64,000 nucleotides of DNA from an uncultured delta proteobacterium (GCA_963771175.1 CAVYSY010000002.1:1-64000); one strand, 5' to 3'; counted from the stretch's first letter, positions 1-64,000 are shown. Notes: a model not told the origin generated them from the letters alone. Numbers and translations are program-made.

Positions 1-252
1 TCCGGCGTGGAACGCCAAGGGCACCTGGTGGGCGTGCACCCCTGGAATCTGTTCCTCGAGCCGTTTCCGGAGAACCAGAGACGGGAGCGGCTCCGCCCCC
101 GGTCCGGGCGGGGCTACGCGCATGCCGTTGTTGAAGAATCGATCAATCTCCTCGTAGAACGCCAGGAGGGCTCCCGAGGCGCCCATCACGACGAGGATCG
201 CGGCGAGGGCGAGACCGACGTACCGATGAAAACGGAGGATGATAGCGCGCAT
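1..252 (-). CDS. PepSY-associated TM helix domain protein (N-terminal part; runs off the window)
   Basis: Manual translation of the minus strand from ATG at 252: MRAIILRFHRYVGLALAAILVVMGASGALLAFYEEIDRFFN..., matching the HRxxGL...SGxxxxFxxEID N-terminus of PepSY_TM proteins. Confidence 0.75.
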   Translation of the reverse strand, partial: MRAIILRFHRYVGLALAAILVVMGASGALLAFYEEIDRFFNNGMRVAPPGPGAEPLPSLVLRKRLEEQIPGVHAHQVPLAFHAG

Positions 253-415
253 GGGACGGGTGGTGGGCGATCGGGGTGATCTTCGATAACTCATTCGGCC
301 GAAGCGCGCTGCCAAAGTGGTTCCGAGGCTGATCCTGTTAACCAAAAAGAGCTTGCATCCCACTCATTTATTTGCCGCCCGGCCACCGTCAAGCCTGCTG
401 TCGTGATGATCGACT

Positions 416-1435
416 TTAAGACCGAGATCTTGCTTCTTCGCGGTCGCTGATTACACCCTCATCCCCCGGACGGCTATTCGGGATGTTGATTCGCTCTCGC
501 TCCACTACGAGGGGTCGGCGGCGTACTTGTTCATGAATAGAGGTGACGTACTCGCCCAACAGCCCGGTGAAAAGCAACTGCAAGCCAAAAAGGAAAAAAA
601 GGCCAACGATGAGAGATGCCATACCGCGTGGCGCGGCATCTGGGCTGAGGATGTATACCACTAGAGTAATCATCGCGTATAAAAAGCAGAGTGCGGCGAG
701 CGCTGCACCGAGAAAGGTGCACAGCCTAAGGGGCACGTTTGTGAAAGAAAAAATGCCATTTAAGGCATGATCGACGAGTTCGAAGAATTTGTGCTTGGGG
801 TGCCCCCGCACCCGTTTCTTCCATACATATGGCACTATAAGACGCTTGAAACCACAAGCTGCAATTATTCCGCGTATGTAAGGATAGTGGTCCTGATGTT
901 CGAGCACCGCCCTGAGGACTTTGCGGTCAATCAGCTGGAACTCTCCAACGTTCCTCGGGATTTCAAAGCCCGAAAGCTTGTTCACTATCGCATAAAACAA
1001 TCGCCGCGCCATTTGCATTAGCGGGTCCTCCTGCCGTTTGGACCGCTCACCCGCGATGACCTCATAGCCCTGCTCCCACAGCTTGACGAATTCGGGAAGC
1101 AGCTCTGGCGGGTCTTGAAGATCAACGGGCAGCATGACGAGAGTAGCGTCGCCGGTGGCGTAGCGAAGCGCATTAAACGTAGAGCGGAATAGACCAAAAT
1201 TTCGCGCATTTATAACTACCTTGACGCAAGGATCGCGCGCAGCCAAACAACGGAGGATCTCAACCGTTCGGTCAGTTGATGCATTGTCAGCGAAGATGTG
1301 CTCTCGCTCATAAGCCGCAAGGGGGTCGTTGAAAAGTGTTCGCACTGCGTCGTAGCAAGCCTGTACATTGCTCTCCTCGTTGAAGCAGGGGGAGACAATA
1401 GAGATCGTTTTCTTTCGCGATACTTCTATGGACAC
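416..1435 (-). CDS. GT2 glycosyltransferase, polyprenol-phosphate glycosyltransferase type (GtrB/ArnC-like)
   Basis: SIVSPCFNEE, DNASTD, RNFG, DLQDPP motifs; two C-terminal TM helices. Confidence 0.9.
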   Translation of the reverse strand: MSIEVSRKKTISIVSPCFNEESNVQACYDAVRTLFNDPLAAYEREHIFADNASTDRTVEILRCLAARDPCVKVVINARNFGLFRSTFNALRYATGDATLVMLPVDLQDPPELLPEFVKLWEQGYEVIAGERSKRQEDPLMQMARRLFYAIVNKLSGFEIPRNVGEFQLIDRKVLRAVLEHQDHYPYIRGIIAACGFKRLIVPYVWKKRVRGHPKHKFFELVDHALNGIFSFTNVPLRLCTFLGAALAALCFLYAMITLVVYILSPDAAPRGMASLIVGLFFLFGLQLLFTGLLGEYVTSIHEQVRRRPLVVERERINIPNSRPGDEGVISDREEARSRS

Positions 1436-2356
1436 GACATCCCCTCACGGCACACCGCGATTCGGTGCCGCCACCACGCAAGTGTGGTCTCAAGACCTTC
1501 TTCAAGCCGACAGCTGGGCAAGACGCCAAGTTCAGTACGCAACCTCGTGACGTCGGCAACAAGCCGTTTCGGTTCCTCGCTTCCGGAATTTCGTGCACCA
1601 ATGGCGAGCAGATCGGGGCGCCCTGAGAAATTTCCGAGAAGCTCGACTATGCGACGGACGGGCACGCTCTCGCCCGACGCAATGTTGATGGTTCCCGCCA
1701 GATCGCTCTCTGTAAGAGCGACAAGTGCCGCAGCCACGTCGGCAACGTAAAGATAGTCAAGTTCCTGTTGGCCAGTCGTTGTTTCCGCCACCTCTCCCGC
1801 AGCCAAAGCGCTGGCGACATCCGATACAAGTCTGCCCAACGGCTCGTGAGGTCCGAAGGTGAAAAAGACGCGTGCCCAGGCAGTGCTCACCCCGGCGTCG
1901 ATCGCCATTCTCTGTATACCCTCCCTCGCGGCGTTCTTTGCCCGCCCATAGTCTGTTCTGGCGTTTGATGGCGTCTCGGTCTCATGTAGGATCTCGTACC
2001 CCCAGTCGTATTCGGCACAACTTCCCACAAAGACCGCCCGGCGTCCTCCCATCCGCAGGAAGGCGCGAAAGAGGTCCATGGTTGCCCTCGCCCATAAGAA
2101 GTTCTCGGGAGCGTCGAAAATCCGCATCTTGTCTTCCCATGCCAGGCAAGATGCAGGAGGTGCGTGGGGCGTATAGCTTGGATCAGGGCTGACAGCGACA
2201 ACGGCGAGAGAAGATCAATCCTGTGCGCGGAGGGCACGGCCAACGGATTGCTTGACGATCGCGAGACTATGTGAATTCAAAACCGCGCTCGCCGAGGGGC
2301 TTCAGGACATGTTGCCCGACAAATCCGGTAGCCCCAGTAACAAGTATCCGTTTCAT
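1426..2356 (-). CDS. NAD-dependent epimerase/reductase (extended SDR), frameshifted near the 5' end
   Basis: ATG at 2356 gives MKRILVTGATGFVGQH (Rossmann); LHLAW in ORF 1887-2243; GSCAEY and YGRAK (YxxxK) in ORF 1426-2127. Confidence 0.85.
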
Positions 2357-2372
2357 CTACGAGAACTGGCGC

Positions 2373-3597
2373 TTAGTCGACTGCAAGATGAGGAATAGCT
2401 GTGACGAAGCGGGTGCCAAACGAACGGACTTTCCCAATCTGGCCGACGATCTCGTCCTTGAGATTCCAGGGGTAGTATAAGGATGAAATTGGGAGGCCTC
2501 TCCAAAATAGCTGAAGGCTCTCGTATGGGGATATGCGTGCCGGGCAAAAACAGCCCCTGTTTATGAGGGCTGAGGTCAACGGTGAAGGGCATGAGCTCGG
2601 GCCCAATGCCACAATAATTTAACAAGGTATTACCTTTTGCGGGTGCCCCGTACCCAACCACACGTTTCCCTTCGCATTTGGCATCGACGAAGAACCGGAG
2701 GATCTCGCACTTTGTTTGTACCACTTGCTCTGCGAACGCTGCATAGGTTGTGAGCTGGTCGAGACCGGCTTGCCGTTCTTTAGCCTTAAGCTTGTGCACG
2801 CGTGCGCCTGCCCGTCGCCTTCCGACATGACAGACATATATTCGCAAAGACCCGCCATGCGTGGGAAGTTCCTCCACGTCGAACACGGTAAGCGCGTGCG
2901 CGGCGAATATCTTTTCAACGGTTAAAAGCGAAAAGTAAGAGAAGTGCTCGTGATAGATTGTGTCGAACTGGTTGCCATCGATCAGCCGAAGAAGATGCGG
3001 AAATTCGAAGGTGGCAATTCCATCCGACTTAAGAAGGATCCGAAAGCCCTCAACGAAGTCATTTATGTCTGGCACGTGGGCGAGAACGTTATTAACGCAG
3101 ATCAGGTCGGCATCATAGCCAGCCACGCGGAGCGCCTCGGCCTTGGCAGCATTAAAAAACGCTACTTCAGTGGGAACTCCTCGGCTTTCCGCCACAGCGG
3201 CCACATTCGCTGCGGGTTCGACTCCGAGTACGGGGATTCCATCTTCAACGAAATTACGCAGCAGATACCCGTCATTACTCCCAATCTCTACGACCCTGCT
3301 CCTCTGATTTATTCCAAACCGCCTACGCATCAGAGCGCAATAGCGCCGTGCATGCTCGAGCCAACTGTCGGAAAAAGATGAAAAATAGAGATAGTGTCCG
3401 AAAATCCGGCTAGGCGTTTCGAACGTGTCGAGTTGTACAAGAAAGCATTGGTCACAGACGTAAGCATGCAGTGGATAATGGGGCTCCATCTCATTAAGAG
3501 AAGCCGCGTCCAACAGAGCGTTAGCCAAGGGGGATTGATTAAGGTTAACAAAGCTAGCATGCAAAGCCGCATCACAAAAGCGACACCGCAGGTCCAT
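2373..3597 (-). CDS. NDP-sugar C-methyltransferase family (zinc-binding N-terminus plus SAM domain); C-terminal frameshift
   Basis: CRFC...CDQCFLVQL, VEIGSNDG, FDTIYHEHFSYFS, HGGSLR, GYGAPAKG; the PWNLKDEI tail lies in the frame ending at 2373. Confidence 0.9.
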
Positions 3598-4056
3598 GTC
3601 TTCACCCCCTCGGTCCTGGAATGCACTCAGCGAACGAGGATGGTCTTTGGTGTGTGGGGTCGCCAAGCAATCCTTCGATTCCCCTCCGATGAGCATCGCG
3701 CAGCGCGCCCGTCTGCTCCGTCCCCAAGCTATCTTCAAGATCGATCAAAAGCTGCTAGCTACCAATCAAGAAATGCCCTTGTTAGAGAGCCCAAGGTAAG
3801 GCGTGCCCTTGGAATTCCCTACGAACGCGGTCTGGTCGCCACGGCTGCGAACAGGGGCACGGGCCATAATTAGTGTCGCTCAGGGACGGCCTCCGCGACA
3901 AGAAATTGTCCCTCGTAATGGGGCAACGTCGTTTTGCAATCCCACGAGTAAACACGCCTCCCGGTTCTCTACCAAACACTTCAGCGTTGAGTTAGCGCGG
4001 TTGGACAGTGCATCCAGATACTGTGCCCGAATAAGACGCCTGCAAAGTCACGAGGA

Positions 4057-4827
4057 TCACCACACTTTCCACTGCGGGCTCCCGCTCGCCCATAGCTCCT
4101 CAAGGAGCGTGCGGTCACGCATCGTATCCATTGGCTGCCAGAACCCGCGGTGTAAATAAGCGCGCAATTGGTCAGTTGCTGCGAGGATTTGCAGCGGGTC
4201 ACGCTCCCAAATGGTGGAATCATCCACAATAAAATCCCCGATTTTTGGGGAGAGCAAAAAAAACCCTCCATTAATCCAGCCTCCCTCGCTCTCGGGCTTC
4301 TCTTGGAAACTCAACACCCGATCCTGATCCAAAGCTAAGGCTCCGAAACGCGCCTTGGGTTGAACTGCGGTAATGGTAGCAAGGCGTCCATGGCTGTGGT
4401 GAAACTTCATCTGCGAGGCAATATCGATATTAGCAACCCCGTCACCATAGGTAAGAGCGAAGACGTTCTCCTTGGCGAGGTGAGGAAGAACGCGCTTCAG
4501 GCGACCTCCAGTTTGAGTTCGTTCTCCAGTGTCGAGCAGTGTAACTCGCCAAGGCTCAGCCATGCTGCGGTGAATATCGAAACGATTGTCTGCGAGATTG
4601 ATCGTGACATCTGACGTATGTAGGAAGTAGTTAGCAAAATATTCCTTAATCATATAACCCTTGTAACCAAGGCAAATTATGAAATCTTTGATCCCGTAAT
4701 GACCATAAATCTTCATAATGTGCCAAAGAATTGGCATACCTCCAATCTCGATCATGGGCTTGGGTTTGACCGATGTCTCTTCGCCAATGCGAGTGCCTAA
4801 TCCACCGGCCAAAATAACGGCTTTCAC
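4057..4827 (-). CDS. rfbF: Glucose-1-phosphate cytidylyltransferase
   Basis: MKAVILAGGLGTRIGEET..KPKPMIEIGG, TGGRLKRV, TYGDGV, GFWQPMDTMRD. Confidence 0.95.
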   Translation of the reverse strand: MKAVILAGGLGTRIGEETSVKPKPMIEIGGMPILWHIMKIYGHYGIKDFIICLGYKGYMIKEYFANYFLHTSDVTINLADNRFDIHRSMAEPWRVTLLDTGERTQTGGRLKRVLPHLAKENVFALTYGDGVANIDIASQMKFHHSHGRLATITAVQPKARFGALALDQDRVLSFQEKPESEGGWINGGFFLLSPKIGDFIVDDSTIWERDPLQILAATDQLRAYLHRGFWQPMDTMRDRTLLEELWASGSPQWKVW

Positions 4828-5154
4828 AAGCGTAACTCAGAGCATCGCCCGTTGGTAGGGTAACTACGCGCGTCCATTTCAGCGTCCCTGCGGCCCCAAA
4901 ACTCGTGAGTTGCTACCCGCTCACCCAATATCCATGGCCTCACTCCCCCACAATACGAACGCGTGATGATTTATTCCAGCTTGAGCGTGCGCGTGCTTCA
5001 ACAAGCTGGTCAATGGGAAAAGGAAGGTTCCCGCAACCGACAAGGAGAAACGGAAGTTCGGGGAGGAAGCTCAATCAGTCAAGCGCGATTTCCTAACCCT
5101 CTTCAGCCGGCGCTTTTGAGCATGTCACCTTTTGTCGGCGTTGGGCACCACGTC

Positions 5155-6217
5155 CTAGCGAGGAGTCCAAAACAGACCGCGGTCAATCTGCGCGGTCCGC
5201 TGCAGGTACTGCAGCTGTCTTAGCCGGGTAAACGCTCTGAACTCGTAGGTGCTCTGCGAAAACTCAATACGCTGAAACAGCCGTCGCAACTCCGGGCCCC
5301 TGCCGCGCCGTCCAACGGCTCTTGAATCCGGGCAACCGCGAGGCAATCTTGTCAAATGAAACCCGATAACTCCGGTTATCCGGACTCGGCGGCCCCACAG
5401 TCACCTCGCAGCCGGGAAACGCCTGGGCGACGATCGCCGCAATCTCGCGCACCCGATAGTTTTCCGCCGTAACGCCAACGTTAAATATTTGACCGTTCAC
5501 GGCATCTATCGGCGCATCGAGCGTGAGCCGCATCGCTTCGCAGATGTCCTCGATGTGAGCAATGGGGCGCCACGGACTGCCGTCACTGACCATTGCGATT
5601 TCCTGCCTTGTCCAGGCAAGCGCACACAGATCATTCAACACAACATCGAAGCGCATGCGTGGGGAGGGACCGTAAGCGGTGGCGTTTCGCAAGAACGTGA
5701 CGCAGAAGTCTGTGCTTGCCATTGAGCGCAAGTCGTCCTCCACCATGACCTTGCATTTCGCATAAGCGGTCTGAGGATTGGGGGGCGAGGTCTCGTCGAC
5801 GAATTCTTCGCTGCCCACACCGTAGACACTACAGGAGGACGCATAGATAAACCTTCGCACACCCGCTTCGCGCGCCGCCCTTGCGATGCGTACTGATCCT
5901 TGGTGGTTTATCTCATAAGTAATTTCCGGATGATTTTGCCCCAGAGGATCGTTCGAGAGTTCCGCTAGATGAACGACCGCGTCCAGCCCTTCAAAATCCG
6001 GCCGTGTTACCGTTCGCAGATCCTTGTAAAGCGTGCGGGGCGCCATCCGCAGGCCGAGCGGGTCGAGATAAAGCGTGCCGTCGCAATAGTAGCCCGTATC
6101 CAGGCCGATCACATCATGACCGCACTCGGCGAGCCATGGAGCAAGGCGTGCACCAATGTAACCCTCGGTGCCGGTGACAAGTACCTTCAGCCTGCTTGTT
6201 CCCTCTCTGATCTTCAT
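5155..6217 (-). CDS. NAD-dependent epimerase/dehydratase (SDR); C-terminal frameshift
   Basis: VLVTGTEGYIG, HLAELSNDP, ASSCSVYG, YAKCK, LRNATAYG, SDGSPWRP; the tail continues in ORF 5155-5355. Confidence 0.9.
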
Positions 6218-6508
6218 AGAGTTACTCTTGATCAGGCCTCGGCGTACCAAGTATCCCCGACTTGACAAATTGGGCCCTCAGCATATGCAGAAAGAGAAGC
6301 ACCTCGTTAATTACGTTCGGACGGAATGATTTATAGTTCCTCAGAGTAGGATTGCTGATCTCCGGCGCGAGTGGCAGGAGCACATAGCTGCGCACTAGAG
6401 TTAAGCCAAGAGTCCCAGGTTGCCCGGCCCACTGCCAAGGGACTCGAGCCCTATTCCAGCGCGCGCAAATTTTTTTGCGTCTAGTTATTTATAGCACTAA
6501 ATGTAGCT

Positions 6509-7549
6509 GTGGGCCAAAAGCGAACGATCCGCGGGGTGCTTGAGGCCGGGCTCTCACACATGCCCGGTCTCGTGCAGATCGCTGCGGGGCCAATCTTTTG
6601 TCCATTCTACCACTGCGTTACTGACGAGCCAGGCGATCATGTCAAGCGCCTGTTTCCTATCCGTAATCCGCGAACGTTTCGGGATGATCTGGAATTTCTC
6701 GCCCATTCGTTCGCGCCATTGTCGTTAAGCGATCTGGTCAATCACGCGCGCGAGGGCCGTCCACTTCCGCCTCGGGCAATGTTCCTCTCATTTGATGATG
6801 GTTTGCGTGAAGTCGCTGATGAAATCGCGCCACTCTGCAAGCGAGTAGGCGTCCCAGCAACATTCTTTTTGAACTCAGCCTCGCTCGACAATCGGTTTCT
6901 CTGCTTTCGCCACAAGGCGAGCCTACTCATAGAAAACCTTTCCAATACTCATCCAAGTTTGATCACAGAAGTCGCGCGCTTGATGGGACTTCCTGACGGT
7001 GTTCAACCTGAAATCGTCATTCAGCGAGTTGCCGACGCTCGCGTACGCGACACTCACACTCTCGATTTGATAGCTCGCGTAGTTGAATTGGACTTCGAAA
7101 CGTTTCTGCACCAAAGGCAACCGTATCTTACCACCAAAGAGGTTCAAACACTTTTGGTTCAGGGGTTCGAAATAGGCGCGCACAGCGTGGATCACCCTCA
7201 CTACAGCGACCTGCCCCTTCCACAACAGGTTTGCCAAACAGTGGACTGCGCTAGGGACTTGAAAGCCCGCTTTGGGCTCGAACGCATCTCCTTCGCCTTT
7301 CCATTTACGTCCGACGGCGTCGAACAACCTTTCTTCGATGAGGTATTAGGACGAGAAATTGTCGATTTGATTTTTTGTGTCGGCGCTATGCCCGCCAATG
7401 AAACTCGCGTTCTGCAGAGAGCGTGGATGGAAAGTGATGCTCACCTACCAGTGCAGCGCATCATGCGAGATTTCCATACCAAAGAGTTGAGCGGACGTCT
7501 TCTTAGTGGCATAAAAAATTTCTTCGAACGCCGTTGGAGAGTGCGATGA
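6509..7549 (+). CDS. Polysaccharide deacetylase (CE4/NodB-like)
   Basis: FYH, LSFDDG, EIGAHSVDHP, FAFPF motifs. Confidence 0.9.
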   Translation: MGQKRTIRGVLEAGLSHMPGLVQIAAGPIFCPFYHCVTDEPGDHVKRLFPIRNPRTFRDDLEFLAHSFAPLSLSDLVNHAREGRPLPPRAMFLSFDDGLREVADEIAPLCKRVGVPATFFLNSASLDNRFLCFRHKASLLIENLSNTHPSLITEVARLMGLPDGVQPEIVIQRVADARVRDTHTLDLIARVVELDFETFLHQRQPYLTTKEVQTLLVQGFEIGAHSVDHPHYSDLPLPQQVCQTVDCARDLKARFGLERISFAFPFTSDGVEQPFFDEVLGREIVDLIFCVGAMPANETRVLQRAWMESDAHLPVQRIMRDFHTKELSGRLLSGIKNFFERRWRVR

Positions 7550-8313
7550 GGGGTAATCCCTTAGTTTCTATTCTAATCCCATGCTATAATTCTGTAGATT
7601 ATGTTGATCAGTGCATAAGAAGCGCCTTGGATCAAACATATTCAAACGTTGAAGTTATTGTAATTGATGACGGCTCGACCGACGGAAGTAAAAAGGTCAT
7701 TGAATCTTATGGAAATCACATTCGCGCAGAATTCTCGTCCAACCGCGGTCCAAACGCAGCGCGAAATTACCTGCTTCAACACGCTCGAGGCAGTTGGCTG
7801 CAATACCTTGATGCCGACGATTACCTGTTGCCGGATAAAGTCAAAAAACATATGGCCGTCATTGACCAAACCCCAGACATCGATGTGGTTTACTCTCCGG
7901 TTACGCTCCTCTTTGAATCCGGCGAAGAACATACCGTCGACATCGAACAAGTTGATGATCACATGGCAAACTTCGTGCTCTGGGGGGCTTTTGCCACCCA
8001 TTCTATGATGCTACGAGCGGAAGCGGTACGGGCGATCGGAGGTTGGAAAGAAGACCAACCTTGCTGCCAGGAACACGAGTTGTTGCTTCGTTTGCTTCGG
8101 GCCGGGGATAAGTTTGCTTGTTTGAATGAGAACGTTGGAGCCATCTATCGCCAACATGGTTGTGGCACGGTTTCTAAGAAAAATCTTGAGTTGGTAATGC
8201 GCATCCGAATGAATCTCACAGATGCACTGGAGTGCTATTTGAAGCAACGAGGCGAGTTAAACACGCTGCGACAAACATGTATTGCTCGAGCACGATTCGA
8301 GAGTGCGCGATGA
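7546..8313 (+). CDS. GT2 glycosyltransferase (may continue to ~8508 across a frameshift)
   Basis: VSILIPCYN, IDDGSTD, ARN, LDADD. Confidence 0.85.
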   Translation: MRGNPLVSILIPCYNSVDYVDQCIRSALDQTYSNVEVIVIDDGSTDGSKKVIESYGNHIRAEFSSNRGPNAARNYLLQHARGSWLQYLDADDYLLPDKVKKHMAVIDQTPDIDVVYSPVTLLFESGEEHTVDIEQVDDHMANFVLWGAFATHSMMLRAEAVRAIGGWKEDQPCCQEHELLLRLLRAGDKFACLNENVGAIYRQHGCGTVSKKNLELVMRIRMNLTDALECYLKQRGELNTLRQTCIARARFESAR

Positions 8314-8759
8314 ATGTATGATTAAATCGCGACTACGCCCACGACTTAATGGAGAAGCTGGTCACAGCCGGAGCGCGACCGAGCGGGGCCGCGGCGCCGC
8401 TGAGATACCGTATGGCGCTGGCATTGTTCGGCTTTGATGGCGCCGAAAGGCTGGCAAAGCTGGCCCGCGAGCTACGAGGCGCTCGGGAGGGCTTCGTCCG
8501 CGAGTGATAAATTAGCCACTAATACGTAGAAAAAGCAGCACCCCCGTTAGGTCGACTTCTCCTGCGGACGGAATGATGTATAACTCCTTCAATTGGGGTT
8601 TCCGCCGCGACAGGAGCGCAGCGATGCGCGTTGGAGCTTTACCAAGAGGTGGAGGGGCCGCGCGAGTTGCTAAGATCGCGGCAAAGCCCAAACTTTCCTA
8701 TCGCGCCTGGCTGTGGCGAGAATGCCGCATGCCAGCCGTGGCGCAACTGGAGATGAGCC

Positions 8760-8997
8760 ATGTTGACGGAAATAGCATTCACCGAAAATGAAGCTGTGGG
8801 ATCGCTCGGGCTTGTCGATCGCGCGCTTGGTGGTGAGGTATTCTTAATCCGCCGGGCTCTTCAGCAATTTGACCTGCTGCGGATACTTGTCGAGGCAAGC
8901 CTTGAAGGCGTGCGCCAGGTCGCTGGCGATGAGGCCGCCCGGCGCACAGAAGGAGAGGGTTTTAACCACATTCACGAGTGGGTTCCCCCTGAACAGG
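8760..8997 (+). pseudogene. 5' fragment of a hypothetical gene truncated at the right junction of the island
   Basis: GGAG upstream of ATG 8760; about 79 protein-like codons, then the frame runs into the antisense strand of the phytase gene as GC rises. Confidence 0.45.
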
Positions 8998-9019
8998 CGC
9001 CCCCGGGAGGCAACCGGCA

Positions 9020-10312
9020 TCAGGACCCGCGGCGCCGACGCGAGAGCAGCAGCATGCCCGCCAGCACGAACAGCACCGAGCCCGATATGGACACCGAGGA
9101 GCAGTTACAGCTCGAGTCCTTCAGGGTGAGGTCATCGGGCAGCGGGCTGGGAGGGCCGGGCGGCGGCGGGGCGGTGACGTTGGGCGATCCACCCCCGTCC
9201 GCGCCTCCATCCGGCGTGCCCCCGTCCGTGCCCCCGTCCGTGCCGTTCCCGCCACCGGTGTCCACGACGAGGTTGGGCGTGAAGCGGGTGGCGATCGCAT
9301 CCCAGGGGACGAGCTTGAAGTTCTCGGTGCCCCCGATGTTGGTGCTGTCGTGGACGGCGACCATTCCCAATGGGAAGCGGGTGCCCAGGACGCGGTTGCT
9401 CACCACCACGTGGCGAGGACGCTCCACGGCGTCGATGCCTCCGTCCGTGACGACGGTGAGGCTGCCTCGGAAGGTATGGGCGGTGGGCGCCCGCTCGTAG
9501 ACGAGCACTGAGTCCGCGCCCCCGTTCGCCACCAGCAGATAGCCCCTGTCGCCGGACGCCGAATAGAGCGCCACGCCCCCCAGCGGTTGCACGAGGCCCC
9601 CGCCGCCGACGTTGTCCACGGAGGTGACGGGTGTCCGCGGCATCGGGCTCGGCGCCGTACTGCCAGATGCCGACGTCCTGCTGGACCACGTAGAGCGTTC
9701 CTGGGCATCGTCGACGGCCAGGCCCACGACGGGTCCCCCCACGGTCAAGGAGCGGACCAGGTTGGACGTGGTGCCCGCATCGCCCTGAGTGGAGGTGAGC
9801 TCGAACTGCCGGAGGTCGCCCGTCGTACTCCCCGCGAAGGCGAAGACGCGCCCGGTGGTGGGGCTCACGTACATCGCCACGCTGTTGGGCGCGAAGCCCT
9901 GAGCGGTGATGGTCGCCAGCCCCGCCCTGCGCAGGCCGAGCGTCGTGGGGTCCACGATGTAGGCCACGAGCCCCTGGAGCGGCTGGTTGGCCACCATCAC
10001 CAGTTGCTGGGAGATGCCGCCCACCGAGACGCCCTCCTGCACGTCCACGCCGAGCACCGCGCCCTCGGCGAGCTGCGCCAGCCGGGTGCCGTCGAGCTGG
10101 TGGACGAGGAGCCCGTTCAGGTTGTCCGCCACGAGGAGCAGGCTGTTGGCCGGGTCGGTCGGGTGGACCCACAGGGCCGCGCCGTCGACCACGGTCCCGG
10201 TGCCGAGCACCCCCTGGGTCTCCAGCGTGGGCTGCACCTGGACGGTCTGCTGGGCGAGCGCGGGCAGGCCGAGCAGAAGGACGGCCAGGGAAAGGAATGT
10301 TCGCGAGCGCAC
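9020..10312 (-). CDS. Secreted beta-propeller phytase-like protein with MYXO-CTERM sorting tail (internal compensating frameshifts)
   Basis: Signal peptide; AALWVHPTDPANSLLL; FPLGMVAVHD; ENFKLVPW; DGG-rich linker; C-terminal CNCSS-hydrophobic-RRRR. Confidence 0.8.
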   Translation of the reverse strand: MRSRTFLSLAVLLLGLPALAQQTVQVQPTLETQGVLGTGTVVDGAALWVHPTDPANSLLLVADNLNGLLVHQLDGTRLAQLAEGAVLGVDVQEGVSVGGISQQLVMVANQPLQGLVAYIVDPTTLGLRRAGLATITAQGFAPNSVAMYVSPTTGRVFAFAGSTTGDLRQFELTSTQGDAGTTSNLVRSLTVGGPVVGLAVDDAQERSTWSSRTSASGSTAPSPMPRTPVTSVDNVGGGGLVQPLGGVALYSASGDRGYLLVANGGADSVLVYERAPTAHTFRGSLTVVTDGGIDAVERPRHVVVSNRVLGTRFPLGMVAVHDSTNIGGTENFKLVPWDAIATRFTPNLVVDTGGGNGTDGGTDGGTPDGGADGGGSPNVTAPPPPGPPSPLPDDLTLKDSSCNCSSVSISGSVLFVLAGMLLLSRRRRGS

Positions 10313-10544
10313 GATGGCCTCCAGGGCGAGTTCCGCCGCAAGGTGGTGGCCACGACCGTCCGCGCGCGCAAGGCGATTTCCCCGAGGACGGTCGACCCCC
10401 GGTCAGAGTGACGCGCCCCGCCAGGGCTTCCGTCCAGGGGCGTACGCGGGACTCGCTCTCGGGTGCTCCGGTATGCTCCCGGACATGCACACCGGTGAGG
10501 GGGACACCCAGGAAGTCGCGGGCCACCGCGGCGAGGCGGCACCC

Positions 10545-11801
10545 ATGGCGGCGAAGTCGGAGGCCCGGCCCTTGCCGTGGTGGAAGGAGCCCACACGGGG
10601 CCAGTGGATGACCTTCCTGGCGGCCTGGGTGGGGTGGGTGCTGGATGCCTTCGACTTCACCATCTACCTGCTGGTGATGCCGGAGATGGCGAAGGAGTTC
10701 GGCGTCGGGGTGACGGCCCTGGCGGTGTCCATCACGCTCACGCTGCTGCTGCGGCTCGCGGGCGGAGTGGCGGCCGGAGCGGTGGCGGACCGGTGGGGCC
10801 GCAAGCTGCCGCTGATGCTCTCGGTCATCTGGCTCGCGCTGTGCGATGGGGCGGTGGCGTTCGCGCCCAGCCTCACCTGGGTGCTGGTGCTGCGCACCCT
10901 CTTCGGCTTCGGCATGGGCGCCGAGTGGACGAGCGGCGCCACGCTGGCCATGGAGAACTGGCCCGAGCGCAGTCGAGGCATCGCCTCGGGCATCCTCCAC
11001 GGGGGCTGGGCCGTGGGCTACCTGCTGGCCGCGGTGGTGTCCGGCTTCGTGGTGCCGCTGTGGGGCTGGCGGGCGCTCTTCGTCATCGCCGCGGTGCCGG
11101 CGCTGCTGGCGCTGCCCATCCGCTACGGGGTGCCGGAGAGCTTCGACCGCGAGAAGGCCGCTGCGGCGAGGCAGGCGCGGTCCAGCCAGGAGCTGACGGG
11201 CAAGGGACTGATGACGCGGCTCGTGTGGGGCTCGCTGGTGATGGCCTTCAACTTCGGCGGCTACTACGGGCTGACCAGCCTGTACGCGGTGCTGCTGAAG
11301 ACGGAGTTGGGGCAGACGACGCAGGGCGTGTCGGTGCTGGTGGCGATCTTCAACGTGGGCATGCTGCTGGGGACGGCGGTGTGCGGAGCCCTGGCCTCGC
11401 GGCTGGGCGTGGCGAGGGCGGTGGCCATCGCCGCGTTCGGCGCGCTGCCCTTCTTGCCGCTCTACGTGGGCATGAAGCCGGAGCTGCTGTGGCTGGGCGC
11501 CTTCATGGGAGGCCTGTTCGGCGCGGCGCCTCCGGGGATCGCGCCACTGCTGCTCACCTCGCTCTTCCCGGCGAGCATCCGCGGCAGATGCGTGGGGCTC
11601 GTCTTCCACGTGGGCGCCTTCGTGGCGGCCTTCCTCCCCACCGGCATGGCGGCGCTCGTCGAGCACGCCGGCTTCACCTATGCCCAGGTCCTCATGCTGG
11701 CGGGCGGCGTGAACCTGGTGGCCATGGCCGTGGCCCTCCTGCTGCGCCCGAGGGCCACGCTGGACGAGGCCCCCGCCGAAGCCGTGGCCCCCGCCCGGTG
11801 A
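10545..11801 (+). CDS. MFS transporter (SHS/carboxylate type)
   Basis: GWVLDAFDF, GAVADRWGRK, GFGMGAEW, multiple TM helices. Confidence 0.9.
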   Translation: MAAKSEARPLPWWKEPTRGQWMTFLAAWVGWVLDAFDFTIYLLVMPEMAKEFGVGVTALAVSITLTLLLRLAGGVAAGAVADRWGRKLPLMLSVIWLALCDGAVAFAPSLTWVLVLRTLFGFGMGAEWTSGATLAMENWPERSRGIASGILHGGWAVGYLLAAVVSGFVVPLWGWRALFVIAAVPALLALPIRYGVPESFDREKAAAARQARSSQELTGKGLMTRLVWGSLVMAFNFGGYYGLTSLYAVLLKTELGQTTQGVSVLVAIFNVGMLLGTAVCGALASRLGVARAVAIAAFGALPFLPLYVGMKPELLWLGAFMGGLFGAAPPGIAPLLLTSLFPASIRGRCVGLVFHVGAFVAAFLPTGMAALVEHAGFTYAQVLMLAGGVNLVAMAVALLLRPRATLDEAPAEAVAPAR

Positions 11802-11827
11802 GGTATCCTCTCCGGCAAGGAGTCGAC

Positions 11828-12522
11828 ATGGCGAACGGTCACAGGGGTAACTCGAGGCGGGCCGACGAGACGCGCATCGCCCCGCTGGGAGAAGAGGAAC
11901 ACACGTCTCCCCCGACGCGGGCAGCGGGACGGTCGAACGAGACACGCATGGCCCCCATGGCGGAGTTCGACGACGCGCCGGAGCCGGCGCCCGCGGCGGG
12001 CGAGTCGAACCGGACGATGTTCGCGACCCATGCGGCGCTGTTCGCGGACAGGCTGCGGGACAAGCTCTCCAAGAAGATCTACGGCCGCAATCCGCACCGG
12101 GTGCTGCGCATCGACGAGCCCGAGGGCCCCAGCACCGCCGGAGGACGCCTGGCCCGGCAGTCCATCTCGCTCATCCCGCGGCGCGGCACGGGGCCGACGA
12201 TCGTCTGCGGCTGGGTGGACGTCGCGAAGCAGGAGGCACAGCTCCGCAGCCACGAGTCGGTGGCCAGGCGGTACGAGGCCCACCATGGCACGCCGATCGA
12301 CATCTCGCTGGAGGACTACGAGCGCTGCCTCGATGACCTGGTGAACGCGCTGATCGCGGGCGACATCAAGGTCCGGGTGCTCGTCCCGGAGGAGTCGACC
12401 CCGGCCCAGGCCCCCTCCCCCGCTCCGGCGGCCAAGGGCCAGAACCTTCCCCCTGGATGGCGGGGGCCGCCGCCGCCGTGACCTTCCTGCTCGGCCTGCT
12501 CATCGGGCGGATGACCGGCTGA
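11828..12522 (+). CDS. Hypothetical protein with C-terminal TM anchor (frameshift near the 3' end)
   Basis: AGGAG RBS before ATG 11828; host-like codon usage; hydrophobic tail VTFLLGLLIGRMTG* in an adjacent frame. Confidence 0.65.
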
Positions 12523-12616
12523 GCGGACGGCCGCTCGCTCTCGAGCGGGTCCGTATCACCAAGGCGCTCGTCACATCCGGGCCGGAAGCTCTCTTCCCGT
12601 CGAGGAGGGATGACCC

Positions 12617-13648
12617 ATGACACGGCTCGACAAAGCGGACGCGGTATTCGAAGGCGGAGGGGTGAAGGGAATCGGACTGGTCGGCGCCGTCGAGTACATG
12701 GAAGAGGCCGGCCTGCGGCTCCAGAACGTCGTGGGCACCTCGGCCGGAGCAATCGTCGCGGCCCTGGTGGCGGCTGGGTACTCGGCTGCGGAGCTGCGCG
12801 CCATCATGGAGAGCCTCGACTACCGACGCTTCCAGGACATGAGCAAGCTGGACCGGCTCCCGGTGCTCGGACCGGCGCTGAGCGTGCTGTACGAGAAGGG
12901 CCTCTACGAGGGGAACTACTTCGAGAGCTGGCTGCGGGAGCTGCTGGCCGAGGCCCCTCGCAAGGTCCGCACCTTCCGCGACCTGCACATGGACGGCGAG
13001 TCGCCCGGGTCGAAGTACTTCTACAAGTTGCAGGTCATCGCCGCCGACCTCACCCGGCGCAAGCAGCTCGTCCTGCCCTGGGACATCCGCGACTACGGGT
13101 ACGATCCCGAGGAGCTCGACGTGGCCAGGGCGGTGCGGATGAGCATGAGCATTCCGTTCTTCTTCGAGCCCGTGCAGGTCCAGGATACGCGCGGCCAGAC
13201 CTGCTTCATCGTGGACGGAGGCGTGCTCAGCAACTTCCCCGTGGACATCCTCGATGACGGCAAGGCCAACCCGCCCTGGCCCACCTTCGGCTTCAAGCTG
13301 GTGGACGGAGTCCAGAGCGATGGCAGGGAGGAGGAGCGGCCGAACCGAATCCAGGGCCCCATCTCCCTGCTCCGGGCGCTGTTCTCCACGATGCTGGAGG
13401 CGCACGACGCGCGCTACATCCGGCAGAAGAACTTCGACCGCACCATCGCCATCCCCACGCTGGGAGTGGGGACCACGGACTTCGGCATCCGCAGCGAGCA
13501 GACCCAGGCCCTCCACCGCTCGGGCTGGGAGGCCGCCGAGCGGTTCCTCCAGAAATGGGACTTCCACGCCTGGATCGAGAAGCACCGCCTGCCCGAGGTA
13601 CTCGGCCCGAAGGCCCCTGGCCCCGAGTCGATGTCCGCGGTGATGTGA
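12617..13648 (+). CDS. Patatin-like phospholipase
   Basis: GGGVKG, GTSAG (GxSxG) and DGG motifs. Confidence 0.95.
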   Translation: MTRLDKADAVFEGGGVKGIGLVGAVEYMEEAGLRLQNVVGTSAGAIVAALVAAGYSAAELRAIMESLDYRRFQDMSKLDRLPVLGPALSVLYEKGLYEGNYFESWLRELLAEAPRKVRTFRDLHMDGESPGSKYFYKLQVIAADLTRRKQLVLPWDIRDYGYDPEELDVARAVRMSMSIPFFFEPVQVQDTRGQTCFIVDGGVLSNFPVDILDDGKANPPWPTFGFKLVDGVQSDGREEERPNRIQGPISLLRALFSTMLEAHDARYIRQKNFDRTIAIPTLGVGTTDFGIRSEQTQALHRSGWEAAERFLQKWDFHAWIEKHRLPEVLGPKAPGPESMSAVM

Positions 13649-13748
13649 TAGGTCGGCGACATGGGAGGTCGTGTCCCTGGAACCAGGGAAGCGATGGTTC
13701 GCGCTCACCGGGGTAGACCCGGTAGCGCCCCCCATGTGAGCCGAGGAA

Positions 13749-14755
13749 ATGGATCAAGAGACGGACACGGTGCAGCTACAGGACGAACTGGTCGACGCGT
13801 GCCGTTGGGGAGAGGAAGACCGGGCACGCGAGCTGATTTCAAGGTTCGGCGTGGAGCCGAAGGCAAGGGCCTTGCTCGAAGAGCTGTTGCAAGACGAGGA
13901 GTATGCGCCAGCAAGGCAAGCCGCGGCCTTCGGTCTGGGTGAACTTGGTGGAGAAGCCAGTGTCGGGCGATTGGAGCAGCAACTCGCTCTCGAAGAGGCA
14001 CGGGGGGACTACGACGGGGACTCCGTCGTTGACGAAATCATCAGGGCACTGGGACGGATCGAGGACGCGGGAGCACGGGCCGCGCTCGTACGAAAGCTGG
14101 AGCGACTGGCGACCGCAACCGAGCCAGAGCTCAGTGACGTAAACGTGGTCACGGAATCTCTATGGAAGAGACGCCACCCGGACCTGCTACCGACCATCCG
14201 GAGAAGTCTGGCCCGGCTTGACCCGAAATCCCACGGTTCCTTGCCGGGCCTGCTCGTGCTCCTGGAGAAGACTCCGGATGAGCTCCGTGCATGGGTGCGC
14301 TCCCCCTCGGTTTCCGTGGAGGACAAGACGCGAGTCGTCACGGTGCTCGACGCGGATCTACCCGAGGACCTGGTCTCCACGTTGCCGTCGTTCATCTCCG
14401 TGGCCTCCGCGCGGCTCGAGGAGGCCGCGAGCCAGAAGGGTGAGGCCGCGTACTACTGCGACCGCCTGTTCACCCTCTTGCTCCTGTACAAGGAGCGGCT
14501 CCTCCCCGAACTCCCGGAGGAGACTCTCGCTGAGCTGCGCACCCTGGCCCGAAGCCTCGTGCCCGCTGTCTCGCCCAACTGCTCCTTCGGCGCCGCGGTC
14601 TTGCTGCAGTTCATCGGGCACCCAGAAGATGCGGCAGTCATCGAAGCAAACCGCCCGGAGGACTCCGTCGGAGCGAACCTTCGACGCATCGCCGGCGGGC
14701 CGAAACCTTCGACGCCATCGCACGCGTGCTGCGCAGCCGCCAGAGTCAGCCATGA
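13749..14755 (+). CDS. HEAT-repeat domain protein; the C-terminus is disturbed by a short duplication
   Basis: GAGGAA RBS; ARQAAAFGLGELGG and IIRALGRI HEAT-like repeats; probable true end KTFDAIARVLRSRQSQP* at 14755. Confidence 0.7.
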
Positions 14756-14777
14756 GCCTGCTCGAACAAGGGACAGC

Positions 14778-15551
14778 TCACGGGGAGAGGGCTTGAGGCG
14801 GGCGTGGGTCCCTCAAGCCCACCGGCAGGTAGCACTTCCCCTGGTACTCGGCCTGCTCCGGGTGACACGGCGGACGGCGCTCAAGCGCTACCCAGCAGCC
14901 ACCGTTGATCGCGACCTCATCCCGATGGGTGCGGCAGGGGGGCCTGGACTGGTTCGAGAAGGGCTTGTCGGGAAGCGGGTAGGCGATACCCGCCGGGCCC
15001 TGCTGCCCACCGGAGACCAGGAAGGAGGACGGGTGCCCGGCGTCCGCCAACTCACCGAGCGCGGGAGTCGAAGGTGGTGGTGCGGGAGGAGCCATGGGAT
15101 GGGTGCCCGTGCCCAACCAGAAGCCCCCGCCCAGCGCGAGGACGGCGAGTGCAGCGACCGCCAGGGCCTTCAGCGGAGGGCGCCTCATGAACCGCTCCAT
15201 GGGCTCGCGGGTGAGGTGGGCGCGCATCCTGGCGTTGCTGCCCACGGCGTCGAGCCCCGCGAGCAGCAGGGTAAGCAGGTTGGCCAGCTCCGCCACCTTG
15301 CCCGAGGCCGGCGCCCGCTCCACCTCGATTGAGATGGAGGGCGGAGTCACCTGGAAGGAGGCACGCACCTGCCACTCCTTCTTGGGTCCCCAGGTGGGCC
15401 GAGGCCCCGGCAGCATCACCAGGGCCGGGGCGCCCGTCTGGACATTTCGCGCCTCGTGGATGTGGCCCAGCTCCGCCGCTGCGTGCTTGCACCGTCTACC
15501 GATTTGGAACGGACCCAACCTCCTGCCCTTCTTCTTCGTCGTGGTCGTCAT
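14778..15551 (-). CDS. Myxobacterial membrane protein with a degenerate kinase-like N-terminus and a Cys-rich C-terminal domain
   Basis: RLGPFQIGRR..LGHIHEARNVQTGAPALV, one TM helix, PPC...INGGCW...PPC...YQGKCYLP. Confidence 0.7.
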   Translation of the reverse strand: MTTTTKKKGRRLGPFQIGRRCKHAAAELGHIHEARNVQTGAPALVMLPGPRPTWGPKKEWQVRASFQVTPPSISIEVERAPASGKVAELANLLTLLLAGLDAVGSNARMRAHLTREPMERFMRRPPLKALAVAALAVLALGGGFWLGTGTHPMAPPAPPPSTPALGELADAGHPSSFLVSGGQQGPAGIAYPLPDKPFSNQSRPPCRTHRDEVAINGGCWVALERRPPCHPEQAEYQGKCYLPVGLRDPRPPQALSP

Positions 15552-15800
15552 GCGCTGTCCCTTGTCGCTCTTCCCTACCACGCCCCAGTGGCGTCGACGG
15601 AAGCCCGATGCGCTCGCGTCATACCACGGCAGGAGTCCCCTTCGAGTGGAGAACTCACGAGGTCATGCCTCTCCGTAGCGGCGACGACGCGAGTTCGAGC
15701 CATGCGGGGTTCAGACGACTCGTAGGGGGCGAGGTGTTGGAAGAGTCCTTTGACAGCGGAGATCACATGGCTTCCGCGCTGATGTCAGCGACGTAAACTA

Positions 15801-16610
15801 TCAGAAGAGCTTCTTCACGATCTGCCGCGCAAGTTGTAACTCCTCCACACCGACACTGCCCCGTTCGGGAAAGAGTTCCTTCAAGACCAGCAAGAAGGCT
15901 CTCTCTTGCCGGGAGTCAACATCAATATCATGGGCGTCCTTCCACCATGGATAGGCTTCCAACTCGCCCTTCTCATTGTGAATCCAGCACGACAGAAGCT
16001 TGTTCGGCTTCTCCCCCAAAAGAACCAGCGAGTCATTGACGCGGCGGACGGCCTTCCAAACAGAGGTCTTCTCTTTGCGCAGAAGCTGGAAGTAGAGCAT
16101 CTGCTCGGCTATCGCACAAACATCGTCTGACGCTATTCCAGGGTAGCCAACAACTGCTTCTGCCCCGCTGGCATCGAGAATCCCGTTGGCAAGTTGCGCG
16201 CACCCACCGCTCCAACAAGCCGACAGCATGACTGCTCGGACACGCATCTTTTTCAGGGGGGAGAAGGCGTTCGCGATTTCGGTCGTGCTCGCCGGAACTC
16301 CGCCATCTTCCAACCGCAGATACGGTCCATCGGAGGAGCCGTGAGAGTTGAGGTGGACGAAGCGAACATCCATAGGCTCGACCAAGTCACCTCCCTGTGT
16401 CCTTCGCGAACGCTCCCAAGAGTTCTGTTCGCCTGCCTTCGTGAGCACATGGCGCAATGCCCCGACGGTTTCGATTCGCTCATGGAAAACACGAGTCTCT
16501 GGAGAGAACGCTCGCGCAAATGACTGGAACAGATCGAGCTGGGTCCGCCGCGCATCCCAGGGCACGATATGCCCATCGAGATTCGTCTCCAACAACAGAA
16601 TGTCATTCAT
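15801..16610 (-). CDS. CHAT/caspase-like (clan CD) cysteine peptidase domain protein
   Basis: AAGGGG RBS before ATG 16610; FVHLNSHG and VMLSACWSG His/Cys dyad motifs; AVVGY. Confidence 0.75.
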   Translation of the reverse strand: MNDILLLETNLDGHIVPWDARRTQLDLFQSFARAFSPETRVFHERIETVGALRHVLTKAGEQNSWERSRRTQGGDLVEPMDVRFVHLNSHGSSDGPYLRLEDGGVPASTTEIANAFSPLKKMRVRAVMLSACWSGGCAQLANGILDASGAEAVVGYPGIASDDVCAIAEQMLYFQLLRKEKTSVWKAVRRVNDSLVLLGEKPNKLLSCWIHNEKGELEAYPWWKDAHDIDVDSRQERAFLLVLKELFPERGSVGVEELQLARQIVKKLF

Positions 16611-16660
16611 CAAAATCCCCTTACAAGTCAATCAACACCCATAAATCCGTGAGCCTTGAT

Positions 16661-18400
16661 CCCACCATATTCGTGACGACAGGCTCAAGACATGCATGAG
16701 GGCTGAAGCCGAGGGCATGGGCTTGCGATTTCGGACGCAGGACAGACGACCCCCGCCCGGGGTCGCGGGTCGCGAGCAGGAAGAGCTGGAGAGGGTGCTA
16801 CGGAAGATTCGACGGGAGGGAAGGGATTGCCGCCGATTGGCTACGAGACGTGGGCCGTGCTCAGCGAGCCCAGCTTCGTCCACAGCTTCTGCCAGAGGCT
16901 GGCCGACTCCCGGGCAATCACCAGCACGACCCTCCTGGCGTGCAACAGTACCCGTGCCGCCACCTTGAGTACCCGCTCGCGGACGCGGCGCAGCCCCCAG
17001 CCCTCGCCCGTGGCCTGCTCCATCAGCACGCGCGCGGCGTGCACCAGGTTGTAGGCCAGGGCGTTGAGCAGCAGGCGCACCTCGTTGTTGGCGAAGGCGT
17101 CGATTGACACCGAGCGCTGCACGGGCGGACGCCCCCGGTAGTTGGACTTGGGCCGTTTGGACGAGGAGAGCGCCGGGGCCAGCACGTCCATCAGCTCGCC
17201 GAAGTGACCTTCGGCCGTGCCGCGCTCGCGGTAGTGCTCCAGCAGCTTCTCGGCCGGCATCTGCTCGGCCGAAAAGCTCGTCACCAGCCAGAAGGCGTGC
17301 GGGAAGAGCTCGCCCTCCCTCTCCAACAGCACCAGCACCACGCGCCGTGCACGGCTCCAGCCCTGCGCCTGGTACTCCCATTCGTACAGGAAGGTGCCCG
17401 GCTCCCCCGTCGGCACTCCCGAGTGGAAGAAGCGTGGCAGGGCTGCCTCCTGCTTGAGCACCGAGGTGTTGCGCACGCGCGCCACATAGGGCGTGCCTCG
17501 CTCCTCCAGCTTCCCAAGCAGCTTCTCCTCGGGAAACCCCGCGTCCAAGCGCACCGCCGCCACTTCGCATATCTCCTTCTCCACTCGCCCCAGCAACTCC
17601 TCGATGAACTCCAGCGCCCCGTTGGCGCTGTGCACGTTGCCCTCGCGCAACCTCACGTCCAGCAGGTCGCCCGTCTCCGCGATGCTGGCCACCAGCGGGT
17701 GGTACATGCGCACCCCGTAGTGTCCGTTGTACGCGCTGCCTTCCTGGTGCCCATGCACCTCCACCGGCAACCCGTCCACGTCCACCGTCACCTGCCTCAG
17801 CTTCTGGCCCTTGGGCTGCTGCGCCCTCAGCCTCCGGCCCGTCTGCCACACCAGCGCCTCGTGCAGCACCTTCCGGTTTTCCTCTCGCGCCAGCATGCTC
17901 ACAAGCCGCGACAAGGTGGGCTGCGAGGCCAGTCCCTCCGGCCCTCCTTCTTCCCGCCGCAGCGGCGCGGTGCTCTTCCTGTCCGACACCGCCAGCCTCA
18001 GCACCGCATCCCGCCTCAGTGCATCCGCGTCGTCGCTGTCTTTCCACCCCTGCGCCAACAGCAAGAGGGGCGTACGCACCAGTTCCCGCAACGAGTGCGT
18101 TATCCGCTTCTCGTCTCGCGTGTCCGTCAAACTCTCCCCCAACCAGCGCGTCAGCCCCAACCGCTCGTCCACCTCCCTCAACAGCACCGCCCCTGCCTCC
18201 GCCGTCAACCGCTCCGCTCTCGCCTCCAGCTTCACGGAGCCGTTGAATTCCAGCCCGAAGTCGTTGAGGATTTCACCCATGACGCGCCTCCTGCCGTTTG
18301 GTGGTGGTTGTCTGAACAACACCCCTCTACCACTCGGGAGGTCAGGCGCGTCACCCTCCTTTTCCGGTCATCCTCCTGCCCCTCTCGTGAATAAGGCGGG
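16661..18400 (-). mobile_element. IS1380-family insertion sequence
   Basis: Imperfect terminal IRs CCCACCATATTCGTGA (from 16661) and CCCGCCTTATTCACGA (reverse complement ending at 18400), 12/16 match; TGAT-containing flanks on both sides suggest a target duplication. Confidence 0.85.
16841..18280 (-). CDS. IS1380-family DDE transposase (intact ORF)
   Basis: LTAEAG, LASQPTLSRL, VDVDG..HGHQEG.AYNGHY, RLDAGF, YRERGTAE. Confidence 0.93.
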   Translation of the reverse strand: MGEILNDFGLEFNGSVKLEARAERLTAEAGAVLLREVDERLGLTRWLGESLTDTRDEKRITHSLRELVRTPLLLLAQGWKDSDDADALRRDAVLRLAVSDRKSTAPLRREEGGPEGLASQPTLSRLVSMLAREENRKVLHEALVWQTGRRLRAQQPKGQKLRQVTVDVDGLPVEVHGHQEGSAYNGHYGVRMYHPLVASIAETGDLLDVRLREGNVHSANGALEFIEELLGRVEKEICEVAAVRLDAGFPEEKLLGKLEERGTPYVARVRNTSVLKQEAALPRFFHSGVPTGEPGTFLYEWEYQAQGWSRARRVVLVLLEREGELFPHAFWLVTSFSAEQMPAEKLLEHYRERGTAEGHFGELMDVLAPALSSSKRPKSNYRGRPPVQRSVSIDAFANNEVRLLLNALAYNLVHAARVLMEQATGEGWGLRRVRERVLKVAARVLLHARRVVLVIARESASLWQKLWTKLGSLSTAHVS

Positions 18401-18436
18401 ATGATGATTCTCTTCGACCAATCAAATCTTCCCATC

Positions 18437-18567
18437 AGAGGACATTAAACTGGGACAAGCAGGAACAACGTTCAGCGCCTACCCCGCATGCAGGCAAGCC
18501 CAATGTAATGGGCCAGGACGCTTCCCACCCACCGAGCTTCGAGGGAGACAGTTCAACAGTCTCTCTC
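18437..18567 (+). repeat. Left arm of a ~120-bp diverged inverted repeat, ending in a hairpin
   Basis: Manual alignment to the reverse complement of 19545-19662: about 91/122 columns identical; shared GGACAAGC, GCCTACCC, GGCAAGC, CAATGTAATGG, GAGGGA, CAGTTCAACA. Confidence 0.85.
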
Positions 18568-18569
18568 AT

Positions 18570-19250
18570 GTTTTCACACTACCGCCATCCGGACGCGTAT
18601 GCGTAGACTTCGAACTCGCGGATAGTGCTTGCAGTTGAATTACCATCAACCAAGTGCAGAGCCAGCTTAAGAACTCTGGGGGTGGCGACTGCACGCCCCC
18701 TGTTATTTCGAAAAACCAATCCAGCGTATTAATGTAGAGAAAGATCCGTGCGAAAGGCCATTGCGGATACGACGCACATAATCGCTATTCAAGAGCTTTC
18801 GCACCATGCCGGCACAGGGGTGGCGCGCCTTCGCGGCCTCATTGATTAGCCGGCTGAGCGGCCCTTCCCTCATGAAGACCTAACGATATATAAAGCCGCA
18901 TCACCAGCTGACCCCTGGTACGGTCATTCTGATTTTTACAGGCACTGGAAGATCAAGCAACTCAGCGTAGGGCGGAACGGGCCCTCCTCCTCCATCACGC
19001 CGATCCAGCGAGGTAGCGAGGGCGAACCAGAACACGCCGTTAGCCAGTTGCTCTGAAATCTTGCTTGGCAACGAGAACCCCGTGAGTTCCTGCAGCAGTT
19101 CAGTTCATTAGAACCTGAGCTGATTTGCGAAGCGTGCTCAAGGAGATCGCGGCACTCGTTGAACTGTCGAGAGAAGCTGGATTATCCAGAGCCTCTCGCG
19201 AGTAGACAGCTCATCCGTCAGCCCCTACGTTTCCCGATCAACATCGTCAC
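18570..19250 (-). pseudogene. Fragmented gene with a HEPN-like RNxxxH motif
   Basis: Minus-strand pieces LLQELTGFSLPSKISEQLANGVFWFALATSLD... and MREGPLSRLINEAAKARHPCAGMVRKLLNSDYVRRIRNGLSHG (motif at 18765-18748) lie in different frames; boundaries approximate. Confidence 0.35.
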
Positions 19251-19538
19251 GTTCAGGCTAGGCGGAGGCCCCTCATTTGGCCGACCGAATGTGGCATAAA
19301 ACTTTCGAAGAGTATCATCTCAAGATGTTCAGGTGAAAAGCTCATGCCCCTGAATCGTCTTCTGTTCGAAAGTAGTGTCAGGCTCGCCCCCGGGGGCATA
19401 TCCCCTGGGCTGGAACCTGGAACCGCCGGGTCATCGTGAAGCACTTCGCGTTTAGAGCTACCACTTTAAGATGTAGCAGCAGCTCCCCCTGGAAGGGATT
19501 ATAGGAGGCATCTGAGGGCAGGAAACTCTCAGAGGTCA

Positions 19539-19662
19539 GAGGGTTGTTGAACTGTCCCTCGGAGTCCGGCCGGCAGGATAATCCCTTGTCCATTACATTG
19601 AGCTTGCCCGCCTGCTGGGTAGGCACGAATGTTGTGCCGCTTGTCCTATTTCAACACCCTCT
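19539..19662 (-). repeat. Right arm of the ~120-bp diverged inverted repeat
   Basis: Reverse complement aligns with 18437-18558; hairpin GAGGG-ACAGTTCAACAA-CCCTC. Confidence 0.85.
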
Positions 19663-19826
19663 CAGAGTTGAAATTAGCGCTTCCCCCTATTGATTGGCTC
19701 TCCCGCACTTCGTGTGGTTCAGGGGCGGGGGGCGGGCAAGCGGGCCAGCCTCACGCATACAGACGTCCGCAGGCACCCAGAATTCACAAAAACTTCGGGA
19801 GAAGCCTATTGATTCCCGGGCACTTC

Positions 19827-20934
19827 TTACCGCCGTAGTGCCGCCTCGTAGGCCGCGAGCGTCTGCTCCGCGCAGCGCGCCCAGGTGAACCGGGCCGCCT
19901 GCTTCCGGCCCGCCTCCGCCCAGCGCCGCCGCTCCGCGTCCGAGCGCATCAGCCGGTCCATCGCCTCCGCCAGCCCCTCGGCGTCGTCCGGCCGCACCGC
20001 CGGAGCCGCCTCGCCGCACACCTCCGGCGTGCGCCCCCGTCGTGGACACGATGGCCGGCGTCCCCAGCCGCATGGCCTCCAGCGGCGGCAGTCCGAATCC
20101 CTCGTACTTCGAGGGGAACACGAACACCGCCGCCCGCCGCATCAGCTCGAAGAAGACGGGCTCGGACTGGTAGCCGAGCGGCCGGATGTCATGGCCCTCG
20201 GAGCGCATGCGCGCGACGCGGGACTCCACCGCCCCCGAGCCGAACCAGCTCTGCCCCACCATCACCAGCGAGACCGGCCGACCCCGCGCCTTCAGCCGCT
20301 CGAGCGCGTCCAGCACCAGGCTCACGTTCTTCCGCACGTCCAGCGAGCCCGCGTACAGGACGAACCGCTGGGGCAGCGCCAGCGCGCGCAGGAACTCCTC
20401 GGTGGTGGCGTCCGGCACATGGCCGTCCACGTGGTCCACCCCGTTGTACGACCACCGACACCTTGTCCGCCGCCTCGGGGTGGCGCGCCAGGAGATCATC
20501 CCGGGTGCACTCGCTCACGCAGACGATGCGGTCGGCCACCTGCACGCTGCGGGCGAGCCACAGGCGGAACTGCCAGCGGTAGGCCCGGGAGACCGTCTCG
20601 GGCATCAGCAGGGGGATGAGGTCGTGGACGGTGAGCGACGTAGGGCTTGCCGGGGGTGCGCACCAGCGGGAGGTTGAAGTTGCCCAGCGCGTGGTACAGC
20701 AGCGCCTGCGAGCGCCGCAGCGTCTGGGGCAGCCGACCCAGCACGTAGGCCGTGCGCCCCATGTCGGCCGCGAGGGTCCTCGCCGGAAACCCGTGCCCCC
20801 AGCCGCTCCAGGCGCACGCCCCGGGCCTGGAGGGCGGAGGCCAGACACCGGGTGTAGAGACCGATGCCCGTGGTGGGCTCGTCCCACAGACTCGCATCGA
20901 AAGCGACAGGACCGATGGACACGGCGCGCCTCAT
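19827..20934 (-). CDS. GT4 glycosyltransferase (frameshifted)
   Basis: TGIGLYT, TVHDLIP, GSLDVRKN, FPSKYEGFGLPPLEAM. Confidence 0.85.
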
Positions 20935-20965
20935 AGCATGCCGCTGTGATAGGCAGGGTCCCCCT

Positions 20966-23222
20966 ATGGCGGTCCATCAGCTGATTCCGAGCTTCGTGGC
21001 GGGCGACGCCACCGGACAGGCGGCGCTCCACCTGCAACTGCTGCTGCGCCGGCTGGGCCACTTCGGCGAGCTGTACGCGGGCGAGGTGGGGCCGGGCCTC
21101 GAGGTCCCTCGCGCACCCGGCCTCGGCGCTGCGCCCGGCCCCGGACGACCTGGTGCTCTACCACCACGGCATCGCCTCGCCGCTGAGCAGCCGGCTGATG
21201 CACCTGCCCTGCCGCCGCGGGCGTCGTCTTCCACAACATCAGCCCCGCGCGCTTCTACCGGGGCACCCCGCTGGCCGAGGCGCTCGTCACGGGCCGGGCC
21301 CAGCTCGCCGCCATGGCGCCCTTCGTGGACGTGGCCATCGGCGTGTCGGACTTCAACTGCGCCGAGCTGCGCGAGGCCGGCTACCGCAACGTGCACACCG
21401 TGCCGCTCTTCGTCGAGCCCGAGCGCTTCTCCGAGGCGAACGCGGACAAGGCGATGCTGCGAACGCGCTGTCGGGCCCCGGCCCGGTGGTGCTCAGCGGT
21501 GAGCCGGGTGGTGCCGCACAAGCGCTTCGAGGACCTGCTCGCGCTGCACGCGGAGCTGCTGCGCCTGCGGCCCGACGCGCGCCTGCTGGTGGTGGGCGGC
21601 TACGAGCCGGGCAGCCGCTACTTCAAGTCGCTCCAGCGCACGGCGCGCGGGCTGTCCGGGGTGAACTTCCTCGGGCGGCTGAACCACGCGGAGCTGGTGG
21701 CGGCGTACCGCTGCGGCGAACGTCTTCGTCTCCATGAGCGAGCACGAGGGCTTCGGCGTGCCGCTGCGTCGAGGCCATGGCCGCGGAGGTGCCGGTGCTG
21801 GCCTACGCGGCGGCGGCGGTGCCCGAGACGCTCGGGGGCGCGGGCATCGCCTTCGACCAGAAGCGCTTCGCCTTCCTCGCCGAGCTGGTGGTGGAGCTGT
21901 GCGAGGACCTGTCGCTGCGCGAGCGCGTGCTCGCGGGCCAGGCGCGGCGGCTGAAGGACTTCTCCGCCGAGGCGAGCGCAGAGGGCCCTCGCGAAGGCGC
22001 TGGGCGAGAGCAAGCGCCCGAAGCGCCGCGCGCCGCCGGCGACGAAGAAGCCCCGGGTGGGCGTCGTGGTGCAGCGCTACGGCGAGGTGACGGGCGGCGC
22101 CGAGCGCCACGCGCAGCAGGTGGTGGAGCAGCTCGCGCCGCACTGGGACCTGACCGTGCTCACCACGCTGCGCGAAGGACCACCTCACCTGGGAGAACGT
22201 CTTCCCGCCGGGCGAGGAGCAGGACGCGAACGTGGAGGGCGTGCAGGTGCTGCGCTTCCCGGTGACGCGCGTGCGCAACATCCGCCCCTTCAACGCGCTG
22301 TCCAGCAGGTCTTCGACAAGCCCAACGAGCGGCTGCGCGAGGAGCACTGGGTGGCCGAGCAGGGCCCGCTGGTGCCCGGCCTGCTGGAGCACCTGGACGC
22401 GCACGGGGCGGACTACGACGGCTTCGTCTTCTTCACCTACCTGTACGCGCCGACGGTGTGGGGCGTGCCGATGGTGGCGGACCGCGCGCTGCTCGTCCCC
22501 ACCGCGCACGACGAGCCGCCCATCCGCTTCGGCGTGTACGCGGACGTCTTCGAGCGGCCCCGGCGCCCTGCTGTGCAACACGCCCGAGGAGGTGGAGCTC
22601 ATCGGCCGCGTACTACCCGGACCACGCGCCGGCGCGGGTGGTGGGCGTGGGGGTGGACGTGCCGGCGAAGGTGGACCCGACGCGCTTCCGCGAGAAGTAC
22701 GGCGTGCGCAACCCCTACCTGCTCTACGTGGGGCGGCTGGAGGCCGGCAAGGGCATCCCCGAGCTGCTCGCGCACCACCGGGAGCTGCGCTCGCGCTTCC
22801 ACGACGCGCCGGACCTGGTGCTGGCCGGCGAGGCGCACATGGAGCTGCGCGGCGAGGGCGTGCGCTACGTGGGCCGCATCGACGAGCAGGACAAGTACGA
22901 CGCGCTGGCCGGGGCGCTGGCGGTGGTGGTGCCCTCGCGCTTCGAGAGCCTCTCGCTGCTGACGCTGGAGGCCTTCGCCTCGGGCACGCCGGTGCTGGTC
23001 AACGGGCACTCGGAGGTGCTGGTGGGCCAGGTGGAGCGCAGCCAGGCGGGCAAGACGTACACGGACCTGGACTCGTTCATCGAGGGCCTGCGCGTGGTGG
23101 GCGAGCAGCGGAGCGCCATGAGCCGGCGCGCGCGCGCCTACGCCGCGAAGTACACGTGGCCCAAGGTGGTGGACGCCTACCGGGAAGAGATGGAACGCAT
23201 CGTCAGGGAGAAGAGCCGATGA
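20966..23222 (+). CDS. GT4 glycosyltransferase, probably two GT-B modules in one protein (frameshifted)
   Basis: First module: SRVVPHKR, SEHEGFGVP; second module: GGAERH, YVGRLEAGKG, PSRFESLSLLTLEA. Confidence 0.8.
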
Positions 23223-23662
23223 AGCTGATGGGACGGGACATCCCCGCGCGCGAGCTGCTCGTGCGCATCGAGGAGCGCCTGCGCACGCGGGGGCTGCCCA
23301 CCTCGGAGTCGGTGGAGGTGCCCGAGGAGGGCGTGGAGCCGCGGGTGGATCCGCTCTCCTTCTACCTCGAGGCGCTGGAGGCCAACGCGGACGCCACGCG
23401 GCCCCTGCCCCTGCACACCCACCGGGGCGGCGCGGGCCAGCTCGTGCTGGTGGCCAAGTGGGCCTTCCGCAAGACGTGCCAGGTGTTCATCAACGAGACG
23501 CTCGGCCGCCAGCGGGTCTTCAACGGCCACGTGCGCGACTCGTACGCGCAGCTCTCCGCCGAGGTGATGCGCCTGCGTGCCGAGGTGGAGACCCTGCGCG
23601 CCGCCCAGGCCACTCCCCCGCCGGAGCCCCCGTCGAGGCGTGGCTCGAAGAAGGGCGGGTAG
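23219..23662 (+). CDS. Hypothetical protein in the glycosyltransferase operon
   Basis: ATGA overlap with the upstream stop; MKLMGRDIPARELL...; host-like codon usage. Confidence 0.7.
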   Translation: MKLMGRDIPARELLVRIEERLRTRGLPTSESVEVPEEGVEPRVDPLSFYLEALEANADATRPLPLHTHRGGAGQLVLVAKWAFRKTCQVFINETLGRQRVFNGHVRDSYAQLSAEVMRLRAEVETLRAAQATPPPEPPSRRGSKKGG

Positions 23663-23668
23663 CGCGGT

Positions 23669-24448
23669 GTGCAGCGAGGTCCGGCCGTGACGCCGCCGAC
23701 CGTCAGCGTGGTGATTCCCGCGTACAACGAGGGCGCCCGGCTCCCCGCCTTCGTGGAGCGGCTCACGCGGGCCAGCCTCGCGCACCGGGACACCGTCCTC
23801 GAGTTCATCGTCTCCGATGACGGGAGCGCCCCGGACCACGCCGAGCGCCAGCGGGAGTGCGTCGCCGAGGCCCAGGCCCGGCTGGCCGAGGCCGGTGCCC
23901 CCCACCGCTTCCGGTACGTGGCCGCCGAGCACAATGCCGGCAAGGGCTCGGCCATCCGCAGGGGCTGGCGCGAGGCCGACCCCCAGGCCGATTGGCTGGC
24001 CTTCCTGGATGCGGACGGCTCGGTGAGCGCGGAGGAGTTCCTGCGCCTGGCCGCCATGACCACCACCGAGGAGGTGGACGTGCTGGCCGGCTCGCGGATT
24101 CTCATGGCCGGGCGCCGGGTGGAGCGCCGGCTCTTCCGCCATCTCCAGGGGCGCGTTTTCGCCACCCTCACCGACATGCACTTCCACCTGGGTTACTACG
24201 ACACCCAATGTGGGGCGAAGCTCTTCCGGGCCTCGATGCTGCGACCGCTGCTGGGCCGGCTCCAGGAGGACCGGTGGCTGCTGGACGTGGAGCTGCTGGT
24301 CCTCATGCGCGAGCAGGGCGCGCGGGCGCTGGAGGTCCCCATCGACTGGGCTGATGCCGGCGATTCGAAGGTCCGATTCGGCGTGGATGCGGCGAAAATG
24401 TTCTGGGGGTTGAGGAAGATGCACCGCCGGTTGTACCGGCCCCAGTAG
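23669..24448 (+). CDS. GT2 glycosyltransferase (dolichyl-phosphate glucosyltransferase-like)
   Basis: VVIPAYNE, DDGS, NAGKGSA, DADG, DTQCGAKLF, DVELL. Confidence 0.9.
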   Translation: MQRGPAVTPPTVSVVIPAYNEGARLPAFVERLTRASLAHRDTVLEFIVSDDGSAPDHAERQRECVAEAQARLAEAGAPHRFRYVAAEHNAGKGSAIRRGWREADPQADWLAFLDADGSVSAEEFLRLAAMTTTEEVDVLAGSRILMAGRRVERRLFRHLQGRVFATLTDMHFHLGYYDTQCGAKLFRASMLRPLLGRLQEDRWLLDVELLVLMREQGARALEVPIDWADAGDSKVRFGVDAAKMFWGLRKMHRRLYRPQ

Positions 24449-24550
24449 CTGCCCTGTTCGAGTCCGCTTGCTTTCCAGTCGGCGGGCCGCGAAATAGGAG
24501 GCCGCATGGCGACCGTTTTCCTCTGGTTGCCCTCCCCCACTGCGAGTGAC

Positions 24551-27500
24551 ATGCGTCCCTTGACCGCCCTTTCTTCCAACGACGGCCCCTCGCTGACCCT
24601 CGGCCTTCCCGGCTTCAGCTTCGAGGACCTGTACCGCCCGCGCGGGCTGCGCCGCCTGTCCGAGCGCTTCGACGAGCAGCTCGCCGCCGACGCCCCCGAG
24701 CTCTTCCAGGAGTTCGACGCCTACCGGAAGTCCGGCGGCAAGAGCCTCACCGGCCCCGCCGAGTCCGAGCTGCTCATCCGCGTGTCGCGGCACGTGTCGG
24801 CGCTTCGTCGCCCGGCTCTTCGGCATGGAGACCGAGGTGGACCGGCTGGCCCGCGCACCTCACGGGCGAGCTGCCGCTCTTCGACTTCAAGCGCGAGTTC
24901 ATCACCCGCCGCGTCTTCAAGAAGGGCGCGACCGACCGGCCCACGCTGGCCGAGTTCCCCTCGCTGGACGCGCGGATGCGGCTGCTGCTGTCGCTCGGCT
25001 TCCCCGAGGCCATCGCCAGCGACGACATCGAGCGCGCCCTGGCCGAGTCCGATCCTCACGCTGCTGGACCTGGAGCGGCTCTTCTCCGGCAACGCCGGCA
25101 ACCTCGCGCCCACACGCCGGAGACAGGCCGAGGCGCTGCGCGCGAAGTGGACGGCGCTCCGCGCCGCGCTGCCTGGCCACGCCCGAGGGCAAGGAGGCCT
25201 TCGGCTCCAGCCTCGTCACCCAGGGCGACGACACGGCGGAGCTGCAGGCGGTGCGCGACCTGCTGTCGCTGGCGGACCGCTGGACGCTACGCCCGCGCGC
25301 TGCACCCCGGAGGTGCAAGGAGCTGTTCCACAGGCTGGACCACGCACCGCGTGCCCAAGCCGCTGGTGTTCGACCAGCTGGTGCGATCTCGAGCACCCGG
25401 ACGAGAAGCTGCCCGAAGTCACCCGAGGGCTCCCGACCACCACCTGCGCTACCGCGACGGCTTCAAGCTCACCGACCCGCGCGGCACGCCCGCGCGAGGT
25501 GATGGGCGAGGTCGACTACTGCGTCATCTGCCACGAGCGCGAGAAGGACTCGTGCTCCAAGGGCTTCCCGGCGAAGGACCCGGTCGCCGAGGGCCACACC
25601 TTCAAGAAGAACCCGCTGGGGATTCCGCTCACCGGCTGCCCGCTGGACGAGCGCATCTCCGAGGCGCACACGCTCAAGGGCGAGGGCGACTCGCTGGGCG
25701 CGCTGGCGATGGTGATGGTCGACAACCCGATGTGCCCGGGCACCGGCCACCGCATCTGCAACGACTGCATGAAGGCCTGCATCTTCCAGAAGCAGGAGCC
25801 GGTGAACATCCCGCAGGTCGAGACCTCCGCCCTCACCGACGTGCTGGCGCTGCCCTGCGGCTTCGAGATCTACGGCCTGCTCACGCGCTGGAACCCGCTC
25901 AACGTGCGCCGCCCGTACGCGCTGCCCTACATCGGCAAGAACGTGCTGGTGGTGGGCCTGGGCCCGGCCGGCTACACGCTCTCGCACTACCTGCTCAACG
26001 AGGGCTTCGGCGTCGTGGGCATCGACGGCCTGAAGATCGAGCCCTTCCCGGACGAGCTGGTGGGCCGCAACGGCAAGCCGCTCGAGCCCATCCGCGACTG
26101 GCAGGCAGCTCACCCGCGAGCTCGACGAGCGCGTGCTGGAGGGCTTCGGCGGCGTGTCCGAGTACGGCATCACCGTGCGCTGGGACAAGAACTTCCTCAC
26201 GCTCATCCACCTGACGCTGGCGCGGCGGCGAGAACCTGCGCATCTACGGCGGCATCCGCTTCGGCGGCACGCTGACCATCGAGGACGCGTGGGAGCTGGG
26301 CTTCGACCACATCGCCATCGCCGCGGGCGCGGGCAAGCCCACCATCATCGGGATGAAGAACAACCTCATCCGCGGCATCCGCAAGGCGACCGACTTCCTG
26401 ATGGCGCTGCAGCTCACCGGCGCGTTCAAGCGGGACTCGCTGGCCAACCTGCAGGTGCAGCTGCCGGCCATCGTCATCGGCGGCGGCCTCACCGGCATCG
26501 ACACCGCCACCGAGCTGATGGCCTACTACCCGGTGCAGGTGGAGAAGACGCTCGCGCGCCACGAGACGCTGGTGGCCGAGCTGGGCGAGGAGGCGGTCCT
26601 CGCGCGCTCGACGCCGAGGAGAAGGCCACCTACCAGACCTTCCTGGAGCACGGCCGCGCGGTGCGCGCCGAGCGCCAGCGGCGCGAGGCCGAGGGCCGGG
26701 CGCCCGACTTCATCCCGCTGGTGCGCGGCCTGGGGCGGCGTGAGCCTCGTGCTACCGCCGCGGCCTCACCGAGTCGCCGGCCTACCGCCTCAACCACGAG
26801 GAGGTGGCCAAGGCGCTGGAGGAGGGCATCCGCTTCATCGAGCGCATGAGCCCGGTGGAGGCGCTGCCCGACGAGAACGGCGCGGTGAAGGCGCTGCGCT
26901 TCGAGCGCATGATGACGAAGGACGGCAAGCTGCGCGGCAGCGGCGAGCTCTTCGAGCTGCCGGCGCGCACGGTGTGCGTGGCCGCCGGCACCTCGCCCAA
27001 CGTCACCTACGAGAAGGAGTACCCGGGCACCTTCGAGCTCGACGAGAACCGCGAGTACTTCAAGGGCCACGAGCTCGGCGGAGCGACGGCCGGAGGGCTT
27101 CGCGCTGGCGCCGGTGCAGCCGGTCGAGGACCTCGCCGCGAAGGCCGGCTTCTTCACCTCGTACCAGAAGGACGGGCCGCTTCATCTCCTTCTACGGCGA
27201 CAACCACCCGACCTACGCGGGCAACGTGGTGAAGGCCATGGCCAGCGCCAAGGACGGCTACCCCGAGGTGGCCGCGTCTGTTCGCGAAGGACGTGGCGGC
27301 CATCGACTTCGACGACGAGCTGGCGCAGGCCCGCGCGACGAGAAGCTGGCGGCGCACTTCGCAGCGCTGGACGAGGCGCTGCTGGCGCACGGTGGTGACG
27401 GTCAACCGGCTCACGCCCACCATCGTCGAGGTGGTGGTGAAGGCGCCGTTCGCCGCGCAGCACTTCGAGCCCGGCCAGTTCTACCGGCTGCAGAACTTCG

Positions 27501-28364
27501 AGCGCTCGGCGCCCGTGGTGGACGGCACGCGCCTGACCATGGAGGGCCTGGCGCTCACCGGCGCGTGGGTGGACAAGGAGAAGGGCCTGCTCGGCACCAT
27601 CGTGCTGGAGATGGGCTCCTCGTCCCGGCTGTGCGCCGCGCTGAAGCCGGGCGAGCCGGTGGTGCTCATGGGCCCCACGGGCGCGCCCACGGAGATCGCC
27701 CACAACGAGACGGTGCTGCTCGCGGGCGGTGGCCTGGGCAACGCGGTGCTCTTCTCCATCGCGCGCTGCGCTGAAGGCGGCCGGCTGCAAGGTGCTCTAC
27801 TTCGCCGGCTACCGGCAGCGCGCGGACATCTTCAAGCACGAGGAGATCGAGGCCGCCACCGACCAGGTGATCTGGTCGGTGGACGCCGGCGAGCTCATCG
27901 AGGCGCGGCGCCCGCAGGACGCGTCCTTCCGGGGCAACGTGGTGCAGGCGATGCTGGCCTACGCCAAGGGCGAGCTGGGCGTGGCGCCGGTGGCGTCCGC
28001 TCACGGAGGTGAACCGCATCATCGCCATCGGCTCGGACCGGATGATGCGCGCGGTGCAGGAGGCGCGGCACGGCGTGCTGCAGCCGTTCCTCAAGCCCGA
28101 GCACGAGGCGATCGGCTCCATCAACTCGCCGATGCAGTGCATGATGAAGGAGATCTGCGCGCAGTGCCTCCAGCGGCACGTGGATCCGCGCGACCGGCAA
28201 GGAGACGTTGGTCTTCTCCTGCTATCAACCAGGACCAGCGGCTGGACCAGGTGGACTTCGGGAACCTGAACCAGCGCCTGCGCGGCAACACGGTGCTGGA
28301 GAAGGTGGCGGACATGTACCTGGCGCAGCTCCTGAAGAAGGCGCCGGGCCTGCGTCGCGTGTAG
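24551..28364 (+). CDS. Large Fe-S flavoprotein oxidoreductase: GltD/NfnB-like domain fused to an FNR/PyrK-like domain (frameshifted)
   Basis: CVICH..CSKG, GCPLDE, CPGTGHRICNDCMKAC, VGLGPAG, IGGGLTGID, PGQFYRLQ, MGPTG, GGGLGNA, QCMMKEICAQC. Confidence 0.85.
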
Positions 28365-28385
28365 CACCCCTCCCCACCGGGAGAG

Positions 28386-28425
28386 GAAGAGGGCCGGGGT
28401 GAGCACCCCCGGCCCTTCGTCTTTT
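28386..28425 (+). terminator. Intrinsic terminator-like hairpin between convergent genes
   Basis: GGGCCGGGGT-GAGC-ACCCCCGGCCC followed by TTCGTCTTTT. Confidence 0.65.
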
Positions 28426-28433
28426 CAGGGGCC

Positions 28434-29108
28434 CTACTGCGCCTTGCCACCAAAGGACCGGAGCATGTCCTGGTAGTTGCGCATCAGCTCCTGCTCGCGG
28501 GTGAGCACGAGGTCCACGTTGGCGTCCCCGTGCTGCTTCCGGACGACGACGAGCTTTTCCGTCTCCTGAACGCGCTGGCGCATGGTCTCGATCTGCGGCG
28601 CCAGCTCCTTCTGCTGCTCGGGCTTGAGCCGGGCCTGCATGGCCTCCAGCTTCTGGAGCTCGCCCGCCAGGTCCAGCATGGCCGCCATGTGCCGCTGGGT
28701 GATGACGTCCATCACCAGCCCGCCGATGCGGTTGACGTCCTCCTCGGAGAGCCCGCCCTCGCGGCGCGCCTTGGCCTCCGCCTCGGCCTTGCTCTCGATG
28801 GCCTTCATGGAGTCGCTCAGGCCCGGATCCTTGCCCGGCGCGGCCGCCCGGGCCTGCACCACCTGGAGCTGCTTGGACATGGCCGCGTAGGCGTCCAGCA
28901 CCTTGCGCTGGTAGCCCACATAGGCGTCCAGCTTCGCCTGGGTGAGGACATAGGGCTTGCCGTCATCCACGAAGTCCTCGGCCAGGGCCTCCTGCGAGTC
29001 CCCATCGGCCGCCGCTCCGGCCGCCTCCTGGGCAGGCGCGCGAGCCTCCTCCTTCTTGCACCCGCCGAGCGACACCGCGACGAACAGCACCCACAGCAGC
29101 TTGCGCAT
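28434..29108 (-). CDS. Putative lipoprotein
   Basis: GGAG RBS; MRKLLWVLFVAVSLGG-C lipobox. Confidence 0.75.
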   Translation of the reverse strand: MRKLLWVLFVAVSLGGCKKEEARAPAQEAAGAAADGDSQEALAEDFVDDGKPYVLTQAKLDAYVGYQRKVLDAYAAMSKQLQVVQARAAAPGKDPGLSDSMKAIESKAEAEAKARREGGLSEEDVNRIGGLVMDVITQRHMAAMLDLAGELQKLEAMQARLKPEQQKELAPQIETMRQRVQETEKLVVVRKQHGDANVDLVLTREQELMRNYQDMLRSFGGKAQ

Positions 29109-29329
29109 CCACGCTCCTCCAGGACTCTCCCGGTCGAGAGAAGTCACGGAGTATACGTCCGCACACGGTGTGTCACGGACGGGAGCGCGTCCGTTGGGAA
29201 CGGAATGAACCGGCTGCCTGCCCCCCGGCGGGAGAGGCCGCTAGCAGCCAACAATCGCCGCATTACCTTTGACCAACCCGGGCGCGGTCGTGTACGAACC
29301 GCGGTCCGTTCAGGCAGCGTGGAGGCACT

Positions 29330-29839
29330 TTGAGGATCTTCCTGGTAAGGCACGGCGAGGCGGACGCGGAGGCCCCCGAGGGACTCGGCGACGAGGCGCG
29401 CGCGCTCACTGCCAAGGCCCGAGCCAGCACGGCCGCGCATTTCGCGTCGCTGGCGGAGCGCATCGGCCCGGTCTCGCTCGTGCTGGCGAGCCCGCTGGTG
29501 CGCACGATCCAGACGGCCCAGCTGCTCTCCACCAGCCTCAAGCACGAGGGGACCCTGCGTGCGCACCGGTGCCTCCTGCCGGACATGCCGGTGGGAGCGG
29601 TGGCGCCCGTCATCGACGAGCACACGGGCGAGAACATCGTCCTCGTGGGCCACCAGCCCTCGATGGGCGCCCTGGCCGCCCACCTGTTGGGAATGCAGTC
29701 CTTCCCCAAGCAGGTGAACCCGGGCACCGTCATCGCCCTGGAGCGCCCGGACTCCACCGAGCCCGGCACCGCGCCCGCCCCGGCGAAGCTGCTCTTCTTC
29801 GCCGCCCCGGGACAGCAGGTCCTCGACGTCATCCAGTAG
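29330..29839 (+). CDS. sixA: Phosphohistidine phosphatase SixA family
   Basis: LVRHGEA, SPLVRTIQTA, LVGHQP; TTG start with GGAGG RBS. Confidence 0.88.
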   Translation: MRIFLVRHGEADAEAPEGLGDEARALTAKARASTAAHFASLAERIGPVSLVLASPLVRTIQTAQLLSTSLKHEGTLRAHRCLLPDMPVGAVAPVIDEHTGENIVLVGHQPSMGALAAHLLGMQSFPKQVNPGTVIALERPDSTEPGTAPAPAKLLFFAAPGQQVLDVIQ

Positions 29840-29842
29840 CCG

Positions 29843-30175
29843 ATGCTGGACGAAGCCACCTACAACCAGCTCATTGCCGCGGCGTTCAAGCGCATCATCG
29901 CCGCCGCGGATGGGTTGGATCCGGACGTGCTGGAGGCCGAGAGCACCGGTGACATGGTGACTCTCACCTCCGCCTCGCGCGAGAAGTGCATCGTCAACAC
30001 CCAGCGCGCCGTGCGGCAGATCTGGGTCGCCGGTCGCGGGCAGGGCATCCACTTCTCCTACGACCCCGCCAGCGGCTCCTGGATGGACGACAAGGGCAAG
30101 GGGCTCGAGCTGTTCCGCTTCGTGGCGGACGTGGTCCGCGACATCTCCGGCGAGGCGCTCGAGTACCCGGCGTAA
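29843..30175 (+). CDS. cyaY: Iron donor CyaY (frataxin-like)
   Basis: GDMVTLT, IVNTQRAVRQIWVA, GIHF..W. Confidence 0.9.
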   Translation: MLDEATYNQLIAAAFKRIIAAADGLDPDVLEAESTGDMVTLTSASREKCIVNTQRAVRQIWVAGRGQGIHFSYDPASGSWMDDKGKGLELFRFVADVVRDISGEALEYPA

Positions 30176-30179
30176 CGGA

Positions 30180-30207
30180 GGGAGCCCCGTTCCCATCCGG
30201 GGCTCCC
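30180..30207. terminator. Hairpin between convergent cyaY and response regulator genes
   Basis: GGGAGCCCCG-N8-CGGGGCTCCC. Confidence 0.6.
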
Positions 30208-30247
30208 GAGCACTTCACTCCACCCCGCCCCCAAGGGAGCGGGAGGG

Positions 30248-31192
30248 CTAGACCTCGGCGGGAGGAGCCGTGCGGCTCCCCTCGATACGGTCTCCGCCGG
30301 CGGCCTGGGCCCGCCGCAACGAGTCCCCGGCCTCCTTCATCAGGCTGCCGAAGCTCACCTGCGCGAGCCCCTTCACCGCCGCCGGCTCGAACACCGCCAG
30401 TCCCATCGAGGCGGTCAGTCCCTGCACCGTCTCCACTTCCTTCACCCGCTGCCGCAGCCGCTCCGCCACCACCATCGCCCCCTCATAGGGCGTGTGCGGC
30501 AGGAAGACGATGAAGCGACCCTCGGCGAACGGCACCGCCAGGTCGATGTCCCGCAGCGACTCGGTCAGCCGCCGGAGGAGCTCCGCCATGGTGGACGTGC
30601 GCAGGGTGCCCGGCAGTGGTGCCAGACGCTCCGAGAACCTGTCCGGCTCCAGGATGAGGAACGAGATGGGGTAGCGGTAGCGTCGGCTGCGCTTCACTTC
30701 CATGAAGAGCAGCCGCTTGAGGAAGTCCAGGTCCGGAGACGCCCCGGGGGACGTCGTCTCGCGCCGGCCGCTGGACTGCTGCTGCTGTTGCATCAGCAGC
30801 TCAGCGCGCACCTGGGTCACCGTCTCCCGGGCCTGGGACACCTGCATCATCAGGCTCACGCACGACACCACCGTGGCCCGCTTCAGCGGCCCCACCAGGC
30901 ACGCCTCCGCGCCCGCGGACGCGGCACGTGCCTCCGGGAACTCCTCCTCCGGCAGGTACAGCAGGAGCACCGGGATGCCCGGCGCCTCCTCCTTGATCTG
31001 CCGGCAGAGCGCCTCGCCGTCGAAGCCCTCCGCGACGGAAGCCATCACCACCGCGGGCGCCAGCTCGCGCACCCGTGCCGTAGCCTCCTGGAGGTCACCG
31101 GTCACCAGGACCTCGTGGCCGGCGCTCTCCAGGAAACGGCGCAACGCCCCTGCCACAGGGGCCGCGGGTTCAGCGACGAGGATGAGGGACAT
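30248..31192 (-). CDS. Atypical receiver domain plus degenerate GGDEF domain protein
   Basis: Receiver fold lacking the acidic pocket; EVKRSRRYRYP, RDID I-site, FAEGRF in place of GGDEF. Confidence 0.8.
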   Translation of the reverse strand: MSLILVAEPAAPVAGALRRFLESAGHEVLVTGDLQEATARVRELAPAVVMASVAEGFDGEALCRQIKEEAPGIPVLLLYLPEEEFPEARAASAGAEACLVGPLKRATVVSCVSLMMQVSQARETVTQVRAELLMQQQQQSSGRRETTSPGASPDLDFLKRLLFMEVKRSRRYRYPISFLILEPDRFSERLAPLPGTLRTSTMAELLRRLTESLRDIDLAVPFAEGRFIVFLPHTPYEGAMVVAERLRQRVKEVETVQGLTASMGLAVFEPAAVKGLAQVSFGSLMKEAGDSLRRAQAAGGDRIEGSRTAPPAEV

Positions 31193-31194
31193 TC

Positions 31195-31748
31195 TCAGAC
31201 CTCCATCACTTCCTTCTCCTTCTTGGCGATGATCTCGTCGACCTTCTTCACGCCGTCGTCCGTCTCCTTCTGCACCTTCTCCGTCAGGCGCTTGGAGTCG
31301 TCCTCGGTGATCTTCTTGTCCTTGAGCTGCACCTTGATCATCTCGTTGGCGTCGCGGCGGACGTTGCGGATGGCGACCTTGTGCTCCTCGCCCTTGGTCT
31401 TCACCTGCTTGGCGATCTCCTTGCGCCGCTCCTCGGTGAGCGGGGGGAAGGGCAGGCGGATGAGCTCTCCGTCGTTCATCGGGTTGATGCCGAGGTTGGC
31501 CTCACGGATGGCCTTCTCGATCTCCTTGAGGACGGTGCGCTCCCAGGGCTTGATGATGATGAGCCGGGGCTCGGGCGAGGTGATGTTGGCCACCCCGTCA
31601 GCGGCGTGGGCGTGCCGTAGTAGTCCACCCGGATGCCGTCGAGCAGGTTGGGGTTGGCCCGGCCGGTGCGCACCTTGGTCAGGTCCCTCTTGAGGTCGTC
31701 GAGCGTCTTGTCGATACGGCTCTTCAGTTCGGTCAAGACGTCAGCCAT
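31195..31748 (-). CDS. frr: Ribosome recycling factor (one frameshift)
   Basis: [43 protein letters not shown]. Confidence 0.95.
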
Positions 31749-31787
31749 GTGCGGGTCTCCCCTTGTGAAGTGTCCGTGCTGCTCTCA

Positions 31788-32576
<789 letters not shown>

Positions 32577-32715
32577 TCAACGCCGGATTGACTCTGGCGT
32601 CGGACAGTGTCCCCTCCCCTGCCTTCCAGGCCCCCGCAACGGCGAGGGCCGCCTCGCCCGGGGAGTTCCGGGACGATGCGGCCCTCTGGGCACTCCCTCG
32701 GGGAGCGCGCGACGA

Positions 32716-33369
32716 CTAGGCCTGGCCCAGCGTCTTGGCGACCTCGGCGGCGAGGTCGTCCTTCTTCTTCTCGATGCCCTCGCCCACCTCGTAGCGGACG
32801 AAGCGGCGCACGGCGACCTTCTCGCCGATCTTCGCGGCGCGCTCGGTGATCATCTCGCCGATCTTCTTCTTGTCGTCCTTCACCCAGAGCTGGTCCACGA
32901 GGCACACCTGCTCGAAGTACTTCTCCACCTTGCCCACGAGGATCTTGTCCCACATGGCCTCGGGCTTGCCCTGCTGCTGGAGCAGCGCGCGCTGGATCTC
33001 CTTCTCCTTCTCCAGCTGCTCGGCGGGGACCTCCTCGCGGCGGACGTACTTGGGGCTGGCCGCGGCGACCTGCATGGCCACGTCCTTCACCAGGTCCTGG
33101 AAGTCGGTGTTGCGGGCGACGAAGTCCGTCTCGCAGTTGACCTCGACGATGACGCCGATGCGGCCACCGTGGACGTAGGTGCCGACAAGGCCCTCGGCGG
33201 CCACGCGGCCCTCCTTGCTACCGGCCTTGGCGATGCCCTTCTTGCGCAGCCACTCCTCGGCCTTGACGAAGTCGCCACCGGTCTCGCCGAGCGCCTTCTT
33301 GCAGTCCATCATGCCCGCGCCGGTCTTCTCGCGGAGCTCCTTCACCATCGAGGCGCTGACCTCGGCCAT
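32716..33369 (-). CDS. tsf: Elongation factor Ts (short form)
   Basis: KELREKTGAGMMDCKKAL, EVNCETDFVA. Confidence 0.97.
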   Translation of the reverse strand: MAEVSASMVKELREKTGAGMMDCKKALGETGGDFVKAEEWLRKKGIAKAGSKEGRVAAEGLVGTYVHGGRIGVIVEVNCETDFVARNTDFQDLVKDVAMQVAAASPKYVRREEVPAEQLEKEKEIQRALLQQQGKPEAMWDKILVGKVEKYFEQVCLVDQLWVKDDKKKIGEMITERAAKIGEKVAVRRFVRYEVGEGIEKKKDDLAAEVAKTLGQA

Positions 33370-33444
33370 GTTCGTCTCCAGGGGCCCTCTCCGAGCGGCG
33401 GGCGCCGGGCGGGGCGTTCAGTTTTGAAGGTACTGCCAGGGTTG

Positions 33445-33482
33445 AAAAGGAAAAGCCGGGCTGCGACATGCGCCGCCCGGCT
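33445..33482 (-). terminator. Terminator/attenuator between rpsB and tsf
   Basis: AGCCGGGC...GCCCGGCT stem followed by TTTCCTTTT on the minus strand. Confidence 0.6.
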
Positions 33483-33515
33483 GGACTTCATCGCGCCCCG
33501 AGGAGCGCGGCGGCG

Positions 33516-34476
<961 letters not shown>

Positions 34477-34486
34477 TTCGGTTCTT

Positions 34487-34570
34487 CCTCCACGTCCGTG
34501 GATCATTCCGGTCGCGGCCTCCCGAGGGAGGCACCGAGGACCGGCACGGGGCGTGTGCGTAGTAGGTTGA
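34487..34570 (-). ncRNA. rpsB leader (t44/S2 leader-like)
   Basis: CACACG...CACGGACGTGGAGG pairing pattern directly upstream of rpsB. Confidence 0.5.
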
Positions 34571-34728
34571 CTGAAACAACGAACCCGTCACCAGATGTAG
34601 GCAGGTAACGGGCGCGCTTCTCGTCAACAGAACCCCTCCGGGCGGTGCAAGCTTCGCTACGCCCGGTGAAGGGTGGAGGACGGGTGCCGGGCGGCCGGGG
34701 AATCCGGCGCCCGGTCAACCGTGAAGAC

Positions 34729-37578
<2,850 letters not shown>

Positions 37579-37756
37579 GTGATTCTCGCACTCTCTGCGC
37601 CCGAGAATCCGCGAAGGCGAAGCGGCGAGTGAAGGGAAATCCCTGGAGTGTAGGTGGGATGCAGGAAGGAAACCAGTGTGTTTCCCCCACGTCATTCCAC
37701 TTGGCAGGCTGCCGTCCGCGCGGCAGGACAGAGTAAAGCGGAACCGAGACCAAGCA

Positions 37757-38926
37757 ATGCCCTCCCGTCGAAAAGATGAACGGCGCCCTACCCGGCGCCC
37801 CGCTCCCCGCCCGCAGCAAGAAGGGCGCGTCCTCCCGGGGTCCGAAGCAACCCACCACCCCGCTCCCTCCCATCCCGCCTCGGGTGAAGCCGCCCCCCAT
37901 CCCGGCGGACACCCTCCCCGCCACAACCCGGGCGGTGGCTGTGGACTTGCCGCGCCGGCTTCGAGCCGCACCTCTTCGAGGAGCTGGCGTGGGCGGGTGC
38001 CTCCCCTCGCATGCTCGGTGAGGTGCTGGTGGAGAGCGAGAAGCGCCCGGCCGAACCGCCCGTCTTCGCCCGCACGGGCATCCGGGTGATGGCCTCCTTT
38101 GATGCCGAACAGACGCCCGAGCAGCTCGCGGAGTCCATCGCGGCCCGGGTGAGGGAGTCGGTGCCCTCCGGCTCGCTCGTGCTCCAGGCGTTCACCCCCG
38201 ACAGCCCGGCGGGCAACCGCCTGGCCGACGAGGCGGATTCCCTGCGGAAGCCGTGCGGACCCGACTGCCCAAGGAGCGGCTGCTGGAGGAGACGTGGCGC
38301 GCCCGCGAGGCCGGGGCGATGCTCGTCGAGCTGTGCGTGGCGCCCGGGGTGGTGATGGTGGGCTCCGTGCCGGCCCGCGAGGCCCTCTCCCTGTCTCCCG
38401 GCGGACGCCAGCGCATGCGGCGCCCGGGTGACGCCGCCCTCGCGCGCGGCGATGAAGCTGGAGGAGGCCCTCATCGACCTCCCCTTCGAGCCAGGACGAG
38501 GCGAGGTGTGCGTCGACCTCGGCGCGGCGCCGGGCGGGTGGACGCAGCGGCTGATGGCGCGCGGCGCGCGGGTGATCGCCGTGGACCCGGCGAAGCTGCT
38601 GCCGGAGCTGGCCGACAGCGCGCGCGTGCGAGCACGTCCAGGAGAGCGCCTTCGCCTACGCGCCCGGAGGAGCCGGCCGACTGGCTCTTCTGCGACATGG
38701 CCTGGCGGCCGCTCGAGGTGGCGCAGCTGCTGGCCAAGTGGGGCCGGCGCGGCTGGGCGCACGCACCTGGTGGCCAACATCAAGCTGCCCATGAAGGACA
38801 AGAACCCCATCCTCGTGCGCGTGCGCCACATCCTCACCGAGGACGGCGGCTGGCAGGGCCTGCACCATGCGGCAGCTCTACCACGACCGCGACGAGGTGA
38901 CGGTGACCGCCCACCGGACGCTCTAA
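37757..38926 (+). CDS. FtsJ-like SAM-dependent rRNA methyltransferase (RlmM-like), frameshifted
   Basis: PSRAAMKLEEA, VDLGAAPGGWT, AVDPA, LFCDM, ANIKLPMK, QLYHDRDEVT. Confidence 0.8.
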
Positions 38927-38958
38927 CTCCTCCCCCTCGCCGCGCTCAAGGAGCGGCC

Positions 38959-39649
38959 ATGCCCTACGCCATCGACGAAACCCGGCCACCGCCCTGGTGG
39001 CCCTCTACCCGCGACTGCGTGCAGCGCTCGCGCGAGCCGGTGACAGGTCGCGCTCAACGCCTGCTCGACGAGGAGCACGCGCGCCGCGGCGCCCCGGACG
39101 CGACCGGCGCGCTCAACCCGCTCGCCCTGCCGCAGGGCACGCTGCTCAAGGAGGAGTTCGATCTCTCCACGCACGCGCACCACGAGGGCTGGCGGTGGGC
39201 GCGCTCATCGTGGACGTGAAGGGGATGATTCACGTCAACGCGCGCCACGGCTTCCCCGCGGCGACGCGCTGCTGCGCGCCGTGGTGGCCTCGCTCCAGGC
39301 GCAGCTTCCCCGGCGCGAAGCTGGTGCGCCTGCACGGGGACAACTTCGCCGCGCTGCTCGTGCCCACCTCGGGGCTGTCGGTCGCGGAGGAGCTGCGCGA
39401 GCCCACCCGGGCCCGGCTCGTGGCGGACGCTCGCGCCGCGCTGCCCGAGGGCGCCGAGGCCCCGGACTTCACGCTCGCCCTGCTGGACCTCACGCATCGA
39501 GCAGCCCACCGCACTGGCAGGTGCTGGGGCCGCTGGTGTGGGCGGAGCTGGAGCGCGCCTACACCCTGGAGCGGATGGGGAGCGCCGGGGGCCTTCAGCG
39601 CCGGCGACTCGAGCTCGGGGGCTTCGTCCCCGGCCCCACCGAGCCCTGA
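38959..39649 (+). CDS. Degenerate GGDEF-like domain protein (frameshifted)
   Basis: DATGALN, DVKGMIHVNARHGF, RLHGDNF. Confidence 0.65.
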
Positions 39650-39657
39650 AAACGCGA

Positions 39658-39689
39658 AAGGGGCGAGGGCTCTCGGCCCTCACCCCTTC
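39658..39689. terminator. Hairpin between convergent genes
   Basis: AAGGGGCGAGGGC-N5-GCCCTCACCCCTT. Confidence 0.55.
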
Positions 39690-39727
39690 ACTCGCATCAG
39701 CCTGGGAGGCGCGCTCCCAGGGACGGC

Positions 39728-40650
39728 TTACTCCTCGAGGATGAACTTGCGCGGGTTCTGCGGGATGCCGTTGACGCGCACCTCGTAGTGCAGGTGCGGT
39801 CCGGTGGAGCGGCCGGTGTTGCCCACCGCGCGCGATCTGCGCGCCGCGCTTCACCCGGTCTCCCGCCTTCACCAGCGATCTTCGACAGGTGGCCGTAGCG
39901 CGTCTTGATGCCGTAGCCGTGGTCGATGACGATCACGTTGCCGTAGCCGCCCTCGAGCCCCGCGAAGACCACCGTGCCGTCCGAGGGGGCGATGACCTCC
40001 TTGCCGTGCGGGGCCGCGATGTCCAGACCGCCGTGCATCACGCGCTCCGCCGTGTACGGGTCCAGCGCGCTGGCCGAAGTCGCTGGTCACCCAGCCGCGC
40101 GCCGGCCAGATGGACGGCGTGGAGGCCAGCAGCGACTTCTGGTCCTGGAAGTAGGCCTGCAGCTCCTGGAGGCTCTGCTCCTGGCGGGTGGCCTCGGCGC
40201 TCAGCCGGTCCAGCCGGCCCGCCAGCGCCTGGGGCGATCTCCTGCTGGTGAGCTGGGTGAACTGCGGTCTCGCGCCGCGGGAGCGCTGGCGCCTGGCGCC
40301 GGCTCGGTCGGGCCCATGGCCAGGTTGCGCTGCGGATCGATCAGCAGCGTCACCGCGCGCAGCTTCTGGTCGAAGCGCTCGACGCGGTCCAGCGTCGAGC
40401 CGATGTGCTCGATGCGCTCGCGCACCGTCTTGAGCTGGCTGCGCAGGGTGAGGTTCTCCTCGCGCAGAATGCGGTTCTCCGCGGCGTCCTGGGCCACCAG
40501 GAAGTAGTGGAGCGGTGGCCCCGAGGGCCAGTCCGGCGAGCAGCAGGACGCCCACCGCCCACCTGCAGGAGGAGGACTTCTGGATGCGATAGCGCCGGAC
40601 CGGCGAGTCGTGGTCCGGAACCAGATCAGGGTGTAGGACTTGTTCGCCAT
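39728..40650 (-). CDS. M23 family metallopeptidase (frameshifted)
   Basis: [45 protein letters not shown]. Confidence 0.9.
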
Positions 40651-40770
40651 CGCAATGCCGGCTCCCTTCAGTCGCCTCAGCGCTCCGGCGTGCGACACTC
40701 GGGCGCGAGAACCTAGGTCGTCGCCCGCGCGCCCAGCATCTCCCCCCGCCCGCGCCGTCCACCCATACCG

Positions 40771-41692
40771 TCACCCACCGGCATCTCGAAGCACGCCAGA
40801 ATGCGTTGTGGGCAGCTTCCACCGGACTTCTGGCAAGGTGTCAAGCAATGACACATGACATCCCAACGTCCCACGTGTGCACCCCGTGGAACAATTCCAG
40901 CGCGCCCGGCTCCGGGGCGCGTTGGTCTCCAGGTGCGACGTCTGCACCACGATGACGGTGATGTTGTCGTCGCCGCCGCGCTCGTTGGCCAGGTCGATGA
41001 GGCGCTGGGGCACGTCCGTCGAGCGGCCACTGGCGGACCACCTCGAGCAGCTCCCGGTCCTCGACCATGTTGGCCAGCCCGTCCGAGCAGAGGACGAAGG
41101 TGTCGCCCGGCTCGCGCGACCAGGCCCATCACGTCGACCTGGACCTCCTCCTCGAAGCCCACCGAGCGGGTGATGATGTTCTTGTAGCGGGAGTGCTTGG
41201 CCTCCTCGGGGGTGATCATCCCCGCCTTGATCTGCTCGTTGACCAGGGAGTGGTCCTCGCTGATCTGCTGGATGAGGTCGCCGCGGACGAGGTAGGCGCG
41301 GCTGTCACCCACGTGGGCGAAGAAGGCGTTGTCGTCCTTCACCACCAGGGAGATGACGGTGGTGCCCATCCCGGCCAGGCGCGGGTCCTCCTGGGCGGCG
41401 GTGTAGATGGCCGCGACAGGCCTGCTCCACCGCGCGGCGCAGGGCCTCGGGCAGCGGCGAGTCCTGCAGGGTGGCGGTGGAGACGAAGGGATTGTCCCCG
41501 ACCGTCCCGCGCCCGGCGCAGCTCCTTGTCGATGGTCTCGACCGCGATGCGGGAGGCGGTACCGCCGCCGGCGTGGCCACCCATGCCGTCGGCGACGACG
41601 TAGAGCTGCAGCTCGTCGTCGATGAGGAAGCTGTCCTCGTTGTGGTTGCGCTTGCGGCCGACATCGGTGAGGCCGGCCGAGACGACCTTCAT
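40771..41692 (-). CDS. PP2C-type Ser/Thr phosphatase (frameshifted; the true stop is probably nearer 40900)
   Basis: GRKRNHNED, VADGMGGH, GMGTT, HVGDSRAY, GGDDNIT. Confidence 0.9.
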
Positions 41693-41803
41693 CGTGGGCC
41701 GGCGGGCTGGCCCGCGGTGCTGGACACGGTGCGGGATGACTAAGTGAGTGGCCGGGCGGCGGCAAGGAGCCAGCGGTGCCCCGGCGTCGAAAACGGACGG
41801 CGC

Positions 41804-43600
41804 TCAGCGGCGCGGCGCCTCGGGGCGCGACCCTCCCGGGCGGCCAGGGCCCGGCGGACCGCCCGGCCCGGGGGGGCCGGACGCGGCGGTGCTGCGCCGC
41901 GCGCACCAGCGCCTCGGCCGCCCCCAGCGCCTCGCGGGTGACCTCGGACCCCGGAGAGCATCCGCGCCAGCTCCCGGGTCCGCTGCGATCCGGCCTCCAG
42001 CGGCCACCACCTCGGAGACGGTGCGCCCGTCCTCGCAGCGCTTCTTCGACGAGCAGGTGCGCGTCCGCGTGGGCCGCCACCTGCGGCAGGTGGGTGATGC
42101 ACAGCACCTGGCGGTGCCCGCTCACGTCCCGGATCATCCGCCCCACCACGTCCGCGACCGCGCCGCTCACGCCGGCGTCCGCCTCGTCCAGGACCTACGC
42201 AGCCGCAGCCGTCGCGCCGGCCAGGACGCCCGCTTGAGGGCCAGCAGCAGGCGCGACGCCTCGCCGCCGCGAGGCCACCTTGGCCAGCGGCCGCGGCGGC
42301 TCGCCGGGGTTGGCGCTGAAGAAGAACTCCACCTCGTCCAGGCCCTCGGGCTCGCGCAGGGTGCCGCGGCGTCGACCCGGACCTCGAAGGCCGGCCTTGC
42401 CCAGCGCCAGCGAGCGCGAGCCCCTCGCGCACCTCGCGGCGTCGAAGTCCTGCGGCGCACGCGCTCTCGCGCCCGCGGTGAGGGCCTGCGCCGCTGCGCG
42501 CGCGCCGCGCGCCTCCGCCTGGCGCCGCTCGGCCTCCAGCGCGGCCGAGCACCTCCTGCCGGTTGTCCAGCGTGGAGAGCTCCGCGCTCCAGCGCCTCGC
42601 GCCGCGCGAGCACGCCGTCCAGCGGCGTCGGTCGCGTGCTTGCGGCACAGCCGCTTGAGGCGATCCAGCCGCTCGTCCACCTCGGCGAGCCGCGCCGGGA
42701 TCGGCCTCCAGCGCCGCGCCACGTAGCGCGCCGAGGCCGCCGGTCCGCCTCCTCCAGCTCGGCGAGCGCGGCCGGCCAGGCTCGTGCGCCAGCGGGCGCG
42801 AGCGAGGCGTCCAGCTTCGCCGCCTCGTGCGACGCAGCGCCAGCGCCCGGCCCACGGGCTCCAGCGCGCGCTCGCCGGTCCTCACCAGCCGCAGGAGCGC
42901 CTCCGCCTCGGCAGCCTGGCGCCGCAGCTCTCTCCAAGCCCGCCAGCCGCCTCCGCTCCTCCTCCAGCGCGGCCTCCTCGCCCGGCACCGGGCTCGACGC
43001 GCTCGATCTCGTCCAGCTGGAAGCGCAGGAACTCGGCGCGCTCGGCGCAGCCGCGGCCTCGTCCCCGCCCAGCGCCTCCATGCGCGCCTGCACGTGCCGC
43101 CAGCGGCCGCGTAGTCGCGCGCGGTACGCGGTGAGCGCGCCGCCCACGCCGCCGTAGCGGTCCAGCAGCGCGCGGTGCAGCGCGGCGTCGAAGAGGCCCA
43201 CGTGCTCGTGCTGGCCGGCGATGTCCACCGCGCCGCGCATCAGCCGCGCCGAGCACGCCCACCGTGACCAGCGCGCCGTTGACGTGCGCCTTGCCGCGCC
43301 CGGCGCGCCCCACCACCCGGCGCAGCACCACCTCCTCGCCCGAGGTCCGGCAGCCCCAGCGCCTCGAGCCGCGCGGCCAGCCCCGGGGTGCGCTCGAAGA
43401 CGCCCTCCACCACGGCCTCGTCGCAGCCGGCGCGGATGCACGTCCGCATCCGCGCGCCCGCCCAGCAGCAGCCCGAGCGCGTCCACCAGGATGGACTTGC
43501 CCGCCCCGGTCTCGCCGGTGAGCACGGTCAGGCCGGGCCCGAACGCCACCTCCACCTCCTCGATGACCGCGACGTTCGAGATGCGCAAGCCCAGCAGCAC
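41804..43600 (-). CDS. recN: DNA repair protein RecN (many frameshifts)
   Basis: [42 protein letters not shown]. Confidence 0.9.
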
Positions 43601-43773
43601 GGTGCGCCTCCGTTCGCCGCATTCGGGCCTGGACACCTGAACAGCTAGCAGTGGCCTCTGACACTGCACAAGCGTTCAGCCGGCCCGACGTGGGCTCGAG
43701 CGGCAGGGCTCGGACGCACGGAGCGGCGGAGGTGAGCAGTCGGACTCTCGTGTAGCTCCTCCGGGGGAGGGGC

Positions 43774-46700
43774 TCACTCGCCGGCGGAAGAGGTCCTCGA
43801 CGTCCTGCTCGGTGAGCACCTTGCCGAAGTCCGCGTCCGCGCCGAGCACGCCCTCGGCGAGCTCCTTCTTGCGCTGCTGCAGGCTGAGGATCTTCTCCTC
43901 CACCGTGCCGCGGGTGATGAGCTTGTAGGCGATGACCGCGCGCGTCTGGCCGATGCGGTGCGTGCGGTCGGTGGCCTGGTCCTCGACGGCCGGGTTCCAC
44001 CACGGGATCGTAGTGGATGACGTAGTCGGCCGCGGTGAGGTTGAGGCCGGTGCCGCCCGCCTTGAGGCTGATGAAGAAGAGCGGCGGACCGTCCGGGTCG
44101 GTTGAAGTCGTCCACCCGCGCCATGCGGTCCTTGGTGCGGCCGTCGAGGTAGAGGTAGCTGCAGGCCCTTCTGTCCGCCGCGCCTGCTTGAGCAGCTCCA
44201 GCATCTCGGTGAACTGGCTGAAGACGAGCGCGCGGTGGCCCTCGGCGACGAGGTCCGTCCACCAGCTCGCCGAAGCGCTCCAGCTTCGCGCTGCCGGGCA
44301 GCAGCGTGCCCGGGGGCATCTTGAGCAGGCGCGGGTCGCAGCACACCTGCCGCAGGCGCATCAGCGCCGCGAGGATGGAGACGCGGCTGCGCTTGAAGCC
44401 CACCTTCTCGATGGTCTCGTTCACCTTGCGGCGGCTCTCCTCGAGCACCTCGCGGTAGAGCGCGGCCTGGCCGGGCTCCATCTCGCAGCAGGCCACGCGT
44501 CTCCGTCTTGGGCGGCAGGTCCTTGGCCACCTCCGTCTTGAGGCGGCGCAGGATGAAGGGCTGGATGCGGCGGCGCAGGCGCTCGCGCACGGCGCCGTCG
44601 TTGGCCACCTGGATGGGCTGCTCGTAGCGCTCGCGGAAGCCGCTCGGCGCTGCCGAGGAAGCCGGGCATCAGGAAGTCGAAGAGGCTCCAGAGCTCGGAG
44701 AGCCGGTTCTCCAGCGGCGTGCCGGTGAGCGCGAGCCGGTGGTCGCTGGGCAGCGACTTGCACGCCTGCGCCGTCGCGCTGTCCGCGTTCTTGATGTTCT
44801 GCGCCTCGTCGAGGATGACGTAGCGGAAGCCCACCTCGCTGAGCGCCTCGAGGTCGCGACGCACCAGCGCGTAGGAGGTGAGCACGAGGTCCGCGCCCTT
44901 GAGGTCCTCGACGCGCTCGCTGCGGTCCTGCCCGTGCCACATCAGCGTCTTGAGGCCCGGGGTGAAGCGCTCGGCCTCGCGCTCCCAGTTGGCGAGCACG
45001 CTGGTGGGGGCCACCACGAGCGAGGCTTGCGGCCCTCGTCGTTGCGCACCTTCTGCAGCAGGGCCAGCGCCTGGACCGTCTTTCCCAGACCCATGTCGTC
45101 CGCGAGGATGCCGGCCAGCCCGTGGCGGTGGAGGAACCACAGCCAGGACGAGGCCCGCCTCCTGGTAGTGGCGCAGCGTGGCGCTGAGTCCCTCGGGGAG
45201 GCCCACCTGGGCACGCCACTGGTGTCGCGCAGCTCGCGCATGGCCTTGCGCGCCTTGGCCTCCACCTCGGTGAACTCGCCGAGCTCGGCCAGCAGGTCCA
45301 GCGCCACGGCCTGGTGCAGCGGCAGGCGCGTGCGCTGCGGCCGGGAAGCGCACCGGCCTCCTCGAGCAGGTCCGCGGCGCGCTTGAGCTCCGCGCGGTCC
45401 GCCTCGGCGAAGGTGCCGTCCTTGAGCGGGATGAAGCGGCGGCCCGAGTCGAGCCACATGCGCACCGCGCCCAGGTCCACCGCTGCTCGTCGGTCTCGAA
45501 CTCGGCGTCCAGCTCGAACCAGCTCACCCCGCTCATGCCCACGCGGATGCGCGGACGCAGCTTGGGCCGCATCCGCACCTTGGGCGCCTGCACGCCGAAG
45601 CGCTCCCAGTCGCTCGGGCAGCGAGGCGAGCCCGCGCGCCCAGAACTCCACCGCGCGCGTCGCCCGCGGCCTCGTAGGCGCTGGCGTGGCCGTCGTAGCG
45701 GAAGCCCAGCTCCACGCAGGAGCTTGCCCGCGGCCGCGCTCCGCCTCCTCGTGGCGACGGTAGAGCTTGCGGCCCTCGGCACCCACGCCGCTGGCGTAGC
45801 CCAGGTGCACGGCGGTCGGGGACACCGGCACGGTGGTCTGCCCGTAGCGCGCGGCGAGCTGCGCCCGCACGCTTCTCCGGCGTGCCCTCGAGCGTGAGCA
45901 CGAAGCGGGGCTCCACGGACTCGTCCACGTCGAGGTCGTCCGCCTTGAGCGCCATGCGGAAGCGCGGCAGGTGGGCGGCGAAGAACGTGAGCACGCGGTC
46001 CAGCTGGCCCGCGGGGAAGGCCATGGTCGGCTCGAGCAGCCACTTGCGCAGCAGGCGGGGCGGGAGGTCCGGCTCCACCGCGTGGAGCGTTCTGCCCGGC
46101 GAGGACGCACGTGCCGCCGCCCGGCGAGCAGGATGACGTCCTTGAGCGGCCAGGCTCGTCGCCGTCCGGGAAGAGCAGCTCGATGCGCGGCGGAGCGCGC
46201 CGTCCGGGCGGGACTCGAGGTGGATCTGCGGCCGCGCCGGCTCGTCCGAGAAGAGCAGCGCGGTGCCGCGGTAGATGACGCGGCGCTGGCGCAGCAGCTC
46301 GAGCAGCGTCGCACCAGGTCCTCGTCGGAGAGGACGATGCGCGAGTCGTAGCGGTGCTCGTGCTTGGCGAGCATGCTGGAAGACGCGCTCGTCGGCCGGC
46401 GCGATGCGGGTGCCGGCCTGGAGCAGCGCGCTTGACGTGCACCGGGCCCCTTCACCTGGGCGTCCTGGCGGCGCACGTCCACCACCCAGTGGCGGTCCGC
46501 CGCGCCCGGTGCCCGAGGGCGTGAGCCGGTAGAGGAACTCGTAGTCCGGCAGGGAGGAGAGGCCCAGCCAGCTCTCCAGCTTGGCGAGCGCCGGGCAGGC
46601 TCACCGGGTCGCCCAGGGAGGTCCGCCATGGGGACGGGCTCCTCGGAGTCGGCGGTCGTCTCCTCGTCTGGCGGGAACTCGGGCGCGGCGGCGGCAGGCG

Positions 46701-47089
46701 CGGCGGCTGGCCTCGGGGCAGCGGCAGGCGCGGCGGCCGCCGCGGCGGCGTTCATGGAGGCACGCAGGCGCGCCGCGTAGACGAGCGCCGCGGCCACTAC
46801 GTGCTTGCAGTGGGGCCCCGAGACGCTCCAGGACGCACAGGTGCACTTGGAGGTGGCTTTGCCATCTGCCCACCTCGATTGCGACCTCGTAGCGCTCCTC
46901 GCTCGGGGAGGAACCGGCCACCTGGGCGCGAATGAGGTTGCCCTCTCGTTGGAGCCCGAAGACGCGGCGGGTCTCCGCGACCTCGCGGCCCTTCTGGAAG
47001 GTGGTGGGCGGAACCTCTGCCTTGAGGGCGCGCAGCCACTGCCCATCAGGCGGGAAAGGGGCTTCTCGTGTATCGGCGATGGAGGGCAC
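43774..47089 (-). CDS. SNF2-family helicase with an N-terminal SWIM zinc finger (frameshifted)
   Basis: CTC...[61 protein letters not shown]. Confidence 0.9.
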
Positions 47090-47251
47090 GTTCTCGCAAG
47101 TCCCTTGGGACCCCCCGGTAGGAGGGGAATCCGGTCGATTACCACAGACGGGGCATCCGCCGCCGTGGGAAAAATGAATGGAGAGGGCCGGGCGTCGGTC
47201 GCTCGGTCATCCACCGCACGGCTCGCACCTATGCGAGCATCGGCGGTCAAA

Positions 47252-47449
47252 ATGGAACGCTCCACCCTCGCCCGAGTTTTCGTCACACGACAACTCCCCG
47301 GAGCCGCGCTCGCCCGGCTGGCCGGACAGGTCTCACTCCGCGTACGGGAGGAGCCGCTGCCTCCCCCACGGGAGGTGTTGCTGGCCCAGGCCCGGGAGGT
47401 GGAGGGGCACAAGCATCCCCATTTCGTCAACCCGGAGTTCTTCCCATGA
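47252..47449 (+). pseudogene. D-2-hydroxyacid dehydrogenase (glyoxylate reductase-like) remnant with a large in-frame internal deletion
   Basis: N-terminus RVFVTRQLPGAAL...PPREVLL..AREVEG joined directly to a C-terminal PHFVNPE; the stop overlaps the apt start. Confidence 0.65.
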
Positions 47450-48010
47450 GCCACCCCCCTCCCCTCTTCATCCCCGGCCACGACTCCAACCTCCTCGAGG
47501 ACGTGAAGGCGCGCATCCGCGACGTGTCGGACTTCCCCAAGCCGGGCATCCTCTTCAAGGACGTGACGCCGGTACTGGCGGACCCGCACCTCTTCGGGCG
47601 GGTGGTGAACGCGATGGCGGCGCCCTTCCGCGGCCGGCACATCTCCGAAGGTAGTGGGCGTGGAGGCGCGCGGCTTCCTGCTGGGGGCCCCCATCGCCCT
47701 CGCGCTGCACGCGGGTTTCGCGCCGGCGCGCAAGCCGGGGAAGCTGCCCTACAAGGCGGTGACGGAGCGCTACGCGCTGGAGTACGGCTCCGACGGGCTG
47801 CAGCTCCACGAGGACGCGGTGGGGCCCGGGGACCGGGTGCTCATCGTGGACGACCTGCTGGCCACCGGCGGCACGGCCGAGGCCACTGCGCGGTTGGTGA
47901 CGAAGCTCGGCGGCGAGGTGGTGGGCTTCTGCTTCCTCATCTCGCTCGACTTCCTCCCCGGTCGCGAGCGCCTGGGCCGCGAGAAGGTCTGCGCGCTCAT
48001 CTCCTACTGA
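47446..48010 (+). CDS. apt: Adenine phosphoribosyltransferase (one frameshift)
   Basis: [37 protein letters not shown]. Confidence 0.95.
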
Positions 48011-48109
48011 GCGGCCCGGCATCGGGCCATCACGCCAGCTGCCACGGCTGGCAGGCACTGACAAGTCCGCCCTCCGAATAGCCCCACGAACAGAACCCCG
48101 TGGTCCGGG

Positions 48110-48151
48110 TTGACGCCGCTCGTCGGCGGTCTTATAAGTTGGTTAACCAAC
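48110..48151 (+). promoter_or_regulatory. Sigma70-type promoter with an overlapping palindromic operator
   Basis: TTGACG (48110), 17-nt spacer, TATAAG (48133); perfect palindrome GTTGGTTAACCAAC at 48138-48151. Confidence 0.8.
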
Positions 48152-48169
48152 CTAGAAACGGAGCCACTG

Positions 48170-48775
48170 ATGGCCCGCCCATCGAACACGGAGGAGCGCC
48201 GGCAGCAGATCGTCCAGGGACTGCTGCGCGTCATGGCCGAGCGAGGCTACGAGCGCGCGTCCATCGCGGAAATCGCGAAGGCGGCGGGGCTGAGCCCGGG
48301 GCTGGTGCACTACCACTTCACGGAGAAGCAGGAGATCCTCCTCACGCTGGTGGAGCAGCTCGCCCACCGCGTGCGCGAGCGAGTGAAGGCGCGCGTGGAG
48401 CGCTCCAGGGGTGGAGCGAGGGCCCAGGTGGACGCCTTCCTCGATGCCTTCCTGGCCACGGGAGATGACGCGGACCCGGCCTCGGTGGCGGCGTGGGTGA
48501 CGATCAGCGCGGAGGCGGTGCGGCAGCCCGAGGTGCGCGCGGCCTACGAGAAGGTGGTGCGCGCGGACCTGGAGTTCCTGGAGGAACTGGTCGGCGCGGT
48601 CATCGGCCGCCGGAGGGCCCGAGCGGTGGCGGCGGGCCTCTTCGCGGCGGTGCAAGGCTACTTCGTCCTGGCGGCGGCGACTCCGGACCTCATTCCTCCG
48701 GGCTCCGCGGCGGGCACGGTGAGGCGCATGGCCGCGGGGCTGCTCGACGCTTCGGCATTCTCGGATGAGGGATAG
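48170..48775 (+). CDS. TetR-family regulator (BetI-like C-terminus)
   Basis: HTH: GYERASIAEIAKAAGLSPGLVHYHF. Confidence 0.93.
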   Translation: MARPSNTEERRQQIVQGLLRVMAERGYERASIAEIAKAAGLSPGLVHYHFTEKQEILLTLVEQLAHRVRERVKARVERSRGGARAQVDAFLDAFLATGDDADPASVAAWVTISAEAVRQPEVRAAYEKVVRADLEFLEELVGAVIGRRRARAVAAGLFAAVQGYFVLAAATPDLIPPGSAAGTVRRMAAGLLDASAFSDEG

Positions 48776-48785
48776 GGAGAAACAC

Positions 48786-49595
48786 ATGATGCGCGAAGAT
48801 CGATTCCTGCTGTTCATCGACATCCTGGGGTTCTCCGAGCTGGTCAGAACACAAGGGCAGGCGGAGGTCTTCAACACCATCAAGGCGTGCCTGGACGAGT
48901 CTCATGGCTGGGTCGATGGCCAGAGCTTCGCCAGACTCCATTTTTCCGACACCCTCGTCATCTACTCGCGCGAGCCCGGGTTCGATCAAACGCTCTGGGA
49001 CGACTTCGTGGTCATCGCCTCGCGGATGTTCGTGGCTCTGGCAGCCAGGAAGATTCCCACCCGGAGCACCCTCGCCTTCGGCCCCTTCATGGTGCAGAGG
49101 GATGCGCAGAACGGGCACGACCTCTTCTTCGGGGAAGCGCTCGTGGAGGCGGCGGAAACCGAGAAATACACCCCATTCATTGGCACCGCCTTGTGCCCCT
49201 CATTCGTGCAAAAGCACTCGGAGCGGTACATCGCCCATCTCCAAGAAACGCGGCTCCTGGGGCAACTCGATGACGGGCGCTACTACGTCAATCCCCTACG
49301 CCACCTGCAACACTGGCCAGACCCCGAGTGGATTGACTCCTATGCGCTCCAGTTCCCCGGCCGGCTCCACGCGGCTCCCGAGGACACCTATCTCGTGGAG
49401 CAGGAGCTCCTGGCGCTCGACTTCCTCCAGACCCAGGAACACGCCCCACTCCCCGACCGGGTGCTCCTGAAGTACCGGCGGACGATGGACTTCTTCCGGC
49501 GTGTCCTTCGAGCGGGCGCAATCGAGTGGGCCCAGGAAGCCATCGCCGGATTGAAGGCAGGCGAGCGGCAACCTGGCAAGTCCCCCCTGCGGTGA
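48786..49595 (+). CDS. Class III nucleotidyl-cyclase-like domain protein
   Basis: GGGAGA RBS; FIDILGFS and FSDT metal-binding Asp motifs; RSTLAFG; FGEALVEAAETEK. Confidence 0.65.
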   Translation: MMREDRFLLFIDILGFSELVRTQGQAEVFNTIKACLDESHGWVDGQSFARLHFSDTLVIYSREPGFDQTLWDDFVVIASRMFVALAARKIPTRSTLAFGPFMVQRDAQNGHDLFFGEALVEAAETEKYTPFIGTALCPSFVQKHSERYIAHLQETRLLGQLDDGRYYVNPLRHLQHWPDPEWIDSYALQFPGRLHAAPEDTYLVEQELLALDFLQTQEHAPLPDRVLLKYRRTMDFFRRVLRAGAIEWAQEAIAGLKAGERQPGKSPLR

Positions 49596-49632
49596 CTCAT
49601 CGCGCTGGCGCGTCCGGCGAGGAGTGCGGCGT

Positions 49633-50874
49633 ATGCGAATGAAGACTCCCGTGAAGCTGGGGCTGCTCACGAGCCTCTACCTCTCCCAGGGCCTGCCCTT
49701 CGGCTTCTTCACCCAGGCCCTGCCGGTGCTGCTGCGCAAGCAGGGCCTGTCGCTGCCGGCCATCGGTCTGGCGAACCTGCTCGCGCTGCCGTGGGCGCTC
49801 AAGTTCCTCTGGGCGCCGCTGATGGACCGATACGGCTCGGAGCGGCTGGGGCGGCGGCGCGGCTACATCCTCCCGCTGCAGTTCCTCTCGGCGGCGCTGC
49901 TCCTGGGGCTGGCCCTCCCCGAGGGGACAGTGAGCGTGCCGGCCCTTCTGGTGGCGGTGCTGCTCGTCAACCTGCTGGCCGCCACGCAGGACGTGGCCAC
50001 GGACGGGCTCGCGGTGGACCTGCTCGAGTCCGAGGAGCTGCGGCTGGGGCAACGGCGTGCAGGTGGCCGGCTACCGGGTGGGGATGATTCTGGGCGGCGG
50101 GTTGATGCTCATCATCTTCGACGCGCTGGGCTGGCGCCCCACCCTGCTGAGCCTGGGCGCGCTGCTGCTCGTGGCCACGGTGCCAGTGGCGCTCTTCCGC
50201 GAGCCGCCCTCCCCCGCCCCCCGGAGCGAGAGCGTGAACATGGCCCACTGGCTCCGCGAGTCCCTGCTGTACTGGGTGCGCCGCCCCGGCGCGGGCGCGT
50301 GGTTCACCCTGCTCGTCCTCTTCAAGGCGGGCGAGCACCTGCGCCACGGGCATGCTGCGCACCTTCCTCGTCGACGTCGGGGCTGGGCCTGTCCGAGGTG
50401 GGCTGGATGCTCGGGTTCGTGGGCTTCACCACGGGGCTCGTCGGCGCGCTGCTCGGAGGGGCGCTCGTCCACCGGCTGGGGCGACGGCGGGCGCTGCTCG
50501 TCTTCGGCATCCTGCAGGCCGGGGCGGTGCTCCTCTACGCGATGGCCGCGCGCGGGGCCTCCTTGCCGGTGCTCGCGCTCGTCTGCGGCGTGGAGCACCT
50601 GACGAGCGGCATGGCCACCGCCGCCCTCTTCACGGTGATGATGGAGATGTGCCGCCCGGAGCACGCCGCCACCGACTACACGGTGCAGGCCTCGCTCGTC
50701 GTGGTGGCCACCGGAGCGGCCGCGGCCGTGAGTGGATTCAGCGCCCAGGCGCTCGGCTACGCGTGGCACTTCACGCTCTCGGCGGTCGTCTGCGCCGTGG
50801 CCGTGGCCTGGGTGGCATTCACCTTCCATCCGCCCCGGACGCTCGTGTCCAGGGGACAACCGGAGGTGTCGTGA
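49633..50874 (+). CDS. MFS transporter, AmpG/PAT family (compensating frameshifts)
   Basis: YLSQGLPFGF, LPWALKFLWAPLMD, ATQDVATDG, ATDYTVQAS. Confidence 0.88.
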   Translation: MRMKTPVKLGLLTSLYLSQGLPFGFFTQALPVLLRKQGLSLPAIGLANLLALPWALKFLWAPLMDRYGSERLGRRRGYILPLQFLSAALLLGLALPEGTVSVPALLVAVLLVNLLAATQDVATDGLAVDLLESEELRLGQRRAGGRLPGGDDSGRRVDAHHLRRAGLAPHPAEPGRAAARGHGASGALPRAALPRPPEREREHGPLAPRVPAVLGAPPRRGRVVHPARPLQGGRAPAPRACCAPSSSTSGLGLSEVGWMLGFVGFTTGLVGALLGGALVHRLGRRRALLVFGILQAGAVLLYAMAARGASLPVLALVCGVEHLTSGMATAALFTVMMEMCRPEHAATDYTVQASLVVVATGAAAAVSGFSAQALGYAWHFTLSAVVCAVAVAWVAFTFHPPRTLVSRGQPEVS

Positions 50875-51369
50875 TGACCATCGCCGTCTATGCCGGCAGC
50901 TTCGACCCGGTGACCGCTGGCCACCTCTCCGTCATCCGTCAGGCCGCGCGCCTCTTCGGCCACGTGGTGGTGGTGGTGGCCATCAACCCCGAGAAGCGCA
51001 CCCTCCTCACCGTGGCCGAGCGCGTGGAGTTGCTGCGCGACGTGGTGGCGCTCCACCCCAACGTCACCGTGGCCAGCACGGAGGGGCTCATCGTGGACTA
51101 CGCGCGAGCCATCGGCGCGAGCGTGCTGCTGCGCGGGAGTGCGCGGCGCCACGGATGCCCAGTTCGAGACGACGCTGGCCCAGGCCAACCGCGCGCTCGC
51201 CCCGGACCTCTCCACCCTGTTCCTCCCCGCCGAGGCCCACCTCGCCGAGGTGAGCAGCAGCCGACTCAAGGAGCGGCTGGAGCGCGGCGAGGATGTTTCG
51301 GACTTCTGCCCACCGGCGGTCGCGGCGAAGCTGCGGCAACGACTGTCCCCCTCCTTTCGGAGCCCGTGA
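50874..51369 (+). CDS. coaD: Pantetheine-phosphate adenylyltransferase (CoaD-like; one frameshift)
   Basis: AVYAGSFDPVTAGH, NPEK, LLRG.RG..D..FE, VSSS. Confidence 0.8.
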
Positions 51370-52115
51370 TGAGCCTGTCTTTCGTCACCCTCGGCGTTGG
51401 CGATGCCTTCTCCGCGCTGCACTACTCCTCGTGCCTGGCGCTCGAAGCCGAGGGCCAGGTGCTGTTGGTGGACTGCCCGCACCCCATCCGCAAGATGATG
51501 CGCGAGGCCAGCCTGAGCGCGGGCGTGGAGCTGGACGCGGACCGCGTGTCGGGCCTCGTCCTCACCCACCTGCACGCGGACCACAGCTCGGGCGTGGAGG
51601 GGCTCGGCTACTTCTCCTTCTTCGTGCTGAAGCGGAAGCTCCAGATGCTCGCCCACCCGGACGTGGCGCACCGGCTCTGGGACGGGCACCTCGCCGCGGG
51701 CATGGAGGACCTCATCCGCAAGCCCGGAGGCGAGCCCCAGCGGCATGGTTTCGAGGACTACTTCGATTACCGCCCGCTCTCCACCGAGACGGCCGTGCGC
51801 TTCGGGCCCTTCAACATCGAGTGCCGCCGCACATACCACCACGTGCCCACCACGGCCCTGCGCATCCGCGCCGGAGGACGCAGCCTGGGCTACAGCGCGG
51901 ACACCGCCTTCGACGAGGGCCTCATCGCATGGCTCGCCGAGGCGGACCTCGTGGTGCACGAGACGAACTACGGCGTCCACACGCCCTACGAGAAGCTGGC
52001 CGCGCTGCCCGCGGACCTGCGCGCGAAGATGCGGCTCATCCACTACCCGGATGACTTCGCCCTCGACACGAGCGCCATCGAGCCGCTCGCCCAGGGGCGC
52101 CGCTACACGGTGTGA
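51369..52115 (+). CDS. MBL-fold metallohydrolase (RNase Z/phosphodiesterase-like)
   Basis: LGVGDAF, LTHLHADH, HHVP, YSADT, HE, H, LIHY. Confidence 0.9.
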   Translation: MSLSFVTLGVGDAFSALHYSSCLALEAEGQVLLVDCPHPIRKMMREASLSAGVELDADRVSGLVLTHLHADHSSGVEGLGYFSFFVLKRKLQMLAHPDVAHRLWDGHLAAGMEDLIRKPGGEPQRHGFEDYFDYRPLSTETAVRFGPFNIECRRTYHHVPTTALRIRAGGRSLGYSADTAFDEGLIAWLAEADLVVHETNYGVHTPYEKLAALPADLRAKMRLIHYPDDFALDTSAIEPLAQGRRYTV

Positions 52116-52247
52116 ACCGCCCCCCGACCTCTCGCACCCAGGGCAAGAAGGCGGGCAGCCCTTGTCACACCGCGTCACGTGCGCGTCACGCGAAAGGATG
52201 CACATCCCCAACGGACGTGGGAGATTCGACTCCCCAGCGAACCTCAC

Positions 52248-53915
52248 ATGTCCTTTCCGTTCCGTCTGCTCCCGAGCCCCCTGGCCTCGTCCCTGGCTGC
52301 ACTGCTCCTCGCTGGCTGCGCCACGCTGCCATGGAGCACCCCCGCCCCTTCCCCGGACTCGGAGTCCAAGCCCGACGCGGCCTCCGAGTCCGAAGCGGAC
52401 GACGAGCCCACCGTCACCCTGTCGCTGCTGCACGTCAATGACGTGTACCAGTTCACCCCGGTGGACAACGGAGAGCATGGCGGGTTGGCGCGGCTGTCCA
52501 CGCTGCGCAAGCAGGTGCTCGCGGAGACTCCGAACACGCTGTTCCTGCTGGCCGGTGACACGCTGTCGCCCTCGGTGGAATCCACCTTCCACAAGGGCAA
52601 GCAGATGATCGACGCGTGGAACGCCCTGGGCCTGGACTTCGCGGTGCTGGGCAACCACGAGTTCGACTTCGGCCCGGACGTGCTGCGCCAGCGCATGCGG
52701 GAGTCCCGCTTCACGTGGCTGGGCGCCAACGTGATGGACAAGCAGACGAACCGCGCCTTCGGGGACACCCCGCCCTTCGTCATCCGCGACGTGGGGGGGG
52801 TGAAGGTGGGCATCTTCGGGGTGCTGCTGGGCAAGACGCGCTACAGCTCCAAGCCGGGGTCGGACGTGTACTTCGTGGACTCGTGCCTCAAGGCGCGCGA
52901 GCTGGTGCCGCAGATGCGGGCGCAGGGCGCGCAGATCATCGTCGCCCTCACGCACCTGCTCGTGGCCGAGGACAAGGTGCTCGCCCGCTGCGCCCCCATC
53001 GACCTCATCATCGGGGGCCATGAGCACGTGATGATGCAGGCGGTGTCCAACGGCACGCCCATCGTGAAGATGTCGTCCGAGGCGCGCGAGCTGGGGCGAG
53101 TCACCCTGCACGTGGGCACCCAGAGCCACAAGCTCAAGAGCATGGATTTCGACGTGCTGCCGGTGACGCCCGCGGTGCCGGAGGATCCGGCCTTCGTCGC
53201 CACCATGCGTGAGTACGACGCACTGCTGGCCGAGCTCTCCCAGCCCCTGGGCCGCACCTCCGTGTCCCTGGACGCGATGGAGGAGTCCAACCGCGTCCAC
53301 GAGACGAACCTGGCCTCCTTCATCGCGGACGCCTACCGCAAGGCCGCCGGCGCCGAGGTGGCGCTGCTCAACGGTGGCTCCATCCGCTCGGACTCGGTGG
53401 TGAGGCCGGGCCCGCTCACCCAGCGTGACGTGCTGGCCATCCACCCCTTTCCGGGCTCGGTGGTGAGCATCGAGGTGACGGGCGCGGCGCTGCGTCAGGC
53501 ACTCGAGCACGGCGTCAGCCGCAGCGCCGAGGAGACGGGTCCGGGCCGCTTCCCCCAGGTCTCCGGCATGCAGTACGCCTTCGACGTGTGCCGGCCCGTA
53601 GGGGACCGCATCGTGCGCGTCACCGTGAATGGCCAGCCGCTCGACCCGAAGCGGACATACACGCTCGCCACCAACTCGTACATGGCGGTCGGGGGCGACG
53701 GGTACACCATGTTCAAGGGCGCGAAGTACCGCGTCCCGGCCGACAAGGGCCGCTCCACGCAAGACGTGCTGCGCGATGCCTTCGCCTCCGCCGAGGCCAT
53801 TGCCCCCACCACGGACGGCCGCATCGAGCGGCTGCGCGGCGGCGTGCGCGACGTGGCGAAGAAGGACGACAAGGACGCCCCGACCTGCCCCACCGAGGCG
53901 CAGGCGGCGCAGTAA
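52248..53915 (+). CDS. Lipoprotein bifunctional metallophosphatase/5'-nucleotidase
   Basis: LLAG-C lipobox; HVNDVY, AGD, GNHEFDFG, LTH, GGHEH, NGGSIR, QVSG, GGDGY. Confidence 0.93.
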   Translation: MSFPFRLLPSPLASSLAALLLAGCATLPWSTPAPSPDSESKPDAASESEADDEPTVTLSLLHVNDVYQFTPVDNGEHGGLARLSTLRKQVLAETPNTLFLLAGDTLSPSVESTFHKGKQMIDAWNALGLDFAVLGNHEFDFGPDVLRQRMRESRFTWLGANVMDKQTNRAFGDTPPFVIRDVGGVKVGIFGVLLGKTRYSSKPGSDVYFVDSCLKARELVPQMRAQGAQIIVALTHLLVAEDKVLARCAPIDLIIGGHEHVMMQAVSNGTPIVKMSSEARELGRVTLHVGTQSHKLKSMDFDVLPVTPAVPEDPAFVATMREYDALLAELSQPLGRTSVSLDAMEESNRVHETNLASFIADAYRKAAGAEVALLNGGSIRSDSVVRPGPLTQRDVLAIHPFPGSVVSIEVTGAALRQALEHGVSRSAEETGPGRFPQVSGMQYAFDVCRPVGDRIVRVTVNGQPLDPKRTYTLATNSYMAVGGDGYTMFKGAKYRVPADKGRSTQDVLRDAFASAEAIAPTTDGRIERLRGGVRDVAKKDDKDAPTCPTEAQAAQ

Positions 53916-53957
53916 CCGTGTCTGATCCCGTTTCCCGTTGGGAGAGGGTTGGGGTGC

Positions 53958-54332
53958 TCATGCTCCTCGGGGGTGAAGGCGTGTACCCGTAGAGCCGGAA
54001 GATGTCCTCCGCGTAGTACCCGGCTCCAGCGCGAGGCTGCCGTTCATGGCCTCATCACAGAACAGCAACGGCGCGGAGGGCGGCGCGAGGGAGCGGAACC
54101 AGAGCGCGAACTCGGCGACGTCCCAGAGGTCCCCCTCGAAGAAGACGCCCTGGCCCTGGTGGAACAGGGAGCCCCACAGCTCGGAGTGGGTCATCTTCAG
54201 CTTGAAGCGCAGGCTCTCGCTGTCGGGCCCGCTCACTTCCTGGAGGGTGGCGTCCGGCCAATGGGAGCGCAGGTGGCGGGCAGCTCTGGGCGAGGTCCGC
54301 CACTCCGATTTGGAAAGAACGAGGTAGTCCAT
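53958..54332 (-). CDS. Putative immunity protein of the upstream toxin
   Basis: GAGGA RBS plus ATG (MDYLVLS...) immediately after the toxin domain; about 120 aa. Confidence 0.6.
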   Translation of the reverse strand: MDYLVLSKSEWRTSPRAARHLRSHWPDATLQEVSGPDSESLRFKLKMTHSELWGSLFHQGQGVFFEGDLWDVAEFALWFRSLAPPSAPLLFCDEAMNGSLALEPGTTRRTSSGSTGTRLHPRGA

Positions 54333-55389
54333 GGAGTCCTCGACTGGTCGGACGACGACCCGACCGGGGATGCCCAGCTCGTGCATGAGCAGCTCGAAGA
54401 AAGGGGCCGCCCGAGCATCGTTGACGATGATCTCCAGCCCGACGGCAGGGGTCTCCGGATCTCCGATGACGGCCGCGTATCGCTTGAGCTGGATACGCTC
54501 CTTCTCCCGGATCATCGAGCGGATGAACTCCTCGCACGTCGACCCTGCGATGAAGGGACTCGAGTCCGGCTTCTCGACGTGCTTGACCTCCAGCAGGTGG
54601 GCGTTGTCCATCCGAGCACCGTCCGCCCAGATCTCCTCACCGCCTCCCCTGACGAGAACCTCCTGCTTGCCAGCCCGAGCCGCCTGGTAGTCCAGCGCGG
54701 GCGTCCTGCCATTGACGGCTCTCTTCTGCGAGCCGGCAATCCACGACGCGAAGGCCTTCAGGTCGAGCCCCTTGAACGGACGCATGATGACGGAGGCCAA
54801 CGCAGGCGCTCTCGTCGAAGCCTCGGACCCGAGAGCAGGAGTGCCATGGGGTGTCGCTGGCTGCAGGGGAGCCGAAGGAGGTCGCTGATGGAGCTTCGCT
54901 GCCACCTTCTTGGTCAGGATGAAGGTGACGACGTTGACGCCTGCCAGGGAAATGGCGCGTGCCAGATGGGTGGCGGCAGCCTTCAGTTCCGCCCGGCTCC
55001 GTGCACCTATCGAGAGATTCGCATACTCCCACAGCGCTCGTGACAGGTCCGCGGCCTGGGCCGCAAGCAGCGACCACCCCCAAGGTGAGCAGGGTCCCAT
55101 CGACGGCCTGTCCGACGATGGGAACGCCTTGAGTCCCGAGCCAGGCGGCGCTGAGCGCGGTCATCGCCGCGAGGTTCTCGGGGGTGAGCATGGCCTGGAC
55201 TTCCGCCGACGCGGCATCCGGAACCTGCCCGAGAGCGAGAACGAATGACCGGCACAGCTTCTCCGAATGGGCCATCTGCTCGACGGGGGCCGAAGCCGGC
55301 TTGCAGAGGGCGTCCTCCACGGAGTTGGCCGAGGCCGGCAGGGCCAGCCCCAGACACAGAAGGAAGGTGAAGACCCTCAAGAACGCCAC
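54333..55389 (-). CDS. Secreted polymorphic toxin with a C-terminal restriction-endonuclease-fold domain (Tox-REase-2-like); frameshifted
   Basis: Signal peptide (FTFLLCLGLALPASA), hydrophobic helices, WADG...LLEVKH PD-(D/E)xK-like motif, RYAAVIGDP..GLEII. Confidence 0.7.
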
Positions 55390-55578
55390 CCCGCCCGCCG
55401 CCAGATGTCCCCGACCTGTACGCTTCCAAGCAAGCTCACGCTCAAGCCGCTCAGAGGTGCCTCGTAGAACCCGGGCTCCATTCCCTCCGCCCCGCAGGAG
55501 CTGAAGCCGTACCAGGAATGCGTCCGCCATGCGGCGGGAGTGTAGAGGGCTGTCGACGGAGAAACCAACTACCCCTAC

Positions 55579-56349
55579 TCAGGCCCAACCGCGCAGCCAG
55601 TACACCCAGCGCCCGAAGAGCTCGCGCAGGGCGTCCGTCCCCGCCGACAGGTTGGACGCCCGGGGCTGCCACCATGCGCCGCGCGGGTGCCACTCGTGCG
55701 CGCGCACGTCCACCACCAGCGTGTCCGGCTTCAGCCCCACCGCCTGGAAGGTGCCGAGCGCCCGCGGCATGTGCGCCGCGCTCGTCACCAGCAGCAGCTT
55801 CGTCCAGCCCTTCTCCCGGATGATGCGCTCCGCCTCCAGCGCGTTCTCCCTCGTGTTGCGGCTGCGCCCCTCGGTGACGATGTGCTCGGGTTCAATCCCC
55901 CACAGCCGGAGCTGCCGCGCCATCACGTCCGACTCCACCAGCGCCCCCGGCCGCGTGTCCAGCGTGCCTCCCACGAGGAACACCTGGCGCGCCCGTCCGT
56001 CCCGCAGCACCTCGAACCCGCGGAGGATGCGCTCCACCGCGGGGCCGTACTCGGGCAGGCCCGAGCGCTCGGTGGCGTCCGCGTCCACCGCTCCGCCCAG
56101 CACGATGACGGCGTCATAGACGATGTCCGGCCGGTACGTGGACACCGCCCCCGCCTCCACCCACTGCTGCAGGCCATTGGCCACCGGCTCGGTGGAGAAG
56201 GCGTAGAGCACCAGCAGCCCGAGCCCCTGCAGCCCCACCGCCAGCCGTGCCCGCCGATGGCGCAGCAACAGCCCCACCATCACCAGCAACAGTCCCCAGG
56301 AGAGCGGGGCGAGCAGCAGGTCCAGCAACTTCGACAGGAAGACGAACAC
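55579..56349 (-). CDS. YdcF/DUF218 (ElyC-like) family protein
   Basis: IVLGG, SRNTRENA, LVTSAAHMPRA. Confidence 0.9.
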   Translation of the reverse strand: MFVFLSKLLDLLLAPLSWGLLLVMVGLLLRHRRARLAVGLQGLGLLVLYAFSTEPVANGLQQWVEAGAVSTYRPDIVYDAVIVLGGAVDADATERSGLPEYGPAVERILRGFEVLRDGRARQVFLVGGTLDTRPGALVESDVMARQLRLWGIEPEHIVTEGRSRNTRENALEAERIIREKGWTKLLLVTSAAHMPRALGTFQAVGLKPDTLVVDVRAHEWHPRGAWWQPRASNLSAGTDALRELFGRWVYWLRGWA

Positions 56350-56355
56350 GCCGCG

Positions 56356-57202
56356 CTACCGCTCGCCCCAGTGGAGCTTCTGCCGGAGGATGGTGAAGTA
56401 GCCCATCCGGGTGTTGCGCACGAGGTTGACCCGGTTGGGCGAGCGCACCACCTCGATGACGTCGTCGCACTGCAGGCTGTGGCCCGTCTGCCCGTCCAGG
56501 GTGAGGAAGGTGTCCGCCGTCTCGCTGCGCAGGGCGATGCGGATGGTGCGGTCCGCCGGCACCACGATGGGCCGGTGCGTGAGCGCGTGCGAGCAGATGG
56601 GCGTGAGCACCGTGCAGTCCACCGAGGGGTGGACGATGGGCCCTCCCGCCGATAGCGAGTACGCGGTGGAGCCGGTGGGCGTGGCCAGGATGACGCCGTC
56701 CGCCTTGTACGTGGCGATGGGCACGCCCTCGATGGACACCTCGTGGTCCGCGATGCGCGCCAGCGCGCCCTTGTTGATGACCACGTCGTTGAGGACCTCG
56801 TCCTCCACCATGACCCGGCCCTCGCGCACCAGCCGGCAGGCGAGCTTCATCCGCGAGTCCACCTTGAACCGGCCGGCGAGCACCTCGTCCAGCGAGGAGA
56901 ACAGCTCCTCCACGGGAATCTCGGTCATGAAGCCCAGGCTGCCCAGGTTGACGCCCAGCATGCGGCGTGGGGCGCCCCCGAGCAGCCGCGCGGCGTGGAT
57001 GAGGGTGCCATCCCCGCCCAGCACCACCACCAGCTCCGCCCGGGCGGCCAGCTCGCGATCCTCCAGCCGGGGCCAGCCGAGCGCGTGCGGCCAGGAGCCG
57101 GTCCCCCAGTACCTCCAGCGAGGAGTAGCGCTCCCGGATTCGCGCGGCGAGCTCCGCCGCCTCGGGCTTGTCCTTCTTCGCAACGAGCACCAGGGTCTGC
57201 AC
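56356..57202 (-). CDS. nadK: NAD kinase (frameshift near the 5' end)
   Basis: LGGDGT, GVNLGSLGF, LND, TPTGSTAYSLSAGGP. Confidence 0.95.
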
Positions 57203-57303
57203 GATAAGCCGAGGTTCTAGTCCAGGCGGCCAGGGGTGCGCTGGACGAAATGGACCCTTCGATGACCCTGTGACAGGTGGGACCCGGACGGCAGAATTCC
57301 CCC

Positions 57304-58635
57304 ATGGACCTCTTCGAACATGCCAGCCAGAAGGACGAGGCCGCCCTGGCCCCTCTGGCGGAGCGGATGCGTCCCACCCGCCTGGAGGAGTTCGTCGGGC
57401 AGGAGCACCTGACGGGCGAGGGTCGCTTCCTGCGCCGGGCCATCCAGCATGACCAGGTGCCCTCGCTCATCCTCTGGGGCCCCCCGGGGACGGGCAAGAC
57501 GACACTCGCCCACCTGATCGCCCGCTCCACGGGTGCCGCCTTCGATTCGCTCTCCGCCGTGCTCTCCGGCGTGAAGGACATCCGCGAGACGGTGGCCCGG
57601 GCCCAGGAGCGCTGGAAGATGAACCGCCAGCGCACCATCCTCTTCGTGGACGAAATCCACCGCTTCAACAAGGGGCAGCAGGACGCGCTGCTGCCCCACG
57701 TGGAGAAGGGCACCGTCACCCTCATCGGCGCCACCACGGAGAACCCGTCCTTCGAGCTGAACGCCGCCCTCCTCTCCCGCGCGCGCGTCGTCACCCTGCG
57801 CGGGCTGGAGGAGGAGGAGTTGGTGGCGCTGCTGCACCGGGCCGTGGCGGACCCGAAGGGACTGGGCGGCAAGGTGCAGGTGGACGAGGAGGCCCTGACG
57901 TTCATCGTCCAGGCCTCGGGAGGGGACGCGCGCAAGTCGCTCACCGCGCTGGAGGCGGCGGCGGCGCACGGCGGCACCCGGGTGGACAAGGCCATCGCCG
58001 AGGAGGCCCTGCAGCACAAGGCGCTCCTCTACGACAAGGCCGGCGAGGAGCACTACAACGTCGTCAGCGCCTTCATCAAATCCATGCGCGGCTCGGACGT
58101 GGACGCGGCGCTCTACTGGATGACGCGCATGCTGGAGGCGGGCGAGGATCCCGTCTTCATCTTCCGGCGCATGGTCATCTTCGCCTCGGAGGACATCGGC
58201 AACGCGGACCCGAGGGCGCTGGGCGTGGCGGTGGATGCGCTCCGGGCCTTCGAGCTGATGGGCCTGCCCGAGGGCACGCTGCCCCTCACCCAGGCGGTGA
58301 CGTACCTGGCGCTGGCGCCCAAGTCGAACGCGGTGCTCACCGCGTACGCCGCGGCGCGCGCCGCCGTCACCGAGGGAGGGCCGCTGCCCGTGCCCATGCA
58401 CCTGCGCAACGCCCCCACGAAGATGATGAAGTCGCTCGGCTACGGCGCCGGCTACAAGTACCCGCACAACTTCGAGGGCAACTACGTCCCCGAGGACTAC
58501 CTCCCCGACGCCCTGCGCGGCCGGCGCTTCTACCAGCCCACGCACAACGGCTTCGAGCACGAGCTGGCCGAGCGCTACGAGGACATCCAACGCCAGCTCG
58601 AGGGCCGCACCCGCGAGCCGGGCGAGGAAGGCTAG
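57304..58635 (+). CDS. rarA: Replication-associated recombination protein A
   Basis: [48 protein letters not shown]. Confidence 0.95.
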
Positions 58636-60098
58636 GAGGCTGCCTCCAGGGCGTCGTCGTCCTCATCCTCCTTGGAGCGCTTCATGGTGCGCCCCGCCAC
58701 CTCGTACTGCTTGAGGAGACGGCGGAAGTTGGAGCGATCGACGCCCGCGGCGCGCGCGGCGCTGGAGACGTTGTGGTTGTGCTTCTCGAGCAGCGCGGTG
58801 AGGTAGCGCCGCTCGAAGGCGCGCATGGCCAGCCGCTTCGCCTGGGCGTACGGCAGGTGCGCGAGGCTGAAGACCTCGACCTGGGCGCCGGCCTGCGGCG
58901 CGTCCTGGAAGCCCGGCGGCAGGTCGTCGGCGTCCAGCACCTCCTTGGAGGTGAGCACCACCGCGCGCTCGATGACGTTCTCCAGCTCGCGCACGTTGCC
59001 CGTCCAGCGGTTGCAGGTGAGGGCCTCCATGGCGCGCGGCGTGAAGCCCGTCACCTTCCGGCCCACCTTCGCCGCGTACAGCTTGAGGAAGTGGTGCGCC
59101 AGCAGCGGGACGTCCTCGGGGCGCTCGCGCAGCGGCGGCAGGTCGATGGTGATGACGTTGAGCCGGTAGAACAGGTCCTCGCGGAACTTGCCCTGCTCCT
59201 TGGCCCGGTTCAGGTCCACGTGCGTGGCGGCGATGACGCGCACGTCCACCTTCACCGGCTCGTTGGCGCCCACGCGCTTGACCTCGCCCTCCTGCAGCAC
59301 GCGCAGCAGGCGCACCTGGGTGGCGGGCGGCACGTCGCCAATCTCGTCGAGGAAGAGGGTGCCGCCGTCGGCCGCCTCGAAGAGGCCCTTCTTGTTGCGA
59401 GGTGGCGCCGGTGAAGCTGCCCTTGACGTGGCCGAAGAGCTCGCTCTCCAGCAGCGTGTCCGTGAGCGCCGAGCAGTTGACCGCCACGAAGGGCTTGTCC
59501 TTGCGCGCGCTGCGGTAGTGGATGGCCCGCGCCACCAGCTCCTTGCCCGTGCCGCTCTCGCCCTGGATGAGCACCGTGGCCGTCGAGTGGCTCACCGTCT
59601 CCACCAGCTTGAAGACGCTCGCGCATCTGCGCCGACTGGCCGATGAGCTCCTCGAACTGGTTGCGCGACGGTGAGCGCCTCCTCCAGCGCGCGGGTCCGG
59701 TCCCTCAGCGCCTTGCGCTCGGCGGCCTTGGCCACCGTCATGCTCACTTCGTCGATGTTCTCGAAGGGCTTGGTGAGGTAGTCGTACGCCCCGGCCTTCA
59801 CCGCCTCCACCGCCGTCTCCACGGTGGCGAAGGCGGTCATCATGATGACCTCCACCTCCGGCCGCGCCGCCTTGATACCGCGCAGCAGGTCCATGCCGGA
59901 CAGGTTGGGCATCTTGATGTCCAGGATGGCCACGTCGATGGACGGGTCCTTCGCCGCCGTCAGTCCCTCCACGGCGTCGTCGATGGAGACGACCTGGTAG
60001 TCCTCCCGCTTGAGGATGGACGTGACCGCCTTGAGGACGATCTGATCGTCATCCACGACCAGGATCTTCGCGCGCTTGGCAGATGGCTGCGGGTTCAC
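58632..60098 (-). CDS. Sigma54-dependent response regulator (REC-AAA-HTH); HsfA-like by domain layout and context
   Basis: REC (VVDDD, LDIKMP), [40 protein letters not shown]; frameshifted. Confidence 0.9.
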
Positions 60099-61712
60099 GG
60101 CAACCTCTCGAGCTGCAGGGGGATGGGGATGTAGACGGTGAAGCGCGAGCCCTCACCCATCTGGGTGTCCACCTTGAAGACCCCACCATGGTCCTCGATG
60201 ATGCGGTACGCGATGGAGAGCCCCAGGCCGGTGCCCTGGCCGGGTGGCTTGGTGGTGAACGCCGGATCGAAGATGCGCGCCAGGTGGCGCTCCTCGATGC
60301 CCGCCCCCGTGTCGACGACGCGGAAGAAGCAGCGATCTCCGTCCCGGCCGGTCTCCAGAGTCAGCAATCCCCCCTCGGGCGGCAGTGCATGCAGCCCGTT
60401 CTGCAGCAGGTTGAGCATCACCTGCGCCAACTGTCCCGGGTCTCCGAACAGCTCCGGCAGGTCCGGCGCCAGCTTCAGCTCCATCCGCACCTTGGAGTAG
60501 GACTTGAGCTGCGCCCCGAAGAGCACCGCCGAGTCCTCCGCGCACCTGTTGAGCTGGAAGGCCCGGCGATCCTCCGTCCGGCTGTGCCGGCTGAACTTCA
60601 GCAGGCTCTCCACGATGCGCTTGCAGCGCAGTGCGCTCTCCTCGATGAGCTCCAGCGACTCGATGTCGGCGGCGCTGCGGCCCTCGTCGCGCTTCATCAG
60701 CTGCGCGAAGGCGAGGATGCCGCCCAGCGGGTTGTTGATCTCGTGCGCCACGCCGCCGGCGAGCTGACCCACCGCCGCCATCTTCTCGCGTCTCGATGAG
60801 CCGGCGCGTCAGCTCGCGCTCGTCGGTGATGTCCCGGTAGGAGCACACCGCCCGCCCCTCGCCCGTCAGCGGATAGGCCGCCACCGCGTAGGCGCGCCCG
60901 CGCTGGGAGATCTCCGCGCGAGCACCCCGGCCGCTCTCCATGGCCCCCGGCAGCGGGCAGCCCTGGCAGGGCGTGTCCCGGTCGAACAGCAGCTTGTGGC
61001 AGGGCTGCTCGCCGCCGCCCTCCTCGGACAGCGGCTCCGCGAGCCGGCTGCCCGCGAGGTCCGTGTACGCGCGGTTGGCGCGGCGCACCCCGTAGTCCTT
61101 GGCGCGCACCACCGCCATGGGCGACTCGATGGAGTCGAAGGACAGCTCCCACTCGCGCTTGGCCTGGCTCAGCAGGTGGGTGCGCAGCGCCACGCGCGTC
61201 TCCAGCTCCGCGTTGAGCCGCCGCAGCTCCTCGTTCTGCTGCTGCGTCACCCGCAGCAGCCGCTCGTTCTCCGCCTGGAGCGCGTACTGCTCGAACGCGC
61301 TCTTGACCGTCAGCACCAGATGGCTGTCGTTCCAAGGCTTGGAGATGAACCGGAAGATCTCCGACCGGTTGATGGCCTCCTCGATCGCCTGCTGATCGGC
61401 CTGGCCGGTGAGCATGATGCGCTGGGCCCGCGGCACCTGCGCCTTCACCCGGCTGAGGAACTCCACGCCGTTCATCCCCGGCATCCTGAAGTCGGAGATC
61501 ACCACCTCGGGCGTGAAGCGCTCGAGGGCCTTGAGGCCCTCCTCCGCATCAGAGGCCGTCTCGATCTGCCAATCGCCCCGACGAAGCACCCGCCGGATGG
61601 ACTTCAGGATGTACTCCTCGTCGTCCACCAGCAGCAGCCGTCCGCGTGGCACCGCTCCCTGTGTCTGCGCCAGTTCCAGTGGCAACCTCGTCTGGGTCCG
61701 AGACCCGAGCAT
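60095..61712 (-). CDS. Hybrid REC-histidine kinase (HsfB-like); one frameshift
   Basis: N-terminal REC (LVDDE, SDFRMP), AHEINNP H-box, N box, DTGAG, FTTKPPGQGTGLGL. Confidence 0.9.
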
Positions 61713-61862
61713 TTGCAATGACGCTGCCAACGTCCAACACCTCGCAAAGCGCCCGGATACCGGGTACTTCCGCACCCGGGGCTCGCTCCCACCCTGGGTC
61801 CCTTCATACCCTGACCCTCAAATCGGGTCAATGATGACCCAGCCCGAGAGGGAGGAGAAGCG

Positions 61863-62807
61863 TCAGCGGGGGGCGGAGCCGTCGAGCGGCGCGGGGGTGG
61901 CGTGGAGGCAGATGCGGTTCCGGCCCTCGCTCTTGGCGCGGTAGAGGGCCTGGTCGGCGGAGCGCACGAGCTGCTCGGGGCTGTTGACCGCCTGGTGGGG
62001 GAACGAGGCGATGCCCAACGAGGCGGTGACGGCCAGGCGGCGCTGGGGCCCGGTGCGCAAGGCGCCGACCTCGCGCCAGACGCGCTCGGCCACCGTGAGC
62101 GCGCCGGCCAGCGGGGTGCGCGGCAGGAGGATGGCGAACTCCTCGCCGCCATAGCGAGCGAGCAGGTCCGTCTCGCGCACGCTGCGCTGGAGGGCGGCGG
62201 CCACGTCGCACAGCACGGTGTCGCCCACCTGGTGGCCGTGCTCGTCGTTGAAGGCCTTGAAGTGGTCCAGGTCGATGAGGATGAGCGACAGCGGATCGTC
62301 GTAGCGCTGGGCCCGACGGAACTCCTCGCGCAGCCGGTCCTGGAAGTAGCGGTGGTTGTGGACCTGGGTCAGCCCGTCGGTGATGGAGAGGCGCTCCAGG
62401 GAGTGCACCCGCGCGGTGAGAGCTCGTTCAGGCGCTGCCGCTCGTGGAGGCAGCGGGCCATGCGGGCCAGCAGCTCCTCCGTGTCCACGGGGGTGCGCAC
62501 CACCTCGGCGCCAAGCCTCAGCGCGGCCAGCACCGCCGCGCGCTCCTCGGCGGGCACGAGCGCGATGAGGGCGGGGCCCAGCCCGTTCGTCATCCCGGGC
62601 CACCAGGTGCTGCAGCAGCGCCCGGGAGGGCCCGCCCGCGGGACCCAGGACGAGGAGCACCAGATGGGCTTCGTCGATGAGACGCTGGGCCTCCGAGCCG
62701 GCGGAGACCAACCGGACGGAGAACCCCTCCTGCTCCAGCGCGCTCGCGAGGCCCGCCTGCCGCTCGGGCAGCTCGTCCACCAGCAGAATCAGGCGCCTGT
62801 CTCCCAC
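61863..62807 (-). CDS. Diguanylate cyclase with a receiver-like N-terminus (frameshifted)
   Basis: DGLT, DLDHFK..ND..GH..GD, RETD I-site, RYGGEEF. Confidence 0.9.
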   Translation of the reverse strand: MGDRRLILLVDELPERQAGLASALEQEGFSVRLVSAGSEAQRLIDEAHLVLLVLGPAGGPSRALLQHLVARDDERAGPRPHRARARRGARGGAGRAEAWRRGGAHPRGHGGAAGPHGPLPPRAAAPERALTARVHSLERLSITDGLTQVHNHRYFQDRLREEFRRAQRYDDPLSLILIDLDHFKAFNDEHGHQVGDTVLCDVAAALQRSVRETDLLARYGGEEFAILLPRTPLAGALTVAERVWREVGALRTGPQRRLAVTASLGIASFPHQAVNSPEQLVRSADQALYRAKSEGRNRICLHATPAPLDGSAPR

Positions 62808-62942
62808 ATCTTCTCCCCACCACGAGCCAAGCTCCGAAGCTACCACGCCAGCCCCACCTCGGCGACCGTTGGATTGCGCTTGCCCCGCGATGTTTGATAC
62901 CCACCCGCCTCTGTCACGGTAGCGCTCCTCCGAGGTTCCATC

Positions 62943-63746
62943 GTGGGCAACTCCCCTCCCAGCATCAGCCTCTTCTTCCCCGCCTGGAACGAGGAGGACT
63001 ACGTCGAGCGCTCGGTCTCCCGCGCCCTGGAAGTGCTCCCCAAGCTGACGAACGACTTCGAGATCATCGTCGTCAACGACGCCTCCACGGACCGCACCCA
63101 GGAGATTTGCGAGGAGATGGCCGCGCGCATCCCCCAGCTCCGGGTGATCACCCACCCGGTCAACCTGAAGCTGGGCGGGGCGATGCGCACCGGCATGTCC
63201 GCGTCCACCAAGGACATCGTGGTGTACTCGGACATCGACCTGCCCTTCGACCTGAGGGAGCTGGAGCGGGCCCTGCACCTGATGAAGTACCTGGAGGCGG
63301 ACATGATCTGCGCCTTCCGGTTCGACCGCACCAGCGAGGGACCGAAGCGCATCGTCTACTCGTTCGCCTACAACCTGCTCATCCGCACGCTGTTCGGTGT
63401 CCACGTCAAGGACATCAACTTCAGCTTCAAGGTGATGCACCGGCGGGTGCTGGAGGCGGTGGAGCTCAACAGCCAGGGCTCGTTCATCGACGCCGAGCTG
63501 GTGGTGAAGGCCATCCACCAGGGCTTCAAGGTCTTCCAGATGGGCGTGGACTACTTCCCGCGCACGCGCGGCGTGTCCACGCTGTCCTCGCCCACCGTCA
63601 TCCTGAAGATGGTGCGGGAGCTGATGAAGCTGTACCCGGAGACGCGCCACCCCCAGGTGGCCAGGCGCCCGGTGCGGCTGCCGCCCACGGTGGCCACGCT
63701 GCACGGCACGGCGCGCGAGCGCGAGCGGACGCGCGGCCACGGGTAA
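62943..63746 (+). CDS. GT2 glycosyltransferase
   Basis: FFPAWNEE, VNDASTD, DID, KDINFSFK. Confidence 0.9.
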   Translation: MGNSPPSISLFFPAWNEEDYVERSVSRALEVLPKLTNDFEIIVVNDASTDRTQEICEEMAARIPQLRVITHPVNLKLGGAMRTGMSASTKDIVVYSDIDLPFDLRELERALHLMKYLEADMICAFRFDRTSEGPKRIVYSFAYNLLIRTLFGVHVKDINFSFKVMHRRVLEAVELNSQGSFIDAELVVKAIHQGFKVFQMGVDYFPRTRGVSTLSSPTVILKMVRELMKLYPETRHPQVARRPVRLPPTVATLHGTARERERTRGHG

Positions 63747-63750
63747 CGAG

Positions 63751-64000
63751 GTGAGACAGGCTCGCACACGGCTCGTCGTCAACGCGGACGACCTCGGGCT
63801 GCACCCGGCCCTGGACGCGGGCATCCTCCGGGCCCACCGCGAGGGCATCGTCACCAGCGCGACCGTGCTGGTGGGCGGCCCCAGCGTGGAGGAGGCCGTG
63901 GCGAAGGCGCGGGCGCAAGGACTGGCCCTGGGCGTCCACCTCGCCCTCTCCACCCAACTGCCCCCGGCCGCTCCCGCCTCGCACGTGCCCACGGTGGCCC
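63751..64000 (+). CDS. ChbG/HpnK (YdjC) family deacetylase, partial
   Basis: RLVVNADDLG...GIVTSAT...LGVHL. Confidence 0.85.
   Translation, partial: MRQARTRLVVNADDLGLHPALDAGILRAHREGIVTSATVLVGGPSVEEAVAKARAQGLALGVHLALSTQLPPAAPASHVPTVA

Follow-up and report, generated by a model that had tools for sequence, protein, structure and literature searches.

At positions 18437 to 19662 of the window, by which we mean the whole 64-kb stretch of DNA analysed (64,000 nucleotides from an uncultured delta proteobacterium), two facing copies of a decayed non-coding unit enclose what reads as a dead minus-strand gene. The account that we favor, and to which we give slightly less than an even chance, is that this segment is what remains of a non-autonomous composite bracketed by repeats, or of two insertions, that came from a lower-GC donor by horizontal transfer and all of whose parts are now dead.

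A predicted pseudogene between two inverted repeats

Does the interior of the segment encode anything? The first-pass annotation described it as ORF-poor. This is literally true, as the longest stop-to-stop frame in the segment is 90 aa, but the interior is not non-coding in origin: a predicted dead gene lies inside it. The first clue was a 58-aa minus-strand ORF at 18703-18879 that includes LLNSDYVRRIRNGLSHGSF, with a chance-level match to a Pfam HEPN family (E 0.23). In addition, phase-specific GC content shows one position that is persistently GC-poor over 18700-19600, as in the CHAT-like gene nearby. The minus frame from 19611 to 18703, read through with its 12 stops entered as X (query P0004), matches 36 proteins of 189-271 aa at 41-58% identity over 35-62% of the query, with a best E of 1.1e-34. 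At the nucleotide level, 18586-19345 aligns by blastn to the full coding sequence in 26 of the 31 loci that carry relatives, at 58-64% identity and, in 25 of them, with E below 1e-10.

The pseudogene, a member of an uncharacterized family of about 245 aa with an HEPN-like RNxLSHGSF motif, spans 18566-19343 on the minus strand. It ends at its natural stop codon (18566-18568), and the motif of the window copy reads RNGLSHG. By tblastn, family residues of about 9-81 fall at 19316-19101 in frame -2, residues of about 79-140 at 19101-18916 in frame -1, residues of about 140-152 at 18916-18878 in frame -3, residues of about 153-205 down to 18703 in frame -1, and residues of about 218-244 at about 18680-18599 in frame -3. 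These changes of frame, at least four in number, are unreliable as evidence of decay because the assembly switches frame several times even in secA, and the adjacent GT4 gene is also frame-disrupted. The reliable basis lies elsewhere. Three in-frame stops, at 19220 (TGA), 19184 (TAA) and 18705 (TAA), interrupt well-aligned parts of the pseudogene, two more (19331 and 19322) fall at its expected N-terminus, and no start codon is left. Moreover, 9 of the 47 residues that are invariant in the family have changed, with 38 kept, as have 6 of the 41 nearly invariant residues that are covered, with 35 kept. Judged by its stops, lost start and altered invariant residues, the interior of the segment is firmly predicted to be a dead minus-strand gene.

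Between the former gene start and the right arm lies a spacer of about 200 nt (19344-19544, GC 0.567), which shows no homology to any of the 31 loci and no Pfam match. An ORF that crosses the right arm and the spacer on the minus strand (19378-19650) has no protein homolog.

Anatomy and copy number of the arms

The diverged inverted repeat reported in the first-pass annotation, with about 75% identity (91 of 122), is recovered at the same positions and with the same figure. The left arm (18437-18558, plus strand, GC 0.566) pairs with 19662-19545, the right arm (19545-19662, minus strand, GC 0.551), which is inverted relative to the left. A blastn comparison of 18380-19720 with the window gives 74.6% identity over 122 columns at E 8.6e-17, and the MAFFT alignment, counted by column, has 91 identities in 122 columns, the remainder being 4 gap columns, 18 transitions and 9 transversions. 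A repeat search of the window recovers a 70-nt core and the 24-nt outer ends.

What kind of element are the arms? Each is a discrete non-coding unit of about 130 bp with its own terminal inverted repeats, an anatomy resembling that of miniature inverted-repeat transposable elements (MITEs). In full, the left unit extends over about 18433-18570 and the right unit over about 19534-19666, giving lengths of about 133-138 bp with terminal inverted repeats of 14-20 bp. On the left, CATCAGAGGACATTAAACTG (from 18433) pairs with CAGTTCAACAGTCTCTCTCATG (to 18570), and on the right, AGAGGGTTGTTGAA (19538-19551) pairs with TTCAACACCCTCT (19650-19662). This end complementarity was tested against 2000 dinucleotide shuffles, of which 1 reaches the score in each arm (P = 0.0005 for each); the scores are 10 and 11, and 13 of 954 window tiles score as high. 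Since the outer end of each arm is complementary to its inner end, the shared CAGTTCAACA, previously taken for a hairpin loop, should rather be seen as the inner terminal inverted repeat of each unit, pairing with the outer end of the same arm. The two ends of an arm share a variant specific to that arm (GAC...GTC on the left, GGT...ACC on the right), and as a result all 11 pairs of the closing stem are intact in both arms: none is broken in either, and two adjacent pairs have changed on both sides. The stop codon of the gene overlaps the inner end of the left unit, and about 200 nt separate the right unit from the former gene start downstream.

These paired ends bear on an alternative in which the arms were never independent units and are either the long terminal inverted repeats of one non-autonomous transposon or an inverted duplication of flanking DNA by an accident of replication or repair. 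The known copies number only two, placed exactly around one gene, and no target duplication is seen around the individual arms, as this alternative would have it. The divergence between the arms also matches the decay of the gene, as would be expected had the arms been identical when the unit died. Yet neither origin predicts that each arm should have complementary ends of its own, at P = 0.0005 in both cases, or that variants specific to one arm should be common to both of its ends. We regard this alternative as unlikely, though it is the one that we take most seriously after the favored account.

The earlier view that the arms are non-coding holds. Their mismatches fall 14/8/5 by codon phase, the arm-to-arm indels of 1, 1 and 2 nt disrupt every frame, and no frame of either arm has a match in Pfam or the protein database. 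Conserved blocks are present within the arms, as had been noted, but they carry no signal beyond the 75% identity. The identity runs (12, 11, 8, 8, 7 and so on) fit a random scatter of differences: in 10,000 permutations, the length of the longest run has P = 0.61 and the occurrence of five runs of at least 7 has P = 0.28.

The 64-kb window contains no third copy of the arm. The covariance model R1, derived from both arms, matches these alone in the window, with filters on or off, and the arm end motif has no further window match beyond the one expected by chance. A 19-mer common to both arms has 2 exact matches in the window and one match with 3 mismatches, at 62866; the latter, inside a GGDEF gene, shows no extension (local alignment P = 0.084) and was rejected as a further arm. 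Candidate third arms beside the CHAT-like gene or in the right flank were likewise rejected (Smith-Waterman scores against shuffles, P 0.11-0.84). The 12-mer GACAGTTCAACG at 19157-19168, considered as the trace of an arm, lies in codons for the conserved RQFN of the dead-gene family and was judged a chance match given about 110 possible 12-mers per arm. Beyond the window, the segment has no blastn match in plasmid and phage collections, and the accessible part of the published work on MITEs in Myxococcus contains no such repeat.

Conservation and folding of the arms

Are the arms better kept than the gene that they flank? Over 118 ungapped columns, 27 substitutions separate the arms (about 0.11 per lineage), with a transition to transversion ratio of 2:1, and the dead gene shows, by an approximate conversion, about 0.07-0.09 changes per nt at invariant residues. 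The arms are not better kept than the pseudogene, and purifying selection on them appears to be mostly absent, as far as two sequences show. A diversity-generating retroelement, which would leave A-specific differences between the arms, was considered and rejected; by eye the differences are of mixed type, and the scanned ORFs contain no reverse transcriptase domain.

The proposal that the arms form an undescribed structured RNA found little in its favor. An Rfam 15 scan of 17500-20500 at E <= 10 gave two chance-level matches (E 1.6 and E 8), neither of them in an arm. Folds of the whole arms, which in the right arm use a 13-bp closing stem, reach z-scores of only -1.4 to -2.0, with as good a fold in 9-16 of 200 shuffles. 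RNAalifold reports 3 "compensatory" pairs; because at least 3 arise in 33-35% of 400 neutral simulations, covariation in the arms is not above the neutral null. The claim that each arm ends in an inner hairpin with the same loop and a different stem stands for one side only. The left inner hairpin, which begins at the stop codon of the dead gene, beats chance (-14.1 kcal/mol, z = -3.1 to -3.6, none of 200 shuffles folding as well), whereas the right one does not (-7.6 kcal/mol, z = -0.5, 56 of 200 shuffles).

The closing stem behaves differently. In 20,000 neutral simulations with the right arm taken as ancestor, all 11 pairs are kept in both arms in 1.6% of the runs. This hints that pairing was kept for some time, or that the arms were already distinct, intact copies before they came to flank the gene.

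Could the arms then be functional structured RNAs or cis-regulatory elements, for example UTR hairpins kept on both sides of a toxic gene to stabilize, terminate or insulate its transcripts? In favor of this are a closing stem that is whole in both arms, with two adjacent pairs changed on both sides and a neutral survival of P = 0.016, and the strong left inner hairpin at the stop codon of the gene. Against it, the arms are inverted, so that any transcript of the gene would contain one copy in sense and the other in antisense. Their conservation is no better than that of the dead gene, the arms are missing beside the 31 intact relatives, the right inner hairpin folds at chance level, and no Rfam family, marked whole-arm z-score or excess of compensatory pairs over the neutral runs accompanies the stem. 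We consider a functional role of this kind improbable.

Neighboring genes and the low-GC island

Where did the segment come from? Its left neighbor is an insertion sequence (IS) of 1741 bp (16661-18401, minus strand, GC 0.669), which separates the CHAT-like gene from the left arm and does not belong to the repeat-flanked unit. Its transposase ORF (16841-18322, minus strand) matches DDE_Tnp_1_4 at E 6e-84 (Pfam), its inverted ends fall at about 16659-16683 and 18381-18402, and a 4-bp direct repeat, TGAT, flanks it at 16657-16660 and 18402-18405. The insertion point is 31 nt outside the left arm, and the IS ends have no similarity to the arms by blastn. When the IS is removed, only 81 nt separate the left arm from the ATG (16610) of the CHAT-like gene downstream, which bears out the earlier suggestion that the arm stood just upstream of this gene before the IS arrived.

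The CHAT-like (caspase-type) gene itself (15801-16610, minus strand, GC 0.563) is intact, encodes 269 aa and shares its strand with the pseudogene, downstream of which it lies. Its match to Pfam CHAT, at E 3.3e-4, is below the curated cut-off. The gene is rare, with only three homologs found (67, 61 and 42% identity), two of which have a precomputed PF12770 assignment. On the other side, a GT4 glycosyltransferase gene (19827-21061, minus strand, GC 0.726), in which Pfam Glycos_transf_1 and Glyco_transf_4 match two overlapping frames, forms the right high-GC boundary of a low-GC island.

Base composition sets this island apart. The GC content is 0.55-0.57 in the arms, 0.57 in the spacer, 0.54 in the pseudogene and 0.56 in the CHAT-like gene; it is 0.67 in the IS, 0.73 in the GT4 gene and 0.70 over 21000-64000. 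Only 3 of 702 tiles of 122 nt in 21000-64000 have a GC content as low as 0.57, which argues that the arms are part of a low-GC island of foreign origin (about 15600-19700) and did not arise as repeats of this genome. At the boundaries of the island, direct repeats do not reach significance (P 0.05-0.46), and the window contains no tRNA genes that could have provided an attachment site.

As the first-pass annotation had stated, no recombinase lies between the arms, and a Pfam search found no recombinase domain beside them either; the suggestion of an invertible segment gains nothing in support. A related possibility is that the arms are recombination sites, either the crossover sites of such a segment or attC-like folded sites of an integron-type cassette. 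The attC core sites R'' and R' follow the consensus RYYYAAC...GTTRRRY. The arms share with attC sites a size in the same range (about 125-135 nt), an imperfect internal dyad symmetry and paired ends with GTT and AAC, their GTTnAAC resembling the core sites, and the stop codon of the gene abuts one site at its 3' end, as in gene cassettes. On closer comparison the ends, read on either strand, are GTTGAAC, ATTAAAC or GTTGAAA at 5' and GTTCAAC at 3', in which the central base is of the wrong class for the attC consensus. Furthermore, the two sites are inverted and not direct, no third site follows the CHAT-like gene, and none of the 66 window ORFs in our own gene calls has an integrase or invertase domain (Pfam). 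The chance that the arms were recombination sites of either type is therefore, in our estimate, small.

Smaller again, by our reckoning, is the chance that the unit of about 130 nt represents a new kind of folded site, in DNA or RNA, to which an enzyme of the host or of the element is recruited, so that single defense-type genes are moved or regulated. Such a site could be a structure-recognized cassette boundary, analogous but unrelated to attC. If this were true, the intact closing stem in both decayed arms would be the trace of constraint.

The passenger protein family

What was the passenger? Of the 36 proteins matched by the read-through query, 20 align as a compact family of about 245 aa with 47 invariant columns, including LLNxDYxRxxRNxLSHGSF. 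Residues R214, N215, L217, S218, H219 and G220 are invariant in the 20 sequences, and the R-N-x-L-S-H of the family fits the Rx4-6H signature. With Pfam, no family reaches its curated cut-off on any of the 20 members, and searches of NCBIfam, PADLOC, PHROGs and PDB sequences returned nothing relevant to them. An AlphaFold model of the family (pLDDT 85.6) is mostly helical, and Foldseek with this model found nothing at E <= 0.001 in PDB or BFVD. The pEK499_p136 HEPN family (PF18736) recurs as a weak match, always below the cut-off: in the window fragment noted above (E 0.23), in 1 of the 20 members (E 0.084) and in the distant protein P0122 (E 0.009). It also has an Atlas feature score of 0.79 for the passenger family, which serves as a lead only. 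The passenger family resembles the pEK499_p136 branch of the HEPN superfamily in its invariant R-N-x-L-S-H and its mostly helical fold, and differs in that its profile matches all stay below the curated cut-off and that Foldseek gives no match. Based on the Rx4-6H fit and these PF18736 matches, weak but repeated pointers, we call the family HEPN-like and its membership putative.

The family is rare: a profile search of 1.84 billion representative proteins yields 84 clusters at E <= 0.001, of which 23 reach E <= 1e-30. The 31 family loci come from Acidobacteriota, Planctomycetota, Verrucomicrobiota, several proteobacterial classes, Bacteroidales, Dehalococcoidia and one archaeal MAG. Their neighborhoods (Pfam, 148 ORFs) contain no conserved partner; neighbors include housekeeping genes, a HindIII-type restriction-modification pair, a DNA methylase, ParE, an MNT/HEPN pair, a RES-domain protein, HNH nucleases and an IS66 transposase. 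As none of the 31 loci contains a CHAT homolog either, the family gene appears to travel alone.

Do the intact relatives carry the repeats? The arms are absent from the 31 loci (blastn at E < 0.1, covariance model at E <= 10), and none of the 28 loci with enough flank has a flanking inverted repeat of about 120 nt. Any flanking inverted repeat at all occurs in 2 of these 28, of 29 and 39 nt: the former (L012) is a GC-rich palindrome present on both sides, and the latter (L008) is part of a longer direct-repeat structure. The arrangement of repeat, gene and repeat thus appears peculiar to the lineage of this cassette.

Relic of an imported cassette

How did the two arms come to enclose this gene? 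The dead gene, the unit structure of the arms, the base composition and the IS insertion are shown by the sequence; for the decayed composite that we favor, we infer past mobility and the following order of events. Two copies of a small repeat, in opposite orientation, would have come to bracket the gene in a donor of lower GC content, either by two separate insertions or as the ends of a composite that a transposase encoded elsewhere moved in trans. Horizontal transfer would then have brought the block into this genome, together with the CHAT-like gene or next to it. The IS, with its TGAT target duplication, landed later beside the left arm. The block would have lost its function, with all of its parts drifting since, and the arms would now do nothing. 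The first-pass proposal of a cassette with an effector gene comes close to this account: an effector-like gene does lie between the arms, although it is dead, and the arms as ends of a non-autonomous cassette are near to what we consider the best explanation.

Among the known systems that come closest, Neisseria Correia elements and the enterobacterial ERIC/IRU are bacterial miniature inverted-repeat elements of about 100-150 bp, and integron mobilization units flanked by two MITE copies are composites bracketed by miniature elements. The arms resemble the Correia, ERIC and IRU elements in being non-coding, about 130 bp long and bounded by terminal inverted repeats of 14-20 bp, in being able to fold upon themselves and in their intergenic position directly after a stop codon. 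They differ from these elements in that two copies are known, both decayed, that neither a target duplication nor a parent IS was found, and that plasmid and phage collections and Rfam contain nothing similar. Of the features by which MITE-like elements are recognized, the arms have the small size (below about 300 bp), the lack of coding capacity and the terminal inverted repeats; a target-site duplication and, within the window, an autonomous IS with matching ends are missing. The MITE-bracketed integron mobilization units share with the present segment an inverted pair of small repeats that brackets a passenger, with no transposase inside. Here, in contrast, the passenger is dead, no target duplication flanks the unit, and the arrangement is absent from the loci examined.

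Several observations weigh against the favored account. Only two copies occur in the 64-kb window, the other 62 kb being without any, and the only IS of the window has ends unrelated to the arms. The same bracketed unit has no second instance among the 31 loci of relatives, and strictly neutral decay in place would leave the closing stem fully paired in both arms in only 1.6% of simulations. Neither the flanks of the single arms nor those of the unit as a whole show a consistent target-site duplication, the nearest being a GAG that is repeated next to the right unit. Decay of about 10% per site could have erased a short target duplication.

Gene decay together with decayed repeats accounts for most of what had looked like a possible new RNA or switch, and follow-up effort is spared. 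If the arms prove to be multi-copy, they would define a new family of small repeats that stems from a donor lineage of lower GC content. The pseudogene also flags an uncharacterized protein family with an invariant HEPN-like motif, with no solved or predicted structural relative, and often encoded beside restriction or toxin-antitoxin genes. An intact member of this family would be a reasonable candidate for a stand-alone RNase-type defense or toxin gene.

Repeats and short motifs around the family

Do intact members of the family (uncharacterised proteins of about 245 aa with a HEPN-like RNxLSHGSF motif) also lie between repeats? Intact relatives of the pseudogene at 18566-19343 (- strand) are present at 31 loci from other genomes, and at two of the 28 loci with enough flanking sequence they do. 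On an Opitutaceae MAG contig (L008), the intact member at 551-1303 is flanked by a direct repeat whose two identical copies (60-215 and 1676-1830), each at least 150 nt long, lie 1616 bp apart and are accompanied by a partial inverted copy at 1569-1607. Duplication could explain these repeats, as could a cassette boundary or an effect of assembly where the contig begins. At the second locus, L012, a 29-nt GC-rich palindrome present twice (5730-5758 and 6820-6848) flanks the intact member at a distance of 230 nt on the upstream side and 19 nt on the downstream side. The spacing of these palindromes is much like that of the inverted arms bracketing the pseudogene in the window (18437-18558 and 19545-19662), but their sequence is unrelated.

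Short motifs near the arms were also considered. The 12-mer GACAGTTCAACG (19157-19168, - strand) shares 11 of its 12 positions with the motif at the inner end of the arms; it falls within the pseudogene, at the codons that correspond to RQFN, a conserved stretch of the family, and given the many possible 12-mers we judged the match a coincidence. Between the right arm and the stop codon of the GT4 glycosyltransferase gene, CCTATTGATT occurs twice (19686-19695 and 19805-19814), 119 nt apart, and its partial inverse, CCAATCAA, is found at 18418. These repeats are not significant (P values of 0.05-0.13), though they might nevertheless mark a former insertion site.

Frame disruption in the window

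Within secA (34987-37425, - strand), true SecA blocks alternate with out-of-frame stretches, indicating several frame switches. The genes for ribosomal protein S2, RRF and a sigma-54 activator each appear as short pieces, and the GT4 gene (19827-21061, - strand) is divided between two frames. Such breaks reflect either many indel errors in the assembly or widespread decay. Frameshifts in the window should not be trusted without the reads.

CHAT-like, conflict-type and sugar-modification genes

The CHAT-like protein (15801-16610, - strand; 269 aa) is intact and very rare, with only three homologues in a collection of 5.8 billion clusters. PADLOC and NCBIfam gave no match to it, and PHROG gave a match at chance level only. 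By eye, SHG and SAC are candidate His and Cys motifs. Several conflict-type genes are present elsewhere in the window: a patatin-like phospholipase (12617-13648, + strand), with matches at E 9e-11 to the models of phospholipase effectors in PADLOC; a fusion of a cytidylyltransferase with a metallo-beta-lactamase domain (50352-52115, + strand), which also gave a sub-threshold match to the model for the anti-Pycsar protein Apyc1; and a Tox-REase-2 domain protein (53958-55100, - strand). A second low-GC stretch spans 1-8000 (GC 0.54, GC3 0.54-0.64). It is densely packed with sugar-modification genes, which encode a GT2, two epimerases, a C-methyltransferase, a nucleotidyl transferase and a polysaccharide deacetylase. 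The stretch has the look of a block for polysaccharide synthesis that was imported.
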